64,000 nucleotides of DNA from an uncultured Chitinophagales bacterium. Its GTDB lineage: Bacteria; Bacteroidota; Ignavibacteria; UBA10030; UBA6906. Location of the stretch: positions 38,722-102,721 of the forward strand of contig CAYUFU010000002.1 of assembly GCA_964444145.1 (NCBI GenBank). Reading direction: 5' to 3'. This document shows, in pieces, positions 1 to 64,000 of the stretch (the stretch's first letter is position 1; each line of letters begins with the position of its first letter). The notes beneath the pieces were generated by a model. That model was not told the DNA's origin and did no database searches. It saw only the letters and a program-made list of their open reading frames with translations. Made by a program: the position numbers and the translations under genes.

Positions 1-615
1 CGTTTGCGACATCATCACGCCTTTTGCGCGTCCCATCGAACCCGATGTGAAGACGATGACAGCGACGCCAGAGGGATTGGTTGTTGCGAACGATGCCTTG
101 CGCGCGTCGTGTTTCGCTCGCTCCATCAACTCGGTCATCGAATAGACGCCGTTTTCCTGCTTGCTCAAATCCATGTCAACCAGCGTCTTGAGCGCCTTCA
201 CGGAGTGCCTGAATTCGATGAACATGTCGCGGTACGGTTCCGAAAACACTGCCGCTTTCGAATCCGACACGTGAAGGATGTTGATGATGTCGTTCTCTTT
301 CAGGTTCTTGTCAATCGGCACGGCGACGAAGTTGAACGTCACGCATGCGAGATGCGTAATAGCCCACTGCACGCGATTCTCGGCGATGAATGCGATGTGG
401 TCGCGCTCTCTCAATCCTAATTTCCTCAGTGCGGTTCCGAATGTGAGAACGTGGTCGTAAAGTTCACGATAGGTGACGCGTGGGATGGGTGTCTGGTTCA
501 AATCCTGTAACGCGAGGCGATTGGCGTATTTGTTGACTGAGATGGTGAGCATCTCGGCGATCGTTGCGATCGGGTCAACGTCGTAGTAGGGGTATTGTTG
601 GTTGAGAGTTTTCAT
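1..615 (-). CDS. AMP-dependent synthetase/ligase (long-chain fatty-acid--CoA ligase-like); N-terminal ~205 aa only, gene continues past the window start
   Basis: Minus-strand translation from the ATG at 613-615 gives MKTLNQQYPYYDVDPIATIAEMLTISVNKYANRLALQ...IVFTSGSMGRAKGVMMSQT. This ends in the AMP-binding signature T(S/G)GxxGxPKG. The plus-strand ORF 4..420 over the same DNA is Arg/His/Cys-rich shadow. Confidence 0.8.
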   Translation of the reverse strand, partial: MKTLNQQYPYYDVDPIATIAEMLTISVNKYANRLALQDLNQTPIPRVTYRELYDHVLTFGTALRKLGLRERDHIAFIAENRVQWAITHLACVTFNFVAVPIDKNLKENDIINILHVSDSKAAVFSEPYRDMFIEFRHSVKALKTLVDMDLSKQENGVYSMTELMERAKHDARKASFATTNPSGVAVIVFTSGSMGRAKGVMMSQT

Positions 616-793
616 AGCTTGAGTGTGAAGGAGTGTGGACCGTGGCGCTCAACGCGGCTTGTGCGTTGGCATGCGACTACACTGATGACGATGTAGCCCG
701 TTGGGCTTCGCGGCGCAGACGACACCGACCACGACGCAGCCCGTCTGAAGCCCCAAAAGAAAAAGCACTGCACACCACGACACCGTGTGGTGC

Positions 794-2101
794 TCAGGGA
801 CGATTGTTCGCTTTCCAAAAATAATATATCGGCACACCCAAAGCAAGAAAGCCAAGCCCGGCTATTGCCTGGTCGGGTCGCTCGATCAAGGTGTTCAAAA
901 CAAACCACGCGGCGATCGCAATGAACACTATCGGCGTGAAGGGGTAGCCGAATGTTTTGTATGGACGCTCGGCGTTTGGTTTCTTCTTTCGGAAGACAAA
1001 AATACTTGCCGCAGTCAATCCGAAGAAAATCCAATCGGTGAAGACGACATATGAGATGAGTTTGTCGAACGTTTCCCAAAACATCAGAAGCACAATTGCC
1101 CAGACCGTTTGCGCGATGATGGCGACAGCCGGCGTGTTATAGGTCGGATGAATGTCGGCGACGTTCTTGAAGAAGACGCCGTCGTTTGCCATGGCGAAGT
1201 AAATTCTCGGTGCAGTGAGTGTGTAAATGCCCGCCGTGCCAAAGGTCGAAATGAAAATCGCGAGTGCGATGATGCTTGCGCCCATCGGTCCCATGACGAC
1301 GCTGATTGCATCCGCCGCAATGCGTTGCGACGCGCCGATTGTCGAGGGCGGAAGAAGGAACAGGTACGCGACATTTGTGAGAAGATACAGTGCCGTGACG
1401 ACGAGCGTGCCGAGAACCATGGCGAACGGTACGGTGCGCGTTGGGTCTTTTGCTTCCGCTGCGGCGAACGATGCGTGCTGCCACCCGCCGTATGACCACA
1501 GTACGCCGACCATTGCGACGGCAAGCGCGCTTCCGAGTCCGCTTGCGTACGTGCCGAGCGGCGCGGAGAAATGTGTCGTAGATGTCCCCCATCCCAAGCC
1601 AACGACAATCAACAACCCAATGCCGAGAAGTTTCAGCACGGTGAACACATCGGCGAAGAGTCCGCCGACTTTCACTCCTACGACATTGATGATGGTGAGA
1701 AACGTGAGTCCGCCGATTGCGAAGAGTTTCTCCTGCGTTTGGTCGAGAGTGACAATAGTGCCGAAATATTTTGTGAACGCAACGCTCAGCGCAGCCAGCC
1801 CACCGGTATTGATAACGAGGAGATATGCCCAGCCGTAGAGGAATCCGAACAAGCCGCCGTAGGCTTCGGAAAGATACACGTACACGCCGCCTGCGCCGGG
1901 CATCATGCCGCCGAGTTCGGCAAAGGTGAGCGCGCCGGCAATCGCCGTTACGCCGCCCAGAATCCAAACAGCGAGTATCAGCCAGGGCGTTTGCAGCTCA
2001 GATGCGATGGATGCAGGTGTCAGGAAAATGCCCGAGCCTATTGTTGAGCCGATGGCAATCATGGTGAGGTCGAATTTGGTGAGGGCTTGTTTAAGAGGCA
2101 T
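794..2101 (-). CDS. APC-family amino acid permease (about 12 TM helices)
   Basis: ORF 794..2170 contains MPLKQALTKFDLTMIAIGSTIGSGIFLTPASIA, a typical APC transporter N-terminus, followed by many hydrophobic helices. Probable start is the internal ATG at 2101; the upstream extension is low-complexity. Confidence 0.8.
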   Translation of the reverse strand: MPLKQALTKFDLTMIAIGSTIGSGIFLTPASIASELQTPWLILAVWILGGVTAIAGALTFAELGGMMPGAGGVYVYLSEAYGGLFGFLYGWAYLLVINTGGLAALSVAFTKYFGTIVTLDQTQEKLFAIGGLTFLTIINVVGVKVGGLFADVFTVLKLLGIGLLIVVGLGWGTSTTHFSAPLGTYASGLGSALAVAMVGVLWSYGGWQHASFAAAEAKDPTRTVPFAMVLGTLVVTALYLLTNVAYLFLLPPSTIGASQRIAADAISVVMGPMGASIIALAIFISTFGTAGIYTLTAPRIYFAMANDGVFFKNVADIHPTYNTPAVAIIAQTVWAIVLLMFWETFDKLISYVVFTDWIFFGLTAASIFVFRKKKPNAERPYKTFGYPFTPIVFIAIAAWFVLNTLIERPDQAIAGLGFLALGVPIYYFWKANNRP

Positions 2102-2185
2102 TCTATTGCTTGCGGGCTTCGGAGTTTGAGATTGCGGAGTGAAAAGGAAAATGAAAAAGGAAAAAAGCAAAAGGGAAAAATGAGA

Positions 2186-3022
2186 CTACGGATTGAGGGG
2201 GTCGAAGCTCGAAACTCTTCTCAAAAAGTTTCTCAACTCCTTATCCCAAAAGATCCATGTATGGCCGCCGGGAGTTTCGTGGTATTCGTACAGCGCGCCG
2301 CGCTGTTGAAGTTTTTCGACGAGCGTGCGGTTGTTCTCGACGATGCGGGCGAGCGCGTCGTCTTTTCCTGTCGCGATGTAAAGATAGGGAAGGGTTTTCA
2401 CCGACGCGATGCTGTCGAGAATCATGAAAGGGTCGTTCCGAGTCCATTGAGCGGTTCGTGTCTGGCCAAAAGTTGCTTTCAGGCTTTCAGAGATTTCTTT
2501 GTTGTCCGGTCGTGAGCCAAGGGGCACGTACAACGCTCCGCTGAACGATCCGGCGAGAATGAAGCGCGCCGGATATTTTAGCGCAAGCTTTATCGAGCCA
2601 TAGCCTCCCATCGAGAGGCCCGCGATGAATCGGCCATGCCGTGTAGCAAGCGTTCGGTATTTACGGTCAACGAACGGTATCAGTTCATCTATTATGTAGG
2701 TCTCGTAGTTTTGCTTACCGTCGAGCGAATTGGTGTACCAGCTATTGTCGGCATCGGGGGTTACGATGAGGAAGTTGTGCTCCTGTGCATAGCGCACCAA
2801 TCCTGTTCGCTTCACCCAATCTGTGTGGTCGCCGCCGAAGCCGTGCAAGAGATAGATTGTGGAGTAATGTTCACTGCTGTTGTGGTAGGTGGGTGGGAGG
2901 ACGACGAAAAAGTACATTTTCTTTCCCACGTTTGCGGAGCTGACGCTATCAAGGGCAACGAGACCCTGTGCGAATGCGATCTTCGCCCAAAGAAGGAAGG
3001 TAAGGCATCCAACGATTCTCAT
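2186..3022 (-). CDS. Secreted esterase (putative esterase / esterase D family, PF00756-like)
   Basis: Signal peptide MRIVGCLTFLLWAKIAFAQG; motifs YLLHGFGGDHTDW and GLSMGGYGS (GxSxG serine hydrolase). Start taken at ATG 3022 rather than ORF start 3103. Confidence 0.75.
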   Translation of the reverse strand: MRIVGCLTFLLWAKIAFAQGLVALDSVSSANVGKKMYFFVVLPPTYHNSSEHYSTIYLLHGFGGDHTDWVKRTGLVRYAQEHNFLIVTPDADNSWYTNSLDGKQNYETYIIDELIPFVDRKYRTLATRHGRFIAGLSMGGYGSIKLALKYPARFILAGSFSGALYVPLGSRPDNKEISESLKATFGQTRTAQWTRNDPFMILDSIASVKTLPYLYIATGKDDALARIVENNRTLVEKLQQRGALYEYHETPGGHTWIFWDKELRNFLRRVSSFDPLNP

Positions 3023-3328
3023 GGTACGGCTGATGCTATCAATCGTGCTCGTCGCGATGCTCGGCAGGCTGCATGTTCTCTGCGCCTGCAAGTTTGCCGA
3101 CAAGCATCTGTGGGTTGTGGATGAGTACGGGAAGATGTTGCGGGCAGATGGAAAAAGTGGCGTTCTGGTACGTCAATGTAATGAGGGGAATTTCTTCTTG
3201 CGTGCGTGCGCAGGCGATGCAGGATGAAGTCATTGGTGGATTGGACATGAAGAAATTCCTTTCGTGGTGAGAAGACGACGGTGAGGAGAGACACTATCAA
3301 CGAACACTCGTCATTGGCAATTCCTTAG

Positions 3329-3400
<72 letters not shown>

Positions 3401-3744
3401 AGCTATGTTGCGCACATCAGCAAATCACTCAGACGCCGAAAAAATATACGTACACCTTCTACGACATGCAAATACCGCCGCGAGGTACGAGGTTTGGCGT
3501 ACAACATGCCGCCTTCGGACGAACCACGTTGCCGAGTATTCCAACCCACGAAATGAACAAAGCGATTTGGGCGAACTGTGTCCTTGACAACGTATGTTAC
3601 TTTATTTACTATTAGGCGAGAGGATGGCTGGAGAAGAAAACGCTCTTATACTTCGTTCGTGAGCCATCTGTTCGGTGTCGTGCGTCCATGTGCGGAGCCG
3701 CTCGACTATGACAGGGCCATACATTCACAACAACGTTCATTGCA

Positions 3745-5334
3745 ATGATTCACTCCCTTCTCCCACCTCCCCGCAGTGCCGATTACCGCATCGCAGTGGT
3801 AATCGCTGTATTTACCATCTCATGTACCTTCTTTATTTTCTCTTGCGACGACATTGACCCGCTGCCCCCTGCAGTTTCGACGGCGACCGCTCGGCTGACG
3901 GTCGAAGAAGTGCAAGTTCTCATCGCGCACGCAGTCGAACAAGCGCAGCGCGTGAATCAAAAGGTGATTGTCGCAGTGTCCGATCGCGAGGGGAATATTC
4001 TCGGCGCCTTTCGTATGACCGGTGCGCGGTTGGATTCGAGTGATCTGAATTTCAACGGCGGCACCGTGAAAGTCACCACACTCGATACAACAATCCGCAA
4101 AGCGCGCACGGCAGCATTCCTGAGCAGTAACCAACATGCCTTCTCGACCGCAACGGCATGCTTCATTACGCGTTCACATTTTCCTCCGGGTATCTCGAAT
4201 ACGCCCGCAGGTCCGCTATTTGGAGTCGGACTGTCGAGCTTGCCGGGCAGTGACATTATGCCGAACGGCAACGCGCTGAGCGATTTGCCCGGCGGCGTCC
4301 CAATTTACAAAGGTGGCGTGCTCGCGGGGGGCATCGGCGTACATGGCGCAGCGTCGCAATTCAATTCCACCTTGTGTACGGGACAGAGTTTTGACGAAAC
4401 GATAGCGCTCGGCGCGTTGGGTGAGTTCGTTCTTCCGCCAAACGTGCGCGGCGATGGAATTTTTATAGACGGTATTCGCTTCTTATTCGCGAACGGAGCC
4501 GCGCCGGCGGGGAATTTCACGCTCACGTTCGCGAATCTCTCGTCGCTTGGAGCGGTCCTCATGCCGGTGCTTGGTGCGCCGATTCAGAAATTTCCTTCGG
4601 TGGCAGGTTACGTGAACCTCGATGCTACCCATGATTTCAATCCGCGTGCTGGGTCAATCCTCACGGTAGCAGATGTCGAGCGAATCATCAGTCAAGCCGC
4701 GGCGCAAGCGGCGAAAACGCGTGCAGCGATCCGCCGTCCCGTTGGTGTATCCGCCCAAGTGTTCATCTCCGTTGTTGACTTGAACGGTTCCGTGCTCGGC
4801 ATTTGGCGCACACCCGATGCAACGATTTTCAGCTACGACGTGAGTGCCCAGAAGGCGCGCACTGCACTCGCATTTAGCGATCCGAACAACACGAACTTTG
4901 GACGACGCATCCGTTCGATCCTTGGCATCGCGCCGACTGCTCCACTTTCAATGACCACGCGCGCAGTCGGTTTCCTTGCGCAAGATTTTTATCCGCCCGG
5001 TATTGACCGCGATTCGCTCGGTCAACCTATGGCACCGGGACCGTTGTTTGAAGGGGAGAATTTCAGATATCAATTCCGTTTGCTCGGCGAGGCGGGATTG
5101 CCCGCGTACGGCAACGGCATCACGATTTTTCCTGGGGGCATTGCACTGTACAAGAACGGCCAGCTTGCAGGTGCCATCGGCATCAGCGGCGATGGTGTTG
5201 ATCAGGATGATATTATCGCGGCGGCGGGAACGGCAGGCTTCGAGCCTCCTGCAAATGTTCGCTGCGATCAGTATTCATTTCGCGGCGTGCGCTTGCCGTA
5301 TGTCAAGTTTCCGCGGCAGCCGGAGATTCGATAA
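3745..5334 (+). CDS. Exported (lipo)protein with two tandem GlcG/HbpS-like (haem-degrading, PF03928/DUF336-like) domains
   Basis: N-terminal hydrophobic stretch with Cys (AVVIAVFTISCTFFIFSCDD). Domain 1: LTVEEVQVLIAHAVEQAQRVNQKVIVAVSDREGNILGAFRMTGA...IRKARTAAF...GGVLAGGIGVHG. Domain 2: LTVADVERIISQAAAQAAKTRAAIRRPVGVSAQVFISVVDLNGSVLGIWRT...AQKARTALAF...GQLAGAIGISGDGVDQDD. Both follow the GlcG pattern. Confidence 0.7.
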   Translation: MIHSLLPPPRSADYRIAVVIAVFTISCTFFIFSCDDIDPLPPAVSTATARLTVEEVQVLIAHAVEQAQRVNQKVIVAVSDREGNILGAFRMTGARLDSSDLNFNGGTVKVTTLDTTIRKARTAAFLSSNQHAFSTATACFITRSHFPPGISNTPAGPLFGVGLSSLPGSDIMPNGNALSDLPGGVPIYKGGVLAGGIGVHGAASQFNSTLCTGQSFDETIALGALGEFVLPPNVRGDGIFIDGIRFLFANGAAPAGNFTLTFANLSSLGAVLMPVLGAPIQKFPSVAGYVNLDATHDFNPRAGSILTVADVERIISQAAAQAAKTRAAIRRPVGVSAQVFISVVDLNGSVLGIWRTPDATIFSYDVSAQKARTALAFSDPNNTNFGRRIRSILGIAPTAPLSMTTRAVGFLAQDFYPPGIDRDSLGQPMAPGPLFEGENFRYQFRLLGEAGLPAYGNGITIFPGGIALYKNGQLAGAIGISGDGVDQDDIIAAAGTAGFEPPANVRCDQYSFRGVRLPYVKFPRQPEIR

Positions 5335-5539
5335 GGGTCGGATCACAAGGGCACCACCCTCGATATTAGAAACACATTCTTGGTTTGAACCCCGAAGGGG
5401 GGCAATGATCTTTTTTGTCGAGTCTTGGTTTGTTCGCTTTGCGTAACTTCATTCAAACACTACCTCTCCGTCTCTTACGTATTGTCGTTTGTTGAATATG
5501 ATGATCGGCTTTGAAAAATTCTCGGACAAAGGTTCAGCG

Positions 5540-7234
5540 ATGACACATTTGTCACGACGCCTCATTTTTTTTGCACTCGCACTCCCCTATGTGCTCTCAG
5601 CATTCCCGCTTTGGTCACAAACACAACGCGACACGCTTGCCGCGCCGAAGGACACGCTGAAAACCAAACAGCAAGAGCTGAAAGACTTTGAAGTGATGGA
5701 CCATCGCTGGGATATCAAGCAGCCGCCGTCGGAGCTGACGGTTGAAGGCAGCACGCTCGATCCGTACAACCAGAACATCCTCAAGGGCGATTACCCGATC
5801 ATCGGACAGAACACGTTTCTGATTTTGACTGCAATTGCGGAGAATACCTTCGAGCTTGTGAAAAACCCGACGCCAAGCGGTGTGAGTACGCGCGAGCCGC
5901 TGAGCGATCCGTTCTTCGGCAAAGGCGAGCGGCTGCTCAACAACGTGAACGCAAAACTTTCTGTTGAATTGTACGGCGGGCAGACGGCGTTCCGTCCCCG
6001 CGATTGGGAATTGAAAGCAACTGCGGTGTTCAATTTGAATTACACGAAGCTGAAAGAATTCAACGGGGTGAACATCAACGTGCGCAAAGGCGACACGCGG
6101 ACGGAGAACCATTTGGGTTTTCAGGAATTGTTTTTTGAAAAACATCTCTTCAACGTGAGCGACCGCTTCGATTTCATTTCGTTCAAAGCGGGTATTCAAA
6201 AATTCTCGAGCGACTTTCGCGGGTTCATCTTCAATGACTTCAATTTGGGCGCTCGGCTCTTCGGCAATCTCGATAACAACAAGATCCAATGGAATCTCAT
6301 CTACTTGCCGATGTTGGAAAAAGAAACCAACAGCGAGCTGAACACCGTCTTCGATGATCGTGAGCAGGACGTCGCTATTGCGAACGTGTACATTCAAGAT
6401 TGGTGGGCGCTTGGCTACACGACGCAATTCAGTTTCCATTTCAATCACGACAAGCCGACGACACATTTCGATGAGAACGGATTCCCGGTGCGTCCTGCCA
6501 TTGCGGGCAACACGAAACCGCACGACATCAAAGCATACTACGCCGGCTGGACGGGCGACGGGCACATCGGCTGGCTGAACATTACGCACGCGTTGTATCA
6601 AGTGTTCGGCAAGGACGACTTCAATTCGTTCGCGGGAAAAGCGATTGACATCAACGCGCAAATGGCGGCGCTCGAGCTTTCCGTTGACGACGATTGGCAG
6701 CGATTCAGAATTTCCGGCTTCTACGCGTCGGGCGACGACGACATTGCCGACGACAAGGGGAAAGGCTTTGACGCTATCCTCGACGCGCCTATGTTTGCCG
6801 GCGGCGGATTCAGTTGGTTCAACTCGCAGCGAGTCGGATTGCAGGGCGTGGGGCTTGTGCAGAAGCTGAGTCTCCTGCCGACGTTGCGGAGTAGCAAGTT
6901 AGAAGGACAAGCGAATTTCGTCAACCCCGGACTTCTGCTCGCAAACATTGGCTACGACGCGGACATCACGCCGAAGCTCAAAGCGATTTTCAACGTGAAC
7001 TATCTTCGCTTCGTCAACACTGCAGTCCTGCAAAACTTTACGAACCAAAACAGGATTCATAAACAGATCGGCATTGATTTCAGTCTCGGCATCATCTATC
7101 GTCCGTTCCTGAACAACAACGCGGTGTTCACGTTTTCGTTTGCGGGATTGTCGCCGTTGCAGGGTTTTAAGGATTTGTTTGAGACTTCGGCGATACAGTA
7201 CGCGGGCGTTGCATCGCTGGCGTTTACGTATTGA
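5540..7234 (+). CDS. Outer-membrane beta-barrel protein, candidate porin partner of the downstream multihaem cytochrome
   Basis: Signal peptide MTHLSRRLIFFALALPYVLSAFPLWSQ (start at ATG 5540 inside ORF 5489..7234). Alternating amphipathic strands throughout, no Cys, C-terminus ...ASLAFTY (aromatic terminal residue typical of OM barrels). Family not recognised. Confidence 0.6.
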   Translation: MTHLSRRLIFFALALPYVLSAFPLWSQTQRDTLAAPKDTLKTKQQELKDFEVMDHRWDIKQPPSELTVEGSTLDPYNQNILKGDYPIIGQNTFLILTAIAENTFELVKNPTPSGVSTREPLSDPFFGKGERLLNNVNAKLSVELYGGQTAFRPRDWELKATAVFNLNYTKLKEFNGVNINVRKGDTRTENHLGFQELFFEKHLFNVSDRFDFISFKAGIQKFSSDFRGFIFNDFNLGARLFGNLDNNKIQWNLIYLPMLEKETNSELNTVFDDREQDVAIANVYIQDWWALGYTTQFSFHFNHDKPTTHFDENGFPVRPAIAGNTKPHDIKAYYAGWTGDGHIGWLNITHALYQVFGKDDFNSFAGKAIDINAQMAALELSVDDDWQRFRISGFYASGDDDIADDKGKGFDAILDAPMFAGGGFSWFNSQRVGLQGVGLVQKLSLLPTLRSSKLEGQANFVNPGLLLANIGYDADITPKLKAIFNVNYLRFVNTAVLQNFTNQNRIHKQIGIDFSLGIIYRPFLNNNAVFTFSFAGLSPLQGFKDLFETSAIQYAGVASLAFTY

Positions 7235-7290
7235 ATTCTACATAACCGTAGGTACCCCGTCCCTACAAAGAAACAATCTCTGGTTCAAGT

Positions 7291-10200
7291 ATGAATAGTT
7301 TCTTGTTGCGCGCAATTATCACTTGTGTAATCATTGAATGTCTCAGGGACACAATGATCGGCCAAGACTCCTTCATCAACCAAACCCAAGCCGACGCCGA
7401 TCGCAAGAGCAAAGGCTGCATCACGTGCCACGGCGGTATCGAGCCGATGCACAAGAGCAGCGCAGTAAAGTTAGGTTGCATTGATTGTCATGGCGGCAAT
7501 CCGAACGCGACGATTGCCGACCTCGCGCATGTGCAGCCGCGATTTCCCGACCGGTGGAAAACATCGGCGAATCCCCCGCGGACCTACACGCTGCTGAACG
7601 AAGAGTATCCCGAATTCGTTCAGTTCGTGAACCCGGGGGATTTGCGTGTTGCCGATAAAGCGTGCGGACCCTGCCACAATACGACAAGCGATCCAATCGT
7701 GCGCAACGTGCAAAAAAGTTTGATGACGACCAGCGCGCTGCTCTGGGGAGGCGCGGCGTACAACAACGGCATCGTCTCAACGAAAAATTACATTCTCGGT
7801 GAAAGTTACAGTTGGGACGGCAAGCCGCAGAAGATCAACACGGTTCCGGTGCCGAGCGCAGAGGACATGAAGAACAAAGGCGTGCTTCCGTTCGTCGTGC
7901 CGCTGCCGCGCTGGGAGATTACGCAGCCGCCGGATAATTTCCGCAGCTTCGAGCGCGGCGGCAAAGTTCCGCGCATCAATCCGTCGGAGATTGGTATTCC
8001 GAACCCATTTGAAGAGCCGGGCAGACCCGACAATAAGTTGAGCGATCGCGGAACGGGAACGCAACTGCGCATCAGCTCGCCGGTGTTGAACATCCACAAG
8101 ACGCGTTTGAACGACCCTCATCTGTCGTTCATGGGAACGAACGACAATCCGGGTGACTATCGTTCGAGTGGATGCACAGGCTGCCATGTCGTGTACGCAA
8201 ACGATCGCTCGAATTTCAACGCGGGTCCGTACGCGGTGTTTGGCAATCGTGGACAAAGCAAAACCGCCGACACGACGATTTCGAAAAGAGAGTCAGGGCA
8301 TCCTATCAAACATCAATTCACACGGGCGATTCCCTCGTCGCAATGCATGAGCTGCCACATGCACCAGCCGAACGCGTTCGTCAACACGTATCTCGGCTAC
8401 CAAATGTGGGACTACGAAACGGATGCAGAGTTGATGTATCCGAAGCAGCAGAAGTATCCGTCGAATGCGGAAGCCTTTGCGATGCTTGCGAGGAATCCGG
8501 AGGAGGCAGTGCTGCGCGGCAACTGGAGTGACCAGGAGTTTCTTGCTAATGTTTCCTCGCTCAACCCGCAGCTTGCGCACTCGCAGTTCTCTGATTACCA
8601 TGGACACGGCTGGGTGTTTCGCGCCGTCTTCAAACGAGATCGGAAAGGAAATCTGCTCGACAAGGACGGCAAAGTCATTCCCGACAACGCGCCGTTCAAG
8701 TTCGACGGCGTCGTGCCTATCGAAGGCGTCACGCCGAAGACAATGAGCGCCGCAAGTCAGAGCGCGCAGAAAGCCGTGCATTTGAAAGACATTCATCTGG
8801 AAAAAGGAATGCACTGCGTTGATTGTCATTTCAAACAGGACGCGCACGGCGATGGAAAGTTGAAAGGCGAGTTCCACAACGCGGTCGAAATTCAATGCGT
8901 TGATTGTCACGGAACCATGAGTGCGAGGGCAACGCTGAAAACCTCTGGAGTTGCCGCGCCGGCGGGCGGCACGGACTTGACGCAAACATTCACACCATTT
9001 GGCGAACGGCGTTTTCGAAAAACCGCGACGAGTATCAGACAGCGGTCGACTCTCGTGGACACCTTGAGTTGGGAAATTCTCCAGACAGTGGACTCGCACA
9101 CATCGGGCGCAGCGGGATACAATAAGAAAGCTGAAGCCGCCCATCTGATGTTGAAGGACGGTACGATTGGCAAGCCGAATTCGCCTGAGGAGATGTTCGC
9201 CCATTCATACAAAAAAATGGAATGCCAAGCTTGCCACACCTCTTGGATTACGAATTGCTTCGGCTGTCATCTCCCGCAGCAAGCGAATTGGAAGAAACAG
9301 ATGAACCACTACGAAGGCGAGCTCTCGCGCAACTGGACGACATACAATCCACAAGTGCTGCGCGACGATGCGTATATGCTCTGCCTGACGGGCACAACGA
9401 AAGGAAGCAAGATCACGACGGCACGTTCATCGAGTGCGCTCGTCCTCAGTTCGGTGAACGCGAATCGCGAACAGATTTACATTCAGCAAGCGCCGATCTC
9501 ATCACCGGGGCACAGCAGTCAGGCGTTCAATCCGCATTTCTCGCATGCCGTCCGAGCAACCGAGACGAAGCAATGCACCGATTGCCACGTCTCGTCGAAG
9601 AACGACAATAACGCGTGGATGGCGCAGTTGCTTTTGCAAGGAACGAACTTCGTCAACTTCATCGGGAAGTATGCGTACGTTGCTGCGGGCGACGGCGGAC
9701 TCGAAGCGGTGCAAGTGACCGAGCAAGACGAGCCGCAAGCGGTGATCGGAAGTTATCTGCACAGCATTGCGTATCCGGATTATTACAAGGCGCATCTCGA
9801 CAATCGGAAGCAACTCCGAACTTCCTATCATCACAGCGGCAGCGCCTTGAGCGTGCAGTTGCGCGGCGAGTATCTGTACGCGGCGTGCGGCGAAGACGGG
9901 TTCCGCGTGTATGATGTCGCAAACGTGGATAACAAAGGGTTCTCCGAACGCATCGTCACGTCACCGGTATCGCCCTTCGGGCAGGACACGCACGTGAAGA
10001 CCCGTTTCGCAACCGCGGTCGCGCTCCCGACCAACATGCCGATTGACACGCGGCGAAGGTATCGTCCGGAAAACCAAGAGCAGGCGGTCGAGTATAACGG
10101 GAAACAACTCAATCTTCATCCGTCCTATAGCTACGCCTATATCACCGACAGATATGAGGGGTTGATTCTTGTTGATGTGATGAACCTCGTGGACGGAGAC

Positions 10201-11004
10201 CCCCGAAATAATTTCTTGGAGCGTGCGCTCACGTTCAATCCCAATGGGATCTTGAATGGTGCAGTGAATCTTGCGGTTGCGGGGAATTACGTTTATGTTT
10301 GCTGCGACCGCGGCGTCGTCATCGTCAGCATCGCAGATCCGATGAAGCCACGCGTTGCCGCCGAGATTCCGGCGCCTGCAATCACGAAGCCGAAAGCGAT
10401 TGCCATTCAATTCCGCTACGCGTTCGTCGTTGATGACCAAGGTGTGAAGGTGATTGACTTGACGTGGATGGATCAGCCGAAGCTCGTGAAGAGCGCCGTG
10501 GTTCCGCTGCAAGATGCGAATGATGTTTACGTTGCGCGAACGTACGCGTACGTTGCAGCCGGCGCTCAAGGGCTGGCGATTATTGACGTTGAAAATCCAG
10601 AAGCGCCGAGGCTTGAAAAGTTGTTCACAGCGGACGGCGCTATCACTGATGCGCAAGGAGTGAAAGTCGCCTCGACCAACGCGAGCCTGTTCGCGTACGT
10701 TGCCGATGGGAAAAATGGTTTGCGTGTCATTCAGCTCACGTCGCCGAAAACGCCCGGCTATTTAGGCTTCAGTCCGAAGCCCGTGCCGCAATTGATCGCG
10801 ACGATGCCGATGCGCGGCAGAGCGCTTGCTGTCTCGAAAGGGATGGATCGCGACCGCGCGGTGGACGAAAGCGGCAATCAGGTCAGCGTGTTCGGCAGGC
10901 TCGGCTCGCGCCCGTTCACGCACGATGAAATGCGGCAGATGTATTTGAAAGAGGGAAAGTTGTGGACTGTGACGGATGATGGGAGTGTTTCTCTCAAGAA
11001 ATGA
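7291..11004 (+). CDS. Decahaem c-type cytochrome fused to a C-terminal LVIVD-repeat beta-propeller (1237 aa)
   Basis: Ten CXXCH motifs in the first ~770 aa: CITCH, CIDCH, CGPCH, CTGCH, CMSCH, CVDCH x2, CQACH, CFGCH, CTDCH. The C-terminal ~450 aa consist of LVIVD-type repeats (YLYAACGEDGFRVYDVANVDN, YAYITDRYEGLILVDVMNL, YVYVCCDRGVVIVSIADPMKP, YAFVVDDQGVKVIDLTWMDQP, YAYVAAGAQGLAIIDVENPEAP, FAYVADGKNGLRVIQLTSPKTP). The N-terminus MNSFLLRAIITCVIIECL is hydrophobic (signal/anchor). Confidence 0.85.
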   Translation: MNSFLLRAIITCVIIECLRDTMIGQDSFINQTQADADRKSKGCITCHGGIEPMHKSSAVKLGCIDCHGGNPNATIADLAHVQPRFPDRWKTSANPPRTYTLLNEEYPEFVQFVNPGDLRVADKACGPCHNTTSDPIVRNVQKSLMTTSALLWGGAAYNNGIVSTKNYILGESYSWDGKPQKINTVPVPSAEDMKNKGVLPFVVPLPRWEITQPPDNFRSFERGGKVPRINPSEIGIPNPFEEPGRPDNKLSDRGTGTQLRISSPVLNIHKTRLNDPHLSFMGTNDNPGDYRSSGCTGCHVVYANDRSNFNAGPYAVFGNRGQSKTADTTISKRESGHPIKHQFTRAIPSSQCMSCHMHQPNAFVNTYLGYQMWDYETDAELMYPKQQKYPSNAEAFAMLARNPEEAVLRGNWSDQEFLANVSSLNPQLAHSQFSDYHGHGWVFRAVFKRDRKGNLLDKDGKVIPDNAPFKFDGVVPIEGVTPKTMSAASQSAQKAVHLKDIHLEKGMHCVDCHFKQDAHGDGKLKGEFHNAVEIQCVDCHGTMSARATLKTSGVAAPAGGTDLTQTFTPFGERRFRKTATSIRQRSTLVDTLSWEILQTVDSHTSGAAGYNKKAEAAHLMLKDGTIGKPNSPEEMFAHSYKKMECQACHTSWITNCFGCHLPQQANWKKQMNHYEGELSRNWTTYNPQVLRDDAYMLCLTGTTKGSKITTARSSSALVLSSVNANREQIYIQQAPISSPGHSSQAFNPHFSHAVRATETKQCTDCHVSSKNDNNAWMAQLLLQGTNFVNFIGKYAYVAAGDGGLEAVQVTEQDEPQAVIGSYLHSIAYPDYYKAHLDNRKQLRTSYHHSGSALSVQLRGEYLYAACGEDGFRVYDVANVDNKGFSERIVTSPVSPFGQDTHVKTRFATAVALPTNMPIDTRRRYRPENQEQAVEYNGKQLNLHPSYSYAYITDRYEGLILVDVMNLVDGDPRNNFLERALTFNPNGILNGAVNLAVAGNYVYVCCDRGVVIVSIADPMKPRVAAEIPAPAITKPKAIAIQFRYAFVVDDQGVKVIDLTWMDQPKLVKSAVVPLQDANDVYVARTYAYVAAGAQGLAIIDVENPEAPRLEKLFTADGAITDAQGVKVASTNASLFAYVADGKNGLRVIQLTSPKTPGYLGFSPKPVPQLIATMPMRGRALAVSKGMDRDRAVDESGNQVSVFGRLGSRPFTHDEMRQMYLKEGKLWTVTDDGSVSLKK

Positions 11005-11048
11005 AAAGCAATATCGAATATCGAACAAGGAATGTTGAATAACGAAGT
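11005..11048 (+). repeat. Cassette terminal repeat, copy A (AAAGCAATATCGAATATCGAACAAGGAATGTTGAATAACGAAGTG), directly after the cytochrome stop codon
   Basis: Shares GCAATATCGAA...CAAGGAATG...CGAAGTG blocks with copy B (11112-11146, same orientation) and with the inverted copy C (11577-11620). Confidence 0.6.
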
Positions 11049-11111
11049 GAGAGCGCAACGGCTGTGCTTGTTAGTTCATGACCTCCTTATCCAAAGCTCT
11101 GTAAGGAGATG

Positions 11112-11146
11112 AAAAACAATATCGAATATTGAACAAGGAATGTCGG
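11112..11146 (+). repeat. Cassette repeat, copy B (AAAAACAATATCGAATATTGAACAAGGAATGTCGGA)
   Basis: Direct repeat of copy A, 107 bp downstream. Overlaps the TTG-initiated 5' end of ORF 11129..11566. Confidence 0.55.
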
Positions 11147-11155
11147 ATTTTTCAA

Positions 11156-11566
11156 ATGAGGACGGTGATGGATTCGAGACAGAAGCGACAGTTTGATCTC
11201 GAAGAGCGGCTCATTGATTTTTCCTGCATGATCATTGACATCGTCGAGGCGCTCCCCGATACGAAAGTAGGCAATCATGTAGCGGGACAGATTCTGCGGT
11301 CTGGAACTTCACCTGCGCCGAATTATGCCGAAGCGACGAGCGCGGAATCGCGACAGGACTTCATTCACAAGATGAAAGTTTCGCTCAAGGAGTTTCGTGA
11401 GACGAACGTGTGGCTCAAAGTCATAAAGCGAAGAGCCCTTATCAAGCCTTTGGAAAAAATGGAGATTGCGCTGACCGAATGCCGCGAACTCATTTCGATT
11501 TTCGTAACGAGCATCGCGACAGCGAAACGAAATCTGAGGACAATCCCGAGGGCAAGTTCCAAATGA
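11156..11566 (+). CDS. Four-helix-bundle protein (TIGR02436-like, the family encoded inside 23S rRNA intervening sequences)
   Basis: MRTVMDSRQKRQFDLEERLIDFSCMIIDIVEALPDTKVGNHVAGQILRSGTSPAPNYAEATSAES...KMKVSLKEFRETNVWLKVIKR matches the conserved layout of this family. A paralogue lies at 17150-17590. ORF-track start 11129 is TTG; ATG at 11156 preferred. Confidence 0.7.
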   Translation: MRTVMDSRQKRQFDLEERLIDFSCMIIDIVEALPDTKVGNHVAGQILRSGTSPAPNYAEATSAESRQDFIHKMKVSLKEFRETNVWLKVIKRRALIKPLEKMEIALTECRELISIFVTSIATAKRNLRTIPRASSK

Positions 11567-12588
11567 AGTTCACCGGCACTTCGATATTCAATATTCGTCA
11601 TTCCTTGTTCGATATTGCTCTTATCCTTTTTGCGTTGTGGGGCGATGCTTTTGCACAAGGAAAATACCAAACGCTTGGTCCTTCCGGCTGCGGCATCGGT
11701 CAGGACAAGTGCCACGCGACCGAAAACGGACAGATGATCAAGCAGCACAAGAACTCCGCAACAAGTATTGCCGATGGAGAAAATTCACAAAAGTACGCGG
11801 ACGCGCTCGGCGTGAAAGAGTTTCTCCAAAGCCCCCAGTGCATGAATTGCCATGGAACGATTATTTCCGGCAAAGAAGGGAAGGAAGTCGAAGAAGGGGT
11901 GAGTTGCGAGAGTTGTCATGGCGCGGGAAGCGGCTACAAAGATCCGCACTCCGAAGGCCCGAAAGGTAGTGAAGGACAGCCTCGTCCTGGCTACACAAAA
12001 AGCCTCGCGCTGGGACTTGCCGATTTGAAGAAGCCGGAAGAGATAGCAAAAGCATGCGTGCGTTGTCACTACACGACGGATCAAAGACTTATCAGCGCAG
12101 GCCATCCCGATGGTGCCAAGTTTGCCTACAAGTCGAAAATGAAGGATGTAGCGGAGCACTGGAGGTACCGCGACAAAAAGAATGTTCCCGAAGGAGCGGT
12201 ATTCAAAGCAGCGATGGATCGTCGGGCGCCGGGCGCGAAATTCTCTCAGACGCCCAAGCCGGTTGCCCAGCAGGCTCCTGCGCAGCCACCGGTAAAAAGT
12301 CCAGCGCCGACTCCCCAAAAGCCGACTCCGCAAAGTGTTGACGTCACTGCGCCGCCGTTGCAGAAGCAGAACATCGGCGATCAGCCCGCGCCAACGCCGC
12401 GCGTGCGTAAGCCACCACCACCGCCTACACCTGTTGCCGCCGATCGCGACGCTGATCCCCCGCCGACTCCGGCCGAACTGAAAGATCTGCCGCCGTTTCC
12501 GGCGATCACCGAGAGCACGCGCGTTGATCGCATGCTGTTGTTGCTGAAAAAAAGGTTGGAGCTACTCTACACGAAGACAAAAAACTGA
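11563..12588 (+). CDS. Small exported c-type cytochrome (3 canonical CXXCH plus one CX6CH-like site) with a Pro-rich C-terminal tail
   Basis: Signal peptide MKFTGTSIFNIRHSLFDIALILFALWGDAFAQG. Haem motifs CMNCH, CESCH, CVRCH, plus CGIGQDKCH. Tail PKPVAQQAPAQPPVKSPAPTPQKPTPQ...KPPPPPTP. ORF-track start 11410 overlaps the four-helix-bundle gene in another frame and is rejected. ATG 11563 yields the signal peptide. Confidence 0.75.
   Translation: MKFTGTSIFNIRHSLFDIALILFALWGDAFAQGKYQTLGPSGCGIGQDKCHATENGQMIKQHKNSATSIADGENSQKYADALGVKEFLQSPQCMNCHGTIISGKEGKEVEEGVSCESCHGAGSGYKDPHSEGPKGSEGQPRPGYTKSLALGLADLKKPEEIAKACVRCHYTTDQRLISAGHPDGAKFAYKSKMKDVAEHWRYRDKKNVPEGAVFKAAMDRRAPGAKFSQTPKPVAQQAPAQPPVKSPAPTPQKPTPQSVDVTAPPLQKQNIGDQPAPTPRVRKPPPPPTPVAADRDADPPPTPAELKDLPPFPAITESTRVDRMLLLLKKRLELLYTKTKN
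11577..11620 (-). repeat. Cassette terminal repeat, copy C (inverted relative to A/B); lies inside the signal-peptide coding region of the 11563 cytochrome
   Basis: Reverse complement GAGCAATATCGAACAAGGAATGACGAATATTGAATATCGAAGTG matches copy A at both ends. Confidence 0.6.
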
Positions 12589-12590
12589 GA

Positions 12591-12619
12591 ACCACGGATT
12601 ACACGGATTTACACCGATT
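12591..12619 (+). repeat. Left inverted repeat (ACCACGGATTACACGGATTTACACCGATT) of a second small cassette
   Basis: Imperfect inverse partner CAATCCGTGCAATTCCGTGAAATCCGTGGTT at 12786-12816. Confidence 0.5.
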
Positions 12620-12625
12620 AGGTTT

Positions 12626-12712
12626 ATGGAAGAAGAAAAGCAAGAGTCGAAATTGCTTTATGAGGATCTGACCTATCAAATCATTGGCGCGGCGATGGAG
12701 GTCTCCGAGTAG
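12626..12712 (+). pseudogene. Truncated GxxExxY-family gene fragment (28 codons then TAG)
   Basis: MEEEKQESKLLYEDLTYQIIGAAMEVSE* matches the conserved N-terminus (LTxKIIGAAIEVH) of GxxExxY proteins, another family typical of 23S rRNA IVS. No continuation in any frame. Confidence 0.5.
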
Positions 12713-12785
12713 GATTGCTTCTGAATTTCGGGACGCTCAGTCTTGAATACAAAAGAAGAATTCTGTAAAGAGAAATTCCTAAAAA

Positions 12786-12816
12786 CAATCCGTGCAATTC
12801 CGTGAAATCCGTGGTT
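12786..12816 (-). repeat. Right inverted repeat of the GxxExxY-remnant cassette
   Basis: See 12591-12619. Confidence 0.5.
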
Positions 12817-12831
12817 AAATAATTCGTGATT

Positions 12832-14460
12832 ATGTCACTCGGTCAAACACAACTCAAACGTCTCGAACAGTATAAGGATCGTTGGACGTCATTCGGCGCA
12901 ACGACGGGCATCATCGAGCTGTCCGAAAAACCGACGCCTGAAGTCTTGAAACGCTTCGAGATCTTCAAAAGCTACGACGACAAATTCCTCGAGAAGATTT
13001 CGCCTGACGTTTCGGTTGCGCGATGGAAAGCAGGAACGGTGCTGTTCGAAGAGGGAAGTTATCTTGATCTTGCGTTCTTCGTTTTCTCGGGGACGGTGGA
13101 TGTGTATTTGGAAAAAACGCGAGGCACGCCATCACCTATTTTCGACCGTGGTAAAACACGAGTGATTACGGCTCCTCTTGAAGGCGGCACGCGCCCGACA
13201 TCGCCGCAGCGAACGATGTTCATGACGCAAGTCGGCAAGCAAGAACGCGCGACAGGGCAAATCACCTTTCTCGCTGCGATGGATTTCAATTTGCCGGCGG
13301 CAGCAACGATGCGGTTGGGCACAGGAGAGATGTTTGGTGAAATCGGCGCGCTGAGCGGCTGGCCCCAATCCGTCACCGCCAAAACTGCGAGCGAGTGCGT
13401 GCTCGTGCAAATCCGCACGGCGGCACTGCGACTCATGCGCAAACGCTCGAGTGCCCTCAAGCAGCGTCTCGACGCATTATACAAAGAACGCTCGCTGATC
13501 GCGCAGTTGCAGGCGACCCCGCTCTTTCGGGCTGCAAGCGAGTCGTTCATTCGCGCCGTTGCAGAAAAAGTTGACCTTGTCTCCTGCGAGCCGGACGATG
13601 TGCTGACGCGTGAGGGCGAACCGTGCGACGCGCTCTATTTGGTGCGCAGCGGTTTCATAAAACTCTCCCAGAAAGTGGGAGAGGGTGAGATTGTCGTCTC
13701 GTACCTTTCGAAAGGAAGTACACTCGGCGATGCGGAATTGTTGCTCGAGGGAAATCCTGGCTGGCTCTTCACGGCATCGTCGAAAGAGTATTCGGAGCTT
13801 GTCAAAATCCCGCGCACAGAATTCCAGAATCTCATGACGCAAAGCCCCGGTGCTGAGCGCATGTTGTGGGAATCCGTTGTTGCGCGTGTCAAGGAATCGG
13901 GCTTCAATCGGAAGAACATCGGGCAAGCGGAGTTTCTTTCCACCGCAATCAACAAAGGCTTGGTGGAAGGCAACAGCATGCTCGTCATTGATCTCAATGT
14001 TTGCACGCGTTGCGATGACTGTGTGCGCGGCTGTTCGGATACACACGGCGGCATACCGCGTTTCGTGCGCGAAGGGGACAAGGTTGGTAACTTTCTCGTT
14101 ACGCGTTCGTGCTACCATTGTCAAGACCCCGTCTGCTTGGTTGGCTGCCCGACGGGAGCAATACGGCGGACGGACGTCGGCGACGTTGTTGCCATCGAGG
14201 ATAACCTTTGCATCGGGTGCGCGTCATGCGCCAACAATTGTCCCTACGACGCGATCGTGATGCACAACGTCGGCGGCATGTGGCCCAGCGACATGATCCC
14301 CGAAGGGTTGCGCGGAAAAGAGAAAACACTCGCGACAAAATGCGATTTATGCTACAAGGACCCGGCGGGTCCCGCCTGCGTGCGCAGTTGTCCGCACGGC
14401 TGTGCAGTGCGTGTCGGCGACGTGCAGGAATTTCAATCGCTGCTCTGGAAGGAAGTGTGA
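12832..14460 (+). CDS. Two cyclic-nucleotide-binding (cNMP) domains fused to an NrfC/PsrB/HybA-like ferredoxin with four [4Fe-4S] clusters
   Basis: cNMP domain 1: GTVLFEEGSYLDLAFFVFSGTVDVY...GEMFGEIGALSGWPQSVTAKTASECVLVQI. cNMP domain 2: DDVLTREGEPCDALYLVRSGFIKL...LGDAELLLEGNPGWLFTASS. Four Cys clusters: CTRCDDCVRGC, CYHCQDPVCLVGCP, CIGCASCANNCP, CDLCYKDPAGPACVRSCP. No Tat or signal peptide, so predicted cytoplasmic. ORF-track start 12826 is GTG; ATG at 12832. Confidence 0.8.
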   Translation: MSLGQTQLKRLEQYKDRWTSFGATTGIIELSEKPTPEVLKRFEIFKSYDDKFLEKISPDVSVARWKAGTVLFEEGSYLDLAFFVFSGTVDVYLEKTRGTPSPIFDRGKTRVITAPLEGGTRPTSPQRTMFMTQVGKQERATGQITFLAAMDFNLPAAATMRLGTGEMFGEIGALSGWPQSVTAKTASECVLVQIRTAALRLMRKRSSALKQRLDALYKERSLIAQLQATPLFRAASESFIRAVAEKVDLVSCEPDDVLTREGEPCDALYLVRSGFIKLSQKVGEGEIVVSYLSKGSTLGDAELLLEGNPGWLFTASSKEYSELVKIPRTEFQNLMTQSPGAERMLWESVVARVKESGFNRKNIGQAEFLSTAINKGLVEGNSMLVIDLNVCTRCDDCVRGCSDTHGGIPRFVREGDKVGNFLVTRSCYHCQDPVCLVGCPTGAIRRTDVGDVVAIEDNLCIGCASCANNCPYDAIVMHNVGGMWPSDMIPEGLRGKEKTLATKCDLCYKDPAGPACVRSCPHGCAVRVGDVQEFQSLLWKEV

Positions 14461-15299
14461 TGCCAAAGTCACTACTCAGATCAATCCCTCTGGACAAGCT
14501 CGTCCGCTCTCCCGATTGGGCGGCGGGATTGCTTATCGCAAGCCTCGTGCTCGGCGCAATGTACGCACTGAACGCGTACCTTGACGAAATCAATCCGGGT
14601 AACTGGTGGGGCTTGACGTACGGCTGGCTTTCGGCGCTGCTCATGCTTGGCGCGGGTTTGTATGGCGTGCGACGAAGAATGTTAAACCGCAACATTGGCA
14701 ACTCAAAAGTCTGGGTACAGTTTCATATTTACGGGGGCTTGCTCGCGGGTTTGCTTTTCTTGTTTCATACCGGCTTTCGTTTTCCGAGCGGTCTGTTCAA
14801 TTGGCTGCTCTGGCTGCTCTCGGTTTGGGTGACGGTCAGCGGCGTCATCGGCGTCGTGTTGCAGCGATGGATTCCGCGCATTCTTGCGTCGGGACTTTCG
14901 ACCGAAGCGGTGTACGAGCGCATTCCTGAACTCATCGGGCACGTACGCGAGCGAGCCGAGAAACTTGCGAGTTCCTGTACGATGCCTGTGCAGGATTTTT
15001 ACCGCGCGACGCTCGCAGCGGAGTTCGCCATGCCGCGTCCGCGCCTCATTTATTATTTCGACGTGACCGGGGGGATTCAGTCGTGTATCAGACGCTTCGA
15101 GTTTCTTCGCCGCGTCCTCTCGGTCGAGGAGAAAGAAAAGCTCGATAGCTTACAAGACATGTATCGAACGAAATTGGAATTGGATGCACATTACTCGCTG
15201 CAGACTGCATTGCGGTGGTGGCTCTTCTCGCACGTGCCGCTCTCGCTTGTACTGCTGCTGATGATCGCACTGCATGTTTGGGCAGTGTGGTATTACTAA
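14460..15299 (+). CDS. Integral membrane protein (5 predicted TM helices, His-rich), candidate b-type cytochrome-like membrane anchor
   Basis: Start ATG overlaps the upstream TGA (gtgATGcc), i.e. translational coupling. Helices AAGLLIASLVLGAMYALNAYL, WWGLTYGWLSALLMLGAGLYGV, VWVQFHIYGGLLAGLLFLFHTGF, LFNWLLWLLSVWVTVSGVIGVVL, WWLFSHVPLSLVLLLMIALHVWAVWYY. His residues sit inside helices 3 and 5. Haem ligation is inference only. Confidence 0.65.
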   Translation: MPKSLLRSIPLDKLVRSPDWAAGLLIASLVLGAMYALNAYLDEINPGNWWGLTYGWLSALLMLGAGLYGVRRRMLNRNIGNSKVWVQFHIYGGLLAGLLFLFHTGFRFPSGLFNWLLWLLSVWVTVSGVIGVVLQRWIPRILASGLSTEAVYERIPELIGHVRERAEKLASSCTMPVQDFYRATLAAEFAMPRPRLIYYFDVTGGIQSCIRRFEFLRRVLSVEEKEKLDSLQDMYRTKLELDAHYSLQTALRWWLFSHVPLSLVLLLMIALHVWAVWYY

Positions 15300-15411
15300 C
15301 GTGGATTGATGGATTGATGGATTAATGGATTGATGGATTAATGGATTGATGACCAGGACCAAACCCTTCGATCCATTGATCCAACAATCCAACAATCCAA
15401 TAAGCCAGGAA
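15300..15411. repeat. Tandem GGATTGAT/GGATTAAT octamers (x6) followed by an inverse-type arm (ATCCATTGATCCAACAATCCAACAATCCAATAA); gene-less copy of the element at 17043-17635
   Basis: Directly visible: GTGGATTGATGGATTGATGGATTAATGGATTGATGGATTAATGGATTGATG ... CCAACAATCCAACAATCCAATAA. Confidence 0.7.
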
Positions 15412-15434
15412 TACTCCTAAGCTCTCAGAGGGTC

Positions 15435-17051
15435 ATGCCAAACTCAAAAGACGAAAACAGAACCAAAGGCACCTTCAGCGACGTGCGCATGCCCGTCGCG
15501 AGAACATACATTAGACCGCTCTCGCGCAAGCTGATGATGACTCTCGGCGGCATTGTTTGTGGAGTCGTTGTTGCCTACTATGCCGTTGACTCCCTGCTGT
15601 TGAAGAATACATTCATTGCGAGCGGTCCGGTGGCGGCGAGCCACGCCAACTTCGAGAGCGAATGCGCGAAGTGCCATACGCCGTTCCGCGGCGTGAACGA
15701 TAGCAGGTGCACGACCTGTCATGAGAAGACGAACGACAAGTTGGGGGTATATTCCTTCGCCGCGCATTACCTGTACCGATCGGCAATGCCTGCGCGTATT
15801 GCCGATGCAAAGCAGAAACACGGCGCAGATGAGAAAATGTGCGCTGCTTGTCACCCCGATCATAAGGGACGCAACGCAAGCATCACCGTCGTGACAGATG
15901 CGAAATGCGCCACGTGCCACTACTCCTCGTTCAATGACGATCATCCTGAGTTTGAGTTTGCACGCACGAATGCCGTGGACGATTCGACCTTGAAGATGAC
16001 CCATGTAAAGCACACAAAAGAAGTATTGAAGGAACTTAATACGGCGAACATCGAAACCGCCTGTCTCTATTGCCACAATCCGATGGCGGATGGGAAAGCC
16101 TTCAAGCCGCTCGACTTCGACATGCACTGCGGCGATTGCCACCTCACGGCGAATACGGCATCCGCGTCGCTGACGATTCGCGACCCAAGCAATCCCAGTG
16201 CTCTCGGCGTCGAGACGTTGGAGATGATTCAACAACGAAGAGGTCCCGGCACGCGTTGGGCATTCTATACGAACCCAAACGAATTTACTATTACCGGCTC
16301 GCGCGTACAGAAAGCTCCCGTCTATCATCGCGATCCGTGGATTCTTGAAAACCTCAAAAGGATTCGCTCGATGCTCTACACGGAGGTCGGCCTCTCGGAT
16401 TTGTTGAATGCCGCAGGTGCCGGAGCGGAGAAGGGCAATCAGCAGTCGTATAACGAGGCGATTCAAACGCTCCGCGAGTATGTCACCGGCTTGCGCCCTC
16501 GTCCAGAAAAAGAAATTCAACAGGAGCTTACGACGATTGATTCCTTGTTGGATGTTGCGTCGCGCGTTGTGAATACGCCGGCAGTGACGCTCTCTGATTC
16601 GCTCTTTCGCATAACGGTGCGCATGGAAAACCCAAGCCTCACGGCGCAACAGAAGCAGGATATTTCGGATTTCGGCGAGAAGCTCGCGAAGCCGTGCCTC
16701 GAGTGTCATTACGTTGAGCGTGCGGCGATTCTTGGCGTGAAGGCGATCCAGCGAACGTTTTCGCGTGCCGAGTTCGATCATCGCGCGCATATTACGCAGC
16801 GCCGCTGCCTCGAATGCCATGACGTAATACCGATTGACGATGCGCTGTCGGACGATTCACTCGCAGTTACACGAGCCGCCGCGAAGATTCCGACGCTTGA
16901 TATCGCAGCGACACACAATATTCCGAAAAAAGAAAACTGCATCGAGTGTCATACAGCAGGCGCAGGGTCGAATGAATGCATCACATGCCACTTCATGCAT
17001 CCGAACAAAACGCAGCGCGGGAGTTTACAACTATTCGTTTCTAAGCCCTGA
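15435..17051 (+). CDS. Membrane-anchored decahaem c-type cytochrome
   Basis: N-terminal TM helix MMTLGGIVCGVVVAYYAV. Ten CXXCH motifs: CAKCH, CTTCH, CAACH, CATCH, CLYCH, CGDCH, CLECH x2, CIECH, CITCH. Confidence 0.85.
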   Translation: MPNSKDENRTKGTFSDVRMPVARTYIRPLSRKLMMTLGGIVCGVVVAYYAVDSLLLKNTFIASGPVAASHANFESECAKCHTPFRGVNDSRCTTCHEKTNDKLGVYSFAAHYLYRSAMPARIADAKQKHGADEKMCAACHPDHKGRNASITVVTDAKCATCHYSSFNDDHPEFEFARTNAVDDSTLKMTHVKHTKEVLKELNTANIETACLYCHNPMADGKAFKPLDFDMHCGDCHLTANTASASLTIRDPSNPSALGVETLEMIQQRRGPGTRWAFYTNPNEFTITGSRVQKAPVYHRDPWILENLKRIRSMLYTEVGLSDLLNAAGAGAEKGNQQSYNEAIQTLREYVTGLRPRPEKEIQQELTTIDSLLDVASRVVNTPAVTLSDSLFRITVRMENPSLTAQQKQDISDFGEKLAKPCLECHYVERAAILGVKAIQRTFSRAEFDHRAHITQRRCLECHDVIPIDDALSDDSLAVTRAAAKIPTLDIAATHNIPKKENCIECHTAGAGSNECITCHFMHPNKTQRGSLQLFVSKP

Positions 17052-17130
17052 GCGGAGCGAAGGGCATTGGCTGCTTGGTGGATTGGTGGATTGATGGATT
17101 GATGGATTGATGGATTGCGGATGCGCGGGT
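17043..17130 (+). repeat. Left arm of the GGATTGAT element: AAGCCCTGAGCGGAGCGAAGGGCAT module plus (GGATTGGT/GGATTGAT)x5; starts inside the last codons of the cytochrome gene
   Basis: The same 5' module TAAGCCCTGATCGGAGCGAAGGGTAT recurs at 55409. Confidence 0.65.
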
Positions 17131-17149
17131 CAACTATTGAGGAGAAGTT

Positions 17150-17590
17150 ATGGAATACACAAAACTCAGAAACAAGAATCGCGGCTACATGAAGTTGGAT
17201 GTGTGGCAAAAGGGAATCGTGCTGTTCCAGCTCGTTTGGAATCTCATCACGAAAGCAAAAGTAGATTTTAAGCTGCGGTCACAAATCGCCAATGCTGCTC
17301 AAGGGATTTCATCCAACATCGCGGAAGGCTATAGCAGACGCTCGGTAAAGGAGTATCTTCAATTCTTGTATGTTTCTCTCGGCTGTCTTTCTGAAACGCT
17401 CACGAGGTCTGTGGGGCTAAAAGTGATAAACCAAATCTCTGAAGACGAGTTCAATCAGATTGACGTTTTGCATTATGAAATTGAAAACAAACTGTGGCGA
17501 TTGGTCGAAAGTTTAGGGCGGAAGAAAGACGATGGCACGTGGAGCGATCGCGTCTCAGAGGATTTATCGGAATACCCAACAATCCAATAA
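17150..17590 (+). CDS. Four-helix-bundle protein (TIGR02436-like), second copy
   Basis: MKLDVWQKGIVLFQLVWNLITKAKVDFKLRSQIANAAQGISSNIAEGYSRRSVKEYLQFLYVSLGCLSE carries the family signatures LDVWQK, NIAEGY and EYLxFLxxSxGSLxE. Alternative start at M14 (17189). The C-terminal codons overlap the right repeat arm. Confidence 0.75.
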   Translation: MEYTKLRNKNRGYMKLDVWQKGIVLFQLVWNLITKAKVDFKLRSQIANAAQGISSNIAEGYSRRSVKEYLQFLYVSLGCLSETLTRSVGLKVINQISEDEFNQIDVLHYEIENKLWRLVESLGRKKDDGTWSDRVSEDLSEYPTIQ

Positions 17591-17625
17591 TCCATTTATC
17601 CATGAATCCATTGATTCATTATTCC
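17575..17625. repeat. Right (inverse-type) arm of the GGATTGAT element (CCAACAATCCAATAATCCATTTATCCATGAATCCATTGATTCA)
   Basis: Complement-type CAATCC units mirror the GGATTG units of the left arm. Confidence 0.6.
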
Positions 17626-17635
17626 TCCTAGTGTT

Positions 17636-18538
17636 ATGAAAGCGCGTCTCTTTTGTAAAACAGGCCAGCTCGCCGGCGCGAGCTTCGAGATTGGGACGGA
17701 CGCGATGATCGGCAAGAGTGCCGAATGCGTGATTCAACTCTACCCGCAGTTGATCTCGTCGCGCCATGCGCGCATTTATTTTGACGAAAAAGCGCAGAGC
17801 TATTTTCTCGAAGACCTCAATAGCCGTAATGGAACGAAATTAGACGGCACTCGTGTCAAAACAAAGGAGCGGCTCGGCTCGCTGCACGTGATTACGCTCG
17901 CGAACACGTTCGATTTTCTTTTCCAAGTGATTGACGAGAGCCAACAGATCGCAGCGCCGAAGGGTGAGCCTGCAAAACCAGCGACGCTCAAAACAGAGTT
18001 GGGGAGCGGCTACGTGCCACAGCAAACGCCGCCCCCCGCAATGCAGCAGGTTGCACCGAAAACCGTAATGAGCGACGAGCCATTGGCGAACGCTCCGCTC
18101 GCGTCTCACTCGCGGGAGAAAACGATTTTCGAGAACGATGCAATTCCCGTCTTTCGACAACCGAAGGAACAGGAGAAACGAGCCGACGCGAAGATTCCAG
18201 AAGAGAGTATCCCCACCCCCATGCCTCGTCCGCAGACGCCCGCAGCAAAACCTATCACCTTTGCAGTGGTAGTGGACTCGACGGGAAAATCCTACGAACT
18301 CAACGAAGGCTCGACCATTGTCGGCAGAGACGCATCGTGCGGCATCTGCATCGAACATGGCTCGGTCTCGCGCAAGCACGCGGAGTTGCTGCTCAAAGGC
18401 GGCAAGTTGACCGTCAAAGATTTGGGGAGCAAGAATCATACATTCATCAACGATCAGAAAATCAAAGTTGAGACGGAAATCCACGAGGGCGTAACGCTGA
18501 CCTTTGGCGTGGTGAGGGCGCGGGTGGTTAAGGCCTGA
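17636..18538 (+). CDS. Protein with two FHA domains separated by a Pro/Ala-rich linker
   Basis: FHA 1: IGKSAECVIQL...SSRHARIYFDEKAQSYFLEDLNSRNGTKLDG. FHA 2: TIVGRDASCGICIEHGSVSRKHAELLLKGGKLTVKDLGSKNHTFINDQKI. Both carry the G-R...S-R/H...N-G-T/hydrophobic signature. Confidence 0.8.
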   Translation: MKARLFCKTGQLAGASFEIGTDAMIGKSAECVIQLYPQLISSRHARIYFDEKAQSYFLEDLNSRNGTKLDGTRVKTKERLGSLHVITLANTFDFLFQVIDESQQIAAPKGEPAKPATLKTELGSGYVPQQTPPPAMQQVAPKTVMSDEPLANAPLASHSREKTIFENDAIPVFRQPKEQEKRADAKIPEESIPTPMPRPQTPAAKPITFAVVVDSTGKSYELNEGSTIVGRDASCGICIEHGSVSRKHAELLLKGGKLTVKDLGSKNHTFINDQKIKVETEIHEGVTLTFGVVRARVVKA

Positions 18539-18641
18539 GTGTGCCGCAGGTCGAAGACTCGATGTGGCGAGCGAACGAAAGGGGACCTCGGTTGCTGGAG
18601 CGATGAAGGAACGAATTGATGGATGAGGCTGTCCAAAAGTT

Positions 18642-18706
18642 TGTAGAGCTACGCTGTAGTGTCGCTCCTTTCGGCACCATGAGCGGTTCGGAGAATCGCT
18701 CTACAG
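18642..18706. repeat. Conserved ~65-nt structured intergenic element, copy 1
   Basis: TGTAGAGCTACGCTGTAGTGTCGCTCCTTTCGGCACCATGAGCGGTTCGGAGAATCGCTCTACA aligns at ~75% with 36912-36976. The 5' TGTAGAGCG and 3' CGCTCTACA ends are complementary, and an internal GTGTCGCTC can pair with the 5' end instead. Confidence 0.5.
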
Positions 18707-18904
18707 CACGACTCGGAGGGTCGCTTTACAGCCACAGCATATTTTCGGGCAGCCCTCACGTCCCGAGGCTCCAAATAATGAGAAACAACCACAAGGCTCT
18801 TCTGACATTAACGGCGGTTGTATTGCTGCACACCCTTACTGCAGCACAGCAGCTTTGAGTTCTGAATACCGAATCTATAATGTCCAACAAAAGAGGAGAT
18901 AGCC

Positions 18905-19681
18905 ATGAGACAGACACACACGGCAATCGTTACGATGGTTGCTCTCTTGCATTGCCTGACAGCGGCGCAGCCGAGCGGCAAATCTTCGACACCCAACAAG
19001 GAAACACCGAAACCTGTCCCCGACGGCATGGCGCTGGTCGAGGGAGGCTGGTTCCACATGGGACGCAACGAGGTTCTTTCTGAACCGGGGTATCGAGTAT
19101 ACGTCAGGTCGTTCTTCATGGACAAGCACGAAGTGACTGTTGGACAGTACCGCAAGTTTTGCGATGCGACGGGGCGAGCGATGCCAGCCGATCCTTCATG
19201 GGAAACGAGCGATGATCATCCGATTGTCAATGTCTCATGGGATGACGCAAACGCGTATGCACGCTGGGCAGGCAAGCGGCTGCCGACAGAAGCCGAGTGG
19301 GAATATGCCGCAAGAGGTGGGAACAAGAGCCGCGGCTTCAGGTATAGCGGCGGCAAAACGCTGGATGAGATTGCATGGTATCACGCCAATGCAAACGATC
19401 AAGCGCATCCTGTCGGCGAAAAGCAACCGAATGAGTTGGGCTTGCACGATATGAGCGGCAACGTCCATGAATGGTGTGCGGACTGGTACGACCCGAACTA
19501 TTACACGAAAAGCCCAGCGGAAAATCCGAAAGGACCGACGAGCGGTACGACGCGCGTTGTACGTGGTGGGTCGTTTGGCGGCGGTGGGCTTGAATATGAT
19601 CCGTATGAAGTGTCCCAGCGGTTCGATGAAAAGCCAACGACCAAGGGAGAGAATTGGGGCTTTCGATGTGTCAAAGACTAA
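18905..19681 (+). CDS. Secreted formylglycine-generating-enzyme (FGE/SUMF1, PF03781) family protein
   Basis: Signal peptide MRQTHTAIVTMVALLHCLTAAQPSG. Motifs HEVTVGQYRKF, WDDANAYARWAGKRLPTEAEWEYAARGG, GNVHEWCADWY, RVVRGGSF. Confidence 0.8.
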   Translation: MRQTHTAIVTMVALLHCLTAAQPSGKSSTPNKETPKPVPDGMALVEGGWFHMGRNEVLSEPGYRVYVRSFFMDKHEVTVGQYRKFCDATGRAMPADPSWETSDDHPIVNVSWDDANAYARWAGKRLPTEAEWEYAARGGNKSRGFRYSGGKTLDEIAWYHANANDQAHPVGEKQPNELGLHDMSGNVHEWCADWYDPNYYTKSPAENPKGPTSGTTRVVRGGSFGGGGLEYDPYEVSQRFDEKPTTKGENWGFRCVKD

Positions 19682-19701
19682 TCTTCAAAACGTAAACGAC
19701 C

Positions 19702-22047
19702 ATGCCCGATGTGCAATACACCCCCGACGGCTCTCTCATTCTGAGTGAGTCTGTCCAGATTCCCGACATCCTCGACCTTCTCGTCGTTGGGGGCGGACCG
19801 GCGGGCACTGCCGCAGCGTTTCGCGCGAAGGAACTCGGCTTGAGCACGCTCGTGATTGACTACGACGATCTCATGAAGCGCATCCGCGATTACCCGAAAG
19901 ACAAACTCATTCTTCCCGACTTCGGCGGCGGCGATCAGATGCGCTTTCCAAAAGGCGGCGACTTGATCACGGCGCTCCATTTTTCTCCTCTCGACAAAGA
20001 TGAAATGGTGAATGAGTGGAAGCGCTTGTACGTTACCTACAACGTGCCCGCCCAAGTCGGCATCGAGTTGTTGGGTTTGACCCCACGGGGCGGTGGCGTT
20101 TGGGAAGTGAAGACGTGGAACCACAACATCAAGAAAGAGCAGCAAGTGCTCGCGAGGCATGTCGCCATCGGCATCGGGCGCGGTGTGCCGCGCCGGTTCG
20201 ATATTCCCGGCAATACCGATGGCATCGCCTATCGTCTCGATGATGCGCTTGCGTATGTCGGTTCGCCGTCGCTCGTCATCGGCGGCGGCACGTCTGCGGC
20301 GGAAGCGGTGATTACAATCTCCAATGCTAAAGCAAAGTTCAACGACACCTCGGCAGTGTATTGGTCGTATCGCAGCGAGAAACTGCCGAAAGTGTCGAAG
20401 GCACTCGCCGATGTGTTCTTCGAGGCATATATCGGCAACGGCAACATTCGCTATTATCCCAACAGCGAGCCTGTTGCAGTCGTGACTGCGGACGACAAGA
20501 AGGATTATTTATCGCTTCGCGTCGATCGGAAACTGATTGCCGGCAGGCCGAACGAGACGCTGCATCTCGAATTTCCGAAGGAGTCTTGTATCGCGTGCAT
20601 CGGCGAAGATATACCGGAGACGTTTCTGAATTCGTTGGGCATCAACATGGTGACCGGCGGGGCGGCGAACAAAAAGCGGATGTGCGTAACGCCGTTGCTC
20701 GAAACGCAACAGCCGAACGTCTATCTGATCGGCGACATTCTTTCGCAAGCGTATCTTGAAACGGAAAACTTCGCCGCCGATCCGGCGACGTTCAACGAGG
20801 TGAAGCATCGCGGCAACATCAAAGCCGCGCTTGTGGATGGCGTGCTTGTCGCGGAAGTTGTGGCGCAGCGTGTCGCGGGAAAGAAGGAGATTGATGTGAA
20901 GATAGACTTCATCGAGGAAGTGAGCGGTCCTCGGCAGCCGGTGACACCAAATCCGGTAACACGCATTCTCACGGTGCCACCCGGTATGAAGCAAGCCGAG
21001 GTCGTCCAGCCGGTCGAGCAGAATCGCGCTTATCTTGCGCGCATCATCGTCGGCAGTGTGGAAGGCGAAGAATTCCCGGTCGCGATGAATGGCATCACCA
21101 CCATCGGCAAGAAATTCTGCGATATCGTTTTCCCAGATGATCCGTTTCTCTCCGATCGGCACGCCTCGATTGTGCACGGACCCGATGGCTTCTTCATCCG
21201 TGACGACGGGAGCGAATCCGGCGTCTTCGTCCGTGCAACAGAGGGCAAGTCCATCGAAGTTTCCTCCAGCGATTTGGTGCGGGTGGGGAAGCAGTTTCTC
21301 CTGTTTCGCAATGATGAAAACGGCGCTGTCTTCAGTCAATTCGACGCGGTCGGGAAGTTCGTCAAATTATTTCCTCTCAAAGAGAACACCATCGTGGTCG
21401 GTCGCGACGCTCCCGACATCACGCTCGATACGAAGGACTTGACCTTGTCCCGCAGGCATCTCGCGATCTCTCTGAAGCAAGGAAGAATCTCCATCAAAGA
21501 TTTGAAGAGCGTCAACGGCACCTACCTCAAGGTGCGCAACATGCTGCGCATCGAGCCGGAGGATATTTTCCGTGTCGGTGGCCAGACGTTCAAGCTGCTC
21601 GTGCGTCAAGAGCGTTCGACGAAGTCCATCCGCATTACGACATCTCCCCTTGTACGTGGCGACGTGACACCGCGCGAGACGCATGTGCAGGCGGAGCCTC
21701 CCGGTGCGGCGAAGCCTGCTGCTCCAGCCACTCCCGTTGCTGCACCGGCAGCGACGGGAAATGTCATCGTCTTCAAGAATGTTGGGAAGACACTCGCATT
21801 TGCGCCGGGAGAGACGATTTGCAGCGTTGCAGAGAAAAACGGCATTAAGATCGTTGCCGAGTGCCATGCAGGGATTTGCGGCAGCGATCCGATCAGAATC
21901 ATTTCGGGCGGCGACAAACTCAACGCGATGAGTGCAGCAGAGAAAGAAGCGTTAGAGGATATTTGCGGTCTCAGCACAACCGACCATCGCCTTGCCTGTA
22001 TGGCGAAGCCGACGGGAAGCGTGGAAGTGGAAATTGTCAAGGGGTGA
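19702..22047 (+). CDS. Multidomain fusion: FAD/NAD(P)-binding oxidoreductase, two FHA domains and a C-terminal [2Fe-2S] ferredoxin-like domain
   Basis: N-terminus LDLLVVGGGPAGTAAAF (dinucleotide fold), second GGG site SLVIGGGTSAAEAV, GD motif VYLIGDILSQ. FHA 1: ARIIVGSVEGEEF...SDRHASIVHGPDGFFIRDDGSESGVFV. FHA 2: TIVVGRDAPDITLD...SRRHLAISLKQGRISIKDLKSVNGTYL. Ferredoxin part: ICSVAEKNGIKIVAECHAGICGSD...CGLSTTDHRLACM. Confidence 0.8.
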   Translation: MPDVQYTPDGSLILSESVQIPDILDLLVVGGGPAGTAAAFRAKELGLSTLVIDYDDLMKRIRDYPKDKLILPDFGGGDQMRFPKGGDLITALHFSPLDKDEMVNEWKRLYVTYNVPAQVGIELLGLTPRGGGVWEVKTWNHNIKKEQQVLARHVAIGIGRGVPRRFDIPGNTDGIAYRLDDALAYVGSPSLVIGGGTSAAEAVITISNAKAKFNDTSAVYWSYRSEKLPKVSKALADVFFEAYIGNGNIRYYPNSEPVAVVTADDKKDYLSLRVDRKLIAGRPNETLHLEFPKESCIACIGEDIPETFLNSLGINMVTGGAANKKRMCVTPLLETQQPNVYLIGDILSQAYLETENFAADPATFNEVKHRGNIKAALVDGVLVAEVVAQRVAGKKEIDVKIDFIEEVSGPRQPVTPNPVTRILTVPPGMKQAEVVQPVEQNRAYLARIIVGSVEGEEFPVAMNGITTIGKKFCDIVFPDDPFLSDRHASIVHGPDGFFIRDDGSESGVFVRATEGKSIEVSSSDLVRVGKQFLLFRNDENGAVFSQFDAVGKFVKLFPLKENTIVVGRDAPDITLDTKDLTLSRRHLAISLKQGRISIKDLKSVNGTYLKVRNMLRIEPEDIFRVGGQTFKLLVRQERSTKSIRITTSPLVRGDVTPRETHVQAEPPGAAKPAAPATPVAAPAATGNVIVFKNVGKTLAFAPGETICSVAEKNGIKIVAECHAGICGSDPIRIISGGDKLNAMSAAEKEALEDICGLSTTDHRLACMAKPTGSVEVEIVKG

Positions 22048-22072
22048 AGCTGCGCCTCACCGGCGCAGCTTC
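22046..22072. terminator. Perfect 11-bp stem / 5-nt loop hairpin (GAAGCTGCGCC-TCACC-GGCGCAGCTTC) between convergent genes; no U-tract
   Basis: Overlaps the TGA of 19702..22047 and lies 14 bp from the 3' end of the minus-strand gene 22086..22406. Either a bidirectional attenuator-type structure or an RNA-stability element. Confidence 0.35.
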
Positions 22073-22085
22073 CGTTGCCTCGAAA

Positions 22086-22406
22086 CTACAAAGGGTTCGT
22101 GTACGCCAGCGCGTCTTTGTTGAGCGCCATAACAGATTTCTTGTGAATGCTGACGCCGAAGATCAAGTTCTTGCTCTGTCCCGATGCCGAGCCTTTGAAT
22201 GTCACGCGGTACAAATCGTCCGACGTTTTTGAGACTGACCACTCCTCGGTGGAAAAACTCGACTTCAACATCTGTACGATCGGTGTGCTTGATTCTGCCG
22301 GCTTGAATTCCTGGACAATCCGTACAGCCTCCTCCGCTCCGTGGTCGTTGCCCACTTGGCAACCGAGTACCGATACGACGACCAGAATAGCAGCAAGATT
22401 CTTCAT
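22086..22406 (-). CDS. Small lipoprotein, hypothetical
   Basis: MKNLAAILVVVSVLGCQVGN has a lipobox (LGC). No recognisable domain. Confidence 0.5.
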   Translation of the reverse strand: MKNLAAILVVVSVLGCQVGNDHGAEEAVRIVQEFKPAESSTPIVQMLKSSFSTEEWSVSKTSDDLYRVTFKGSASGQSKNLIFGVSIHKKSVMALNKDALAYTNPL

Positions 22407-22658
22407 GACATGCATTGTTGCGATCTCCTTTTGATGTGTTGTGACGATTTCATAACCAACATGCGCGCCAATCGCGAATGGCGACTTTTCTCAGCAAATT
22501 CTCATTCGGAAGAAGTAACAACTTCACTTCAGCTCTTCACGATTTCACGATGCTGGGTGCCTTCTCCGCACATACAACCCTCCAACGCCTGCTTGACTTT
22601 AGGAAGAGTGTTAGGTAGCATGTGTAAGAACGAATGAAATCCCGAATGGATGTGTGAT

Positions 22659-23213
22659 ATGTTTCACGAACTTGCAAAAAAAGTAACGACCGAGATTAGC
22701 GGGGTTCTTAACGATGTAAGCGAGCAGGACGCAAGTGCGCTGCTTCAGAGCATTCTGCAGAAGCAACGAATCGTAGTTGCGGGTGCCGGAAGAGTGGGAT
22801 TGGCTTGTAAGGGATTCGCGATGCGTTTAGGGCATTTGGGACTTTCGGCATTTACCCCGAACGATTCAACCATTCCCCCGATTGGCGCAAATGATTTGCT
22901 GGTCGTCGGCTCAAGCTCCGGAGAAACGCAAATTGTGTACGATGTTGCCCTCAACGCCAAAAGAAGCGGCGCATTGGTCGTTGCAATTACTGCCGATGCC
23001 GACTCGCGCATCGCAACGCTGGCAGACATTGTTATCGCGCTTAACGCACCTACGAAGTTTGGAACAACAAAGGGAGGCTCTTCAATTCAACCGATGGCAA
23101 CCCTCTTTGAGCAAAGCTTGCAAGTACTCTTTGATGTTGTCATTCTGATGTTGATGAAGAACATGGGCCGCACTCACGACGACATGTGGAGGCGGCATTC
23201 GAATTTGGATTGA
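22659..23213 (+). CDS. SIS-domain protein, 6-phospho-3-hexuloisomerase-like
   Basis: QRIVVAGAGRVGLACKGFAMRLGHLG...DLLVVGSSSGETQIV...ALVVAITADADSRIATLADIVIAL. SIS fold, length ~185 aa as in PHI/HxlB. Confidence 0.65.
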   Translation: MFHELAKKVTTEISGVLNDVSEQDASALLQSILQKQRIVVAGAGRVGLACKGFAMRLGHLGLSAFTPNDSTIPPIGANDLLVVGSSSGETQIVYDVALNAKRSGALVVAITADADSRIATLADIVIALNAPTKFGTTKGGSSIQPMATLFEQSLQVLFDVVILMLMKNMGRTHDDMWRRHSNLD

Positions 23214-23311
23214 GACCTCCATGTGCTCTCTCGCCGGACTGGAATCCATCTGCGTGTGTGCGGTGTGAAACAGGAACGTGAAGACTGCAGCGGTGCCGCA
23301 CCTTGCCGTCT

Positions 23312-24793
23312 CTATTTCACGAGGACTGCTCTTCTCAGGCTTCGAGACGTTGGGCTCTGCAATTGAGCAAAATACACTCCGCTCTCACCTGTCGTTGCAT
23401 TCCATTGTACTTCGTGCACGCCGCGTTCCAACCTGCCGGAAACCAATGTTGCACGTTCACGTCCAAGGAGATCAACGATTTTCAGCGTGATCCACTCGGG
23501 TTGCGCAAGCTCGAACCTAAATGTTGTTGTTGGGTTGAAAGGGTTGGGATAGTTCGGATAGAGCGTGAGCCGGTTCGGTTGTATGTCCTCTCTCACTGGT
23601 GTTGTAAGGATCGTGAATTGATATGTTTGCGACGAGAAGGTTGCCGTAGAGTCGGAGGAGCGCGCCACAACACGCCAGTAGTAGTTTCGCCCGGCGACGA
23701 GGCTCTGTAGCACGACGTAGGATGTGTCTGCAATGTCGCGTACAAGCAGGATGGTATCGCTCAGCGCCTGACTCGACGCAAGGTGCAGCGTGTAGCGAAT
23801 CTGTTCGCCCGGGTTCAACGTCATTGTCCTTCGCCAGATACACCGCAGCGGCATGGACGAAACGATGCCCTGGGGCGCAACGAGAGTAAACGGCAGGGGG
23901 AAAAGACTGCGTAAGTGACGAGTGAAATGTAGTCGAAGGTCGTTCATCGCAGAGTCGCCAAATGCATATGTCCAATACGATGGATCCCTCCTGAGCACAA
24001 GATTGAACACGCTCGTCAAATACCGTCGTGTGATCAATAACTGCTGTGGTCGGGTCAGTGTGCCGTTTGGATCTATGAAGTCGAAGGTCGCAACATCCAT
24101 AAAGCGCGTATGATTTGCTTGTTGGATGATTGGTAACGCTTTCAAGGAGCGGGCATTGTTGTACATCGGAATCTGATGCGCTGCGGGGGGCGTAATGCCG
24201 TCACTTCCGCCGGCAATGAGATAGACAACGCCGGCGATGCGGTTCATTACTGCGATTGCCGATGGTGTTGTTTCAGCGGCGGCAAGAGGCGCAACAACAG
24301 CCACATGAGAGTCTTGTGCAGCGGCAAGTAGACTTGCCCCACCGCCCATCGAATGTCCACTGAGGCCGACAGAAGCCGTGTCTACGAGCTGAAAGAACCG
24401 AGACGATGGGGTCGAGGACTGCGCTCGGAGAAAGCTAACACAATACAGCAGATCTTCGGCGAGCTGGTCGTGTCGCGTGTCGGGGAATTGCGGCGCAATG
24501 ACGATATAGCCATGCGTTGCAAGGTGTCGAAACAAAGAGAGGTAATAGCCGGTCTGCATCGCGAACCCATGACCGAATGCGATGATTGGGTACAGCCCGT
24601 TGACGGTATCTATCTGCGCTTCGCTCCCTTCAACAAACGACGGATAGTAGATGCGACAGCTCAGCGAGCGACCGCTGCGCTGAAGTGTTTGTTGTGTCCA
24701 GCCGGCTTGGCGTGGACCGGGATTCTCCGGCTGTGCGACGCTGCTGCTGATAATGAGAAACAACAATATGGTAGAAAAAACGATCGGTCTCAT
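23312..24793 (-). CDS. Secreted alpha/beta hydrolase (chlorophyllase / PET-hydrolase / dienelactone-hydrolase-like) with a T9SS C-terminal sorting domain
   Basis: Signal peptide MRPIVFSTILLFLIISSSVAQ. Catalytic region YPIIAFGHGFAMQTGYYLSLFRHLATHGYIVIAPQF and GLSGHSMGGGASLLAA (GxSxG). C-terminus NRLTLYPNYPNPFNPTTTFRFELAQPEWITLKIVDLLGRERATLVSG...GVYFAQL is a type-A Por/T9SS CTD. Confidence 0.8.
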   Translation of the reverse strand: MRPIVFSTILLFLIISSSVAQPENPGPRQAGWTQQTLQRSGRSLSCRIYYPSFVEGSEAQIDTVNGLYPIIAFGHGFAMQTGYYLSLFRHLATHGYIVIAPQFPDTRHDQLAEDLLYCVSFLRAQSSTPSSRFFQLVDTASVGLSGHSMGGGASLLAAAQDSHVAVVAPLAAAETTPSAIAVMNRIAGVVYLIAGGSDGITPPAAHQIPMYNNARSLKALPIIQQANHTRFMDVATFDFIDPNGTLTRPQQLLITRRYLTSVFNLVLRRDPSYWTYAFGDSAMNDLRLHFTRHLRSLFPLPFTLVAPQGIVSSMPLRCIWRRTMTLNPGEQIRYTLHLASSQALSDTILLVRDIADTSYVVLQSLVAGRNYYWRVVARSSDSTATFSSQTYQFTILTTPVREDIQPNRLTLYPNYPNPFNPTTTFRFELAQPEWITLKIVDLLGRERATLVSGRLERGVHEVQWNATTGESGVYFAQLQSPTSRSLRRAVLVK

Positions 24794-24954
24794 GAGCGAG
24801 CCTCAGTCGTGATTTTGATCAGAACGCATTGTGCTTCGCCGTTTAATATAGAAACCCTTGTGTGTAACAAGCAACTGTCGTGCATTGCACGCCATCAGTT
24901 TTTTTCCCTTATTGATATCAACCGCTGAGGAATGAACGCGCTCCTACGACAACC

Positions 24955-25983
24955 ATGTCTGCCGCCAAACAAAAAACGCTTCTTCTTGTCTCGTCGCTGA
25001 TCTTTTCGCTCGTGTTTGCCGAGCTCATGCTACGTTTGTTCGTGGTGCAAGAAACAAAACGTCTTGCCATCTATGATAAAGATGTGGGTTGGCGTGGACG
25101 GCCGAACGGAAGCGAGGTCTATGTACGGAGGGAGGACAGCATTGGCGTTGCATTCCAGTACAACGAGCTTGGTTATCGCGACGATCCGGTTCAGCCGCGC
25201 AGCACAGTGGCGAAGCGGATCGTCCTGTTGGGGGACTCGTTTCTCGAAAACTTAGAAGCGCCCTTCGAGAGTACGTATGTTGCAAGGCTGAGAAACCATC
25301 TCCGTAAACAGTTCCACGGCAAACTCGATCTCGTTGCGCTCGGCTCGCAGGGTTACTCGACGGCGCAGGAGATGTTGACGCTGAAGAAGTTCGGCGACCA
25401 GCTTCGACCTGACTATGTTGTACTTATATTTTTCACAGGGAACGATTTCGAGGACAACGCGCGCCGTGAGTTTGCTTATCTCGACAGCACGGGCGCGCTT
25501 GTTATTCCGCCCCATAACGTCTCGTGGCTTAGCCAGCAGTACCTGTCGTTCAAGCGCTGGTTGTACGAAAGCTCGCACCTCGTTTTCTATCTCAAGAACT
25601 TCATCGAATCTCGAACATCCATACAACTCCGCGAGAAATCGAAGGAACTTGGGCACGAGTCCAAGCAGTACAAATTCGAAATCACCAGGAAACTGATTCT
25701 TGCAACAAAGACCTTGGCGGAACAGCACGGTTCTCGCTTTGCGCTCGTTCTATTTACCAACAAGTATGATATTAGCGAGGGGCTTTGGGAAAAGACGGAG
25801 TTTGTCGAAAACATTTGCCGCGAGGCGAGTATCCCATGTCTGACATTCAAGGACCTCGACCCAAAGTGGCATTTTTTTCGAGTGGATATTCACTTCAACC
25901 CCGAAGGGCATCGCGTTGTTGCCGAGCGCATGGCGGAATTCCTTGATGCGACGTTTGATTTGCGCAAGGCCGTGCATGAATGA
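24955..25983 (+). CDS. Membrane-anchored SGNH-hydrolase-like protein (AlgX/AlgJ-type O-acetyltransferase family)
   Basis: N-terminal TM LLLVSSLIFSLVFAELML. GDS block RIVLLGDSFLEN. Later blocks VVLIFFTGNDFEDN and DIHFNPEGHRVVAERM (D-x-H of SGNH). Confidence 0.6.
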   Translation: MSAAKQKTLLLVSSLIFSLVFAELMLRLFVVQETKRLAIYDKDVGWRGRPNGSEVYVRREDSIGVAFQYNELGYRDDPVQPRSTVAKRIVLLGDSFLENLEAPFESTYVARLRNHLRKQFHGKLDLVALGSQGYSTAQEMLTLKKFGDQLRPDYVVLIFFTGNDFEDNARREFAYLDSTGALVIPPHNVSWLSQQYLSFKRWLYESSHLVFYLKNFIESRTSIQLREKSKELGHESKQYKFEITRKLILATKTLAEQHGSRFALVLFTNKYDISEGLWEKTEFVENICREASIPCLTFKDLDPKWHFFRVDIHFNPEGHRVVAERMAEFLDATFDLRKAVHE

Positions 25984-26157
25984 TCGGTAAGACCCAATGG
26001 CACCTATGTGCTATCGTCGTTTCCCTTCGGCCCTCTTGTTCCTGATTATGTTTCGAGTCACTCTTTTGTCAGTAAATAGATTGTTACTTGTAGCGTTGAG
26101 CAACCGCCACAGTGTATTCGTCTGCGGAGGCGCTCAGAGTTTGGGCCTCGACGCGCA

Positions 26158-27198
26158 ATGTCTGACATGATCACATTTCTCGATCCGTGTTCGTCCGATG
26201 AATGGATGCAGTTCGTTGCTACGCATCCACGCGCAACTGTTTTTCATCATCCCGCCTGGATACGAGTGATTCGCGAAACATACGGGTTCCCGATGTTTGC
26301 AGCGTGCCTACAACGCGAGGGAAGAATCTGCTCAGGGATTCCGCTTGCTGAGGTGCGCAGCGCGCTCACGGGTCATCGTCTCGTTTCGCTTCCATTTTCC
26401 GATCATTGTATGCCGTTGGTTCGAGAGAATGACCCATCGCATGTTGAGGAGCTGATCTCGTTTACGCGCGTCCATCGCGTGGAAACAGGGGCGCGCATAG
26501 AGTTGCACGCCGAACTGCGCGGTATGTCGGCATCGCATCTGCAATGTAACCATGTTCTCCATACACTGGACATAAGAAATGAACCATGCGAGCTGTTCGC
26601 GTCGTTCGATCGTCGCACAACGCAGCGCTCGATTCGCATTGCGGAAAAGAAGAACGTCCTGGTGAAGAAATGTCGCACAAAAGGGGAGTTCGAGCATTTC
26701 TACGAACTTCACGTCAAGACTCGTAAGCGTCTCGGCGTTCCGGTCCAGCCGAAAGCTCTCTTCGACAATATTTGGGAGCTGATGCTCACGCGCGGCTTGG
26801 GCTTTGCACTCATCGCATCTCACGGCGGTACGCCGATCGGCGGCGGTGTGTTTTTCACGTTCAACAACACCGTCTTTTTCAAGTATAGCGCCTCCGATAT
26901 GAAGTACAAGTCGTTGCAGCCGTCGCATGCATTTATCTGGGCAGCAATTCAACTCGCGCACGCGCAAGGCTGCACAACGCTCGACTTTGGACGGACAGAC
27001 CGCTTGCATGAGCAATTGCGTCGCTTCAAGAACTCATGGAGCGCGACCGAACACGATCTGAACTACACGATTCTTGGGGATCTGCCGCGGCCTGAACGCT
27101 TGTCCAAACTCCAATCCACCCTCGGGCATATCATCCGCCGCTCGCCCAAATTCGTCTGCCGCCTCTCGGGTGAGGTCTTGTACAAACATTTCGCGTAG
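26158..27198 (+). CDS. FemAB-like / GNAT (Acetyltransf_6) family protein
   Basis: ATVFHHPAWIRVIRETYG...LHTLDIRNEPCELFASFDRRTTQRSIRIAEKKNV...GGGVFFTFNNTVFFKYSASD...WAAIQLAHAQGCTTLDFGRTD fits the layout of FemAB / lipid II-peptide transferase-like acyltransferases. Confidence 0.6.
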   Translation: MSDMITFLDPCSSDEWMQFVATHPRATVFHHPAWIRVIRETYGFPMFAACLQREGRICSGIPLAEVRSALTGHRLVSLPFSDHCMPLVRENDPSHVEELISFTRVHRVETGARIELHAELRGMSASHLQCNHVLHTLDIRNEPCELFASFDRRTTQRSIRIAEKKNVLVKKCRTKGEFEHFYELHVKTRKRLGVPVQPKALFDNIWELMLTRGLGFALIASHGGTPIGGGVFFTFNNTVFFKYSASDMKYKSLQPSHAFIWAAIQLAHAQGCTTLDFGRTDRLHEQLRRFKNSWSATEHDLNYTILGDLPRPERLSKLQSTLGHIIRRSPKFVCRLSGEVLYKHFA

Positions 27199-27332
27199 TC
27201 TCAACGGGTTCCCTTAGCGGTGGACGAAGAAGCACGAGTTGCTCTCGTGATTCCTTCGTGGACGAAGCGAGTTGCTTCTCGCTCTTTGCTTCTGTAGATT
27301 TTAGCTGCAGTTGTTCAACGTCAGATCACGTC

Positions 27333-27755
27333 ATGGAAATCCCCAAACCATCCTCACCTGCTCCCGAGACGATTCAACCTCCGAAGAAAAAACGGTCACG
27401 CTGGAAATACGGCATCGGAGGTATTCTCCTCTTTCCGATCATCGCCTTCATTGCGTACACATGGTTTGTGCTGACGTGGAGTTACTCGGCGGGTGAACGA
27501 GCCGGGTACGTGCAAAAGCTTTCGAAGAAGGGATTCATCGCGAAAACGTGGGAAGGAGAGCTTGCGATGGTCTCGATGCCGGGACAAGCGCCTGAAATTT
27601 TTTTCTTCACAGTGCCGTCGGATTCGGTTGCTGACAAAATCAATGCATCGCTCGGCAAGCGAGTGAAGCTCCGCTACGAGCAGCATATCGGCGTGCCTTC
27701 GCGGCTGTTTGGCGACACGGAATATTTTGTCACCGACGTTATAGTCGTTGAATGA
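27333..27755 (+). CDS. Hypothetical membrane protein (single N-terminal TM)
   Basis: MEIPKPSSPAPETIQPPKKKRSRWKYGIGGILLFPIIAFIAYTWFVLTW. Start chosen at ATG 27333; the upstream ORF extension is Cys/Ser-rich noise. Confidence 0.5.
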   Translation: MEIPKPSSPAPETIQPPKKKRSRWKYGIGGILLFPIIAFIAYTWFVLTWSYSAGERAGYVQKLSKKGFIAKTWEGELAMVSMPGQAPEIFFFTVPSDSVADKINASLGKRVKLRYEQHIGVPSRLFGDTEYFVTDVIVVE

Positions 27756-27765
27756 ATAGCCACGC

Positions 27766-28176
27766 ATGACTCTCGTGCGCGATAGGTTTTGGCACACGCT
27801 GTTCGGCGTTGGTATCGTAACGACTGTCGTCGGGTTTCTTGAGTTGAGCATGCCAGAGGTCGTTCTTCGCCAACTCGCAGTTGACCTGACGACCACCAGC
27901 ATGTATCTTCTCTCGGTGGTTGGTCTCATGACGGCGACGTTCGGTCTGATGTTTCTCTATGCTCTGGCAAGCACAACGCCGCAGTATGTTGCCATTCTTT
28001 GGTCCGGCTTGCAGAAATGTTCCACCGCCGCGCTGCTCGGCATCGCGATACAACGGGGGATTGTTTCCAATGCGGGACTTGTGCTCGCCTTGTTCGATTT
28101 AGTCGCCGGCGTGATGATTGTCGGCTATTGGTACTGGGTGAGGCAAGTGGCGAGAGAGAGCGAGGCGGTCGAGTAA
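27766..28176 (+). CDS. Hypothetical membrane protein (4 TM)
   Basis: Hydrophobic helices FGVGIVTTVVGFLEL, MYLLSVVGLMTATFGLMFLYALA, LVLALFDLVAGVMIVGYWYWV. Confidence 0.5.
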   Translation: MTLVRDRFWHTLFGVGIVTTVVGFLELSMPEVVLRQLAVDLTTTSMYLLSVVGLMTATFGLMFLYALASTTPQYVAILWSGLQKCSTAALLGIAIQRGIVSNAGLVLALFDLVAGVMIVGYWYWVRQVARESEAVE

Positions 28177-28232
28177 ATTGCGGAGCATGCAAAACGAACT
28201 ATTCACAATCAAGATTTCAACAAGGAGGGCTC

Positions 28233-28652
28233 ATGCCGCTTAACAAAATCACGATCAACACCAATGGCGGAACAGTCAGTGTCGCAATTGCGTTTGGCTT
28301 CGCGCAGGTGGGAGCGTACACATTGAAGCTCTGGTTCCAGAATGGACAAGGCAAATTGTTGGGAGAGGGAGTCAACACCGACTTCAAGCCCGACGTGTTC
28401 GATTTGCCGAAGCCTGCGAAAGTGAACATCGGACGGATTCTCGACTGCGTTGCAACCGTGATTGCGCCGAATCCGAAACCGGGCGAGCGCTATCGTGTTG
28501 AAATGATTGTGCGGCAAGATGGAAAGCTGTGCGGCAAGGAAGTTGACGAAGGTGCGCTGACGCGCCGATCGGTTTCGACCCGATTGGCTGCCGAGCTTGC
28601 CGCAGCCGCGGTGACGCGAGCAACGCCACGCACGCGGAGGAAAACGCGATGA
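28233..28652 (+). CDS. Hypothetical protein
   Basis: ATG 28233 is preceded by AAGGAGGG. ORF-track start 27999 gives an Arg-rich extension and is rejected. The stop overlaps the start of the next gene. Confidence 0.5.
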   Translation: MPLNKITINTNGGTVSVAIAFGFAQVGAYTLKLWFQNGQGKLLGEGVNTDFKPDVFDLPKPAKVNIGRILDCVATVIAPNPKPGERYRVEMIVRQDGKLCGKEVDEGALTRRSVSTRLAAELAAAAVTRATPRTRRKTR

Positions 28653-29695
28653 GACCCCTCCTTCTTGTTTGTTTTCTCGTAGGGGGAAGTTGCGCGTTTG
28701 CTCAAGATCTGACACCGGGTGGACTGCTTGCTCCTAATGCTCGGCTGAACTTCGCTGTGCCTGACGCGCCCGCGTTTACGATTCTAAACTATACGCCCTC
28801 CATCATTATTCGTCCTACGAGCGTGAAAGAAGTTGCGCTTGCGATTTCGGATTTCATCAACGGCGGGGGCGTACTGCCGCGTAATGTCGGTGCAGAGTTC
28901 TCTCCCGGCATGCTCGTCGGCGGCAGTACCCTTACCATTCGCCAGTACAACGCGAATCCGTTTTGGTATCGCATGCGCATTTCGGCTGCAACGCAAACGA
29001 CAGATGATAACACGGGACGAATCCGTGCGGCGCTCGGTGTTCGTTTCACTTTTACAGACGATGCAGATCCTCGAACGGACCGCCCGTTCATCGAAAATCT
29101 TTCTGGACTTGCGGCCGCCATCAATCGCGCGGTTGCGAGCAAGGTACAGGAGAAACCGCCCGATGGCTCCGGACCAATCGCTCCCGATCTGGTTGATGTC
29201 GAGGCTCTCGAACAGGAAGTAGAAGCGCTGCGTGCCCGCCAGCGCGAGGAGCGGTGGAACGCGAATATTTGGGAATTTGCCGCTGCAGCGCGCTTCGGCT
29301 CACGCGATTCGCTTGCCCGAAACTCTGCCGTGGAAAAATATCAAGGCTGGATTGCCGGGTCGTTTCGCGTCGAGCAATGGGGGCAATTCATCTTCAACGC
29401 ATCGGGAAGCGTCGAGCGCGGAACGAATTTCAAGATGGACTCGACAGCGTTCGCGATGAGTGCGCGATTCTACTTCGGCAGCAACGACATGAAGGTGTTT
29501 GGCGAAGGGCAAATCACGGCACTCGAAAAATCTCCCGCCATCTATCTCTTTAACATCGGTGGGGAGCTGAATGCGATCAGCAGCTTTTGGCTCGAGTTTG
29601 CGGCAGGATTCGAAAAACGCGGCAGCGAGCCTGCCATTCTTCGCACCGCGTTTCACGTTCGGTGGAGTCTGCCGGAGGTGTTCTCGTTTCGATGA
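28649..29695 (+). CDS. Secreted hypothetical protein (possible OM beta-barrel)
   Basis: Signal peptide MRPLLLVCFLVGGSCAFAQ. Alternating beta-pattern. C-terminal aromatic-rich ...FHVRWSLPEVFSFR. Confidence 0.5.
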   Translation: MRPLLLVCFLVGGSCAFAQDLTPGGLLAPNARLNFAVPDAPAFTILNYTPSIIIRPTSVKEVALAISDFINGGGVLPRNVGAEFSPGMLVGGSTLTIRQYNANPFWYRMRISAATQTTDDNTGRIRAALGVRFTFTDDADPRTDRPFIENLSGLAAAINRAVASKVQEKPPDGSGPIAPDLVDVEALEQEVEALRARQREERWNANIWEFAAAARFGSRDSLARNSAVEKYQGWIAGSFRVEQWGQFIFNASGSVERGTNFKMDSTAFAMSARFYFGSNDMKVFGEGQITALEKSPAIYLFNIGGELNAISSFWLEFAAGFEKRGSEPAILRTAFHVRWSLPEVFSFR

Positions 29696-29997
29696 GCTAG
29701 AGGGTTCGACGAGTGGCTCAGTGTGTTATTAATGACGTTCAAAGGCGCACATGCCAGGTCATCGTCAATGATACAATGATGTGCAATTCAAGCGGACTCG
29801 TTACGAAAAGGGAATGCCTTTCACTGATGGATGGCTGAATTGTCTATGACACATAAGATCGGTCGGACGATGTAGCGCGTCTGCTGCCAACCAAAATCTT
29901 TTCTTCACTCTCCCCGCGTGTTGCAACCTTTCTCATTTCCCTCCGTAATGACTGCAAGTCAATCGTTGTACTAACGAAAATTTAATATTCCAAAGTA

Positions 29998-30054
29998 TTG
30001 ACATCTCACCTATCTTTGACCTAAATTGTAGTCCATTAAATGACCTGTAGTCAG
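29998..30054 (+). promoter_or_regulatory. Candidate promoter (TTGACA-N17-CTAAAT) and direct-repeat operator (TGACCT...TGTAGTC x2) upstream of the TetR/efflux operon
   Basis: TTGACATCTCACCTATCTTTGACCTAAATTGTAGTCCATTAAATGACCTGTAGTCAG. GGAG lies 12 nt before ATG 30080. Confidence 0.3.
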
Positions 30055-30079
30055 TTATTGCATAGGAGATTTCGAAAAA

Positions 30080-30766
30080 ATGGGCATAATTGAGCGAAAA
30101 GAGCGAGAAAAGGAGATGCGTCGAGAGGAGATTATTGACGCTGCGCAGGAGATTTTCTTTACGAAGGGAATCGCGAACGCAACCATGGACGAGATCGCCG
30201 AAAAGGCGGAGTTGAGCAAAGGGACGCTCTACCTCTATTACAAGAGCAAGGAGGATTTGTATCTCGCCGTCGCGATGCGGGGCTCGGATATCATGTACAA
30301 GATGTTCGTCGACGCGACGCCGCTCACGAAGCCGACGTTGCAACGGATTTCCGATCTCGGCGAAGCCTACTTTGCGTTTTTCAACATGCACCGCGACTAT
30401 TTTCGCATGTATCAATACTTCGAGACTTCGCAGTTCCACAAGCAGGTCTCACCTGGAATGCTCAACCTCTGCGCGTCGCATGACGACAAAATTTGGCAAT
30501 TAGTCATCGGCTTGATTCAACAGGGCAAAGACGAAGGTCTCTTGCGAGACGACATTGATCCAGCCGAATCGGCGATCATCTTGTGGTCGAGCGGCAACGC
30601 GCTGATGCGGCAAATGGACCGCGACGACAAGTACTGGAAGGAGCACATGAAGATTGATTTGGAGAAGACGATGCGAAAGTCGTACGAGTTGTTACTCGAA
30701 GGGATGATGACAAAAAAAGGAAAGACAAAATTCCAATTACTTAAAGCCATGAAGGAGGCTGCATGA
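30080..30766 (+). CDS. TetR-family transcriptional regulator
   Basis: HTH region [44 protein letters not shown]. Confidence 0.85.
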
Positions 30767-32217
30767 TGGAGAAGCTATTTGCAATGGCACGGTATGAATC
30801 AAGCTCCAGAAGGAACACCACAACGAAGGCTGTCCACTGTGATTCAAGATTGTTCTTTACGCCATCTGCGGCTCAGGCATTGCGCATTCTTCTATGTGCT
30901 ACGGCGTTCTTGATAACAGGAACCAGCATGACCTTTGCTCAATCGCATCTCGCACTCACGGTCGAGAAAGCAATTCAACTTGCGCTCGAGAATAACAAAG
31001 CGCTCCACGCGTCGTTAATGCGATTGAACTACGCCGATGCGCGAGCATCGGAGGTGCATGCGTCACGTTTGCCATCAGTGAAGTTTACGGGCGCCTACAC
31101 GCGGCTGAGCGACGTCCCGCCGTTCACCGTGTCGTTACCGAACTCGTTGCCTGCGCCCTTCGGTGGTAGTTCGTTCACGCTCTCGCCAACCCTCGTCAAC
31201 AACTATACATTACGCGCGTCGGTAGAGCAGCCTCTGTTTACCGGCTTCAAGTTGGACGCCGCTGCTCGCGCCGCGGAGCTTAGTGCACGCGCCGCTGAAC
31301 AGGACCATGATAAAGAGAAAGCGGAGCTGATATACAATGTGCGCGTTGCGTATTGGTCGCTGTTCAAAGCTCTGGAGTTCCAGAAGCTGGTGGACGAGAA
31401 CGTCGAGCAAGTGAAAGCGCATCTGAACGATGTGGAGAAATTGATGGACCAAGGAATGGCGACCACGAACGATGTGCTGAAAGTGCAAGTGCAGTTGTCG
31501 GATGCACAACTTCGCCAGATAGAAACGCACAATAACGTGCAGCTTGCGATGATTGGTTTGAACAACCGGATGGGCATTGCGCTGCAAACGAGAATTAACA
31601 TCGAATCGGATATTCGTCACGATGTGCCGAAGCAGTACTCCGATTTGCGTACGCTCGTCGAGCGGGCACTCCAGAACCGCCCTGAGCTGAAGGCGATGGA
31701 CTTTCGCGTCAAGGCTGCAGAAGCGGGCGTGACTGCGGCGAAAGCGAATTGGTTTCCACAGGTTTATCTCGCGGCAAATTACAATTACAATCGGCCGAAT
31801 CAACGCATTCAACCTGTGCAGGATAATTTCAAGGATACCTGGGACGTCACACTGGGCGTCCAACTCGATGTGTGGAATTGGGGCAAGACGCTTCATCAAA
31901 CCGATCAAGCATCTGCGCAACTTGAAGAAGCGAAGGATGGCTTGGCACAACTGCGCGACGGTGTTACGCTTGAAATCACGCAGAGCTTTCTCACCCTCAG
32001 CCAAGCGAGAGAGCGCATACGAGTCGCAGAACAAGGCGCAACACAAGCCGAAGAGAGTTATCGCGTCACGAGCAAGCGTTTCAAAGAAGGGCTCGCGCAG
32101 AACACCGATGTGCTCGATGCGGAAATCGCGCTGCTGCAAGCTAAAACAAACTACACCCAAGCGCTCGTTGACTCTGAACTCGCTGAGGCACGATTGGAGA
32201 GGGCACTTGGAGAATAG
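30763..32217 (+). CDS. TolC-like outer-membrane efflux protein
   Basis: Two-repeat OEP architecture ([15 protein letters not shown] ... [17 protein letters not shown]). Signal peptide ...[22 protein letters not shown] suggests the real start is the in-frame TTG at 30880. Overlaps the TetR stop. Confidence 0.75.
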
Positions 32218-32337
32218 TGGCTTAAGCTTCAACGGCAAACTCTGAATAAGGCATAGGCGTTGGGCAATGCCTCTCCCCTCGGAGGGAGTTACGTCAAGGC
32301 GGGAAGTACAACGAATTTTGAAACCAACCAATCATCC

Positions 32338-33399
32338 ATGAGGAATAGTATGAGAAGGATAAAAGCAATAGCAATAAGCGTCATCGTTCTTGGCGCCATC
32401 GTCGGCGTGCTCTTGAACAATAAGGCGAGGATGCAGGCAAAGTCGAAAACCAACGTGCTCACGTCGTATCCCGTTTCCGTTGCGGCCGTGAGTGCGATGC
32501 AGTTGTCGGAAACGCTTTCGCTCACAGGGACGATTGCAGCAAACAGGGACGTTGCAATTGTCGCTGAGACACAGGGGCGTGTTGTTGGTGTGTACGCGAA
32601 TGTGGGTGATTTCAAGAACGCCGGAGCGACACTGGTGCGAGTTGACGACGAGCTGCGGAGAGCGGAGCTCATCAAGGCAGAAGTCAACTACGAGCGCGCG
32701 AAAAAGGACGCCGATCGCTTTTCGAAACTGCGTGATGAACATGCGGCGACCGAATGGCAAAAAGAAAACGCATGGCAAAGCTACAAGATCGCCGAAGCCG
32801 AGTACATTCGTGCGCGCAAAGCCTATCGCGATACGAAAATCAGCTCACCCATTGCAGGCGTGATTACGTCGCGCCCTGTTGACGTTGGAACGATGGTGCA
32901 GCCGGGGATGGTCGTTGCGAACGTCGTTGATATTTCAAAACTGAAAGTGAAGTTGAATGTTGCCGAGCAGGATGTGTTCAAACTAAAAGTCGGCGACCCT
33001 TTGGAAGTAACGACGGATGTGTACCCGGGAGTGAAGTTCAAGGGAAGGATCGCGAGCATCAGTTCGAAGGCGGATGAGTCACACACCTATCCAGTCGAAA
33101 TCACCTTGCCGAACAGCACAGAATATCCGCTGAAGGCCGGCATGTTTGGTCGCGTGAATTTTGTTTCGATGAAGTCATCGGAAGTGCTGACAATCCCGCG
33201 CGAGGCGCTCGTCGGCAGCATCAAGAGTCCGCAAGTGTTTGTCATTGAACACTCCGTTGCTAGGCTGCGTGACTTGGTTATCGGTTCACGCGTCGGGACG
33301 AATGTTGCCGTGCTGCAAGGTGTGAAGGAAGGTGAGACGATTGTGGTGAATGGACAGACGAATTTGAAGGACGGTGTTGTGGTCGAAGTCATGAAGTAG
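32338..33399 (+). CDS. Efflux RND periplasmic adaptor (membrane-fusion protein, HlyD family)
   Basis: MRNSMRRIKAIAISVIVLGAIVGVLL anchor. LTGTIAANRDVAIVAETQGRVVGV. Coiled-coil. SSPIAGVITSRPVDVGTMVQPGMVV. Confidence 0.85.
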   Translation: MRNSMRRIKAIAISVIVLGAIVGVLLNNKARMQAKSKTNVLTSYPVSVAAVSAMQLSETLSLTGTIAANRDVAIVAETQGRVVGVYANVGDFKNAGATLVRVDDELRRAELIKAEVNYERAKKDADRFSKLRDEHAATEWQKENAWQSYKIAEAEYIRARKAYRDTKISSPIAGVITSRPVDVGTMVQPGMVVANVVDISKLKVKLNVAEQDVFKLKVGDPLEVTTDVYPGVKFKGRIASISSKADESHTYPVEITLPNSTEYPLKAGMFGRVNFVSMKSSEVLTIPREALVGSIKSPQVFVIEHSVARLRDLVIGSRVGTNVAVLQGVKEGETIVVNGQTNLKDGVVVEVMK

Positions 33400-33490
33400 T
33401 CAAGAGTGATACCCGTGGAGTGTTCCTGTGTTCGAGACTTCAAAGTCCAGGCACTCTCAACTGAGACAATGCACGTGAAGGAAAAACGAA

Positions 33491-36400
33491 ATGACATTAA
33501 CTGAACTTGCCATAAAAAGACCAACCCTTATTGTCGTCATCTTTGCGGCGCTGACGGTTGTCGGACTTTTCAGTCTCGCGCAGCTCAAGTATGAGTTGCT
33601 TCCCAAAATCACCCCGCCGTTCATCACCGTCGTGACGGTGTATCCCGGCGCGTCGCCGCAGGAAGTGGAAACATCGGTGACGAAGCTTGTCGAGGATGCG
33701 GTATCGGGAATTGACAAAATCTCGACCGTGTTCAGCACGTCGGCAGAAGGCGTTTCGTTTGTCTCGATTGAATTCACCATGTCGGCGAACGTGAACGCCG
33801 CGCTGCAGGATGTACAGCGCAAGGTCAACGAAATCAGTGCGCGTCTCCCCGATGGCGCAAAGACGCCGACCGTTTCGAAATTCGCGCTCGACGAGATGCC
33901 GGTGCTTCGCATGGGGGTCACGTCAACGATGCCGTCGCGAGAATTTTACCAACTCGTGAAGGACAAAATCCAGCCGCGGCTCGCGAAAATCGCGGGGGTC
34001 GGACAAATCACGCTTGTCGGCGGCGACGAACGTGAAATCAGAGTGAACATTGATGCCCAGAAGCTGCGTTCGTACGGCCTTTCGCTGCTGCAAGTGATGC
34101 AAGCGATCAAAATGTCGAATCTCGATTTCCCGACGGGCAAAGTAAAGGAAGGCACACAACAATACATCGTGCGCATCGCAGGCAAGTTCACTTCGGTGGA
34201 TGGCTTGCGCGGGCTGGTGATCGCGCAATCACGACAGGGGGGCGACATCACGCTTTCGGACATTGCCGAAGTGGAAGACGGACAGAAAGAATATACACAA
34301 CTCAATCGCATTGACGGCAAGACTTCCATCGGCGTGCTCGTTTCGAAACAGTCCGACGCAAACACGGTAGACGTGAGCGCGTTGGTACGAAAAGAACTCC
34401 CGCGCATCGAAGAGACATTCCGCTCGGCGGGCGTGCGATTCGACGTTGCCCAGGACGGCTCGCGTTTCACGCTCGATGCGGCGAACGCCGTTAAGAAAGA
34501 TTTGGCAATTGCTATCGCGCTTGTTGCGCTTGTGATGCTGGCGTTTCTTCATAGCACGCGCAACTCCATCATCGTTATGCTTGCCATCCCCGCTTCGATG
34601 GTGTCAACGTTTATTGCAATGTATGCGTTCAACATGTCGCTCAACTTGATGACGCTGCTCGGTCTGTCGTTGGTCGTCGGCATCCTCGTTGATGATTCGA
34701 TCGTTGTGCTCGAAAACATTTATCGTCATTTGGAAAAGGGGCAGGATGGGAGAACCGCGTCCGTGACGGGGCGAAATGAGATCGGCTTTGCGGCTCTTTC
34801 GATTACGCTTGTGGACGTCGTCGTGTTCGTTCCGCTGGCGCTTGTTACAGGACTCGTCGGCAACATCATGCGCGAGTTCGCTCTCGTTGTTGTGTTCTCG
34901 ACGTTGATGAGCTTGTTCGTGTCGTTCACCGTGACGCCGATGCTTGCGTCGCGTTTTGCCAAGCTCGAGCATCTCACACGGAACAGTTTGCTGGGGCGAT
35001 TCGGCATCTGGTTTGAACGCATGTTCGAGAAGATCACTGCCGAGTATCTGCACATTCTCAAATGGTCGCTCGGCAATCGCGCAAAGATCGTCATGCTCAC
35101 CATTGCGCTCTTGCTTGCGTCGTTCGCGCTTGTGCCCCTTGGCTTCATCGGCTCCGAGTTCATCGAGGTTGCTGATCAGGGGGAGTTTGCGGTGACGATT
35201 GAACTGCCGTCAGGTTCGACGCTGGAGAATACAAACTTCGTCGCGCAGCAAGCAGAGCGGATGATTGCACAACTGCCCGAAGTGAAGAAGATGATTGTGA
35301 ACGTCGGGGTTTCGAGCGACGGATTTCTTGCGCAATCATCGAACAACATCGCAGAGTTGAATATCGCACTCGTCCCGAAAAAAGAACGTGTGCGATCAAC
35401 CGACGAGGTTTCCAATGAAATCAAGCGGCTCATCTCGCAAATCCCCGGAGCGAAGGTCCGCGCTAATCCGATCGGGATTTTTGGAACGGCAAACCAAACG
35501 CCGATTCAGCTCGTGGTGAGTGGACCGACCTACGATGATGCGCGGAAGGCAGCTTCACTGGTCGCGGGAGTAGTGGAGAAAATTCCGGGTACGGCAGACG
35601 TGCGACTGTCGTCCGAGGAAGGGAAGCCCGAAATACGTGTGGAGATTGACCGCCAGAAAATGGCGGCGCTTGGGCTGACGGTTGCGGAAGTCGGGCAAAC
35701 GCTGCGCGTCGCGTTCAACGGCGACGACGAGTCGAAATACCGCGAGGGTGCCAATGAATACACGATTCGCATTGTCTATGACCAGCTCGATCGTTCGCGT
35801 ACATCGGATATCGGCAGTGTGACGTTTATGAATCGGAAGGGCCAACTTGTGGAGCTGAAACAGTTTGCACACATATATCAGGCGACGGGACCGACGAAGT
35901 TGCAGCGGCAAGATCGGAACCCCTCGGTTACGGTGCTTGCTCAAGCGGTCGGTCGGCCGAGTGGAAGTATTGGCGAAGACATCAAGAGGGGCCTCGCAGG
36001 TTTGAATCTGTCGCCCGGTGTGCAGATTGCGTACAAAGGGGATTTGCAGAATCAGTCGGAAGGTTTCGAGAGTCTCGGTCTTGCGTTTGTGGCTGCGATC
36101 ATCTTCATGTATATGATTATGGTTGCGTTGTACGATTCGTACATCTATCCGTTCGTTGTGATGTTTTCGGTTCCCGTGGCGATGATTGGCGCGTTGCTTG
36201 CGCTTGCGCTCACGATGAAGTCGTTGAGCATTTTCTCGATTCTCGGCATCATCATGCTGGTTGGGCTTGTGGGGAAGAACGCGATACTTCTGGTGGATCG
36301 TGCGAATCAAACAAAGTCGGAACAGAAGCTCAGTACGTTCGATGCGCTGGTGGAAGCGGGCAATACTCGGTTGCGTCCGATTATGATGACGACGGTTGCA

Positions 36401-36646
36401 ATGGTGTTCGGCATGTTGCCGATTGCGATCAGCGCAGCGGCGGGTTCGGAGTGGAAAAGCGGACTCGCGTGGGCGCTTATTGGTGGTCTTATTAGTTCGT
36501 TGCTGCTCACGCTTGTGCTTGTGCCCGTCGTGTATTCGTATGTTGACGGGTTGCGTGAACGGATACCGGCATTGTTCAAACAGCTTTCGTGGACGAGGCG
36601 GATGAAGTTCAAGAAGGTGGTGGCGGAGTTGCAGCCGCAACCATAA
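33491..36646 (+). CDS. RND efflux permease (AcrB/HAE1 family, 1051 aa, 12 TM)
   Basis: MTLTELAIKRPTLIVVIFAALTVVGLFSLAQL. Duplicated TM bundles and large periplasmic loops. LGLSLVVGILVDDSIVVLENIYRH. Confidence 0.9.
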   Translation: MTLTELAIKRPTLIVVIFAALTVVGLFSLAQLKYELLPKITPPFITVVTVYPGASPQEVETSVTKLVEDAVSGIDKISTVFSTSAEGVSFVSIEFTMSANVNAALQDVQRKVNEISARLPDGAKTPTVSKFALDEMPVLRMGVTSTMPSREFYQLVKDKIQPRLAKIAGVGQITLVGGDEREIRVNIDAQKLRSYGLSLLQVMQAIKMSNLDFPTGKVKEGTQQYIVRIAGKFTSVDGLRGLVIAQSRQGGDITLSDIAEVEDGQKEYTQLNRIDGKTSIGVLVSKQSDANTVDVSALVRKELPRIEETFRSAGVRFDVAQDGSRFTLDAANAVKKDLAIAIALVALVMLAFLHSTRNSIIVMLAIPASMVSTFIAMYAFNMSLNLMTLLGLSLVVGILVDDSIVVLENIYRHLEKGQDGRTASVTGRNEIGFAALSITLVDVVVFVPLALVTGLVGNIMREFALVVVFSTLMSLFVSFTVTPMLASRFAKLEHLTRNSLLGRFGIWFERMFEKITAEYLHILKWSLGNRAKIVMLTIALLLASFALVPLGFIGSEFIEVADQGEFAVTIELPSGSTLENTNFVAQQAERMIAQLPEVKKMIVNVGVSSDGFLAQSSNNIAELNIALVPKKERVRSTDEVSNEIKRLISQIPGAKVRANPIGIFGTANQTPIQLVVSGPTYDDARKAASLVAGVVEKIPGTADVRLSSEEGKPEIRVEIDRQKMAALGLTVAEVGQTLRVAFNGDDESKYREGANEYTIRIVYDQLDRSRTSDIGSVTFMNRKGQLVELKQFAHIYQATGPTKLQRQDRNPSVTVLAQAVGRPSGSIGEDIKRGLAGLNLSPGVQIAYKGDLQNQSEGFESLGLAFVAAIIFMYMIMVALYDSYIYPFVVMFSVPVAMIGALLALALTMKSLSIFSILGIIMLVGLVGKNAILLVDRANQTKSEQKLSTFDALVEAGNTRLRPIMMTTVAMVFGMLPIAISAAAGSEWKSGLAWALIGGLISSLLLTLVLVPVVYSYVDGLRERIPALFKQLSWTRRMKFKKVVAELQPQP

Positions 36647-36666
36647 GCCCATCTGCGGTGCGCGGG

Positions 36667-36700
36667 AAGGCGAGTCGGATATCTGGCTCGCCTTTGTTTT
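36667..36700 (+). terminator. Rho-independent terminator after the RND gene
   Basis: GGCGAG...CTCGCC stem followed by TTTGTTTT. Confidence 0.5.
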
Positions 36701-36911
36701 GGGTCGAGAAGGCAATGTGGTTCGATGCGCGGAAGCGGCATGCGGGGGGATGCGACGACTGTTGACACGAAGCAGCTCGCGTGCTGCGGCGCAGAAGACG
36801 ATGTGGACGCAGTAGGCTGTCTGCAGCCCCAAAATAAAATCGCGGGGTCGCCGCAGGGTCCTTGTTTGTGGTTGCTGTGTGGTGCGGGAGACGGAAAGAG
36901 CCTGAGAATCA

Positions 36912-36976
36912 TGTAGAGCGACACCCCAGTGTCGCTCTGGCTCGCAACATGAGTGATTCTGGAGAATCGCTCTACA
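36912..36976. repeat. Conserved ~65-nt structured intergenic element, copy 2
   Basis: TGTAGAGCGACACCCCAGTGTCGCTCTGGCTCGCAACATGAGTGATTCTGGAGAATCGCTCTACA; see 18642-18706. Confidence 0.5.
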
Positions 36977-37077
36977 TGGCGAAGTCGTTTTCACACAGGC
37001 TCGAACGGGCGCGGTTGAGTTGTTGACTTTCAGGTGAGCGTTCATTATTGTGAGACGTCATCGAAATCCCACCTGCC

Positions 37078-37626
37078 ATGGCACATCAAACCATTGACGC
37101 GATACGCAGAGTCTTTTCGCTTTCGACGGATTTCAACGAGATCTTCGATGCGTTTGAGCTTGCTGTGCGGCAACGGATTTCGGAGATGGAGTTGTACCGC
37201 GTTCTGTTTTGGAATCCGTCGCTAACGGCGGAGGAGGTGCGCTTGTTCGGCGAGAAGCTGGCGGCGGAGTTTCCCGATCTGTCGTATGATGTGTTTCTCT
37301 GGCTTGCGCGGATGTTCGAGGCGCTGCACGCGTCGCGCGATAATTACGAGCTTGCGTTTCATTATTTCGAGAAGGCTGCCGCTGCGCGACCGTCCGAACC
37401 CGACCCCTATCTCGATGCGTGTGATTGCTACGAGCCTGATTTGAATATTCCGCCGGTGCAGAGTCTGATCGAGTTTTTGAAACGAGGAATGAAACATCTG
37501 AAGCAGCCGTCGCTCTTGTACGAGCGGCTTGCGCAGTGCTGCGAGCTTGCAGGCGATGCGGCAGAAGCGGAACGCTGGCGACGCAAACTCGATGAGCTGC
37601 CGGGCGGAGGCGCGGCGACGGTATGA
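37078..37626 (+). CDS. Hypothetical protein (helical, TPR-like)
   Basis: No recognised motif. Stop overlaps the next start (GTATGA). Confidence 0.5.
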   Translation: MAHQTIDAIRRVFSLSTDFNEIFDAFELAVRQRISEMELYRVLFWNPSLTAEEVRLFGEKLAAEFPDLSYDVFLWLARMFEALHASRDNYELAFHYFEKAAAARPSEPDPYLDACDCYEPDLNIPPVQSLIEFLKRGMKHLKQPSLLYERLAQCCELAGDAAEAERWRRKLDELPGGGAATV

Positions 37627-38549
37627 AGAAGCTGAGAGGCTATCTGCTGATCGTTGGCGCTGCAGTGTTCTGGGGGGCTTCTGCGACACTGGCAAAACTG
37701 TTGCTGAATCAAGAACTCGATACGTTGTTGCTTGTGCAAGCGCGCGTGTCGTTTTCGTTTCTTGTGCTCGCTCTTGCCTTCGGTGTGGGTGCGCGCCGGC
37801 TGTTGCGCATTCGCGTTGCCGACATGTGGAGGTTTGCGCTCTTGGGTGTGCTTGGGCTGGCTGGCGCAAATTTTACCTACTATTTTACCATTAAGGAGAG
37901 CAGTGTCGCGACGGCAATCACGATTCAGTATACCGCGCCGTTGTTTGTGATGGCGTACGAAGTGGTGCGCGGCGAAGAGCGGTTCACCGCCGTCAAACTG
38001 CTTGCCGCGTTGCTTGCGCTTGCAGGCTGTGTCGGCGTCGTGACGGGCTTTACGATCGGTGTACTGCACGTTTCGTCGTTGGGTTTGCTGACGGGCATCG
38101 GCTCGATTGTGGCGTTCGCGTTTCTCACCATCGCCACGCGCCACCTTGTTGCGCGGTATTCGGCGTGGACGGTGACGTTTTATAGTATTGCGTCTGCGAG
38201 CGTGTTTTGGCTTGTGATCAATGCGCCCCGCCAGGTTCTTCCGCCGACGATGCCCCCTGCTTTGTGGTTGTCATTGTTTGGGCTTGCAATGGCGTCCGTT
38301 CTTATTCCGAATTTGCTGTTCACTGCTGGACTGCGTTACGTTGTTCCCTCGCGCGCCATCATCACTAGCACGCTCGAGCCTGTGGTTGCCATTGTAACCG
38401 CTGCGGTGGTTGTCGGCGAAACGGTCGGCGCAGTGCAAATGCTCGGCTCGCTGCTCGTGATTCTCGCGATTATCTTGCTGCAGTGGAAGCGCGAGGAGAA
38501 CGACGAGGTTCCCGTTCCCGACACGGTCGAGGGTTCGAATGGCGCGTAG
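37623..38549 (+). CDS. DMT-superfamily (EamA-like) transporter, 10 TM
   Basis: Two EamA-type halves (IVGAAVFWGASATLAKLLL... and ...FGLAMASVLIPNLLFTAGLRYV). Confidence 0.75.
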   Translation: MKKLRGYLLIVGAAVFWGASATLAKLLLNQELDTLLLVQARVSFSFLVLALAFGVGARRLLRIRVADMWRFALLGVLGLAGANFTYYFTIKESSVATAITIQYTAPLFVMAYEVVRGEERFTAVKLLAALLALAGCVGVVTGFTIGVLHVSSLGLLTGIGSIVAFAFLTIATRHLVARYSAWTVTFYSIASASVFWLVINAPRQVLPPTMPPALWLSLFGLAMASVLIPNLLFTAGLRYVVPSRAIITSTLEPVVAIVTAAVVVGETVGAVQMLGSLLVILAIILLQWKREENDEVPVPDTVEGSNGA

Positions 38550-39123
38550 CGAACGACGAACCGCAAAAGTGCGCGACGTGCTGCGCAAGCGTCAACCTGA
38601 CTTGACTGTCGTGCTGGAAAACATTCACGATCCGCACAATGTCAGCGCGGTGCTTCGCTCATGCGATGCGGTTGGCGTGATGAAAGTGCAGTTGCTGTAC
38701 AATGTGGAGAAGTTTCCGAAGATTGGGAAGAAAAGTTCGTCGAGCGCAAACAAGTGGCTGACGTGGAACAAATTCAAGACGGTGGATGAATGCTACGCCG
38801 CGCTGCGCGCAGAGGGCTTTTCTATTTACGCGACGCACCTCAGCAGCGAGGCGGTCTCAGTGTACGAGCTCGACATGACGAGACGCGTCGCGCTTGTGTT
38901 CGGCAATGAGCATCGCGGCGTCAGCGATGAAGCTGCCGCGCAGGCAGACGGCAATTTCATGATTCCGATGGTGGGAATGATCCAGAGCCTTAATGTTTCG
39001 GTGGCGTGCGCGGTGAGCCTTTACGAAGCGATGCGGCAGCGGCTCGCCTGCGGCGCGTACGATGCACCAAAGTTGACGTCGCGCGAGTTGCAGCGATTGT
39101 TTGATGAGTGGATAGAAATGTGA
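38539..39123 (+). CDS. trmH: SpoU/TrmH-family RNA 2'-O-methyltransferase
   Basis: VVLENIHDPHNVSAVLRSCDAVGV, LVFGNEHRGVS, MIPMVGMIQSLNVSVACAVSLYEA. Confidence 0.8.
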   Translation: MARSERRTAKVRDVLRKRQPDLTVVLENIHDPHNVSAVLRSCDAVGVMKVQLLYNVEKFPKIGKKSSSSANKWLTWNKFKTVDECYAALRAEGFSIYATHLSSEAVSVYELDMTRRVALVFGNEHRGVSDEAAAQADGNFMIPMVGMIQSLNVSVACAVSLYEAMRQRLACGAYDAPKLTSRELQRLFDEWIEM

Positions 39124-39127
39124 AGGG

Positions 39128-39376
39128 TTGCTTCGCGCGGGATTCGTTACTATATTGAGCGTGGTGACTTTCCAATCGTCCGTTCGTAGCAGACGATACG
39201 ACCTAGAGATAATTAAGGAAGAAGTGGATAACGGTTTCAGCTACATTGAATTTTTTCGCGACAACGTGTTGGTCATTGCTGTTGTCGCATTTGCTATCTT
39301 CGGGTATTTTCTCCTCCTCATTCGCAAGCGTCGTAAGCAGGATTTTCTCCACCAACATAAGACGCCAAAGCTTTGA
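39128..39376 (+). CDS. Possible small membrane protein (one TM: NVLVIAVVAFAIFGYFLLLIRKRRK)
   Basis: Only the ORF and a convincing TM/stop-transfer segment support this. It overlaps the non-functional 5' extension of ORF 39246. Confidence 0.3.
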   Translation: MLRAGFVTILSVVTFQSSVRSRRYDLEIIKEEVDNGFSYIEFFRDNVLVIAVVAFAIFGYFLLLIRKRRKQDFLHQHKTPKL

Positions 39377-39425
39377 ATCTCTCCGATTCAACGCTCGATT
39401 GTTTGTTCCTTCTGTTTTGTCTAAC

Positions 39426-41693
39426 ATGAAGACAACAACAGCACTCCTCTTTTACACCATGCGTAAGAATTTCGCGATAGTTGCCTTTTCGTTTGCTGCG
39501 CTCACCCCGTTGTCTCACGCGCAGTTTCAGACGCCGCACAACGGCGGTAAAGCGGAACCCCATCACACACAGGTTCACCTTCTTGCAGCAGTCAAGTCCA
39601 TTCAACCGGGCGTCACCTTTGAAGTTGGCGTGTTGATGACTATGGATCAAGGTTGGCATACCTACTGGCAATACGCGGGTGAAGCCGGACTCCCGACTAA
39701 CATCGAATGGAAATTGCCCGAGGGGTTTTCTGCTGGTGAGATTCAATGGCCTCTGCCGAGCAAGTACAACGAAAGCGGCGACGTGCTGACCTACGGCTAT
39801 GCGGATGAAAACATGCTGCTCGTCCACATCACTCCTCCGTCAAACCTGTTGCCAAATTCACTCGTGAGTGTGAAAGCCAAAGTCAGTTGGCTCGAATGTG
39901 AAAAGCTGTGCGTTCCGGGAGATGCGGATGTTGAATTGAAACTGAAGGTTTCGACAGCCGAGCCTGAGACAGACAACGAAGCGCTGTTTGCAAAATATCG
40001 CGCTCGAATTCCAAAGCCGTTTGTTGCAAGCGAAGGGGTTTCGCTTTCAACATCCGCCAAGAACGGCAAGGTTGAGATACGGCTTGCGAGCGACGGCTCG
40101 CGGCAATTCGTCATCAAGCAAGGCGCCGTTCCTGATTTCTATCCGGCGGCATTCGGAGACCTGACCGTTGGAAGAACGCAAGTTGCTGCTCAGGCAAACA
40201 GTGCAACGATGACACTATCCCTCGCCGCTCTCGAAAAAGTTACCGAGCCGTTGACGTTACGCGGCGTTGTCATGTATCAGGTCGAGGGGGGTGAGGAAAC
40301 AGGCGCAACAGTAGAGGTTCCGCTCTCGAGCGAATTTCTTGCGACGATTCCCCTCGACGGTGCGCCTGCACCGCAACCAGGCGGCAGTTTGCTCGACCAA
40401 CCATTCACAACACTTGCGTCGGAGCAAGGCGAGCAGCCACTCTATGTCTATGTGTTCTTTGCCGTCATTGGTGGGTTGATCCTGAACATCATGCCGTGCG
40501 TTCTGCCGGTCATCTCGCTCAAGGTCTTTGGATTGATGAAGATGGCAGGCGATGAACCGAAGGAAGTGAAAAAGTCGGGATGGTTTTTTTCGCTCGGCAT
40601 TCTCGCCTCGTTTCTCGCGCTGGCGGTAATTGTTGTTGCGCTGAAATCTGCCGGCTCGCTCGTCGGGTGGGGATTTCAGTTTCAGGAGCCGCTGTTCGTT
40701 ATCGCGATGACGGTGGTGGTCTTCGCGTTCGGGTTGAGCTTGTTCGGCGTGTATGAAATTGCAGTTCCTCAGTTTTTGATGCGGAGCGCAAAGAGGTCGG
40801 ATGAACAGAAAGGCTTTCTTGCGCCGTTCTCCGAGGGAATTTTCGCAACCATTCTGGCGACTCCCTGCACCGCCCCGATTCTCGGAACGGCGCTCGGCTT
40901 CGCGTTCTCTCAACCCGCGGCAATCATCCTCTTGATTTTTGCGGCGACGGCGTTCGGCATGGCATTGCCGTATCTCATCCTCACGGCAAAACCGGAGTGG
41001 ATGAGATTTCTTCCCAAGCCGGGCAATTGGATGGTTGCCGCAAAGCAATTCATGGGCTTCCTCATGATGGCGACTGCAGTCTGGCTGTTGTACATTCTCG
41101 GAAAACAATTGGGGATGGAAGCCGTCGTCTGGACGATGGCATTTCTTCTTGTCGTCGGAGTCTCTTGCTGGCTGATCGGTACCTTCGCAACGCTGACGGC
41201 GACGCGCCGAACGTATTTTGCAACGTGGGCAGCGGCACTGCTGCTGGTAATCGTTGGCTACAACCTCTTCATTGGCGATGTGATGAAAGCGAAAGAGTTG
41301 CTGTCGAGTTCGGAGACTGCTCGCACTGCAACGAGCGAAGGTGGAATCATCTGGGAGCCTTTCACACTCGACCGACTCGAAACACATCTCAAAGAAAACA
41401 GGTCTGTCTTCATTGACTTCACCGCCGAGTGGTGTCTCACATGTAAAGTGAATGAGAAAACAGTTCTGGCGGACAAAGAGGTGTTGAACGCGCTCAAGCA
41501 ACGCAACATCATGACGATGAAAGCCGACTGGACGAACCGCAACGAAACGATTACGCGCCTGCTGCAAAAATTCGGACGCTCGGGCGTGCCGTTGTATGTG
41601 TTGTTTCCCGCAGGCAAACCCACCGAGCCGATTGTACTGCCGGAAGTGATTACGCCGAGCATCGTGCTGGAAGCGGTGAAGCGGGCGGGATGA
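39426..41693 (+). CDS. dsbD: Thiol:disulfide interchange protein DsbD (DsbD-alpha, CcdA-like TM core and C-terminal thioredoxin)
   Basis: Signal peptide MKTTTALLFYTMRKNFAIVAFSFAALTPLSHA. TM core motif LNIMPCVLPVISLKV and second Cys region ATPCTAPILGT. C-terminal FTAEWCLTCKVNE (CxxC thioredoxin). ORF-track start 39246 rejected. Confidence 0.85.
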   Translation: MKTTTALLFYTMRKNFAIVAFSFAALTPLSHAQFQTPHNGGKAEPHHTQVHLLAAVKSIQPGVTFEVGVLMTMDQGWHTYWQYAGEAGLPTNIEWKLPEGFSAGEIQWPLPSKYNESGDVLTYGYADENMLLVHITPPSNLLPNSLVSVKAKVSWLECEKLCVPGDADVELKLKVSTAEPETDNEALFAKYRARIPKPFVASEGVSLSTSAKNGKVEIRLASDGSRQFVIKQGAVPDFYPAAFGDLTVGRTQVAAQANSATMTLSLAALEKVTEPLTLRGVVMYQVEGGEETGATVEVPLSSEFLATIPLDGAPAPQPGGSLLDQPFTTLASEQGEQPLYVYVFFAVIGGLILNIMPCVLPVISLKVFGLMKMAGDEPKEVKKSGWFFSLGILASFLALAVIVVALKSAGSLVGWGFQFQEPLFVIAMTVVVFAFGLSLFGVYEIAVPQFLMRSAKRSDEQKGFLAPFSEGIFATILATPCTAPILGTALGFAFSQPAAIILLIFAATAFGMALPYLILTAKPEWMRFLPKPGNWMVAAKQFMGFLMMATAVWLLYILGKQLGMEAVVWTMAFLLVVGVSCWLIGTFATLTATRRTYFATWAAALLLVIVGYNLFIGDVMKAKELLSSSETARTATSEGGIIWEPFTLDRLETHLKENRSVFIDFTAEWCLTCKVNEKTVLADKEVLNALKQRNIMTMKADWTNRNETITRLLQKFGRSGVPLYVLFPAGKPTEPIVLPEVITPSIVLEAVKRAG

Positions 41694-41815
41694 AGTGCGG
41701 ACCGCTACGGGGAGGTGATGAAATCGTTCCGTGACGTTTTCGTGAAAATCTCTTCGTACATTCTTCTCGTATTTTAGGGAGAATCCAACCCACTCATTCC
41801 CAAAGGGACAACCAC

Positions 41816-44278
41816 ATGAACATTTTCTCTCGCTATTTCAATTGGCTGCAAAAAGGAAACCCAACGGGTCTCGTTGACCGCTTTCCCGAGATTGACGAGA
41901 AGGGGGAAACGTCCGTTAAGGGTATTTACGTCATCGGCGACTTGACGGGAATTCCACTCCTGAAACTTGCGGCAGAGAGCGGCAAGAAAATCATTGATAC
42001 CTTTGACGCGGATGCGCAATTTCAATCGCAGCGAAAATCAATGGCCGCTGATTATGATATTGTGATTGTCGGCGGGGGAATTTCTGGAATTTCTGCCGCC
42101 ATCGAGGCGCTGAAGCGAGGGTACAAATTCATTGTGCTCGAATCGGCGCAGAGGTTTTCCACCGTCATCAACTTTCCCAAGGGCAAGCCGATCTACTCCG
42201 AGCCGGCATCGGTGCAGCAGCACGCCGCGCTGAAAATCAATGACGGCACAAAAGAAAGCCTGCTCTGTGATTTAGAGAAGCAAATCGCAAACCTCCAGCT
42301 TCCGGTGAGCGAAGGGGAGATGGTTGACGTCATCAAGAAAACAGGAGACGTTTTTGAAGTTGTATCGAAGAAGGGAACGTACAGGGCGTATCGCGTCATA
42401 CTTGCGATCGGCAAATCGGGGAACGCGAGAATGTTGGGCGTGAAAGGAGAACACCTTCCGAAGGTGTTCAATCGTCTGTTCGATCCCAACGATCACCACA
42501 ACGAGGAAGTGCTTGTTGTCGGCGGCGGCGATTCGGCAATCGAAACGGCGAACGCAATCGCAGACGTCGGCAATCACGTAACGATTTCCTATCGCAAGGC
42601 GGAGTTTGCACGACCGAAAGAAGGCAACGTCGAAAAGCTGAACGCACTCGTTGCCGCCGGCAAGATTTCGTTGCTGATGGAATCGCAAGTGCAGGAGATT
42701 CGCGAGAAGGAGGTCGTGCTCAAGACGACAAACGGCGCTAGGACAATCAAGAATGACGCCGTCTATGCAATGATTGGACGCGAGCTGCCTCTCGACTTCT
42801 TCCGCCGCAGCGGGATCAAACTCAGCGGCGAGCTAACGACAGAAAGCAAACTCTGGATTGCGCTTGCGCTCCTCTTTTCCGGCGTCATCTATTTCGGCAA
42901 GAGCGCCGACCTACAACTGCTGACGGGGGGAGTAAAATTCCAATCGTATGGAGAAATAGTTTCCTTTCTCTTCAGCGGCGAGTTCTGGTCGAACTTCTTC
43001 GCGCTTCCCGCGACGATTGTTCAGACATCGAAGGATTGGTCAGCGCTGCTAAAAACTGCCATCGCCTATCTCTCGTTCATCGGAACAATTGTGTTGAGCA
43101 TTTGGGCGCTGACTATTGTTGTGAAGCGGGCATCATCGCTGTTCGCAACCTCCTGGAATGTGTTCAAGTATTCCTACTTCGCTGCTGCGATGATGCTCTT
43201 CTGCGTGGCGTTCTTCGGCAGCAAGTATTTCGATTACAACATGCTCGGCAAGCAGCCCAGCTTTTGGTATTCGTTCCTCTACACCACGACGATCGTTGCG
43301 TTCGGGTTGCGCCGCATGTACGTGAAACCGACGCGCTACATCAAACTGCAAACCTGGTCGCTGATGTTGATTCAGGCGATTCCGCTCTTTCTGCTGCCTG
43401 AAATTATTTTCCCCGCGCTGCACAAAGCGAACCTAATGCACCCATGGTTGATTGAGAATGTGTTCCCGCCATACTCCGCCGGTGGCGAGCCGACGTTCTG
43501 GCGCGCGTACGGATTGATTCTCGCGTGGCCCCTGTTCATCTCCAATCTCGTCTATGGTCAGCCGACAACGGCGTGGCTCGTGCTCTCGCTCGTGCAAACG
43601 TTCGTCATCATTCCGTGGATCGTAGTCAAGTGGGGGAAAGGCGCATACTGCGGATGGATTTGTTCCTGCGGCGCAATGGCGGAAACGCTTGGCGACGAGT
43701 ACAGAAAAACCGCGCTGCACGGACCGAAGCCGAAGAAGTGGGAGAACATGGGACAGATTGTGTTGTTCTCAGTTTTCATCGTCACTGCTGCCGCGTTGCT
43801 TACGTCGTACTTCGACAAAGAACTCTCGTGGCTCAACTTCTCCACGTTCAACGCGCAGGCGGTGAAAGTCTACTCGATTATCGTTGATATTATTTTTGCA
43901 GGCGTGCTCGGCGTTGGGGTCTATTTCTTTTTCAGCGGCCGCGTCTGGTGCCGCTTCCTGTGCCCGCTCGCGGCGCTGATGCAGATCTATGCGCGCTTCA
44001 CCCGCTACAGAATTTTTGCCGACAAGAAGAAGTGCATCTCGTGCAACATCTGCACGAGCGTGTGCCACATGGGGATTGACGTGATGAGCTTTGCGAACAA
44101 AGGCATCCCGATGAACGACGTGGAATGCGTTCGCTGTTCAGCCTGCGTCGTGAATTGCCCGATGGAAGTGTTGAGCTTTGGCGAGCTGCCGAAGAGCGAT
44201 CCCAACAACAAATCGTATCAGAATCTCAACCTGAAAGAGCACATGCTGACGAAAGAAGATTGGCGGAGCGGGCTGTAG
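41816..44278 (+). CDS. Fusion of an FAD/NAD(P)-dependent pyridine-nucleotide-disulfide-type oxidoreductase with a NapH/MauN-like polytopic membrane domain and two C-terminal [4Fe-4S] motifs
   Basis: DYDIVIVGGGISGISAAIEA and EVLVVGGGDSAIETANAI (two Rossmann sites). Then ~8 TM helices containing CGWICSCGAMAE (NapH-family CxxxCxxG signature). Then CISCNICTSVCHMG and CVRCSACVVNCP. The flavoprotein part is paralogous to 19702-22047 (shared R/N-F-P-K-G-G/K block). Confidence 0.75.
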   Translation: MNIFSRYFNWLQKGNPTGLVDRFPEIDEKGETSVKGIYVIGDLTGIPLLKLAAESGKKIIDTFDADAQFQSQRKSMAADYDIVIVGGGISGISAAIEALKRGYKFIVLESAQRFSTVINFPKGKPIYSEPASVQQHAALKINDGTKESLLCDLEKQIANLQLPVSEGEMVDVIKKTGDVFEVVSKKGTYRAYRVILAIGKSGNARMLGVKGEHLPKVFNRLFDPNDHHNEEVLVVGGGDSAIETANAIADVGNHVTISYRKAEFARPKEGNVEKLNALVAAGKISLLMESQVQEIREKEVVLKTTNGARTIKNDAVYAMIGRELPLDFFRRSGIKLSGELTTESKLWIALALLFSGVIYFGKSADLQLLTGGVKFQSYGEIVSFLFSGEFWSNFFALPATIVQTSKDWSALLKTAIAYLSFIGTIVLSIWALTIVVKRASSLFATSWNVFKYSYFAAAMMLFCVAFFGSKYFDYNMLGKQPSFWYSFLYTTTIVAFGLRRMYVKPTRYIKLQTWSLMLIQAIPLFLLPEIIFPALHKANLMHPWLIENVFPPYSAGGEPTFWRAYGLILAWPLFISNLVYGQPTTAWLVLSLVQTFVIIPWIVVKWGKGAYCGWICSCGAMAETLGDEYRKTALHGPKPKKWENMGQIVLFSVFIVTAAALLTSYFDKELSWLNFSTFNAQAVKVYSIIVDIIFAGVLGVGVYFFFSGRVWCRFLCPLAALMQIYARFTRYRIFADKKKCISCNICTSVCHMGIDVMSFANKGIPMNDVECVRCSACVVNCPMEVLSFGELPKSDPNNKSYQNLNLKEHMLTKEDWRSGL

Positions 44279-44285
44279 CTGTAGC

Positions 44286-44312
44286 GCGACTCTCTGAGTC
44301 GCCTTTGTTTTT
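44286..44312 (+). terminator. Rho-independent terminator (GCGACTC-TCT-GAGTCGC + CTTTGTTTTT)
   Basis: Perfect 7-bp GC-rich stem followed by a T-run, 8 bp after the stop at 44278. Confidence 0.6.
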
Positions 44313-44490
44313 CGGAGTGATGGATGAATGGAGTGATGATTTGCGTTCAGTCTACGCGTCGGGTTTGTCGTCGTCTAAGACTATATATGACGACTCTGTT
44401 GTCAAGATGAAATTGGCAAAACAAAGAAGGGATTTGCAGCGCGTAGGGAGAGGGCGGGCAAACGACGTCTCTAACGATTGTCAAGTCGCC

Positions 44491-45582
44491 TCAAAATGCC
44501 TCCTCAATCGTGAAATACACACCCGAAGAACTCTTCGACGCGAACGCGACATCGAGGCGAATGTTGACTTTGTCTTGCGGAGAAATCGAATAGCGCAGCC
44601 CAGCGCCCACGGAATATTTCATCTCGGACACTCGGAATGCGCTTGCGGCTGAAGCAACGTCGCCCGTTCCGACGAAACCTGCCAACCCGAAACGCGCCAC
44701 GAGAGGGAAACGATATTCACCCTGAAGTTCAATCATGTGCTGATCGCGAAAGCGACCCTCGTACAGCCCACGCATTCTGTACGAGCCGCCGAGCGCCGCG
44801 AGCCTCTGAAAGGGCGGAGCGCCTGACGAAAACCTTCCGTATGCTTGGACTGCAATCACCTGCGCATCGGCTACGGCAAGAAAGCCTCTGGCATCAATCG
44901 TGTACGCGCCGAACTCAAAGTCGCTGCCGAGCGTTCGCGGATAGAGCGTTGCCGTCCCTTCGATGAACGCGCCCGAAGACGACGAGAAGACATTATCGCG
45001 AGAATCGAACGTCGCAACGACGCCGTAGCCGACGATCGAACCGCCAAATGTTCCATTGATGTTCTGCGTTGCAAGTATCCCGCCCGCCTTGGTCTCTCTC
45101 AAGCGCTGATGTTCATAATCGAGAAGGATGCCCGCTCGCGCCCGCTCGACGAGGGTTCGTTGCATCTTGAGTATCGCTCGGATGCGGTCTGCGCTGTACT
45201 CTTCTTCTGCGATGTTCGGGGTCGCGTTCCCAATGCCGTAAAACTTGTCGGCGAACTGAGCGAACGAAAGCTCGGCAGAAACTTTCCAGCGTGCGTTGTC
45301 GAAATACAAATCAGGGGAGAGTTGAACGAGGAATTGCTTGCGCGTGGTGTAGGCGAGCGTTGCGCGTGCAGCGGAAGGCGGAATCGAATCGGGCGCATGC
45401 TCGCTGCGAAAATAGTACGCGCCGAAGACGCCGAGCGCGAGTTTTGTTTCAGGTGAATACGAAACGATAGGGAGAAGGACGAGGTTGTCTCGGGACTTCG
45501 TCGTCGAATCAATCTCTGCTGCTTGGGCAAACGAGACTAATGCTGTCAGCAGAAAAAGTGAGACGCGGCAGGGGCAAAACAC
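44491..45582 (-). CDS. Omp85/bacterial-surface-antigen (D15) family outer-membrane beta-barrel (barrel only, no POTRA)
   Basis: Signal peptide ...VSLFLLTALVSFAQA. Barrel strands throughout. C-terminus GVYFTIEEAF (terminal Phe). Start is uncertain (non-ATG); the ORF-track N-terminal 55 aa are Arg-rich and rejected. Confidence 0.6.
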   Translation of the reverse strand: MFCPCRVSLFLLTALVSFAQAAEIDSTTKSRDNLVLLPIVSYSPETKLALGVFGAYYFRSEHAPDSIPPSAARATLAYTTRKQFLVQLSPDLYFDNARWKVSAELSFAQFADKFYGIGNATPNIAEEEYSADRIRAILKMQRTLVERARAGILLDYEHQRLRETKAGGILATQNINGTFGGSIVGYGVVATFDSRDNVFSSSSGAFIEGTATLYPRTLGSDFEFGAYTIDARGFLAVADAQVIAVQAYGRFSSGAPPFQRLAALGGSYRMRGLYEGRFRDQHMIELQGEYRFPLVARFGLAGFVGTGDVASAASAFRVSEMKYSVGAGLRYSISPQDKVNIRLDVAFASKSSSGVYFTIEEAF

Positions 45583-45662
45583 CGCCTTTGTCAAACGAGT
45601 CTCCCGACTCGTCGCTCGACAACGAGAGCGCCGGGACGGGAGTCCCGCGCAACGATGTACCC

Positions 45663-47048
45663 TCATTTGTTTGCCGCGAATTCTGCCAACACGACTTGCC
45701 CTTGATGAGCGCCGTTGCCGTTCGAGCGCTCCGCTTGCAGTTGCTCCCACTTCTCCTTCGCCTGCCTTCTAACAGGGTCGAACTCTCTTTCTTCTCCGTT
45801 CACAACAACTTTGAATTTGCGCGTGATGTACTTGTCGCGGTCGGCGTTGTGCAAGCACATGGACATCGGACCTTCGGACGTCATCGTCATGAACGAGCAG
45901 TTGTCAATTCGTTCCTGCACGAGACACTCGGCGTGCATGAAGTTGTGAATGACGAAACTCAGCTTATTCACTCTGAATCCGCTTCTCAGTAAATCCCCTT
46001 TCATTCGCCATGCGTGAACGCCAATGAAGCGTAGCCCCTTTACCAGCGCCTTGGGTCGTGTCAGCACACGCCACGCTGCCTGCTGCACCGCACGCCTTGG
46101 ATTCCCTCTATCGAGCACGAGTCCGTCAAATTGTTTTGCCATGTAGTTGATGATCGAAGGATCCCACCACAGATCGTATACATGCCCGTTGCAAACAAAT
46201 GAATAACCGATGCGGTTGCAGTCCGGATGGCCGACGTCGAATGCATCGAAGTTGATCTGTGCGCCGAGGGCTTCGTTGATGATGCGGATGATGTTGCGCG
46301 GCTCGATTTCATCGGGACGACCTTTCAGAACTCCACGTCCCGTGTCGGCATGAAGTTGGAAGCTGCACATGCCGACGACGTCGCAATGGTCGCGGAAGAA
46401 TCTCACGAGCATCGGCACTTCGTGAAAGTTCTCTTTGCACAGTGTGGTGTTGAAAACGACCGCAATCCCTAATCCGCGTGCACGTTCAATGTATTCCTTT
46501 CGAACGGCGTTAAGCTCTTCTTCACTTGCGTAGTATGTTTTGTCCGGCTTACGGAGCCGCTGCGTCATATCAACGTGGAAGGCGACATCGGTAAGCCCGA
46601 CGCGAGCAAGTTTCGTGAGCAGCGCGCGCGTCGCCTTGATGCCGTTCGTCAGCAGCGCGGGCTGTAAACCAATGGAGCGGCAATAGCGCACAATCTCGAT
46701 CAACTCCTCCTCGTTGCGCAGCGTCGGATCGCCGCCGCTGATTTGCACATCGGTGCGGGGTCCATAGTTGAGAAGAATCTCGTTCGCACGGCGTTTCACC
46801 TCTTCCATCGGAATATCAAGGGTCTCCTCGCTCATCTCACTCAAGTAGCAGAGCGTGCAGTCGAGATTACAGCGTTGCGTAATCTCGAGGGAGACACAGC
46901 CGATGCCCGTCCGTTGTCCCAACGCCTGATTCTCGGTCCTGAATTGTGGGGAGAGTCGCGCCCACGTTCGGGCTTGTGCTTCCTTTGTCGTGGGGACGCG
47001 TTTACCGTCAATGTGGTCCGGTGAGATCAGTGGCAGGGGTTTGTCCAT
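45663..47048 (-). CDS. Radical SAM domain protein (~460 aa)
   Basis: CNLDCTLCY (CxxxCxxC) 60 aa from the start at ATG 47048, then SGGDPTL. Subfamily not assignable. Confidence 0.75.
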   Translation of the reverse strand: MDKPLPLISPDHIDGKRVPTTKEAQARTWARLSPQFRTENQALGQRTGIGCVSLEITQRCNLDCTLCYLSEMSEETLDIPMEEVKRRANEILLNYGPRTDVQISGGDPTLRNEEELIEIVRYCRSIGLQPALLTNGIKATRALLTKLARVGLTDVAFHVDMTQRLRKPDKTYYASEEELNAVRKEYIERARGLGIAVVFNTTLCKENFHEVPMLVRFFRDHCDVVGMCSFQLHADTGRGVLKGRPDEIEPRNIIRIINEALGAQINFDAFDVGHPDCNRIGYSFVCNGHVYDLWWDPSIINYMAKQFDGLVLDRGNPRRAVQQAAWRVLTRPKALVKGLRFIGVHAWRMKGDLLRSGFRVNKLSFVIHNFMHAECLVQERIDNCSFMTMTSEGPMSMCLHNADRDKYITRKFKVVVNGEEREFDPVRRQAKEKWEQLQAERSNGNGAHQGQVVLAEFAANK

Positions 47049-47227
47049 GAATGTGCCTCGTTGAAAAAAGAACAGTTGTGGAACGCATTGTACAGACTCT
47101 GTCACGGTACGTTGAGAACGTTACGGATCCCTCGCCCTTCCGCTCATGCCCACCCACCAAGAGGCGTCACTGCCCGACTCCGGTGAGAGAAGAAGAACTC
47201 CACTCTCAGAAGGGGCAACGGTGTGCG

Positions 47228-47986
47228 TTACCGATAGTACAGTCGCGCCAGCTCCTTCGGATGCGCGCCCATTTTGTACTTCAGTTGCAAATATAGATTC
47301 CCGCACGTTCGTTTCAAATAGCCATCCGCTTCGAAGCGCCTTGCAGATGTGAACACCGGGATGTCCAACACCTCGAATCCGTCAAGCTTATTCAAGCGTT
47401 GTACAAGTTCCATATCTTCCATGAGCGGATAATCGTCGCGGTAGCCGCCAAGTCGCTCGAACAAATTCCGTTTCAGAAAAATCGCTTGGTCGCCAAAGGG
47501 GAGTTTCCCGTACTTTGCGCGCAGCCGCACATAGCACTCAAGGTAGCGATAGACGAGCCTTCTGTGGTCGACGCGGAATTCGAACGCTCCCGATTGCAGA
47601 GAAGGATCTGCGCGCACCAGTCGCACAAATTGTTGAAGAGACTGTTCCGGCAGAATCGTATCGGCGTGAAGGAAGATGAGCCACTCGCCTTTCGCTTCCG
47701 CCGCGCCTGCGTTCATTTGCTTGGATCGGCTTTTTGCCGAACGCACGAGTCGGACGTTGGCATGATGCAACCGCAGTTCTTCGATGCGTTCGGTCGTTCC
47801 GTCGGTACTTCCACCGTCGGCAAAAATAAGTTCGGCGTTCTGCAAGCCGATGAGCGAGGTGGAGACTCGCTGGACATTTGCTGCCTCATTCAACGTCGGT
47901 ACAACGATAGAGACAAAGGGTTGACGAGACTCCTTCTCCACACCCGTGGGGACGGCAACTTGTTCCGACGAGGGCGCGCCGTGCAT
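47228..47986 (-). CDS. Family-2 glycosyltransferase
   Basis: FVSIVVPTLNEAANV and LIFADGGSTDGT (DxD-type GT-A). The start ATG shares its A with the TAA of the upstream DUF547 gene. Confidence 0.8.
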   Translation of the reverse strand: MHGAPSSEQVAVPTGVEKESRQPFVSIVVPTLNEAANVQRVSTSLIGLQNAELIFADGGSTDGTTERIEELRLHHANVRLVRSAKSRSKQMNAGAAEAKGEWLIFLHADTILPEQSLQQFVRLVRADPSLQSGAFEFRVDHRRLVYRYLECYVRLRAKYGKLPFGDQAIFLKRNLFERLGGYRDDYPLMEDMELVQRLNKLDGFEVLDIPVFTSARRFEADGYLKRTCGNLYLQLKYKMGAHPKELARLYYR

Positions 47987-48786
47987 TATTCGTTCAAACT
48001 CCAGTCGTAGTCGAGATGGTCAATGTCGAGGTCTTTTTCCAGGGCGAGAAGTTTCTCTGCAATATCTTTCGGCACGTAGCGAGCGATAAACTTCACGACC
48101 GTTCCTTTCTGCTTGCCGAATCCGATATCCTTCTTGAAATCTCCTTCGAACCAATTGAAAATGTTCGAGAGACGTAGCTGTTTCTTCTCGAAATCGAATT
48201 GGTTCTTCTTCGTATCCGCAAGGAACTTTCTGAACTGTTCTTCCATCTGTTCGGCGAGCTTGTCTCCGGTGTACGCCTCCGAGCGGAGCGGCGGGCAGCT
48301 CTTCGCCGCGCAGACGATGGATGAGTGAATGCGTGCATCGCGATACTCGCGGATGATGTCGTTCTCGATCTCGTTGAGCGTCATCTTCGTCTTGCCGTTC
48401 ATCGTCACGAGGTCTTTGTCCCAAATCGTTGATTTGAAAATCGTCCCGATGACGAGGTCGGCGCCCAAATCCTTGATGCTTTTCAGCGGATAGTTGTCAA
48501 CCACGACCTTGAGCGTCCATGCGTTGTACGCGTTGATCCAGAACGCGAGCCGCTCGCTCGGTGCGATGGAGGCAGTGTCAATATTCTTGATGTACTCGAT
48601 GTATTGCTTGAGGCGGTCGTCGGCTTTCATCGCTTTGTAATTGACGACGCCGTTTTTGACATAGTCTTTCAGAATTGCATCGAGAAGAGAATGGTCGGGT
48701 TTGAATGTGCCCGCAGCGAAGCAAGTGGAGAGAGCAACGGCAATGGCTGCGTACGAAAGCGCAATGGCATGAAGTGGGGATTTCAT
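47986..48786 (-). CDS. Secreted DUF547-family protein
   Basis: Signal peptide MKSPLHAIALSYAAIAVALSTCFA. LAFWINAYNAWTL and ...DYDWSLNE* are the DUF547 hallmarks. Confidence 0.75.
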   Translation of the reverse strand: MKSPLHAIALSYAAIAVALSTCFAAGTFKPDHSLLDAILKDYVKNGVVNYKAMKADDRLKQYIEYIKNIDTASIAPSERLAFWINAYNAWTLKVVVDNYPLKSIKDLGADLVIGTIFKSTIWDKDLVTMNGKTKMTLNEIENDIIREYRDARIHSSIVCAAKSCPPLRSEAYTGDKLAEQMEEQFRKFLADTKKNQFDFEKKQLRLSNIFNWFEGDFKKDIGFGKQKGTVVKFIARYVPKDIAEKLLALEKDLDIDHLDYDWSLNE

Positions 48787-48870
48787 AGAACGGATCCTTT
48801 CGGGGTATGATACAGATTTTGACGGTAAAAGAAAACAACGAGTTGGTATGAATACGAAACGATGCAGCCT

Positions 48871-49629
48871 TCAGATTGGCTTCTGGAGTTCTTTGAGAAT
48901 TTTGCGCAGTGCTATTTTCGTTCCTTCAGGAAAATCGCTTTCCAGCATCCATCGTATGTACTCAGGGTCGTCTTTCACGGGTTTGCCTTTGTTCTTTCCG
49001 AAGTTGAAGACGACTTCATTGTTTTCATTGAGCGCAAGTTTGCGGGTGTAGTCAACGACCTCGCCTCGGCTGCAAAAGTCGTGCAGCTCTGCCGTTGTCG
49101 TGCCGATGTCTTTGTAGCGAGCGAGCTGTGCCTTGAACACCTCGAGCGTAGCGCGTACGTCGGCTTCCGCGTCGTGCGCATCTTCATGCGGCTTGTTGCA
49201 ATAGAATTTCATCGCAGCGGAAAGCGTACGCTCTTCTTTTTTCTTGAAGATCGTGCAGACGTCAATCAGTTTGGTGTCGGGTGATGGAAACTCGATAGCG
49301 CAGCGCGCAAACTCTTCAACAAGAAAGGGGATATCGAAGCTGTTCGAATTGTACCCTGCGATGTCGCAGTCGGCAAAGAACTCGTTCAACGATTTTGCAA
49401 TGTCACTGAAGCGCGGTTTATCCCTCACGTCGTCATCGTAGATGCCATGGACTTGCGACGCCTCTTTCGGAATCGGAATGCCGGGGTTGATGAGCCGTGT
49501 TCGCACGTCTTCGGTCAGATCCGTAAAGAGTTTGAGAACGGAAATCTGCACGACGCGGTCTTGAACAAAATCCGTTCCCGTCGTTTCGAGGTCGAAGAAA
49601 ACAATCGGGCGGGTGAAGAGGAGGTTCAT
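48871..49629 (-). CDS. DnaQ-like 3'-5' exonuclease (DEDDh, Pol III epsilon-like)
   Basis: Start at ATG 49629: MNLLFTRPIVFFDLETTGTD (Exo I), then AGYNSNSFDIPFL (Exo II), then HDAHDAEADV (Exo III). ORF-track upstream extension rejected. Confidence 0.8.
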   Translation of the reverse strand: MNLLFTRPIVFFDLETTGTDFVQDRVVQISVLKLFTDLTEDVRTRLINPGIPIPKEASQVHGIYDDDVRDKPRFSDIAKSLNEFFADCDIAGYNSNSFDIPFLVEEFARCAIEFPSPDTKLIDVCTIFKKKEERTLSAAMKFYCNKPHEDAHDAEADVRATLEVFKAQLARYKDIGTTTAELHDFCSRGEVVDYTRKLALNENNEVVFNFGKNKGKPVKDDPEYIRWMLESDFPEGTKIALRKILKELQKPI

Positions 49630-49911
49630 GTACGAGATACGATATGTTCCTGAATCCCTTCGGTGAGGTCTGCGCGCTCCATTTCGGTTGTTGCACGTAT
49701 CAAGATGATGCGCTGTTCTTCGTTCAGGTTTGTAATCAAGTTGAAAAGAACGCAACCCATAACGGCGTGACGTACACACGTGTTTCCGCAGGACAATGTG
49801 TTCACTTGACGTGCCTCGTTGTTTGCTCGAGTAAAAGGTAGAGATTTGATGAGCGAAGAGCAAGATGAACACGTCACGCGTTGAGAAATGCAATCCACCG
49901 TCGTCCACTAA

Positions 49912-51711
<1,800 letters not shown>

Positions 51712-51755
51712 CCGGCGCGGGGTGAACGTACACGAGGCTGTATTCATCTAATCGT

Positions 51756-51788
51756 CCACTGAGTGGATGATTATCATCCACTCAGGTG
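51756..51788. repeat. ~33-bp palindrome CCACTGAGTGGATGATTATCATCCACTCAGGTG, 10 bp beyond the 3' end of the AAA ATPase gene
   Basis: Core GGATGA-TTA-TCATCC is a perfect palindrome, extended by CCACTGAGT/(A)CTCAGGTG. A related copy lies at 53076-53107. Confidence 0.6.
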
Positions 51789-51798
51789 TGACACTTGT

Positions 51799-53040
51799 CT
51801 ACGGCTGCAACGTCCACAATGCGTGCAGCGGCATCGCGTGCATGTTCGATGCAAAGGGGATAACCCGGTTCCCTCCATGCAACACAATCCCGCGTACGAA
51901 TCGCTTGCCAACACTCTCCGCAAACATGTTCAGAGATGCGAAGGTCGAGCCGTTTACCGTCGAGCTCAGTTTGACTTCAACGGCAACGAGCGAGCCGTTT
52001 GAATGCTCGAGCACAAAATCAATCTCGCTTCCTGTCTGTGAACGGAAGAAAAAGAGTTGGGCAGTTCCTTTGCTGACCGTAAGTTGTTTGAGTAACTCTG
52101 TCGCGACAAACACCTCGACGAGATGACCAAGCAAGGTGCTGTCGTCTGCGAGCTGCTGATTGTTCACATTGAGCAGATGTGCCGCCAATCCCGAGTCCAT
52201 CAAATACACCTTTGGCGTTTTGATGAGCCGCTTCCCGATGTTGCCATACCACGGTGGGAGAAGATGCACAAGATATGTTGTTTGCAACAAGGTCATATAC
52301 CGTTTGAGCGACGTCTGCGGAATGCCGACACTCGCAGAAAGGTCTGCAAAGTTAAGAAGCCCGCCTGCGCGTGATGCGAGCAATGCGAGGAGTCGCGGCA
52401 TTGCCGTGAGCCCCTCGATGTTTGCCAACTCGCGTACATCGCGTTGGAGCATGGTGGTGACGTACGATCTGAACCATGCTGGTCGCCTGTCACGTGCAAT
52501 GTCCGTTACAACCTCGGGAAATCCGCCTGTGAGAATTTTCTCGATGAGCTGTTTTCGTGTAAGCGCGCTGTGGTCGGCTAGCCTGAGGTTGCGGGAGAAG
52601 ACCGCGTCAATAAAGGTCGAGTCGCTCTTCTCAATCTCGCGCTGTGAAAGTGGCAAGAGCGAAAGAACTTCCATGCGTCCGACAAGTGCATCGGCAAGAC
52701 GGGGCACGAGCAAGATATTCGCAGAGCCTGTCAACAAAAATCTTCCCGCAGTCCGCTTTCGATCCACAGCGGATTTGATTGCAAGAAAAACCTCCGGCGC
52801 GCGTTGCACCTCGTCAATGGCGACGTTGCCCTCCAACCCATCAATGAATCCATCGGGGTTGGCTTTAGCAAGGGATTGAACTGCCGCGTCATCAAACGTG
52901 ATGTAGCGTCTGGGATGACGTTGCGATGCCAGCCATTGAACGAGCGTGCTCTTGCCGCTTTGCCGCGGTCCGTTCAACAGAACGACGGGTCGGTCCTTGA
53001 GCGCACGAAGCACGAACGATGCAAGATGTCGGGGGATCAT
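51799..53040 (-). CDS. AAA+ ATPase with C-terminal DUF4143-type domain
   Basis: Start at ATG 53040: MIPRHLASFVLRALKDRPVVLLNGPRQSGKSTLVQ (Walker A). The rest shows the conserved layout of the ATPase-DUF4143 family. Confidence 0.75.
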   Translation of the reverse strand: MIPRHLASFVLRALKDRPVVLLNGPRQSGKSTLVQWLASQRHPRRYITFDDAAVQSLAKANPDGFIDGLEGNVAIDEVQRAPEVFLAIKSAVDRKRTAGRFLLTGSANILLVPRLADALVGRMEVLSLLPLSQREIEKSDSTFIDAVFSRNLRLADHSALTRKQLIEKILTGGFPEVVTDIARDRRPAWFRSYVTTMLQRDVRELANIEGLTAMPRLLALLASRAGGLLNFADLSASVGIPQTSLKRYMTLLQTTYLVHLLPPWYGNIGKRLIKTPKVYLMDSGLAAHLLNVNNQQLADDSTLLGHLVEVFVATELLKQLTVSKGTAQLFFFRSQTGSEIDFVLEHSNGSLVAVEVKLSSTVNGSTFASLNMFAESVGKRFVRGIVLHGGNRVIPFASNMHAMPLHALWTLQP

Positions 53041-53075
53041 GGGAATAGGATACGAAATGAGTGGCTGATAATCAA

Positions 53076-53107
53076 CCACTCAATGGACGATTATCATCCA
53101 CTCAGAA
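53076..53107. repeat. Degenerate second copy of the palindrome (CCACTCAATGGACGATTATCATCCACTCAG) just upstream of the AAA ATPase start
   Basis: Shares GATTATCATCCACTCAG with 51756-51788. A further GAGTGG...CCACTC palindrome lies at 53059-53082. Confidence 0.55.
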
Positions 53108-53242
53108 AGGCGATGCCAAAGAGATAATCTTCTCTCTCCACGAGGTTGAAGGCGCAGGCTGCGTATGCCCATAACTGATTGATTTCTGTACGAGTTATCC
53201 GTACCTTGAGTACACACAATTCCCATGCACGGCACGCGATAC

Positions 53243-54352
53243 ATGAAACTCGGCGAAAAAGTCATCAGAACGCTTCCCAAAGTTGTGTTGCACGATCATC
53301 TCGATGGCGGTCTTCGGCCTGAAACAATCATCGAGTTGGCACGGGATCAAGGGTACAAGAAGTTGCCGACGGAAGATGCGGGCGAGCTTGCGGCATGGTT
53401 TCATCGCGGCGCGCAGCGCGGAAGTTTGCCGCTCTATCTCGAAGGCTTCGCTCATACCTGCGGTGTGATGCAGACGGAGGAGGCGCTCGAACGCGTTGCG
53501 TACGAAATGATGGAAGATATGTACAACGACGGCGTTGTGTATGTTGAGACGCGCTTCGCACCGATTTTCCACACTGAGAGAAACTTGCACACGGACGAGG
53601 TGGTGAGTGCTGTTTTGAAGGGATTGGAGCGGGGCAAGAACGACTTTGGCGTCGAGTATGGACTCATCATCTGTGCGATGAGGAACATGCAACTCTCGCA
53701 GGAGATGGCAGAGTTGGCGGTTGACTTTCGCGAGCGCGGGGTGGTGGGCTTCGATCTGGCGGGGGAAGAAGGTGGTTTTCCTCCCAAGAAACATGTTGAT
53801 GCATTTCACTATATTCAGCGCGAGAATTTCAATATCACCATTCATGCGGGCGAAGCCTTCGGCAAGGAAAGCATTTGGCAGGCGATTCAATGGTGCGGCG
53901 CGCACCGCATCGGGCACGCGACGCGCTTGATTGAAGACATTGGCTTGGACAAGCGCGACCCGACAAAGATCATCAAGATGGGATATCTCGCACAGTATGT
54001 TTTGGACAAGCGCATTCCGCTGGAGATTTGTTTGAAGAGCAATCTCGATACCGGCGCCGTGGATGCGATTGAGAATCATCCCTTCGGTATTTATTATCGG
54101 TACAAATTTCGTGTTACGCTCAACACCGATGACCGCCTGATGAGCGATACAACGATGACCAACGAATTCATGCTCGCGCAGAAACACTTCAGGCTTGGCA
54201 TAGACGATTTCGAGAAGATCACGATCAACTCGATGAAAAGTGCATTCATCCCCTACAACCGTCGTATCAAGATTATCTACGATACCATCAAGCCCGGCTA
54301 CGCAAAAGCAAAACTGAAAACTGCGCGCAAACGAGCTTCAGGAACTCGTTAG
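53243..54352 (+). CDS. add: Adenosine deaminase
   Basis: LPKVVLHDHLDGGLRPETIIELA (HxHLDG metal-binding motif), later ...ICAMRNM...TIHAGEAFG...HRIGHATRL. Confidence 0.85.
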   Translation: MKLGEKVIRTLPKVVLHDHLDGGLRPETIIELARDQGYKKLPTEDAGELAAWFHRGAQRGSLPLYLEGFAHTCGVMQTEEALERVAYEMMEDMYNDGVVYVETRFAPIFHTERNLHTDEVVSAVLKGLERGKNDFGVEYGLIICAMRNMQLSQEMAELAVDFRERGVVGFDLAGEEGGFPPKKHVDAFHYIQRENFNITIHAGEAFGKESIWQAIQWCGAHRIGHATRLIEDIGLDKRDPTKIIKMGYLAQYVLDKRIPLEICLKSNLDTGAVDAIENHPFGIYYRYKFRVTLNTDDRLMSDTTMTNEFMLAQKHFRLGIDDFEKITINSMKSAFIPYNRRIKIIYDTIKPGYAKAKLKTARKRASGTR

Positions 54353-54415
54353 CATCGAATAAACTCTCTCACGTGTTGATAGTGTTCTTTTCTTCCTACT
54401 GATCATGGGGGAACA

Positions 54416-54907
54416 GTGAATCTCTACGTAGTGCGTCATGCGGACGCGGTGTCGCTTGGCGACGGCGTGCGCAGCGACTTCGACCGACCGTTGACCGAAC
54501 GGGGCAGGGCGGACGCGACCATGATGGCGCGTGCGCTCGCTCAGATTGATCTCGATATCAAAGCGATTCTTTCCAGTCCGTTGGTGCGCGCAGTGGAAAC
54601 GAGCGAGATATTCGGCCGTGAATTGATGCGCGATCCACAAACCTCGCGGCGACTCGAGCCGGGCTTCAATCCGCGGTTGTTGGTCGAAGAGATTCTTTCC
54701 ATCTCGACGGGGGCAGGTGTTGTTGCTATCGGTCATCAGCCGGATATGGGCGCGTTCATTTCGTATCTGATTTCGCCCGCGCACATTGCCTCGGTGGCAA
54801 TGGAAACATCGGCGGTCGCCTGTTTGCATTTGCAGACGACAGGCTCAGCGCATCTCCGCTGGCTTCTCACGCCCGAAACCGTGCGCCGTATGAATTTCGC
54901 TGTTTAA
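54416..54907 (+). CDS. sixA: Phosphohistidine phosphatase SixA-like (histidine phosphatase superfamily)
   Basis: MNLYVVRHADAV (RHG/RHA motif) ...LTERGRADA...AIGHQPDMG. Confidence 0.7.
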   Translation: MNLYVVRHADAVSLGDGVRSDFDRPLTERGRADATMMARALAQIDLDIKAILSSPLVRAVETSEIFGRELMRDPQTSRRLEPGFNPRLLVEEILSISTGAGVVAIGHQPDMGAFISYLISPAHIASVAMETSAVACLHLQTTGSAHLRWLLTPETVRRMNFAV

Positions 54908-54925
54908 CTTTACTCTGAGCGTTCT

Positions 54926-55411
54926 ATGGAACTCAGACTTGTGAGCATCGAAAAACCCGACGATATGAACTTCATTCTCGGCCATTCCCATTTCATCAAA
55001 ACGGTCGAAGATCTGTATGAGGCGATCGTTCAGACGAATCCCTCAATGAAGTTCGGGATTGCTTTTTGCGAAGCCTCGGGTCCTGCGCTCGTGCGTTTTA
55101 TCGGGAACGATGAGAAGTTGATTGCGCTCGCAAAGACCAACGCAATGAACATCGCAGCGGGCCACACGTTTATCATCTTCCTGGAACGTGGTTTCCCGAT
55201 CAACATTCTCAACACAATCAAGAATGTTGCAGAAGTATGTCGTATCTTTTGCGCGACCGCCAACCCAACGCAAGTCATCGTCGCGGAAACCGACCAAGGC
55301 AGGGGGATCCTCGGCGTGATTGACGGCGTCGCGACGAAAGGAATCGAAACGGATGCAGACATTGTGAAACGAAAAGAGTTTTTGAGGAAAATCGGCTACA
55401 AACTCTCTTAA
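54926..55411 (+). CDS. Conserved ~160-aa protein, resembles the Pfam 'adenosine-specific kinase' (PF04008) family
   Basis: Recognition from memory of the overall layout (MELRLVSIEKPDDMNFILGHSHFIKTVEDLYEAI...). Not verified. Confidence 0.45.
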   Translation: MELRLVSIEKPDDMNFILGHSHFIKTVEDLYEAIVQTNPSMKFGIAFCEASGPALVRFIGNDEKLIALAKTNAMNIAAGHTFIIFLERGFPINILNTIKNVAEVCRIFCATANPTQVIVAETDQGRGILGVIDGVATKGIETDADIVKRKEFLRKIGYKLS

Positions 55412-55566
55412 GCCCTGATCGGAGCGAAGGGTATGAGCCGATCGACTAGTGAAGTGATGAAGTCGTGGATAAATGGATTGATGGAGAAGTGGAGAAACGA
55501 CATTTCAGTTCGCTCGTCAACTATCCAGCAATCCAATTACCCAATTCTCAGAGTAATGTGGACCTT
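55409..55566. repeat. Gene-less copy of the GGATTGAT element: TAAGCCCTGATCGGAGCGAAGGGTAT module, GGATAAATGGATTGATGG, then inverse arm ATCCAGCAATCCAATTACCCAATTC
   Basis: The 5' module is near-identical to 17043-17068. Begins at the TAA of the upstream gene. Confidence 0.6.
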
Positions 55567-56859
55567 ATGAATTCTGCTTTCACACGCCGAAGCTTTATCC
55601 GCACATTCTCCGGCGGTGCGCTTGGTGCCGCGATGCTGTACGCATTTCCGCCACACGCACGTGCAAAGTATATCTTGGCATTCGATCAGGATGTTGAACC
55701 CACGGACGAACATTTTTGGAGTGTCGTGCGCAATCAATTTCCCCTGAAGCGCGATCCACTCTTTCTCAACAACGGCACGATGGGTCCTTCGCCCTTTGTC
55801 GTCATCGACGCGGTGAAGACGGAGATAGAAGATGTTGATCGCACCGCGCGCTACGGCGGCTGGGAGCCTGTCCGTGCAAAAATCGCGCGCTTCATCGGTG
55901 CGAACGAGGATGAGATCTCGCTCACGCACAATGTTACCGAGGGCATCAATATCATTGCGTCCGGGGTGCCGCTGCAGCGCGGCGACGAGGTGATTCTGAC
56001 AAACCATGAGCACGCCGGGAACGCGTTGCCGTGGCTTGCGCGAGCACGGCGCGATGGCATCGTCATCAAGCAATTGATCCTTGATCGAGATTCCGACGAG
56101 ATTCTGGATCGTCTCGATTCGCTCATCACGAAGCGCACACGTGTCATCGCCGTTCCACATATTACCTGCACGGTGGGACAAGTCCTTCCTGCACAACGCA
56201 TTGCGAAACTTGCCCATGAGAGAAATCTCTTGTTCTTTCTCGACGGTGCACACACGCCGGGCATGCTGCCGCTCAATGTCAAAAAACTCGGCTGTGATTT
56301 TTTCGCAACGTGCGGTCACAAGTGGATGATGGGTCCGAAGGGGACGGGATTTCTCTACGTGCGAAAGGATGTACGGGAAATCGTTGAGCCGATCTGGACG
56401 GGAGCCGGCGTTGATCTCAGTTGGGATTTGCAAAAGGGGACACTCGAGTACAAGAAAGACGCACACCGCTTTGACTTTGCGACGCAGAACTCCGCGATTT
56501 ACGTCGGGCTGGGCGCGGCGATTGACTTTCTCTCGCATCTCGGCATGGAAAACGTAGCCCAGCGCGGTCAAGCGCTTGCGCGACGTTTGCGCGGTGAACT
56601 CAAGAAGTTCGGTGATGCGATCGAGATCTTGACGCCGGAAGAAAAAGGTGCTTTTGGTTCTGTGCTCGGCTTTCGGTTGAAGCATGTCGCGTATGATAAA
56701 CTCTACCAAACGCTCGTCGAAAAGTACAACATCGTGACGCGGATGGTTCCTGAAAATGGATTGAACTGCAATCGAATTTCGACGCATATCTACAACAACT
56801 TCAGTGAGGTAGAGAGACTGGTTCAGGCAATCACGCTTGTGGCTGAGGGAAAATCGTGA
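55567..56859 (+). CDS. Tat-exported class-V aminotransferase-fold PLP enzyme (cysteine desulfurase / isopenicillin-N epimerase-like)
   Basis: Twin-arginine signal MNSAFTRRSFIRTFSGGALGAAMLYAFPPHARA. LTHNVTEGINIIASG, VILTNHEHAGN, FFATCGHKWMMGPKGTG (PLP-lysine region). Confidence 0.75.
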   Translation: MNSAFTRRSFIRTFSGGALGAAMLYAFPPHARAKYILAFDQDVEPTDEHFWSVVRNQFPLKRDPLFLNNGTMGPSPFVVIDAVKTEIEDVDRTARYGGWEPVRAKIARFIGANEDEISLTHNVTEGINIIASGVPLQRGDEVILTNHEHAGNALPWLARARRDGIVIKQLILDRDSDEILDRLDSLITKRTRVIAVPHITCTVGQVLPAQRIAKLAHERNLLFFLDGAHTPGMLPLNVKKLGCDFFATCGHKWMMGPKGTGFLYVRKDVREIVEPIWTGAGVDLSWDLQKGTLEYKKDAHRFDFATQNSAIYVGLGAAIDFLSHLGMENVAQRGQALARRLRGELKKFGDAIEILTPEEKGAFGSVLGFRLKHVAYDKLYQTLVEKYNIVTRMVPENGLNCNRISTHIYNNFSEVERLVQAITLVAEGKS

Positions 56860-57338
56860 AACCGCTGTCTACGTTGGTTGTCGGTGTTCTCATCATCGGG
56901 TGTAGTCCGAGCGAAGATCATATCCGCAGCGCGGTGCGTGCAGAAATCGGCAAGGCGATGAACCGCACCATCATCGCGCCCACAACAACGATTGGACCGT
57001 ACAGCCCGGCAGTGCAGGTCGGCGACTTTCTCTTCGTGTCGGGACAAATCGGCCTTGACCAGGAGACGGGACAATTGAAAAGTGAAACGATCGAAGCTGA
57101 AACCCAGCAGGCTCTCGACAACATCAAGACGATACTCGAGGCTGCGGGCTATGCTCCGATGCATGTGGTGAGTGCGACGGTCTATTTGAGAGCCATGGAC
57201 GATTTTCAGAGAATGAACGACGTGTACGCAAAATTTTTTCCTGATGGGAAGTATCCCGCGAGAACGACGGTTGCCGTGACTGAACTTCCGAAACACGCGA
57301 ACGTCGAAATCGCCGTTGTTGCATGTAAGACGAAGTGA
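56856..57338 (+). CDS. RidA/YjgF-family protein with lipoprotein-type signal peptide
   Basis: MKPLSTLVVGVLIIGCSPSE (lipobox). Then IGPYSPAVQVGDFLFVSGQIGLD...PARTTVAVTELPKHANVEIAVVA (RidA fold). Confidence 0.75.
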   Translation: MKPLSTLVVGVLIIGCSPSEDHIRSAVRAEIGKAMNRTIIAPTTTIGPYSPAVQVGDFLFVSGQIGLDQETGQLKSETIEAETQQALDNIKTILEAAGYAPMHVVSATVYLRAMDDFQRMNDVYAKFFPDGKYPARTTVAVTELPKHANVEIAVVACKTK

Positions 57339-57366
57339 TAGTGTTGGAACCAATGTTCGTTGAGAT

Positions 57367-59046
57367 ATGGAAACTGTAATTGAACAAACGCAGGTGACGA
57401 GACGCGCGATACGAGCGCCGCGAGGAACTCAACTTCATTGCAAAGGCTGGCTCCAAGAGGCCGCCTTGCGCATGCTGATGAACAATCTTGATCCCGACGT
57501 TGCGGAGAAGCCCGATGAACTAATCGTGTACGGCGGCGTCGGGAAGGCGGCTCGCAATTGGGAATGTTTCGATGCAATCGTGCGAAGTTTGAAAAGTCTG
57601 GAAAACGATGAGACGCTTCTCGTCCAATCGGGAAAGCCTGTCGGCATTTTCAAAACGCATGAGAACGCTCCGCGTGTGTTGATTTCCAATTCGATGCTCG
57701 TGCCGAAGTGGGCAACATGGGATGAGTTTCGCAGACTCGAAGGTCTCGGCTTGACGATGTACGGGCAGATGACCGCAGGAAGTTGGATCTATATCGGCAC
57801 GCAAGGAATCCTGCAAGGGACATATGAGACATTTGCCGCCTGTGCAGAAAAGTATTTCGGAGGCTCGCTTGCAGGAAAGCTGCTTGTGACCGCAGGGCTC
57901 GGCGGCATGGGCGGCGCGCAGCCGCTTGCCGCAACGATGAACGGCGCCGCGTGTCTTGCCATCGAAGTGGATCGCTCCCGTATCGAGAAGCGCTTGAAGA
58001 CCGGCTACGTTGATACGATGACCGATTCGCTCGACGATGCTCTCCTCACATTGCAAACAGCAAAGGCACTCAAAGAGCCGAAGTCCGTCGCGCTGCTTGG
58101 CAACGCGGCAGAGGTAGTGCGCGAGTTGTACGAGCGAAGAATTGAGGTTGATGTCCTTACGGACCAGACCTCCGCCCATGATACGCTGAACGGCTATGTT
58201 CCTGCCCACATGAGCTACGAGGAGGCACTCGACTTGCGGAAGACCAATCCAAAGCGTTACGTGGAACGTGCTCAGCAATCCATCGTTGAACATGTCGAGG
58301 CGATGCTCGGACTGCAAAGGCGCGGCGCGGTAACGTTCGATTACGGCAACAACATTCGTGGCGAAGCGCTCGCGAACGGTGTGAAAAACGCGTTCGCTAT
58401 TCCCGGCTTTGTGCCCGAGTATATTCGCCCCCTGTTCTGCGATGGCAAAGGTCCGTTCCGTTGGGCGGCGCTCTCCGGTGATCCCGAAGATATCTATCGC
58501 ACCGACCGTGCCGTGATCGAGACTTTTCCCTATAACAAGCCGCTCTGTCGCTGGATTGAAAAAGCGCAGAAGCAAGTACACTTTCAAGGATTGCCCGCGC
58601 GCATTTGCTGGCTTGGCTACGGTGAGCGCGCGAAGATGGGAAAAATCTTCAACGACCTCGTTGCCGCCGGCGAGGTGAAGGCTCCCATCGTCATCGGTCG
58701 CGACCATCTCGATTGCGGCTCGGTCGCGTCGCCGAATCGCGAAACGGAGAAAATGCGAGACGGCAGCGACGCCATTGCCGATTGGCCCATACTCAATGCG
58801 CTGCTCAACGCAGTCGGCGGCGCAAGTTGGGTAAGCGTACACCACGGCGGCGGCGTTGGGATGGGACTTTCGATTCACGCGGGCATGGTTGTCGTCGCCG
58901 ATGGAACGAAGGAAGCCGAGGCGCGCTTGCAGCGCGTGCTGACCTACGACCCAGGGATGGGCATCGTGCGCCATGCGGATGCAGGTTATGAACGTGCTAT
59001 CGAGAACGCGACAACATTTGGCGTGAAGGTGCCAATGATGAAATGA
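57367..59046 (+). CDS. hutU: Urocanate hydratase
   Basis: [49 protein letters not shown]. Full-length urocanase layout. Confidence 0.9.
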
Positions 59047-59263
59047 TCATGAACATAAACTCCAAATTCGAATCTCGAAGCCCAAAGAAATTCCAATTGA
59101 CAACTCTCTGAATCGCTACCGCTTGTCGAAGCATTTATTTCTTGAATCTTGAGGTTTGAAATTTCTTTGTAATTTGGAAATTGAGGCTTGGAGATTGTTT
59201 CTGATGCGTAGCGCAATTCCTGATGAAAAGAAAGCAGAACAGAACATACAAAGGAGAACCCCC

Positions 59264-59620
59264 ATGTCTCGTATCGGTCACATACAAATCCCAACAACGA
59301 ACGTCAAGAAAGCAAAAAAATTCTTCGGGACGGTATTCGGCTGGACGTTCACCGATCATCCCGAGCTTGATTACACGCTCTTTCACACGGGCGCACATCC
59401 GAACGGGGGACTTGAACGGGTGAAGAAAATGCCGAAACGTCCCCAGGCACTTCCTTACATCGAAGTGGAAGATATCGACGCAACTCTACAAGCAATCAAA
59501 AAAGCGAAAGGGAAAGTCGTCAAGAAGAAAGCGGAGGTGAAGGGAATGGGCTGGGACGCGGAGTTCGAAACGCCTGATGGGTGCAGACTCGCGCTCTGGC
59601 AAGCCGCGCCGAAGGCGTGA
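59264..59620 (+). CDS. VOC-family (glyoxalase/bleomycin-resistance fold) protein
   Basis: ATG 59264 preceded by AAAGGAGAA. IGHIQIPTTNVKKAKKFFGTVFGWTF...AEFETPDGCRLALWQ. Confidence 0.65.
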   Translation: MSRIGHIQIPTTNVKKAKKFFGTVFGWTFTDHPELDYTLFHTGAHPNGGLERVKKMPKRPQALPYIEVEDIDATLQAIKKAKGKVVKKKAEVKGMGWDAEFETPDGCRLALWQAAPKA

Positions 59621-59729
59621 CATCGAGCCATCGGGTCTACACAGCTGCGCAGCGCAATGCCGCCATCCGCCGGTAGAGCGAGGGCTCACGTTTTCTTTTT
59701 GCGACTGAGCGTCTCATGGTGAACGTGGT

Positions 59730-59945
59730 ATGATTGCACCTAACACAGTCGGTCTCTGTGCAACATGTGTACACGCCGAACGAATCCACTCTGCAAAGGG
59801 GAGTACGTTTTTTCTCTGCGCGCTCTCCAAGACCAATCCGGCGTATCCGAAATATCCACGACTTCCCATTGTAACGTGCGAGGGATTTTTGCGTAAGACC
59901 GAGCAGCCCTCTCAACACGATCTCAGTAATGGCCAACGAGCTTAA
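59730..59945 (+). CDS. Small Cys-rich protein (4 Cys, possible zinc-ribbon-like)
   Basis: MIAPNTVGLCATCVHAERIHSAKGSTFFLCALSKTNPAYPKYPRLPIVTCEGF. Ends 17 nt inside the start of the PP2C gene (operon-like overlap). Confidence 0.4.
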   Translation: MIAPNTVGLCATCVHAERIHSAKGSTFFLCALSKTNPAYPKYPRLPIVTCEGFLRKTEQPSQHDLSNGQRA

Positions 59946-61299
59946 CTACATCTCTATTCGCATTCGTAAGGAAGCGGATGAAATCGCTTCGACGTTGAAG
60001 GAGACCGCCGCATCGGTGAAGACGACGTTCTCGAACGGGAGCTACAAATCCATTCCGCGGCGCATCAACGAGCCGTCCGGTATCAATCCAATCAAGATGC
60101 GCCGGTTCTTCATCGCCATTCTCAAGCTGCTGATTGTGTTCGAATTTGTCGCTGCCCTTGGCGAGGGATTGAGCGGGAGCTGGGAACGGCTCGGACGTGA
60201 TTGCATTCTCGCGGGCATTCTCTCTATCGCATGGGATCGCATCACCAGCTACGTGTTAGCAAAAAAGGATGCGTATCGGCTGCGCGTAGAGCAGGCGCAC
60301 GGCGAGATCACGTTGATGGATGCAACGATTTTCTCGCTGTTGTGGAGCGACGAAATCTACACGGACATTCCCGAAGATCAGCGGCGGCTTGCCGTGATTG
60401 CATACACCCTTATCGCTATCGGTATCGGGGCGTTGTATTTTGGAAGTGATCTGTCGCTCCTGCGTTTGATTCTTTCGGCTTCGATTGTTCTCGCTGCTGT
60501 GAACCTCCTCGCCTGGGTTGTCTCGCGCGAGCGCGGCGAACGAGAGTCCCTGCAAACCGAATTGAAACTCGCACACGATGTGCAGGTTGCACTTATGCCG
60601 AAAGAGCATCCGAAGCTTGCAGGCTTCGACATTGCCGGTCTCTCGATCCCTGCCAAAGAAGTCGGCGGCGATCATTTTGACTACGCGTTGATGGCGCATG
60701 ACACGAAATTCGCCATCAGCGTGTTCGATGTCTCGGGTAAAGGAATGCAGGCAGCGATGAGTGCAGTGTTCACGACGGGGTTGTTTGCAGGTGAGATCAG
60801 GTCTGCCGTTGGTGGAAGCTCCGCGGCTGAGATACTCACCCGCTTGAATAAACCGATCTGGGCGCACCGGCAACGGGGCCATTTCGTCGCGTTCCTGCTC
60901 GCTATCATTGACCTGCAGGAACGAACGCTGACATTCGCGAACGCAGGACAAATGAAGCCTCTCCTGAAATCGAACGGCGCGATTCAATGGCTCGATTCCA
61001 TCGGCGCCAGTTTCCCCTTGGGGATGAAGGAGGATAGTGAATACTGCGAGCGAACTGTGCAATTGCACACGGGGGATACCTTGCTCTTACTCACCGATGG
61101 CTTCACAGAAGCGATGAACGCGGAGCGTGAACAATTCGGCACTGAGCGCATTGAGCACTCGGTACGAGATCTCGACTCATCATTTTCGTCGCAGCACATG
61201 CTCGAGCGTATCAAAGCGGATGTGGCATCGCACGTCGGCAACGCGATCCAGCATGATGACATGACGATGGTGGTTATTCGAGTGCTTGCTAAACCTTAA
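59929..61299 (+). CDS. Membrane-associated PP2C-type Ser/Thr phosphatase (SpoIIE/RsbU-like)
   Basis: Four TM helices, then LKLAHDVQVALMP...GGDHFDY...FAISVFDVSGKGMQAAM...LLTDGFTEA...DDMTMVVIRV (PP2C metal-binding Asp blocks). Confidence 0.8.
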   Translation: MANELNYISIRIRKEADEIASTLKETAASVKTTFSNGSYKSIPRRINEPSGINPIKMRRFFIAILKLLIVFEFVAALGEGLSGSWERLGRDCILAGILSIAWDRITSYVLAKKDAYRLRVEQAHGEITLMDATIFSLLWSDEIYTDIPEDQRRLAVIAYTLIAIGIGALYFGSDLSLLRLILSASIVLAAVNLLAWVVSRERGERESLQTELKLAHDVQVALMPKEHPKLAGFDIAGLSIPAKEVGGDHFDYALMAHDTKFAISVFDVSGKGMQAAMSAVFTTGLFAGEIRSAVGGSSAAEILTRLNKPIWAHRQRGHFVAFLLAIIDLQERTLTFANAGQMKPLLKSNGAIQWLDSIGASFPLGMKEDSEYCERTVQLHTGDTLLLLTDGFTEAMNAEREQFGTERIEHSVRDLDSSFSSQHMLERIKADVASHVGNAIQHDDMTMVVIRVLAKP

Positions 61300-61368
61300 G
61301 GGGAACGTAGGGCATCTCATCTGCAAGAGTTCATAGCATTGATAATCAACAGGAATGCAAAAGGAAAA

Positions 61369-62493
61369 ATGAAAAAGGCAAAACAATTCGGACTCCTTTT
61401 CATTTTTCATTTTTCATTTTTCCTTTCCTTCTCCCAAACCAACCCCAACTTCAACGTCCGCCTCACTCTCAACCACGAATCCGCCGAACGCGCAATCGAA
61501 TTGTACGAAGGCAAATGGGGGCGTGGTCGCGACATCGTGCCGTTGAAGGGAAGCCAAATCGCACTTGCAACCACTGCCGACCTTGCGCGCAGAAGGCTCT
61601 CGCCATCGTATCTCGAGGAAAGCTTAGACGGAATCAAATTCGGACAAGTGAGTAACGACGACATTTTTTTGTTGAAGGATGCGAGACAGAACGTCGCCGC
61701 GCTGAAGGAACTGCTCGACTACATCAAGCGACGCAACTTTGCACAGCGAGTGGCAAGCACCGTTGAACAGCTGTTCCCAGGCGATGCAAGAATCTCGACG
61801 ACGATTCCGCTCTTCTTCGTCGCGTTCGGTCATCAGAATATTGATGCGTATGTTCGCCGTGTTGTCTGGTACGATAACATTCCGCATTTCGTTGGCGAAG
61901 GAGAAGGCGAATTGACCATTGTCGTGAATCTCGCGAAAGCCATTCGCTACGGTCGTACTGTTGACGAACGATTCATCGGTGTGCTGAGCGTTGTTGCGCA
62001 CGAAGTCTTTCATGCGGCATTCGGCGTATACAAAGATGAATCACCGGCATGGCGCGAGTATTACTCAACGCGTACTTCCTATCTGGACGACCTGCTCGAC
62101 TTGACTCAGAACGAAGGCATCGCCCATTACCTGACGTTTGAGCAGCGCACAGGGGGCTATCTTCCGCAGGATTGGAATGAGAGGGTTGCCGCGTCGTTCG
62201 CAGAGTTCAATCGGAGCGCGGAAGAGCTTCTCTCATCGCGCATATCACCTCAACGCGCTCATCTCCTCATCAGCACATCGAACACCTCCGAGTATTGGAA
62301 GAGCTACGGCGCAATCACGGGCATGTTCATCGCACGCACGCTTGACGCGCAGTTGGGGCGTAAGGCGCTCACGGAAACTGTTGCCACTGGCGTGGATGAA
62401 TTTTATTTACAGTACATTTCTCTTGCAGAACGAGACGCTACCCTGCCGAAACTCTCCGAGCAAATCGCGCGACGTATTTCGAGCCGACGATAG
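61369..62493 (+). CDS. Secreted hypothetical protein with an HEXXH zinc-metallopeptidase motif
   Basis: Signal peptide MKKAKQFGLLFIFHFSFFLSFSQ. LSVVAHEVFHAAFG (HEXXH). No further family assignment. Confidence 0.55.
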   Translation: MKKAKQFGLLFIFHFSFFLSFSQTNPNFNVRLTLNHESAERAIELYEGKWGRGRDIVPLKGSQIALATTADLARRRLSPSYLEESLDGIKFGQVSNDDIFLLKDARQNVAALKELLDYIKRRNFAQRVASTVEQLFPGDARISTTIPLFFVAFGHQNIDAYVRRVVWYDNIPHFVGEGEGELTIVVNLAKAIRYGRTVDERFIGVLSVVAHEVFHAAFGVYKDESPAWREYYSTRTSYLDDLLDLTQNEGIAHYLTFEQRTGGYLPQDWNERVAASFAEFNRSAEELLSSRISPQRAHLLISTSNTSEYWKSYGAITGMFIARTLDAQLGRKALTETVATGVDEFYLQYISLAERDATLPKLSEQIARRISSRR

Positions 62494-62809
62494 GTGCCCC
62501 AGTCTAAACGCATAAGCCTACTGAATCCTACTCAGCCATGAAGCGCCATCCGGTCACAATTATCCTCCTTCTCGTTTGTAACAAGCGAGGCACAGAATCG
62601 AATTCCCGTTGAAGGGTTTGTGTCGGATAGGGAGTCCCTGGAAAAACTTGTTGGCGCGACAATATCGCTTGACAGCCAGATGACTCTACGCAAATTCGAG
62701 CGAGAGTGAGATTGCGGTGTTCGAGGCGCTGCAAGTGAAGCGGTGAGCTTCAATGTCCACAAAAAGCGCAGGCGAGTGCGACACTAAGTTTGGCGAGCAG
62801 GTGCGCTAT

Positions 62810-62881
62810 CCCCGCCCGCCTTGTTGTGCAATGCGGCAGGTCGCCTCTGGCGAACCTCGCCTGTGGCGGGCGGGGGGGGGG
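62810..62881. other. GC-rich extended stem-loop ending in a G10 homopolymer
   Basis: CCCCGCCCGCC (62810-62820) pairs with GGCGGGCGGGG (62866-62876). The 45-nt interior has its own imperfect hairpin (GGCAGGTCGCC/GGCGAACCTCGCC). The G-run is 62872-62881. Confidence 0.4.
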
Positions 62882-63165
62882 AAATCAAGTGTCAACTTTT
62901 CCCTGAAATCCGATTTAGCCTCACGCAAAGTCGCAAAGCCGCAAAGTTGTTTTGAGAAATTTCTGCAAAGGAGAATTCACCGAATTGGTGAAATGTTTTG
63001 AGAACTGCTTCACCAACATGTTCTTTTTCTCTTTCATTCTTCGCGCCTTAGTGTCTTTGCGTGAGATTTCAATATCGGAATTCAGGTTTTCCTTGCTCTT
63101 CTTTTGAAATCTCTATAACTTCTATCCAAAGAAAATTACGACTGTTCGTTTCGAAAGGAGTCTTC

Positions 63166-64000
63166 ATGCGGCTGACGATGTTGTTGTGGGGGAGTGTTCT
63201 CCTTTCTTCCAATCTTCATGCTCAAGTCACGCTTCTCGGCTCCATCGCTCCGCCGCACGGAACGACCGGCGGCGTATCGTATGCGGGGTGTTGGGGCTAC
63301 GTCGCTCCCGACGGTCGCGAGTACGCAATCCTCGGCACCGCGACTGGTTGCTCGATCATTGACATCACCAACGCCGCTGCGCCTGTCGAAATCGGACACA
63401 TTGGAGGCGTTACTTCTCTGTGGAAAGAAGTGAGCGCCTATGACCACTACGCGTATTGCGTGTCGGACGTGAACGGTGCGCAAGGACTTCAAATCATCAA
63501 CCTCGCAAACCTGCCGACCAGCGTCGCACTCGATACAACCATCTTCAGTCTCGGCGGCTTCAGCATCGCGCAAGTTCATACGATTTCCATTCACAACGGC
63601 TTTTTGTATTTGAACGGAACGGGAAGCGGGATGATTATCGCGAGCCTCGCAGACCCTCGCCGTCCGCAGTATCTCGGTCGTTGGAATACGCGCTACACGC
63701 ACGATTCGTACACGCGCAACGACACGATCTTTGCCGCTTGTCTCTCGAATGGAGTCAACAGCGGACTCTATATTATCAACGCGACAAACAAAGCGGCGCC
63801 GACTATCATCGCGAGTATTCTCTACACTGGCGCGGGCACGCACAATGTTTGGCTCACGAAGGATCGTCGCTACGCCGTGACGACGGATGAAATCGGCTCG
63901 ACGGCAAAGAATCTGAAAGTGTGGAATCTGCAAAACCTCCCGACGGTTTCGACGACCCCCGTGGCAACCTTCAGCGTTACGCCGGCTGATATTGTGCATA
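63166..64000 (+). CDS. Secreted LVIVD-repeat beta-propeller protein (N-terminal 278 aa; continues past the window end)
   Basis: ATG 63166 after AAAGGAG. MRLTMLLWGSVLLSSNLHAQ signal. Repeats YAYCVSDVNGAQGLQIINLANLP, GFLYLNGTGSGMIIASLADPRRP, TIFAACLSNGVNSGLYIINATNKAAP, YAVTTDEIGSTAKNLKVWNLQNLP. The minus-strand ORF 63136..63999 in the track is its antisense shadow. Confidence 0.7.
   Translation, partial: MRLTMLLWGSVLLSSNLHAQVTLLGSIAPPHGTTGGVSYAGCWGYVAPDGREYAILGTATGCSIIDITNAAAPVEIGHIGGVTSLWKEVSAYDHYAYCVSDVNGAQGLQIINLANLPTSVALDTTIFSLGGFSIAQVHTISIHNGFLYLNGTGSGMIIASLADPRRPQYLGRWNTRYTHDSYTRNDTIFAACLSNGVNSGLYIINATNKAAPTIIASILYTGAGTHNVWLTKDRRYAVTTDEIGSTAKNLKVWNLQNLPTVSTTPVATFSVTPADIVH

Follow-up and report, generated by a model that had tools for sequence, protein, structure and literature searches.

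Sequence analysis of the window (the whole 64,000-nucleotide stretch of DNA under study) revealed two adjacent genes, the first for a DsbD-family thiol:disulfide reductase and the second for a protein in which a flavoprotein, a polytopic membrane domain and a ferredoxin-type domain are fused. Both open reading frames were checked and found at the coordinates listed in Table 1. Pfam analysis of the first found DsbD_N at residues 59-171, DsbD_TM at 342-555 and Thioredoxin_7 at 650-729, each with its cysteine pair (C158/C162, C358/C481 and C670-x2-C673, all three present), and these matches bear out the assignment of the gene to DsbD in a preliminary description of this DNA. With NF001419 the protein scored 145 bits against a cut-off of 330, below the cut-off of the E. 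coli-type subfamily. No terminator-like hairpin was found in the spacer between the two genes, so they may be co-transcribed. An Rfam search of the region gave no match.

Table 1 Genes and features of the locus, numbered from the first nucleotide of the window (aa, residues of the encoded protein)
Feature	Position	Strand	Basis or remark
DsbD-family thiol:disulfide reductase, 755 aa	39426..41693	+	Pfam, Cys pairs; signal peptide
Spacer between DsbD and fusion gene, 122 nt	41694..41815	+	Both genes on the same strand
Fusion gene, 820 aa: permuted NADPH flavoprotein (from sequence), 8 predicted TM helices with NapH-like core, 2x[4Fe-4S]	41816..44278	+	
Transposed C-terminal FAD-domain piece, aa 1-76: beta-strand, GD motif, helix	41816..42043	+	Precedes first Rossmann motif
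FAD and NAD(P)H Rossmann domains, YpdA/TrxR type, aa 77-341	42044..42838	+	PDB and profile matches
Three extra TM helices (342-361, 408-437, 447-472) with amphipathic stretch between, aa 342-472	42839..43231	+	
NapH/NosR-type membrane core, aa 481-728	43256..43999	+	TIGR02163, NF046105, representative alignment aa 480-795
Cys motif 1, CGWICSC (C612, C616, C618)	43649..43669	+	Cytoplasmic loop after TM6
Cys motif 2, CRFLCP (C712, C716), canonical CX3CP	43949..43966	+	Cytoplasmic end of TM8
2x[4Fe-4S] ferredoxin-type domain, aa 733-790	44012..44185	+	Pfam Fer4_10, Fer4_9, Fer4_21
Terminator-like hairpin GCGACTCTCTGAGTCGC followed by T-run	44286..44312	+	8 nt past fusion stop codon
Omp85-superfamily protein	44491..45750	-	Pfam Omp85; last gene of convergent block; syntenic in L002
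Radical SAM enzyme, non-ArsS, distantly TrsS/Tes-like	45663..47105	-	Pfam Radical_SAM
TIGR04283-family glycosyltransferase	47228..47986	-	231.7 bits, cut-off 182
Exported DUF547 protein, signal peptide	47986..48786	-	PF04784, 79.7 bits, cut-off 27

Domain searches of the fusion protein found Pyr_redox_3 and Pyr_redox_2 at residues 80-343, two Fer4_5 matches and a Fer4 dicluster at 733-786, and confirmed the earlier view that it joins a flavoprotein to a NapH-like domain and carries two [4Fe-4S] motifs. The motifs GIYVIGDLTG (residues 36-45, nucleotides 41921-41950), GGGISG (86-91), GGGDSA (236-241) and CGWICSC (612-618) were each confirmed in the nucleotide sequence. With the whole AF2 model as query, Foldseek found only flavoproteins in the PDB; pLDDT falls below 50 in the Fe-S part of this model, too poor for inter-cofactor distances to be read from it.

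The flavoprotein part has the features of the Pyr_redox_2/3 two-dinucleotide-domain proteins: the GxGxxG for FAD, the GxGxxG/A for NAD(P)H and the GD motif are all present, the last of these transposed. Its top PDB matches were the Bdr/YpdA structures 7a7b and 7a76, aligned over residues 81-337. The stretch SYRK...R (258-266) aligns to the NADPH-binding strand of Bdr, has S258, R260 and R266 invariant, and is likely to be the 2'-phosphate site. The best model and structure matches, to YpdA/Bdr and TrxR, would suit a membrane-tethered reductase of low-molecular-weight thiols or protein disulfides, and public names agree with such a function. However, the scores lie far under the cut-offs (144 bits against 339.9 with TIGR04018 for YpdA/Bdr, and 77 against 343 with TIGR01292 for thioredoxin reductase), and the cysteine of the Bdr motif GGGPCG is serine in the GGGISG of the fusion and serine or alanine across the family, with the consensus GAGPAG. 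C151, the sole cysteine in residues 1-341, lies outside the invariant and nearly invariant columns, and there is no CxxC. A disulfide reductase was rejected because these catalytic cysteines are missing; the sequence largely refutes it, and we find it hardly credible.

When aligned to residues 80-340, the YpdA, TrxR and Pyr_redox models end at about position 264 of 316, and glutathione reductase chains align through residues 297-336, their GD-motif region, to residues 23-61 of the fusion. Residues 19-76 were placed behind residues 77-340 and the models rescored, with a shuffled segment as control. By this un-permuting the TIGR04018 score rose from 145.1 to 158.8 bits (control 147.5), that of TrxR from 75.4 to 90.8 (control 75.1) and that of glutathione reductase from 53.5 to 71.5 (control 52.4). 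The GD motif also comes before GxGxxG in all long representatives examined whose N-termini are intact, and these reach down to 31% identity. Judged from the sequence, the fusion flavoprotein is circularly permuted, with the GD segment (residues 1-76) ahead of the first GxGxxG; the permuted order suspected earlier from the position of GIYVIGDLTG before the GGG motifs is upheld by the score gains and by the relatives. Invariant residues of the segment are Y7, F8, W10, Q12, G18, P24, T32, S33, G36, G41, D42, L43 and G45. AF2 predicted a strand at 37-39 and a helix at 46-65 with pLDDT of about 87-91, and it is this secondary structure and pLDDT that suggest packing of the segment against the FAD domain. 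Transfer of the GD segment to the front leaves the flavodomain with a C-terminus that can continue into the membrane, and the permutation, which is family-wide, is a clean natural example of a two-Rossmann flavoprotein re-threaded for fusion to a membrane domain. The flavoprotein at 19702-22047, previously called a paralogue, belongs to the same superfamily but is only distantly related (26% identity over 200 residues, pairwise E 8e-4) and has its GD motif at the normal C-terminal place.

Eight transmembrane helices with both protein ends inside were predicted from the AF2 helices and the positive-inside distribution. The core helices lie at 481-503, 507-537, 585-606, 637-666 and 680-705, and residues 561-579 are probably re-entrant. 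Residues 342-472 had no family match and are missing from shorter members of the family, whose representatives of 671-760 residues align only from about residue 480 of the query. As had been proposed, the membrane part matches NapH/NosR-type families: TIGR02163 (NapH/MauN) aligned to residues 569-788 with 62.3 bits (E 5e-17, cut-off 213.05) and NF046105 (NosR) to 597-779 with 41.8 bits (E 4.5e-11, cut-off 1000), and NF007013 (NapH) scored 49.8 against a cut-off of 234. The protein has the C-terminal 2x[4Fe-4S] domain of NapH/MauN; its scores are below the cut-offs of that family, a CX3CSC motif stands family-wide in place of the first of two CX3CP motifs, and the neighbours examined between 30 and 52 kb do not form an operon context with a NapG-type periplasmic ferredoxin and a terminal reductase. 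At the N-terminus, Pyr_redox takes the place of the periplasmic FMN-binding domain of NosR/NirI, and a Pfam search of the fusion gave no match to FMN_bind. A phmmer search of the PDB with residues 341-820 found generic 2x[4Fe-4S] domains only and no solved NapH/NosR-type structure.

Cysteine motif 1 has the form CX3C[SG]C, as against CX3CP in NapH; its three cysteines are invariant, and distant representatives keep the motif, as do the split NapH-like proteins described below. The two CX2CX2CX3C motifs of the ferredoxin-type domain span residues 740-750 (C740, C743, C746, C750) and 771-781 (C771, C774, C777, C781), and all eight cysteines are invariant. The flavodomain, both cysteine motifs and both Fe-S motifs lie on the predicted cytoplasmic side. 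The cytoplasmic cysteine loop has the highest mean identity of any segment (0.90), and the periplasmic loops, in which no cysteine was found, have the lowest (0.20-0.47). It had been supposed that both genes move reducing equivalents across the membrane; for the fusion this is not evident, because all its cofactor motifs are predicted to be cytoplasmic and its periplasmic loops are free of cysteine and poorly conserved.

More than 2800 homologues of the fusion protein were found. Eighty full-length genome loci, collinear and 45-88% identical over residues 1-820, span Ignavibacteriota, Fibrobacterota/Chitinivibrionales, Lentisphaerae, Myxococcales, Scalindua and MAGs labelled CPR (L070, L076 and L079), and 149 representatives at the 50% identity level were retrieved at E<=1e-30. 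None of the 80 loci and no long representative has the flavoprotein and membrane halves apart, an arrangement which, had it been found in all relatives, would have contradicted the earlier description. By its N-terminal GD segment, its CX3C[SG]C and CRxxCP motifs and its 2x[4Fe-4S] domain, the protein is assigned by sequence to a large, widespread and uncharacterised family. No curated family was found for it, and literature searches on arsenosugar/ArsS, DUF547, NapH-like, NosR/CcoG and tDBDF permutation topics found no paper describing the fusion; one apparent match (PMC13416013) was rejected, being concerned with strain NaphS2 and naphthalene. A 1797-residue reading frame at locus L061 was rejected as a 'Rosetta-stone' mega-fusion because there the reading frame of an SbcC/SMC-like gene runs back over the fusion gene. 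Public database names for the family include 'thioredoxin reductase'. This name and 'NosR/NirI transcriptional regulator' are misleading for the family.

The DsbD gene of the window is genuine and complete, and its adjacency to the fusion gene is specific to its own lineage: DsbD adjoins the fusion in 3 of the 80 loci, which are the three closest relatives (L001-L003), and a tblastn search of flanks of up to 10 kb found none in the remaining 77. The preliminary description had suggested that the two genes may be a functional pair that exports reducing power by thiol and Fe-S routes for the maturation or reduction of periplasmic proteins, in particular the haem proteins encoded nearby. Consistent with a pair are the common strand, the 122-nt gap with its terminator-free spacer, the adjacency kept in L001-L003, and exported redox neighbours in other lineages (DUF547 proteins with CX4CP, and MsrA/MsrAB with signal or lipoprotein peptides); NapH-like proteins have also been proposed as transmembrane electron conduits (PMC8238504). 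Against it, DsbD is missing near the gene in all but those three loci, where the spacer varies (about 528 nt in L001, 105 nt in L002 and 53 nt in L003), and the fusion has no periplasmic domain or cofactor motif and is least conserved in its periplasmic loops. An RND efflux operon and further unrelated genes separate the two genes from the multihaem reading frames (7291-17051), which are over 22 kb away on the upstream side, and the neighbours examined included no cytochrome-maturation genes. We therefore consider a functional pair with DsbD improbable, and service to the haem proteins does not fit their distance.

Comparison of the 80 loci found a different partner. Glycosyltransferases of TIGR04283/TIGR04282, an exported DUF547 protein, an AhpD-like (peroxidase-like) protein and an ArsS-type radical SAM enzyme were treated as system genes, and at least one of them was present in 43 of the 80 loci, across several phyla. 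DUF547 was the most frequent neighbour (33 loci), ahead of ArsS (27), the peroxidase-like protein (26) and the glycosyltransferases (24); many of the loci are from related Ignavibacteriota, so these counts are not independent events. The NCBIfam scores of these neighbours exceed their cut-offs. In 12 Ignavibacteriota-type loci the gap from the fusion to the next system gene is -15 to +31 nt. In the cultured Ignavibacterium album JCM 16511 the fusion is followed by glycosyltransferase, DUF547, CMD, radical SAM with DUF3641 and glycosyltransferase genes, then by MptA_B, encoded in the opposite direction, a 6PGD/gnd-like gene, zwf and pgl, and in Fibrobacterota the linkage is kept in a different gene order. 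The conserved partner of the fusion is this glycosyltransferase/DUF547/AhpD-like/ArsS set, not DsbD. In the other 37 loci no system gene was found in flanks of up to 10 kb, where the neighbours are unrelated genes, such as those for a peptidase, PrkA, PhyH, a histidine kinase and an amidase; this suggests that the enzyme may act independently.

A split version was found in five metagenome DUF547 clusters (L092, L130, L146, L150 and L151), which were retrieved through DUF547 itself. Here a flavoprotein of 432-449 residues, of NirB/NorW/ferredoxin-reductase type and with canonical motif order, has a NapH-like gene immediately 3' of it, and shows no detectable relation to the fusion flavodomain (blastp E 0.12).

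Between 30 and 52 kb of the window, the neighbours examined are a TetR/RND efflux operon and genes for a TPR protein, EamA, SpoU, DsbD, an Omp85-like protein, the radical SAM enzyme, the glycosyltransferase, DUF547, DnaQ and pgi. Part of the arsenosugar-type set is present as the TIGR04283 gene, named 'arsenosugar biosynthesis glycosyltransferase' in NCBIfam, and the DUF547 gene, whose product has the conserved motif C159-x4-C164-P165. Together with the alternative radical SAM gene they stand 1.4-4.5 kb downstream of the fusion, convergent with it. The radical SAM enzyme scored 89 and 77 bits with the NCBIfam TrsS/Tes models, far under their cut-offs, and the same type comes after DUF547 in L103, L117 and L143. 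A tblastn search of the whole 64-kb window gave no match to ArsS (TIGR04167) or the TIGR04169 peroxidase-like (AhpD-like) protein.

From these data it is about evenly balanced whether the fusion is a single-polypeptide, membrane-anchored electron-input enzyme that serves as the reductase module of the glycosyltransferase/DUF547/radical SAM system. In such an enzyme, NADPH would reduce FAD in a cysteine-free flavoprotein built like a ferredoxin reductase, and FAD would pass electrons to the two [4Fe-4S] clusters. These may in turn reduce a cluster or dithiol at the five-cysteine site (CX3CSC plus CX3CP) at the membrane surface, from which a final acceptor in or on the membrane would be served; a radical SAM cluster, a thiol or selenol protein of the set and a lipid-linked intermediate are possible targets. 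The split flavoprotein/NapH-like pairs in five DUF547 clusters give this reading independent support, and pentose-phosphate genes, which generate NADPH, are frequently found beside the set. Against it are the 37 loci without system genes, and the window itself, where the system genes are convergent and not co-transcribed with the fusion, and ArsS and the AhpD-like protein are missing; moreover, L056, a close relative, lacks the convergent block altogether, and a polytopic domain with a conserved cysteine site at the membrane face seems unneeded merely for a soluble radical SAM enzyme. The further proposal that this previously unrecognised membrane redox class is the physiological NADPH-driven reductase of an uncharacterised envelope biosynthetic system (TIGR04283/TIGR04282, DUF547, AhpD-like and ArsS-/Tes-like radical SAM proteins) is possible, though doubtful.

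The main alternative is a stand-alone NADPH:menaquinone oxidoreductase, in which the NapH-type domain would reduce quinone, the reverse of the NapH quinol dehydrogenase, either to bring pentose-phosphate NADPH into respiration or to protect against oxidants by holding quinones in the reduced state. The membrane core matches NapH, whose annotation is that of a quinol dehydrogenase subunit, and every part that such an enzyme needs is present in one polypeptide. The NADPH-producing pentose-phosphate genes zwf, gnd and pgl are found in 16 of the 80 loci, some of them with no system gene nearby; the loci without a conserved partner suggest autonomy, and the MsrA, AhpD-like and DsbD neighbours fit a theme of oxidative stress. 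However, no quinone site was identified in the fusion, and the tight linkage to the glycosyltransferase/DUF547/radical SAM genes in several phyla and the split pairs would be left unexplained. The family is also present in three CPR-labelled MAGs, and organisms of the Candidate Phyla Radiation are generally without quinones. On balance we hold a menaquinone reductase to be somewhat unlikely. Operation in the opposite sense, with the NapH-type domain oxidising quinol and electrons driven uphill through Fe-S and FAD to make NADPH, is very improbable: NapH-type proteins do oxidise quinol and the chain may be reversible in principle, but there is no coupling-ion module, the path from menaquinol is thermodynamically uphill, and the adjoining NADPH-producing genes argue for NADPH as the donor.

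If the fusion is indeed the reductase of the gene set, radical-SAM or chalcogen/arsenic chemistry at the membrane would have in it a dedicated electron donor, itself tethered to the membrane, and NapH-type modules would for the first time get a defined cytoplasmic electron source. The link to the arsenosugar-type radical SAM/glycosyltransferase/DUF547 set would supply a redox component that has been missing from a widespread system. To our knowledge, the product of this gene set is known only from cyanobacteria. The family ties an explicit NADPH-oxidising flavoprotein to the common NapH/NosR core, whose electron source and route are poorly understood, so that tests of which way electrons flow and of what the cysteine motifs do are possible in a single polypeptide, with I. 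album as a cultured source of the protein.

Among known systems, the first gene product shares with DsbD the three-domain architecture and all six catalytic cysteines, and has a long periplasmic N-terminal region of about 330 residues. The nearest kin of residues 77-341 in fold and sequence are YpdA/Bdr and the TrxR-type ferredoxin-NADP+ reductases (PDB 7a7b, 7a76, 2zbw and 3ab1); the latter lack CxxC as the fusion flavodomain does, whereas these relatives are soluble dimers and the fusion is permuted and joined to a membrane domain. The split pairs have the same gene context of DUF547, GT2 and ArsS genes and share the NapH-like signature (CX3C[SG]C...CRxxCPL; CSWVCGC...CRFGCPL) with 33% identity to the core, but are encoded by two genes.

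NapH/MauN proteins have in common with the fusion a polytopic core, cysteine motifs at the cytoplasmic ends of helices and a cytoplasmic 2x[4Fe-4S] domain. They differ in that NapH has 4 transmembrane helices and the fusion 8, together with an additional 340-residue N-terminal NADPH flavoprotein, and none of the neighbours analysed with Pfam and NCBIfam is a Nap, Mau or Nos gene. NosR/NirI and the PceC-type NapH-like proteins share both the membrane/Fe-S core and the fusion of a flavin domain to its N-terminus, and these flavinylated proteins are thought to link an electron pool with a partner enzyme (PMC8238504). Their flavin domain is a periplasmic, covalently flavinylated FMN_bind domain, whereas that of the fusion is a predicted cytoplasmic two-Rossmann domain for FAD and NAD(P)H.

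The domain composition of ORF B agrees with the preliminary description, which proposed a flavoprotein, a NapH-like membrane domain and two [4Fe-4S] motifs in one reading frame. Pfam placed Pyr_redox_3 and Pyr_redox_2 at aa 80-343, two Fer4_5 matches, and a 2x[4Fe-4S] domain at aa 733-786. The top NCBIfam matches were to YpdA/Bdr (144 bits), TrxR (77), NapH/MauN (62; aa 569-788) and NosR (42; aa 597-779), all far under the curated cut-offs. The sequence strings quoted in that description were all read back from the DNA at the expected coordinates, and its identification of ORF A as DsbD was upheld by three Pfam domains and all three catalytic cysteine pairs (C158/C162, C358/C481 and C670-x2-C673). 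Against the E. coli-type DsbD model ORF A scored 145 bits, below the cut-off of 330. Its periplasmic N-terminal region (39426-40420) is about twice the usual length, and the stretch following DsbD_N (aa ~172-330) has no family match in Pfam. No terminator-like hairpin was found in the 122-nt spacer between ORF A and ORF B.

Features of the window discussed in the text (window positions)
Feature	Position	Strand	Remarks
Multihaem c-type cytochrome ORF	7291-11004	+	10 CXXCH motifs
Multihaem c-type cytochrome ORF	11410-12588	+	3 CXXCH motifs
Multihaem c-type cytochrome ORF	15435-17051	+	10 CXXCH motifs
YpdA-like protein	19702-22047	+	781 aa; unusual architecture: YpdA-like Pyr_redox, two FHA domains, C-terminal 2Fe-2S ferredoxin domain
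TetR regulator, then RND efflux operon	30080-36646	+	outer-membrane factor, HlyD-type adaptor, AcrB-type pump
ORF A, DsbD-family protein	39426-41693	+	755 aa; Pfam DsbD_N, DsbD_TM, Thioredoxin_7
ORF B, fusion protein	41816-44278	+	820 aa; same strand as ORF A
Terminator-like hairpin	44286-44302		3' of the ORF B stop codon
Omp85-like gene	44491-45750	-	convergent with ORF B
Radical SAM gene	45663-47105	-	not ArsS; distantly TrsS/Tes-like
TIGR04283 glycosyltransferase	47228-47986	-	231.7 bits versus cut-off 182
Exported DUF547	47986-48786	-

The suggestion that the GD motif of the flavodomain precedes GxGxxG was confirmed by model alignments and by an un-permuting test. Alignments with the flavoprotein models and with the Bdr structures 7a7b and 7a76 cover aa 81-337 only and end at about position 265 of about 320; this part therefore lacks the C-terminal segment with the GD motif. 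The corresponding region of glutathione reductase chains (residues 297-336) aligns instead with aa 23-61 of ORF B. When aa 77-340 were followed by aa 19-76, the score rose from 145.1 to 158.8 bits with the YpdA model (model coverage from 1-263 to 1-288), from 75.4 to 90.8 bits with TrxR and from 53.5 to 71.5 bits with glutathione reductase; controls with a shuffled segment gave 147.5, 75.1 and 52.4 bits, respectively. The N-terminal GD segment ranks with the most strongly conserved stretches of ORF B; in 41 sequences, Y7, F8, W10, Q12, G18, P24, T32, S33, G36, G41, D42, L43 and G45 are invariant, and AlphaFold models it as a strand (37-39) and a helix (46-65) with pLDDT of about 87-91. Among 50%-identity representatives, to as low as 31% identity, xTSVxGhhhhGDLxGxPLLK precedes GxGxxG and no GD motif was found 3' of the NAD(P)H domain. 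We conclude that the circular permutation is real and family-wide. The product of 19702-22047, previously called a paralogue of this flavodomain, is indeed a YpdA-like relative, but at 26% identity and with the GD motif in the normal position (aa 334-346) the term is loose.

The flavodomain is very unlikely to be a disulfide reductase. The active-site cysteine of Bdr (GGGPCG) is replaced by serine in ORF B (family consensus GAGPAG), the flavodomain has no CxxC, and C151 is the sole cysteine of aa 1-341. In composition it resembles the cysteine-free TrxR-type ferredoxin-NADP+ reductases, of which 3ab1, 3lzw and 2zbw were among its fold matches. The strand-loop SYRKAEFAR, in which S258, R260 and R266 do not vary, falls opposite the NADPH-binding region of Bdr in the alignment, which suggests a preference for NADPH.

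AlphaFold gave ORF B a mean pLDDT of 69.5, with 70-85 in the transmembrane region and below 50 in the Fe-S domain. Together with hydropathy it predicted helices at 342-361, 408-437, 447-472, 481-503, 507-537, 585-606, 637-666 and 680-705; for a broken helix at 561-579 a re-entrant course is the most plausible reading. With the flavodomain inside, the eight-helix topology is predicted to place CGWICSC (612-618), CRFLCP (712-717) and both [4Fe-4S] motifs in the cytoplasm, and the K/R-rich junctions at 437-438, 499-510 and 605-641 fit it. The cytoplasmic face is the most strongly conserved (0.90 in the Cys loop, 0.77 in the C-terminal domain), and the periplasmic loops, which contain no cysteine, are the least (0.20-0.47). 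A representative search delimited the NapH-like core to aa 480-795; the first three helices lie outside it as an extra element, missing from the shorter members of the family. NapH has two CX3CP motifs, whereas this clade has five cysteines in the signature C-x-W-h-C-[SG]-C ... C-R-[FY]-x-C-P-L. No solved structure was found to match the membrane part by sequence.

More than 2800 homologues of ORF B were found in the protein collection, under generic or misleading names such as 'thioredoxin reductase', 'NAD(P)-binding domain-containing protein' and 'NosR/NirI family transcriptional regulator'. Full-length copies occur in 80 species genomes, and in all 80 the two halves are joined in one gene. 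The nearest relative, from an Ignavibacteriota MAG, is 88% identical; identities are 55-59% in Ignavibacteriota and Melioribacteraceae, about 50% in Fibrobacterota and Chitinivibrionales, and 45-48% in Lentisphaerae, Myxococcales, Scalindua, Chrysiogenales and some CPR-labelled MAGs. The window copy is an ordinary member of a widespread fusion family.

In tblastn searches with the window DsbD, only the genome loci L001-L003 had it beside the fusion gene; it was not found in the flanks (up to 10 kb) of the remaining 77 loci. The proposed functional pairing of DsbD and the fusion protein, in the service of nearby periplasmic haem proteins, is not supported by this count. Given the exported thiol-redox neighbours in other lineages, a periplasm-directed function is conceivable, but we regard a DsbD-coupled export route as a weak, improbable explanation. 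The DsbD adjacency is incidental; the conserved partner of the fusion gene is a different gene set.

All flanking ORFs were clustered and the clusters confirmed with Pfam and NCBIfam. Across the 80 loci the recurrent neighbours were DUF547 (33 loci), the radical SAM protein ArsS (TIGR04167; 27), the AhpD-like 'peroxidase-like' protein TIGR04169 (26), a fused TIGR04283 and TIGR04282 glycosyltransferase (24), an AglJ-like glycosyltransferase (15), zwf (15), pgl (12), gnd (10) and MsrA/MsrAB (13). At least one of the first four was present in 43 of the 80 loci, and in 24 of the 41 flanked by 5 kb or more on each side; in Fibrobacterota 12 of 15 loci had one or more of them, in a different gene order. 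In Ignavibacterium album JCM 16511, where the orthologue lies at 2,265,582-2,268,062 of CP003418.1 (reverse strand), the fusion gene shares its strand with GT2/CofC-DUF2064, DUF547, CMD, rSAM+DUF3641 and GT2, in this order; next come an oppositely oriented MptA_B-family gene, a 6PGD/gnd-like gene, zwf, pgl and glucokinase. Nearly all DUF547 neighbours carry a signal peptide and a conserved CX4CP motif.

Oxidative pentose-phosphate genes (gnd-like, zwf, pgl) occur near the fusion gene in 16 of the 80 loci, some without a close ArsS-type gene, and directly downstream of it in L005, L009, L013, L014, L019, L022, L023, L032, L058 and others. The majority of the MsrA neighbours carry a signal or lipoprotein peptide. 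Seven of the 13 MsrA/MsrAB genes are divergent within about 400 nt of the fusion gene (155-410 nt upstream in L006, L010, L013, L014, L018, L040 and L055), in both Ignavibacteriota and Fibrobacteria; these are mostly exported, the L018 copy lacking such a peptide. This arrangement hints at shared regulation, possibly by oxidative stress. In two CPR-labelled MAGs a gene pair of similar size follows the fusion gene (L076:12340-14164 and L079:12366-14322); that of L076 encodes a NUDIX hydrolase and a GT87-like membrane glycosyltransferase, and L079 has a TIGR04283/TIGR04282-type glycosyltransferase 2.7 kb downstream.

The main rival to a role in this gene set is a general NADPH:menaquinone oxidoreductase, which would fit the relation of the membrane core to NapH, the pentose-phosphate neighbours and the many loci without a conserved partner. 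It leaves the operon linkage to the glycosyltransferase/DUF547/radical SAM set unexplained, however, and the fusion family is present in CPR-labelled MAGs, while CPR organisms generally lack quinones. We consider it rather unlikely.

In the window, the convergent four-gene block 44491-48786 represents a variant of the 'arsenosugar-type' gene set from which ArsS and the AhpD-like gene are missing. Locus L002 is fully syntenic with the window and the close relative L056 lacks the block, which therefore behaves like an insertable cassette. The three multihaem ORFs lie more than 22 kb from the DsbD and fusion genes.

In a reverse test, a DUF547 alignment searched against metagenomes yielded 80 loci (41 with a length of 5 kb or more), with ArsS nearby in 14, the TIGR04283/TIGR04282 glycosyltransferase in 11 and the peroxidase-like gene in 10. 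The window-type radical SAM gene directly followed DUF547 in three (L103, L117 and L143; 29-31% identity), which suggests that a second radical SAM family is tied to DUF547; L117 has it together with ArsS. Five loci (L092, L130, L146, L150 and L151) contained a NapH-like gene whose products (514-532 aa where complete) are 26-36% identical to the fusion core, score 66 bits with TIGR02163 and carry the clade signature as CSWVCGC...CRFGCPL. In all five a separate flavoprotein gene (432-449 aa) immediately precedes it, of NirB/NorW/ferredoxin-reductase type and with normal motif order. Since this flavoprotein has no detectable similarity to the fusion flavodomain, the combination of an NAD(P)H flavoprotein with this NapH-like clade has come together on at least two occasions within the same gene context, once fused and once adjacent. 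This is the strongest evidence that the halves form one electron chain serving the glycosyltransferase/DUF547/radical SAM set. The cluster at L130:11-7188, of a type shared by the other four, comprises an Fnr/Crp regulator, a rhodanese (NF045521 'rhoda_near_glyco', 180 bits versus cut-off 145), DUF547, the NirB/NorW-type flavoprotein, the NapH-like gene, a Glyco_tranf_2_3 glycosyltransferase of about 490 aa and an AglJ-like glycosyltransferase. In L146 a Methyltransf_11 gene adjoins DUF547.

The most likely role of the fusion protein, to which we give about an even chance, is that of reductase module of this system. NADPH would reduce the FAD of the flavodomain, and electrons would pass through the two ferredoxin-type clusters to the five-cysteine site at the membrane face, which may be a third cluster or a dithiol, and from there to an acceptor located in the membrane or on its surface.

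ORF B has parts in common with NapH, NosR, YpdA/Bdr and TrxR, and its scores, motifs, domain set and context place it outside each of these families. The whole protein is spanned by no Pfam or NCBIfam model. We found no description of the architecture, the permutation or the ArsS/DUF547 link in the literature, our coverage of which excluded most subscription journals, so that an earlier description is possible. A survey of NapH-like systems in eLife reported periplasmic FMN-binding fusions and proposed transmembrane electron transfer (PMC8238504); the accessible portion of that article makes no mention of a cytoplasmic Pyr_redox fusion. The flavin part of the systems covered there is periplasmic and FMN-binding, whereas the flavodomain of ORF B is a cytoplasmic Pyr_redox domain. 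Judged by its sequence, ORF B is best described as a membrane Fe-S protein of NapH/NosR type whose NADPH-flavoprotein input domain is new, permuted and cytoplasmic.
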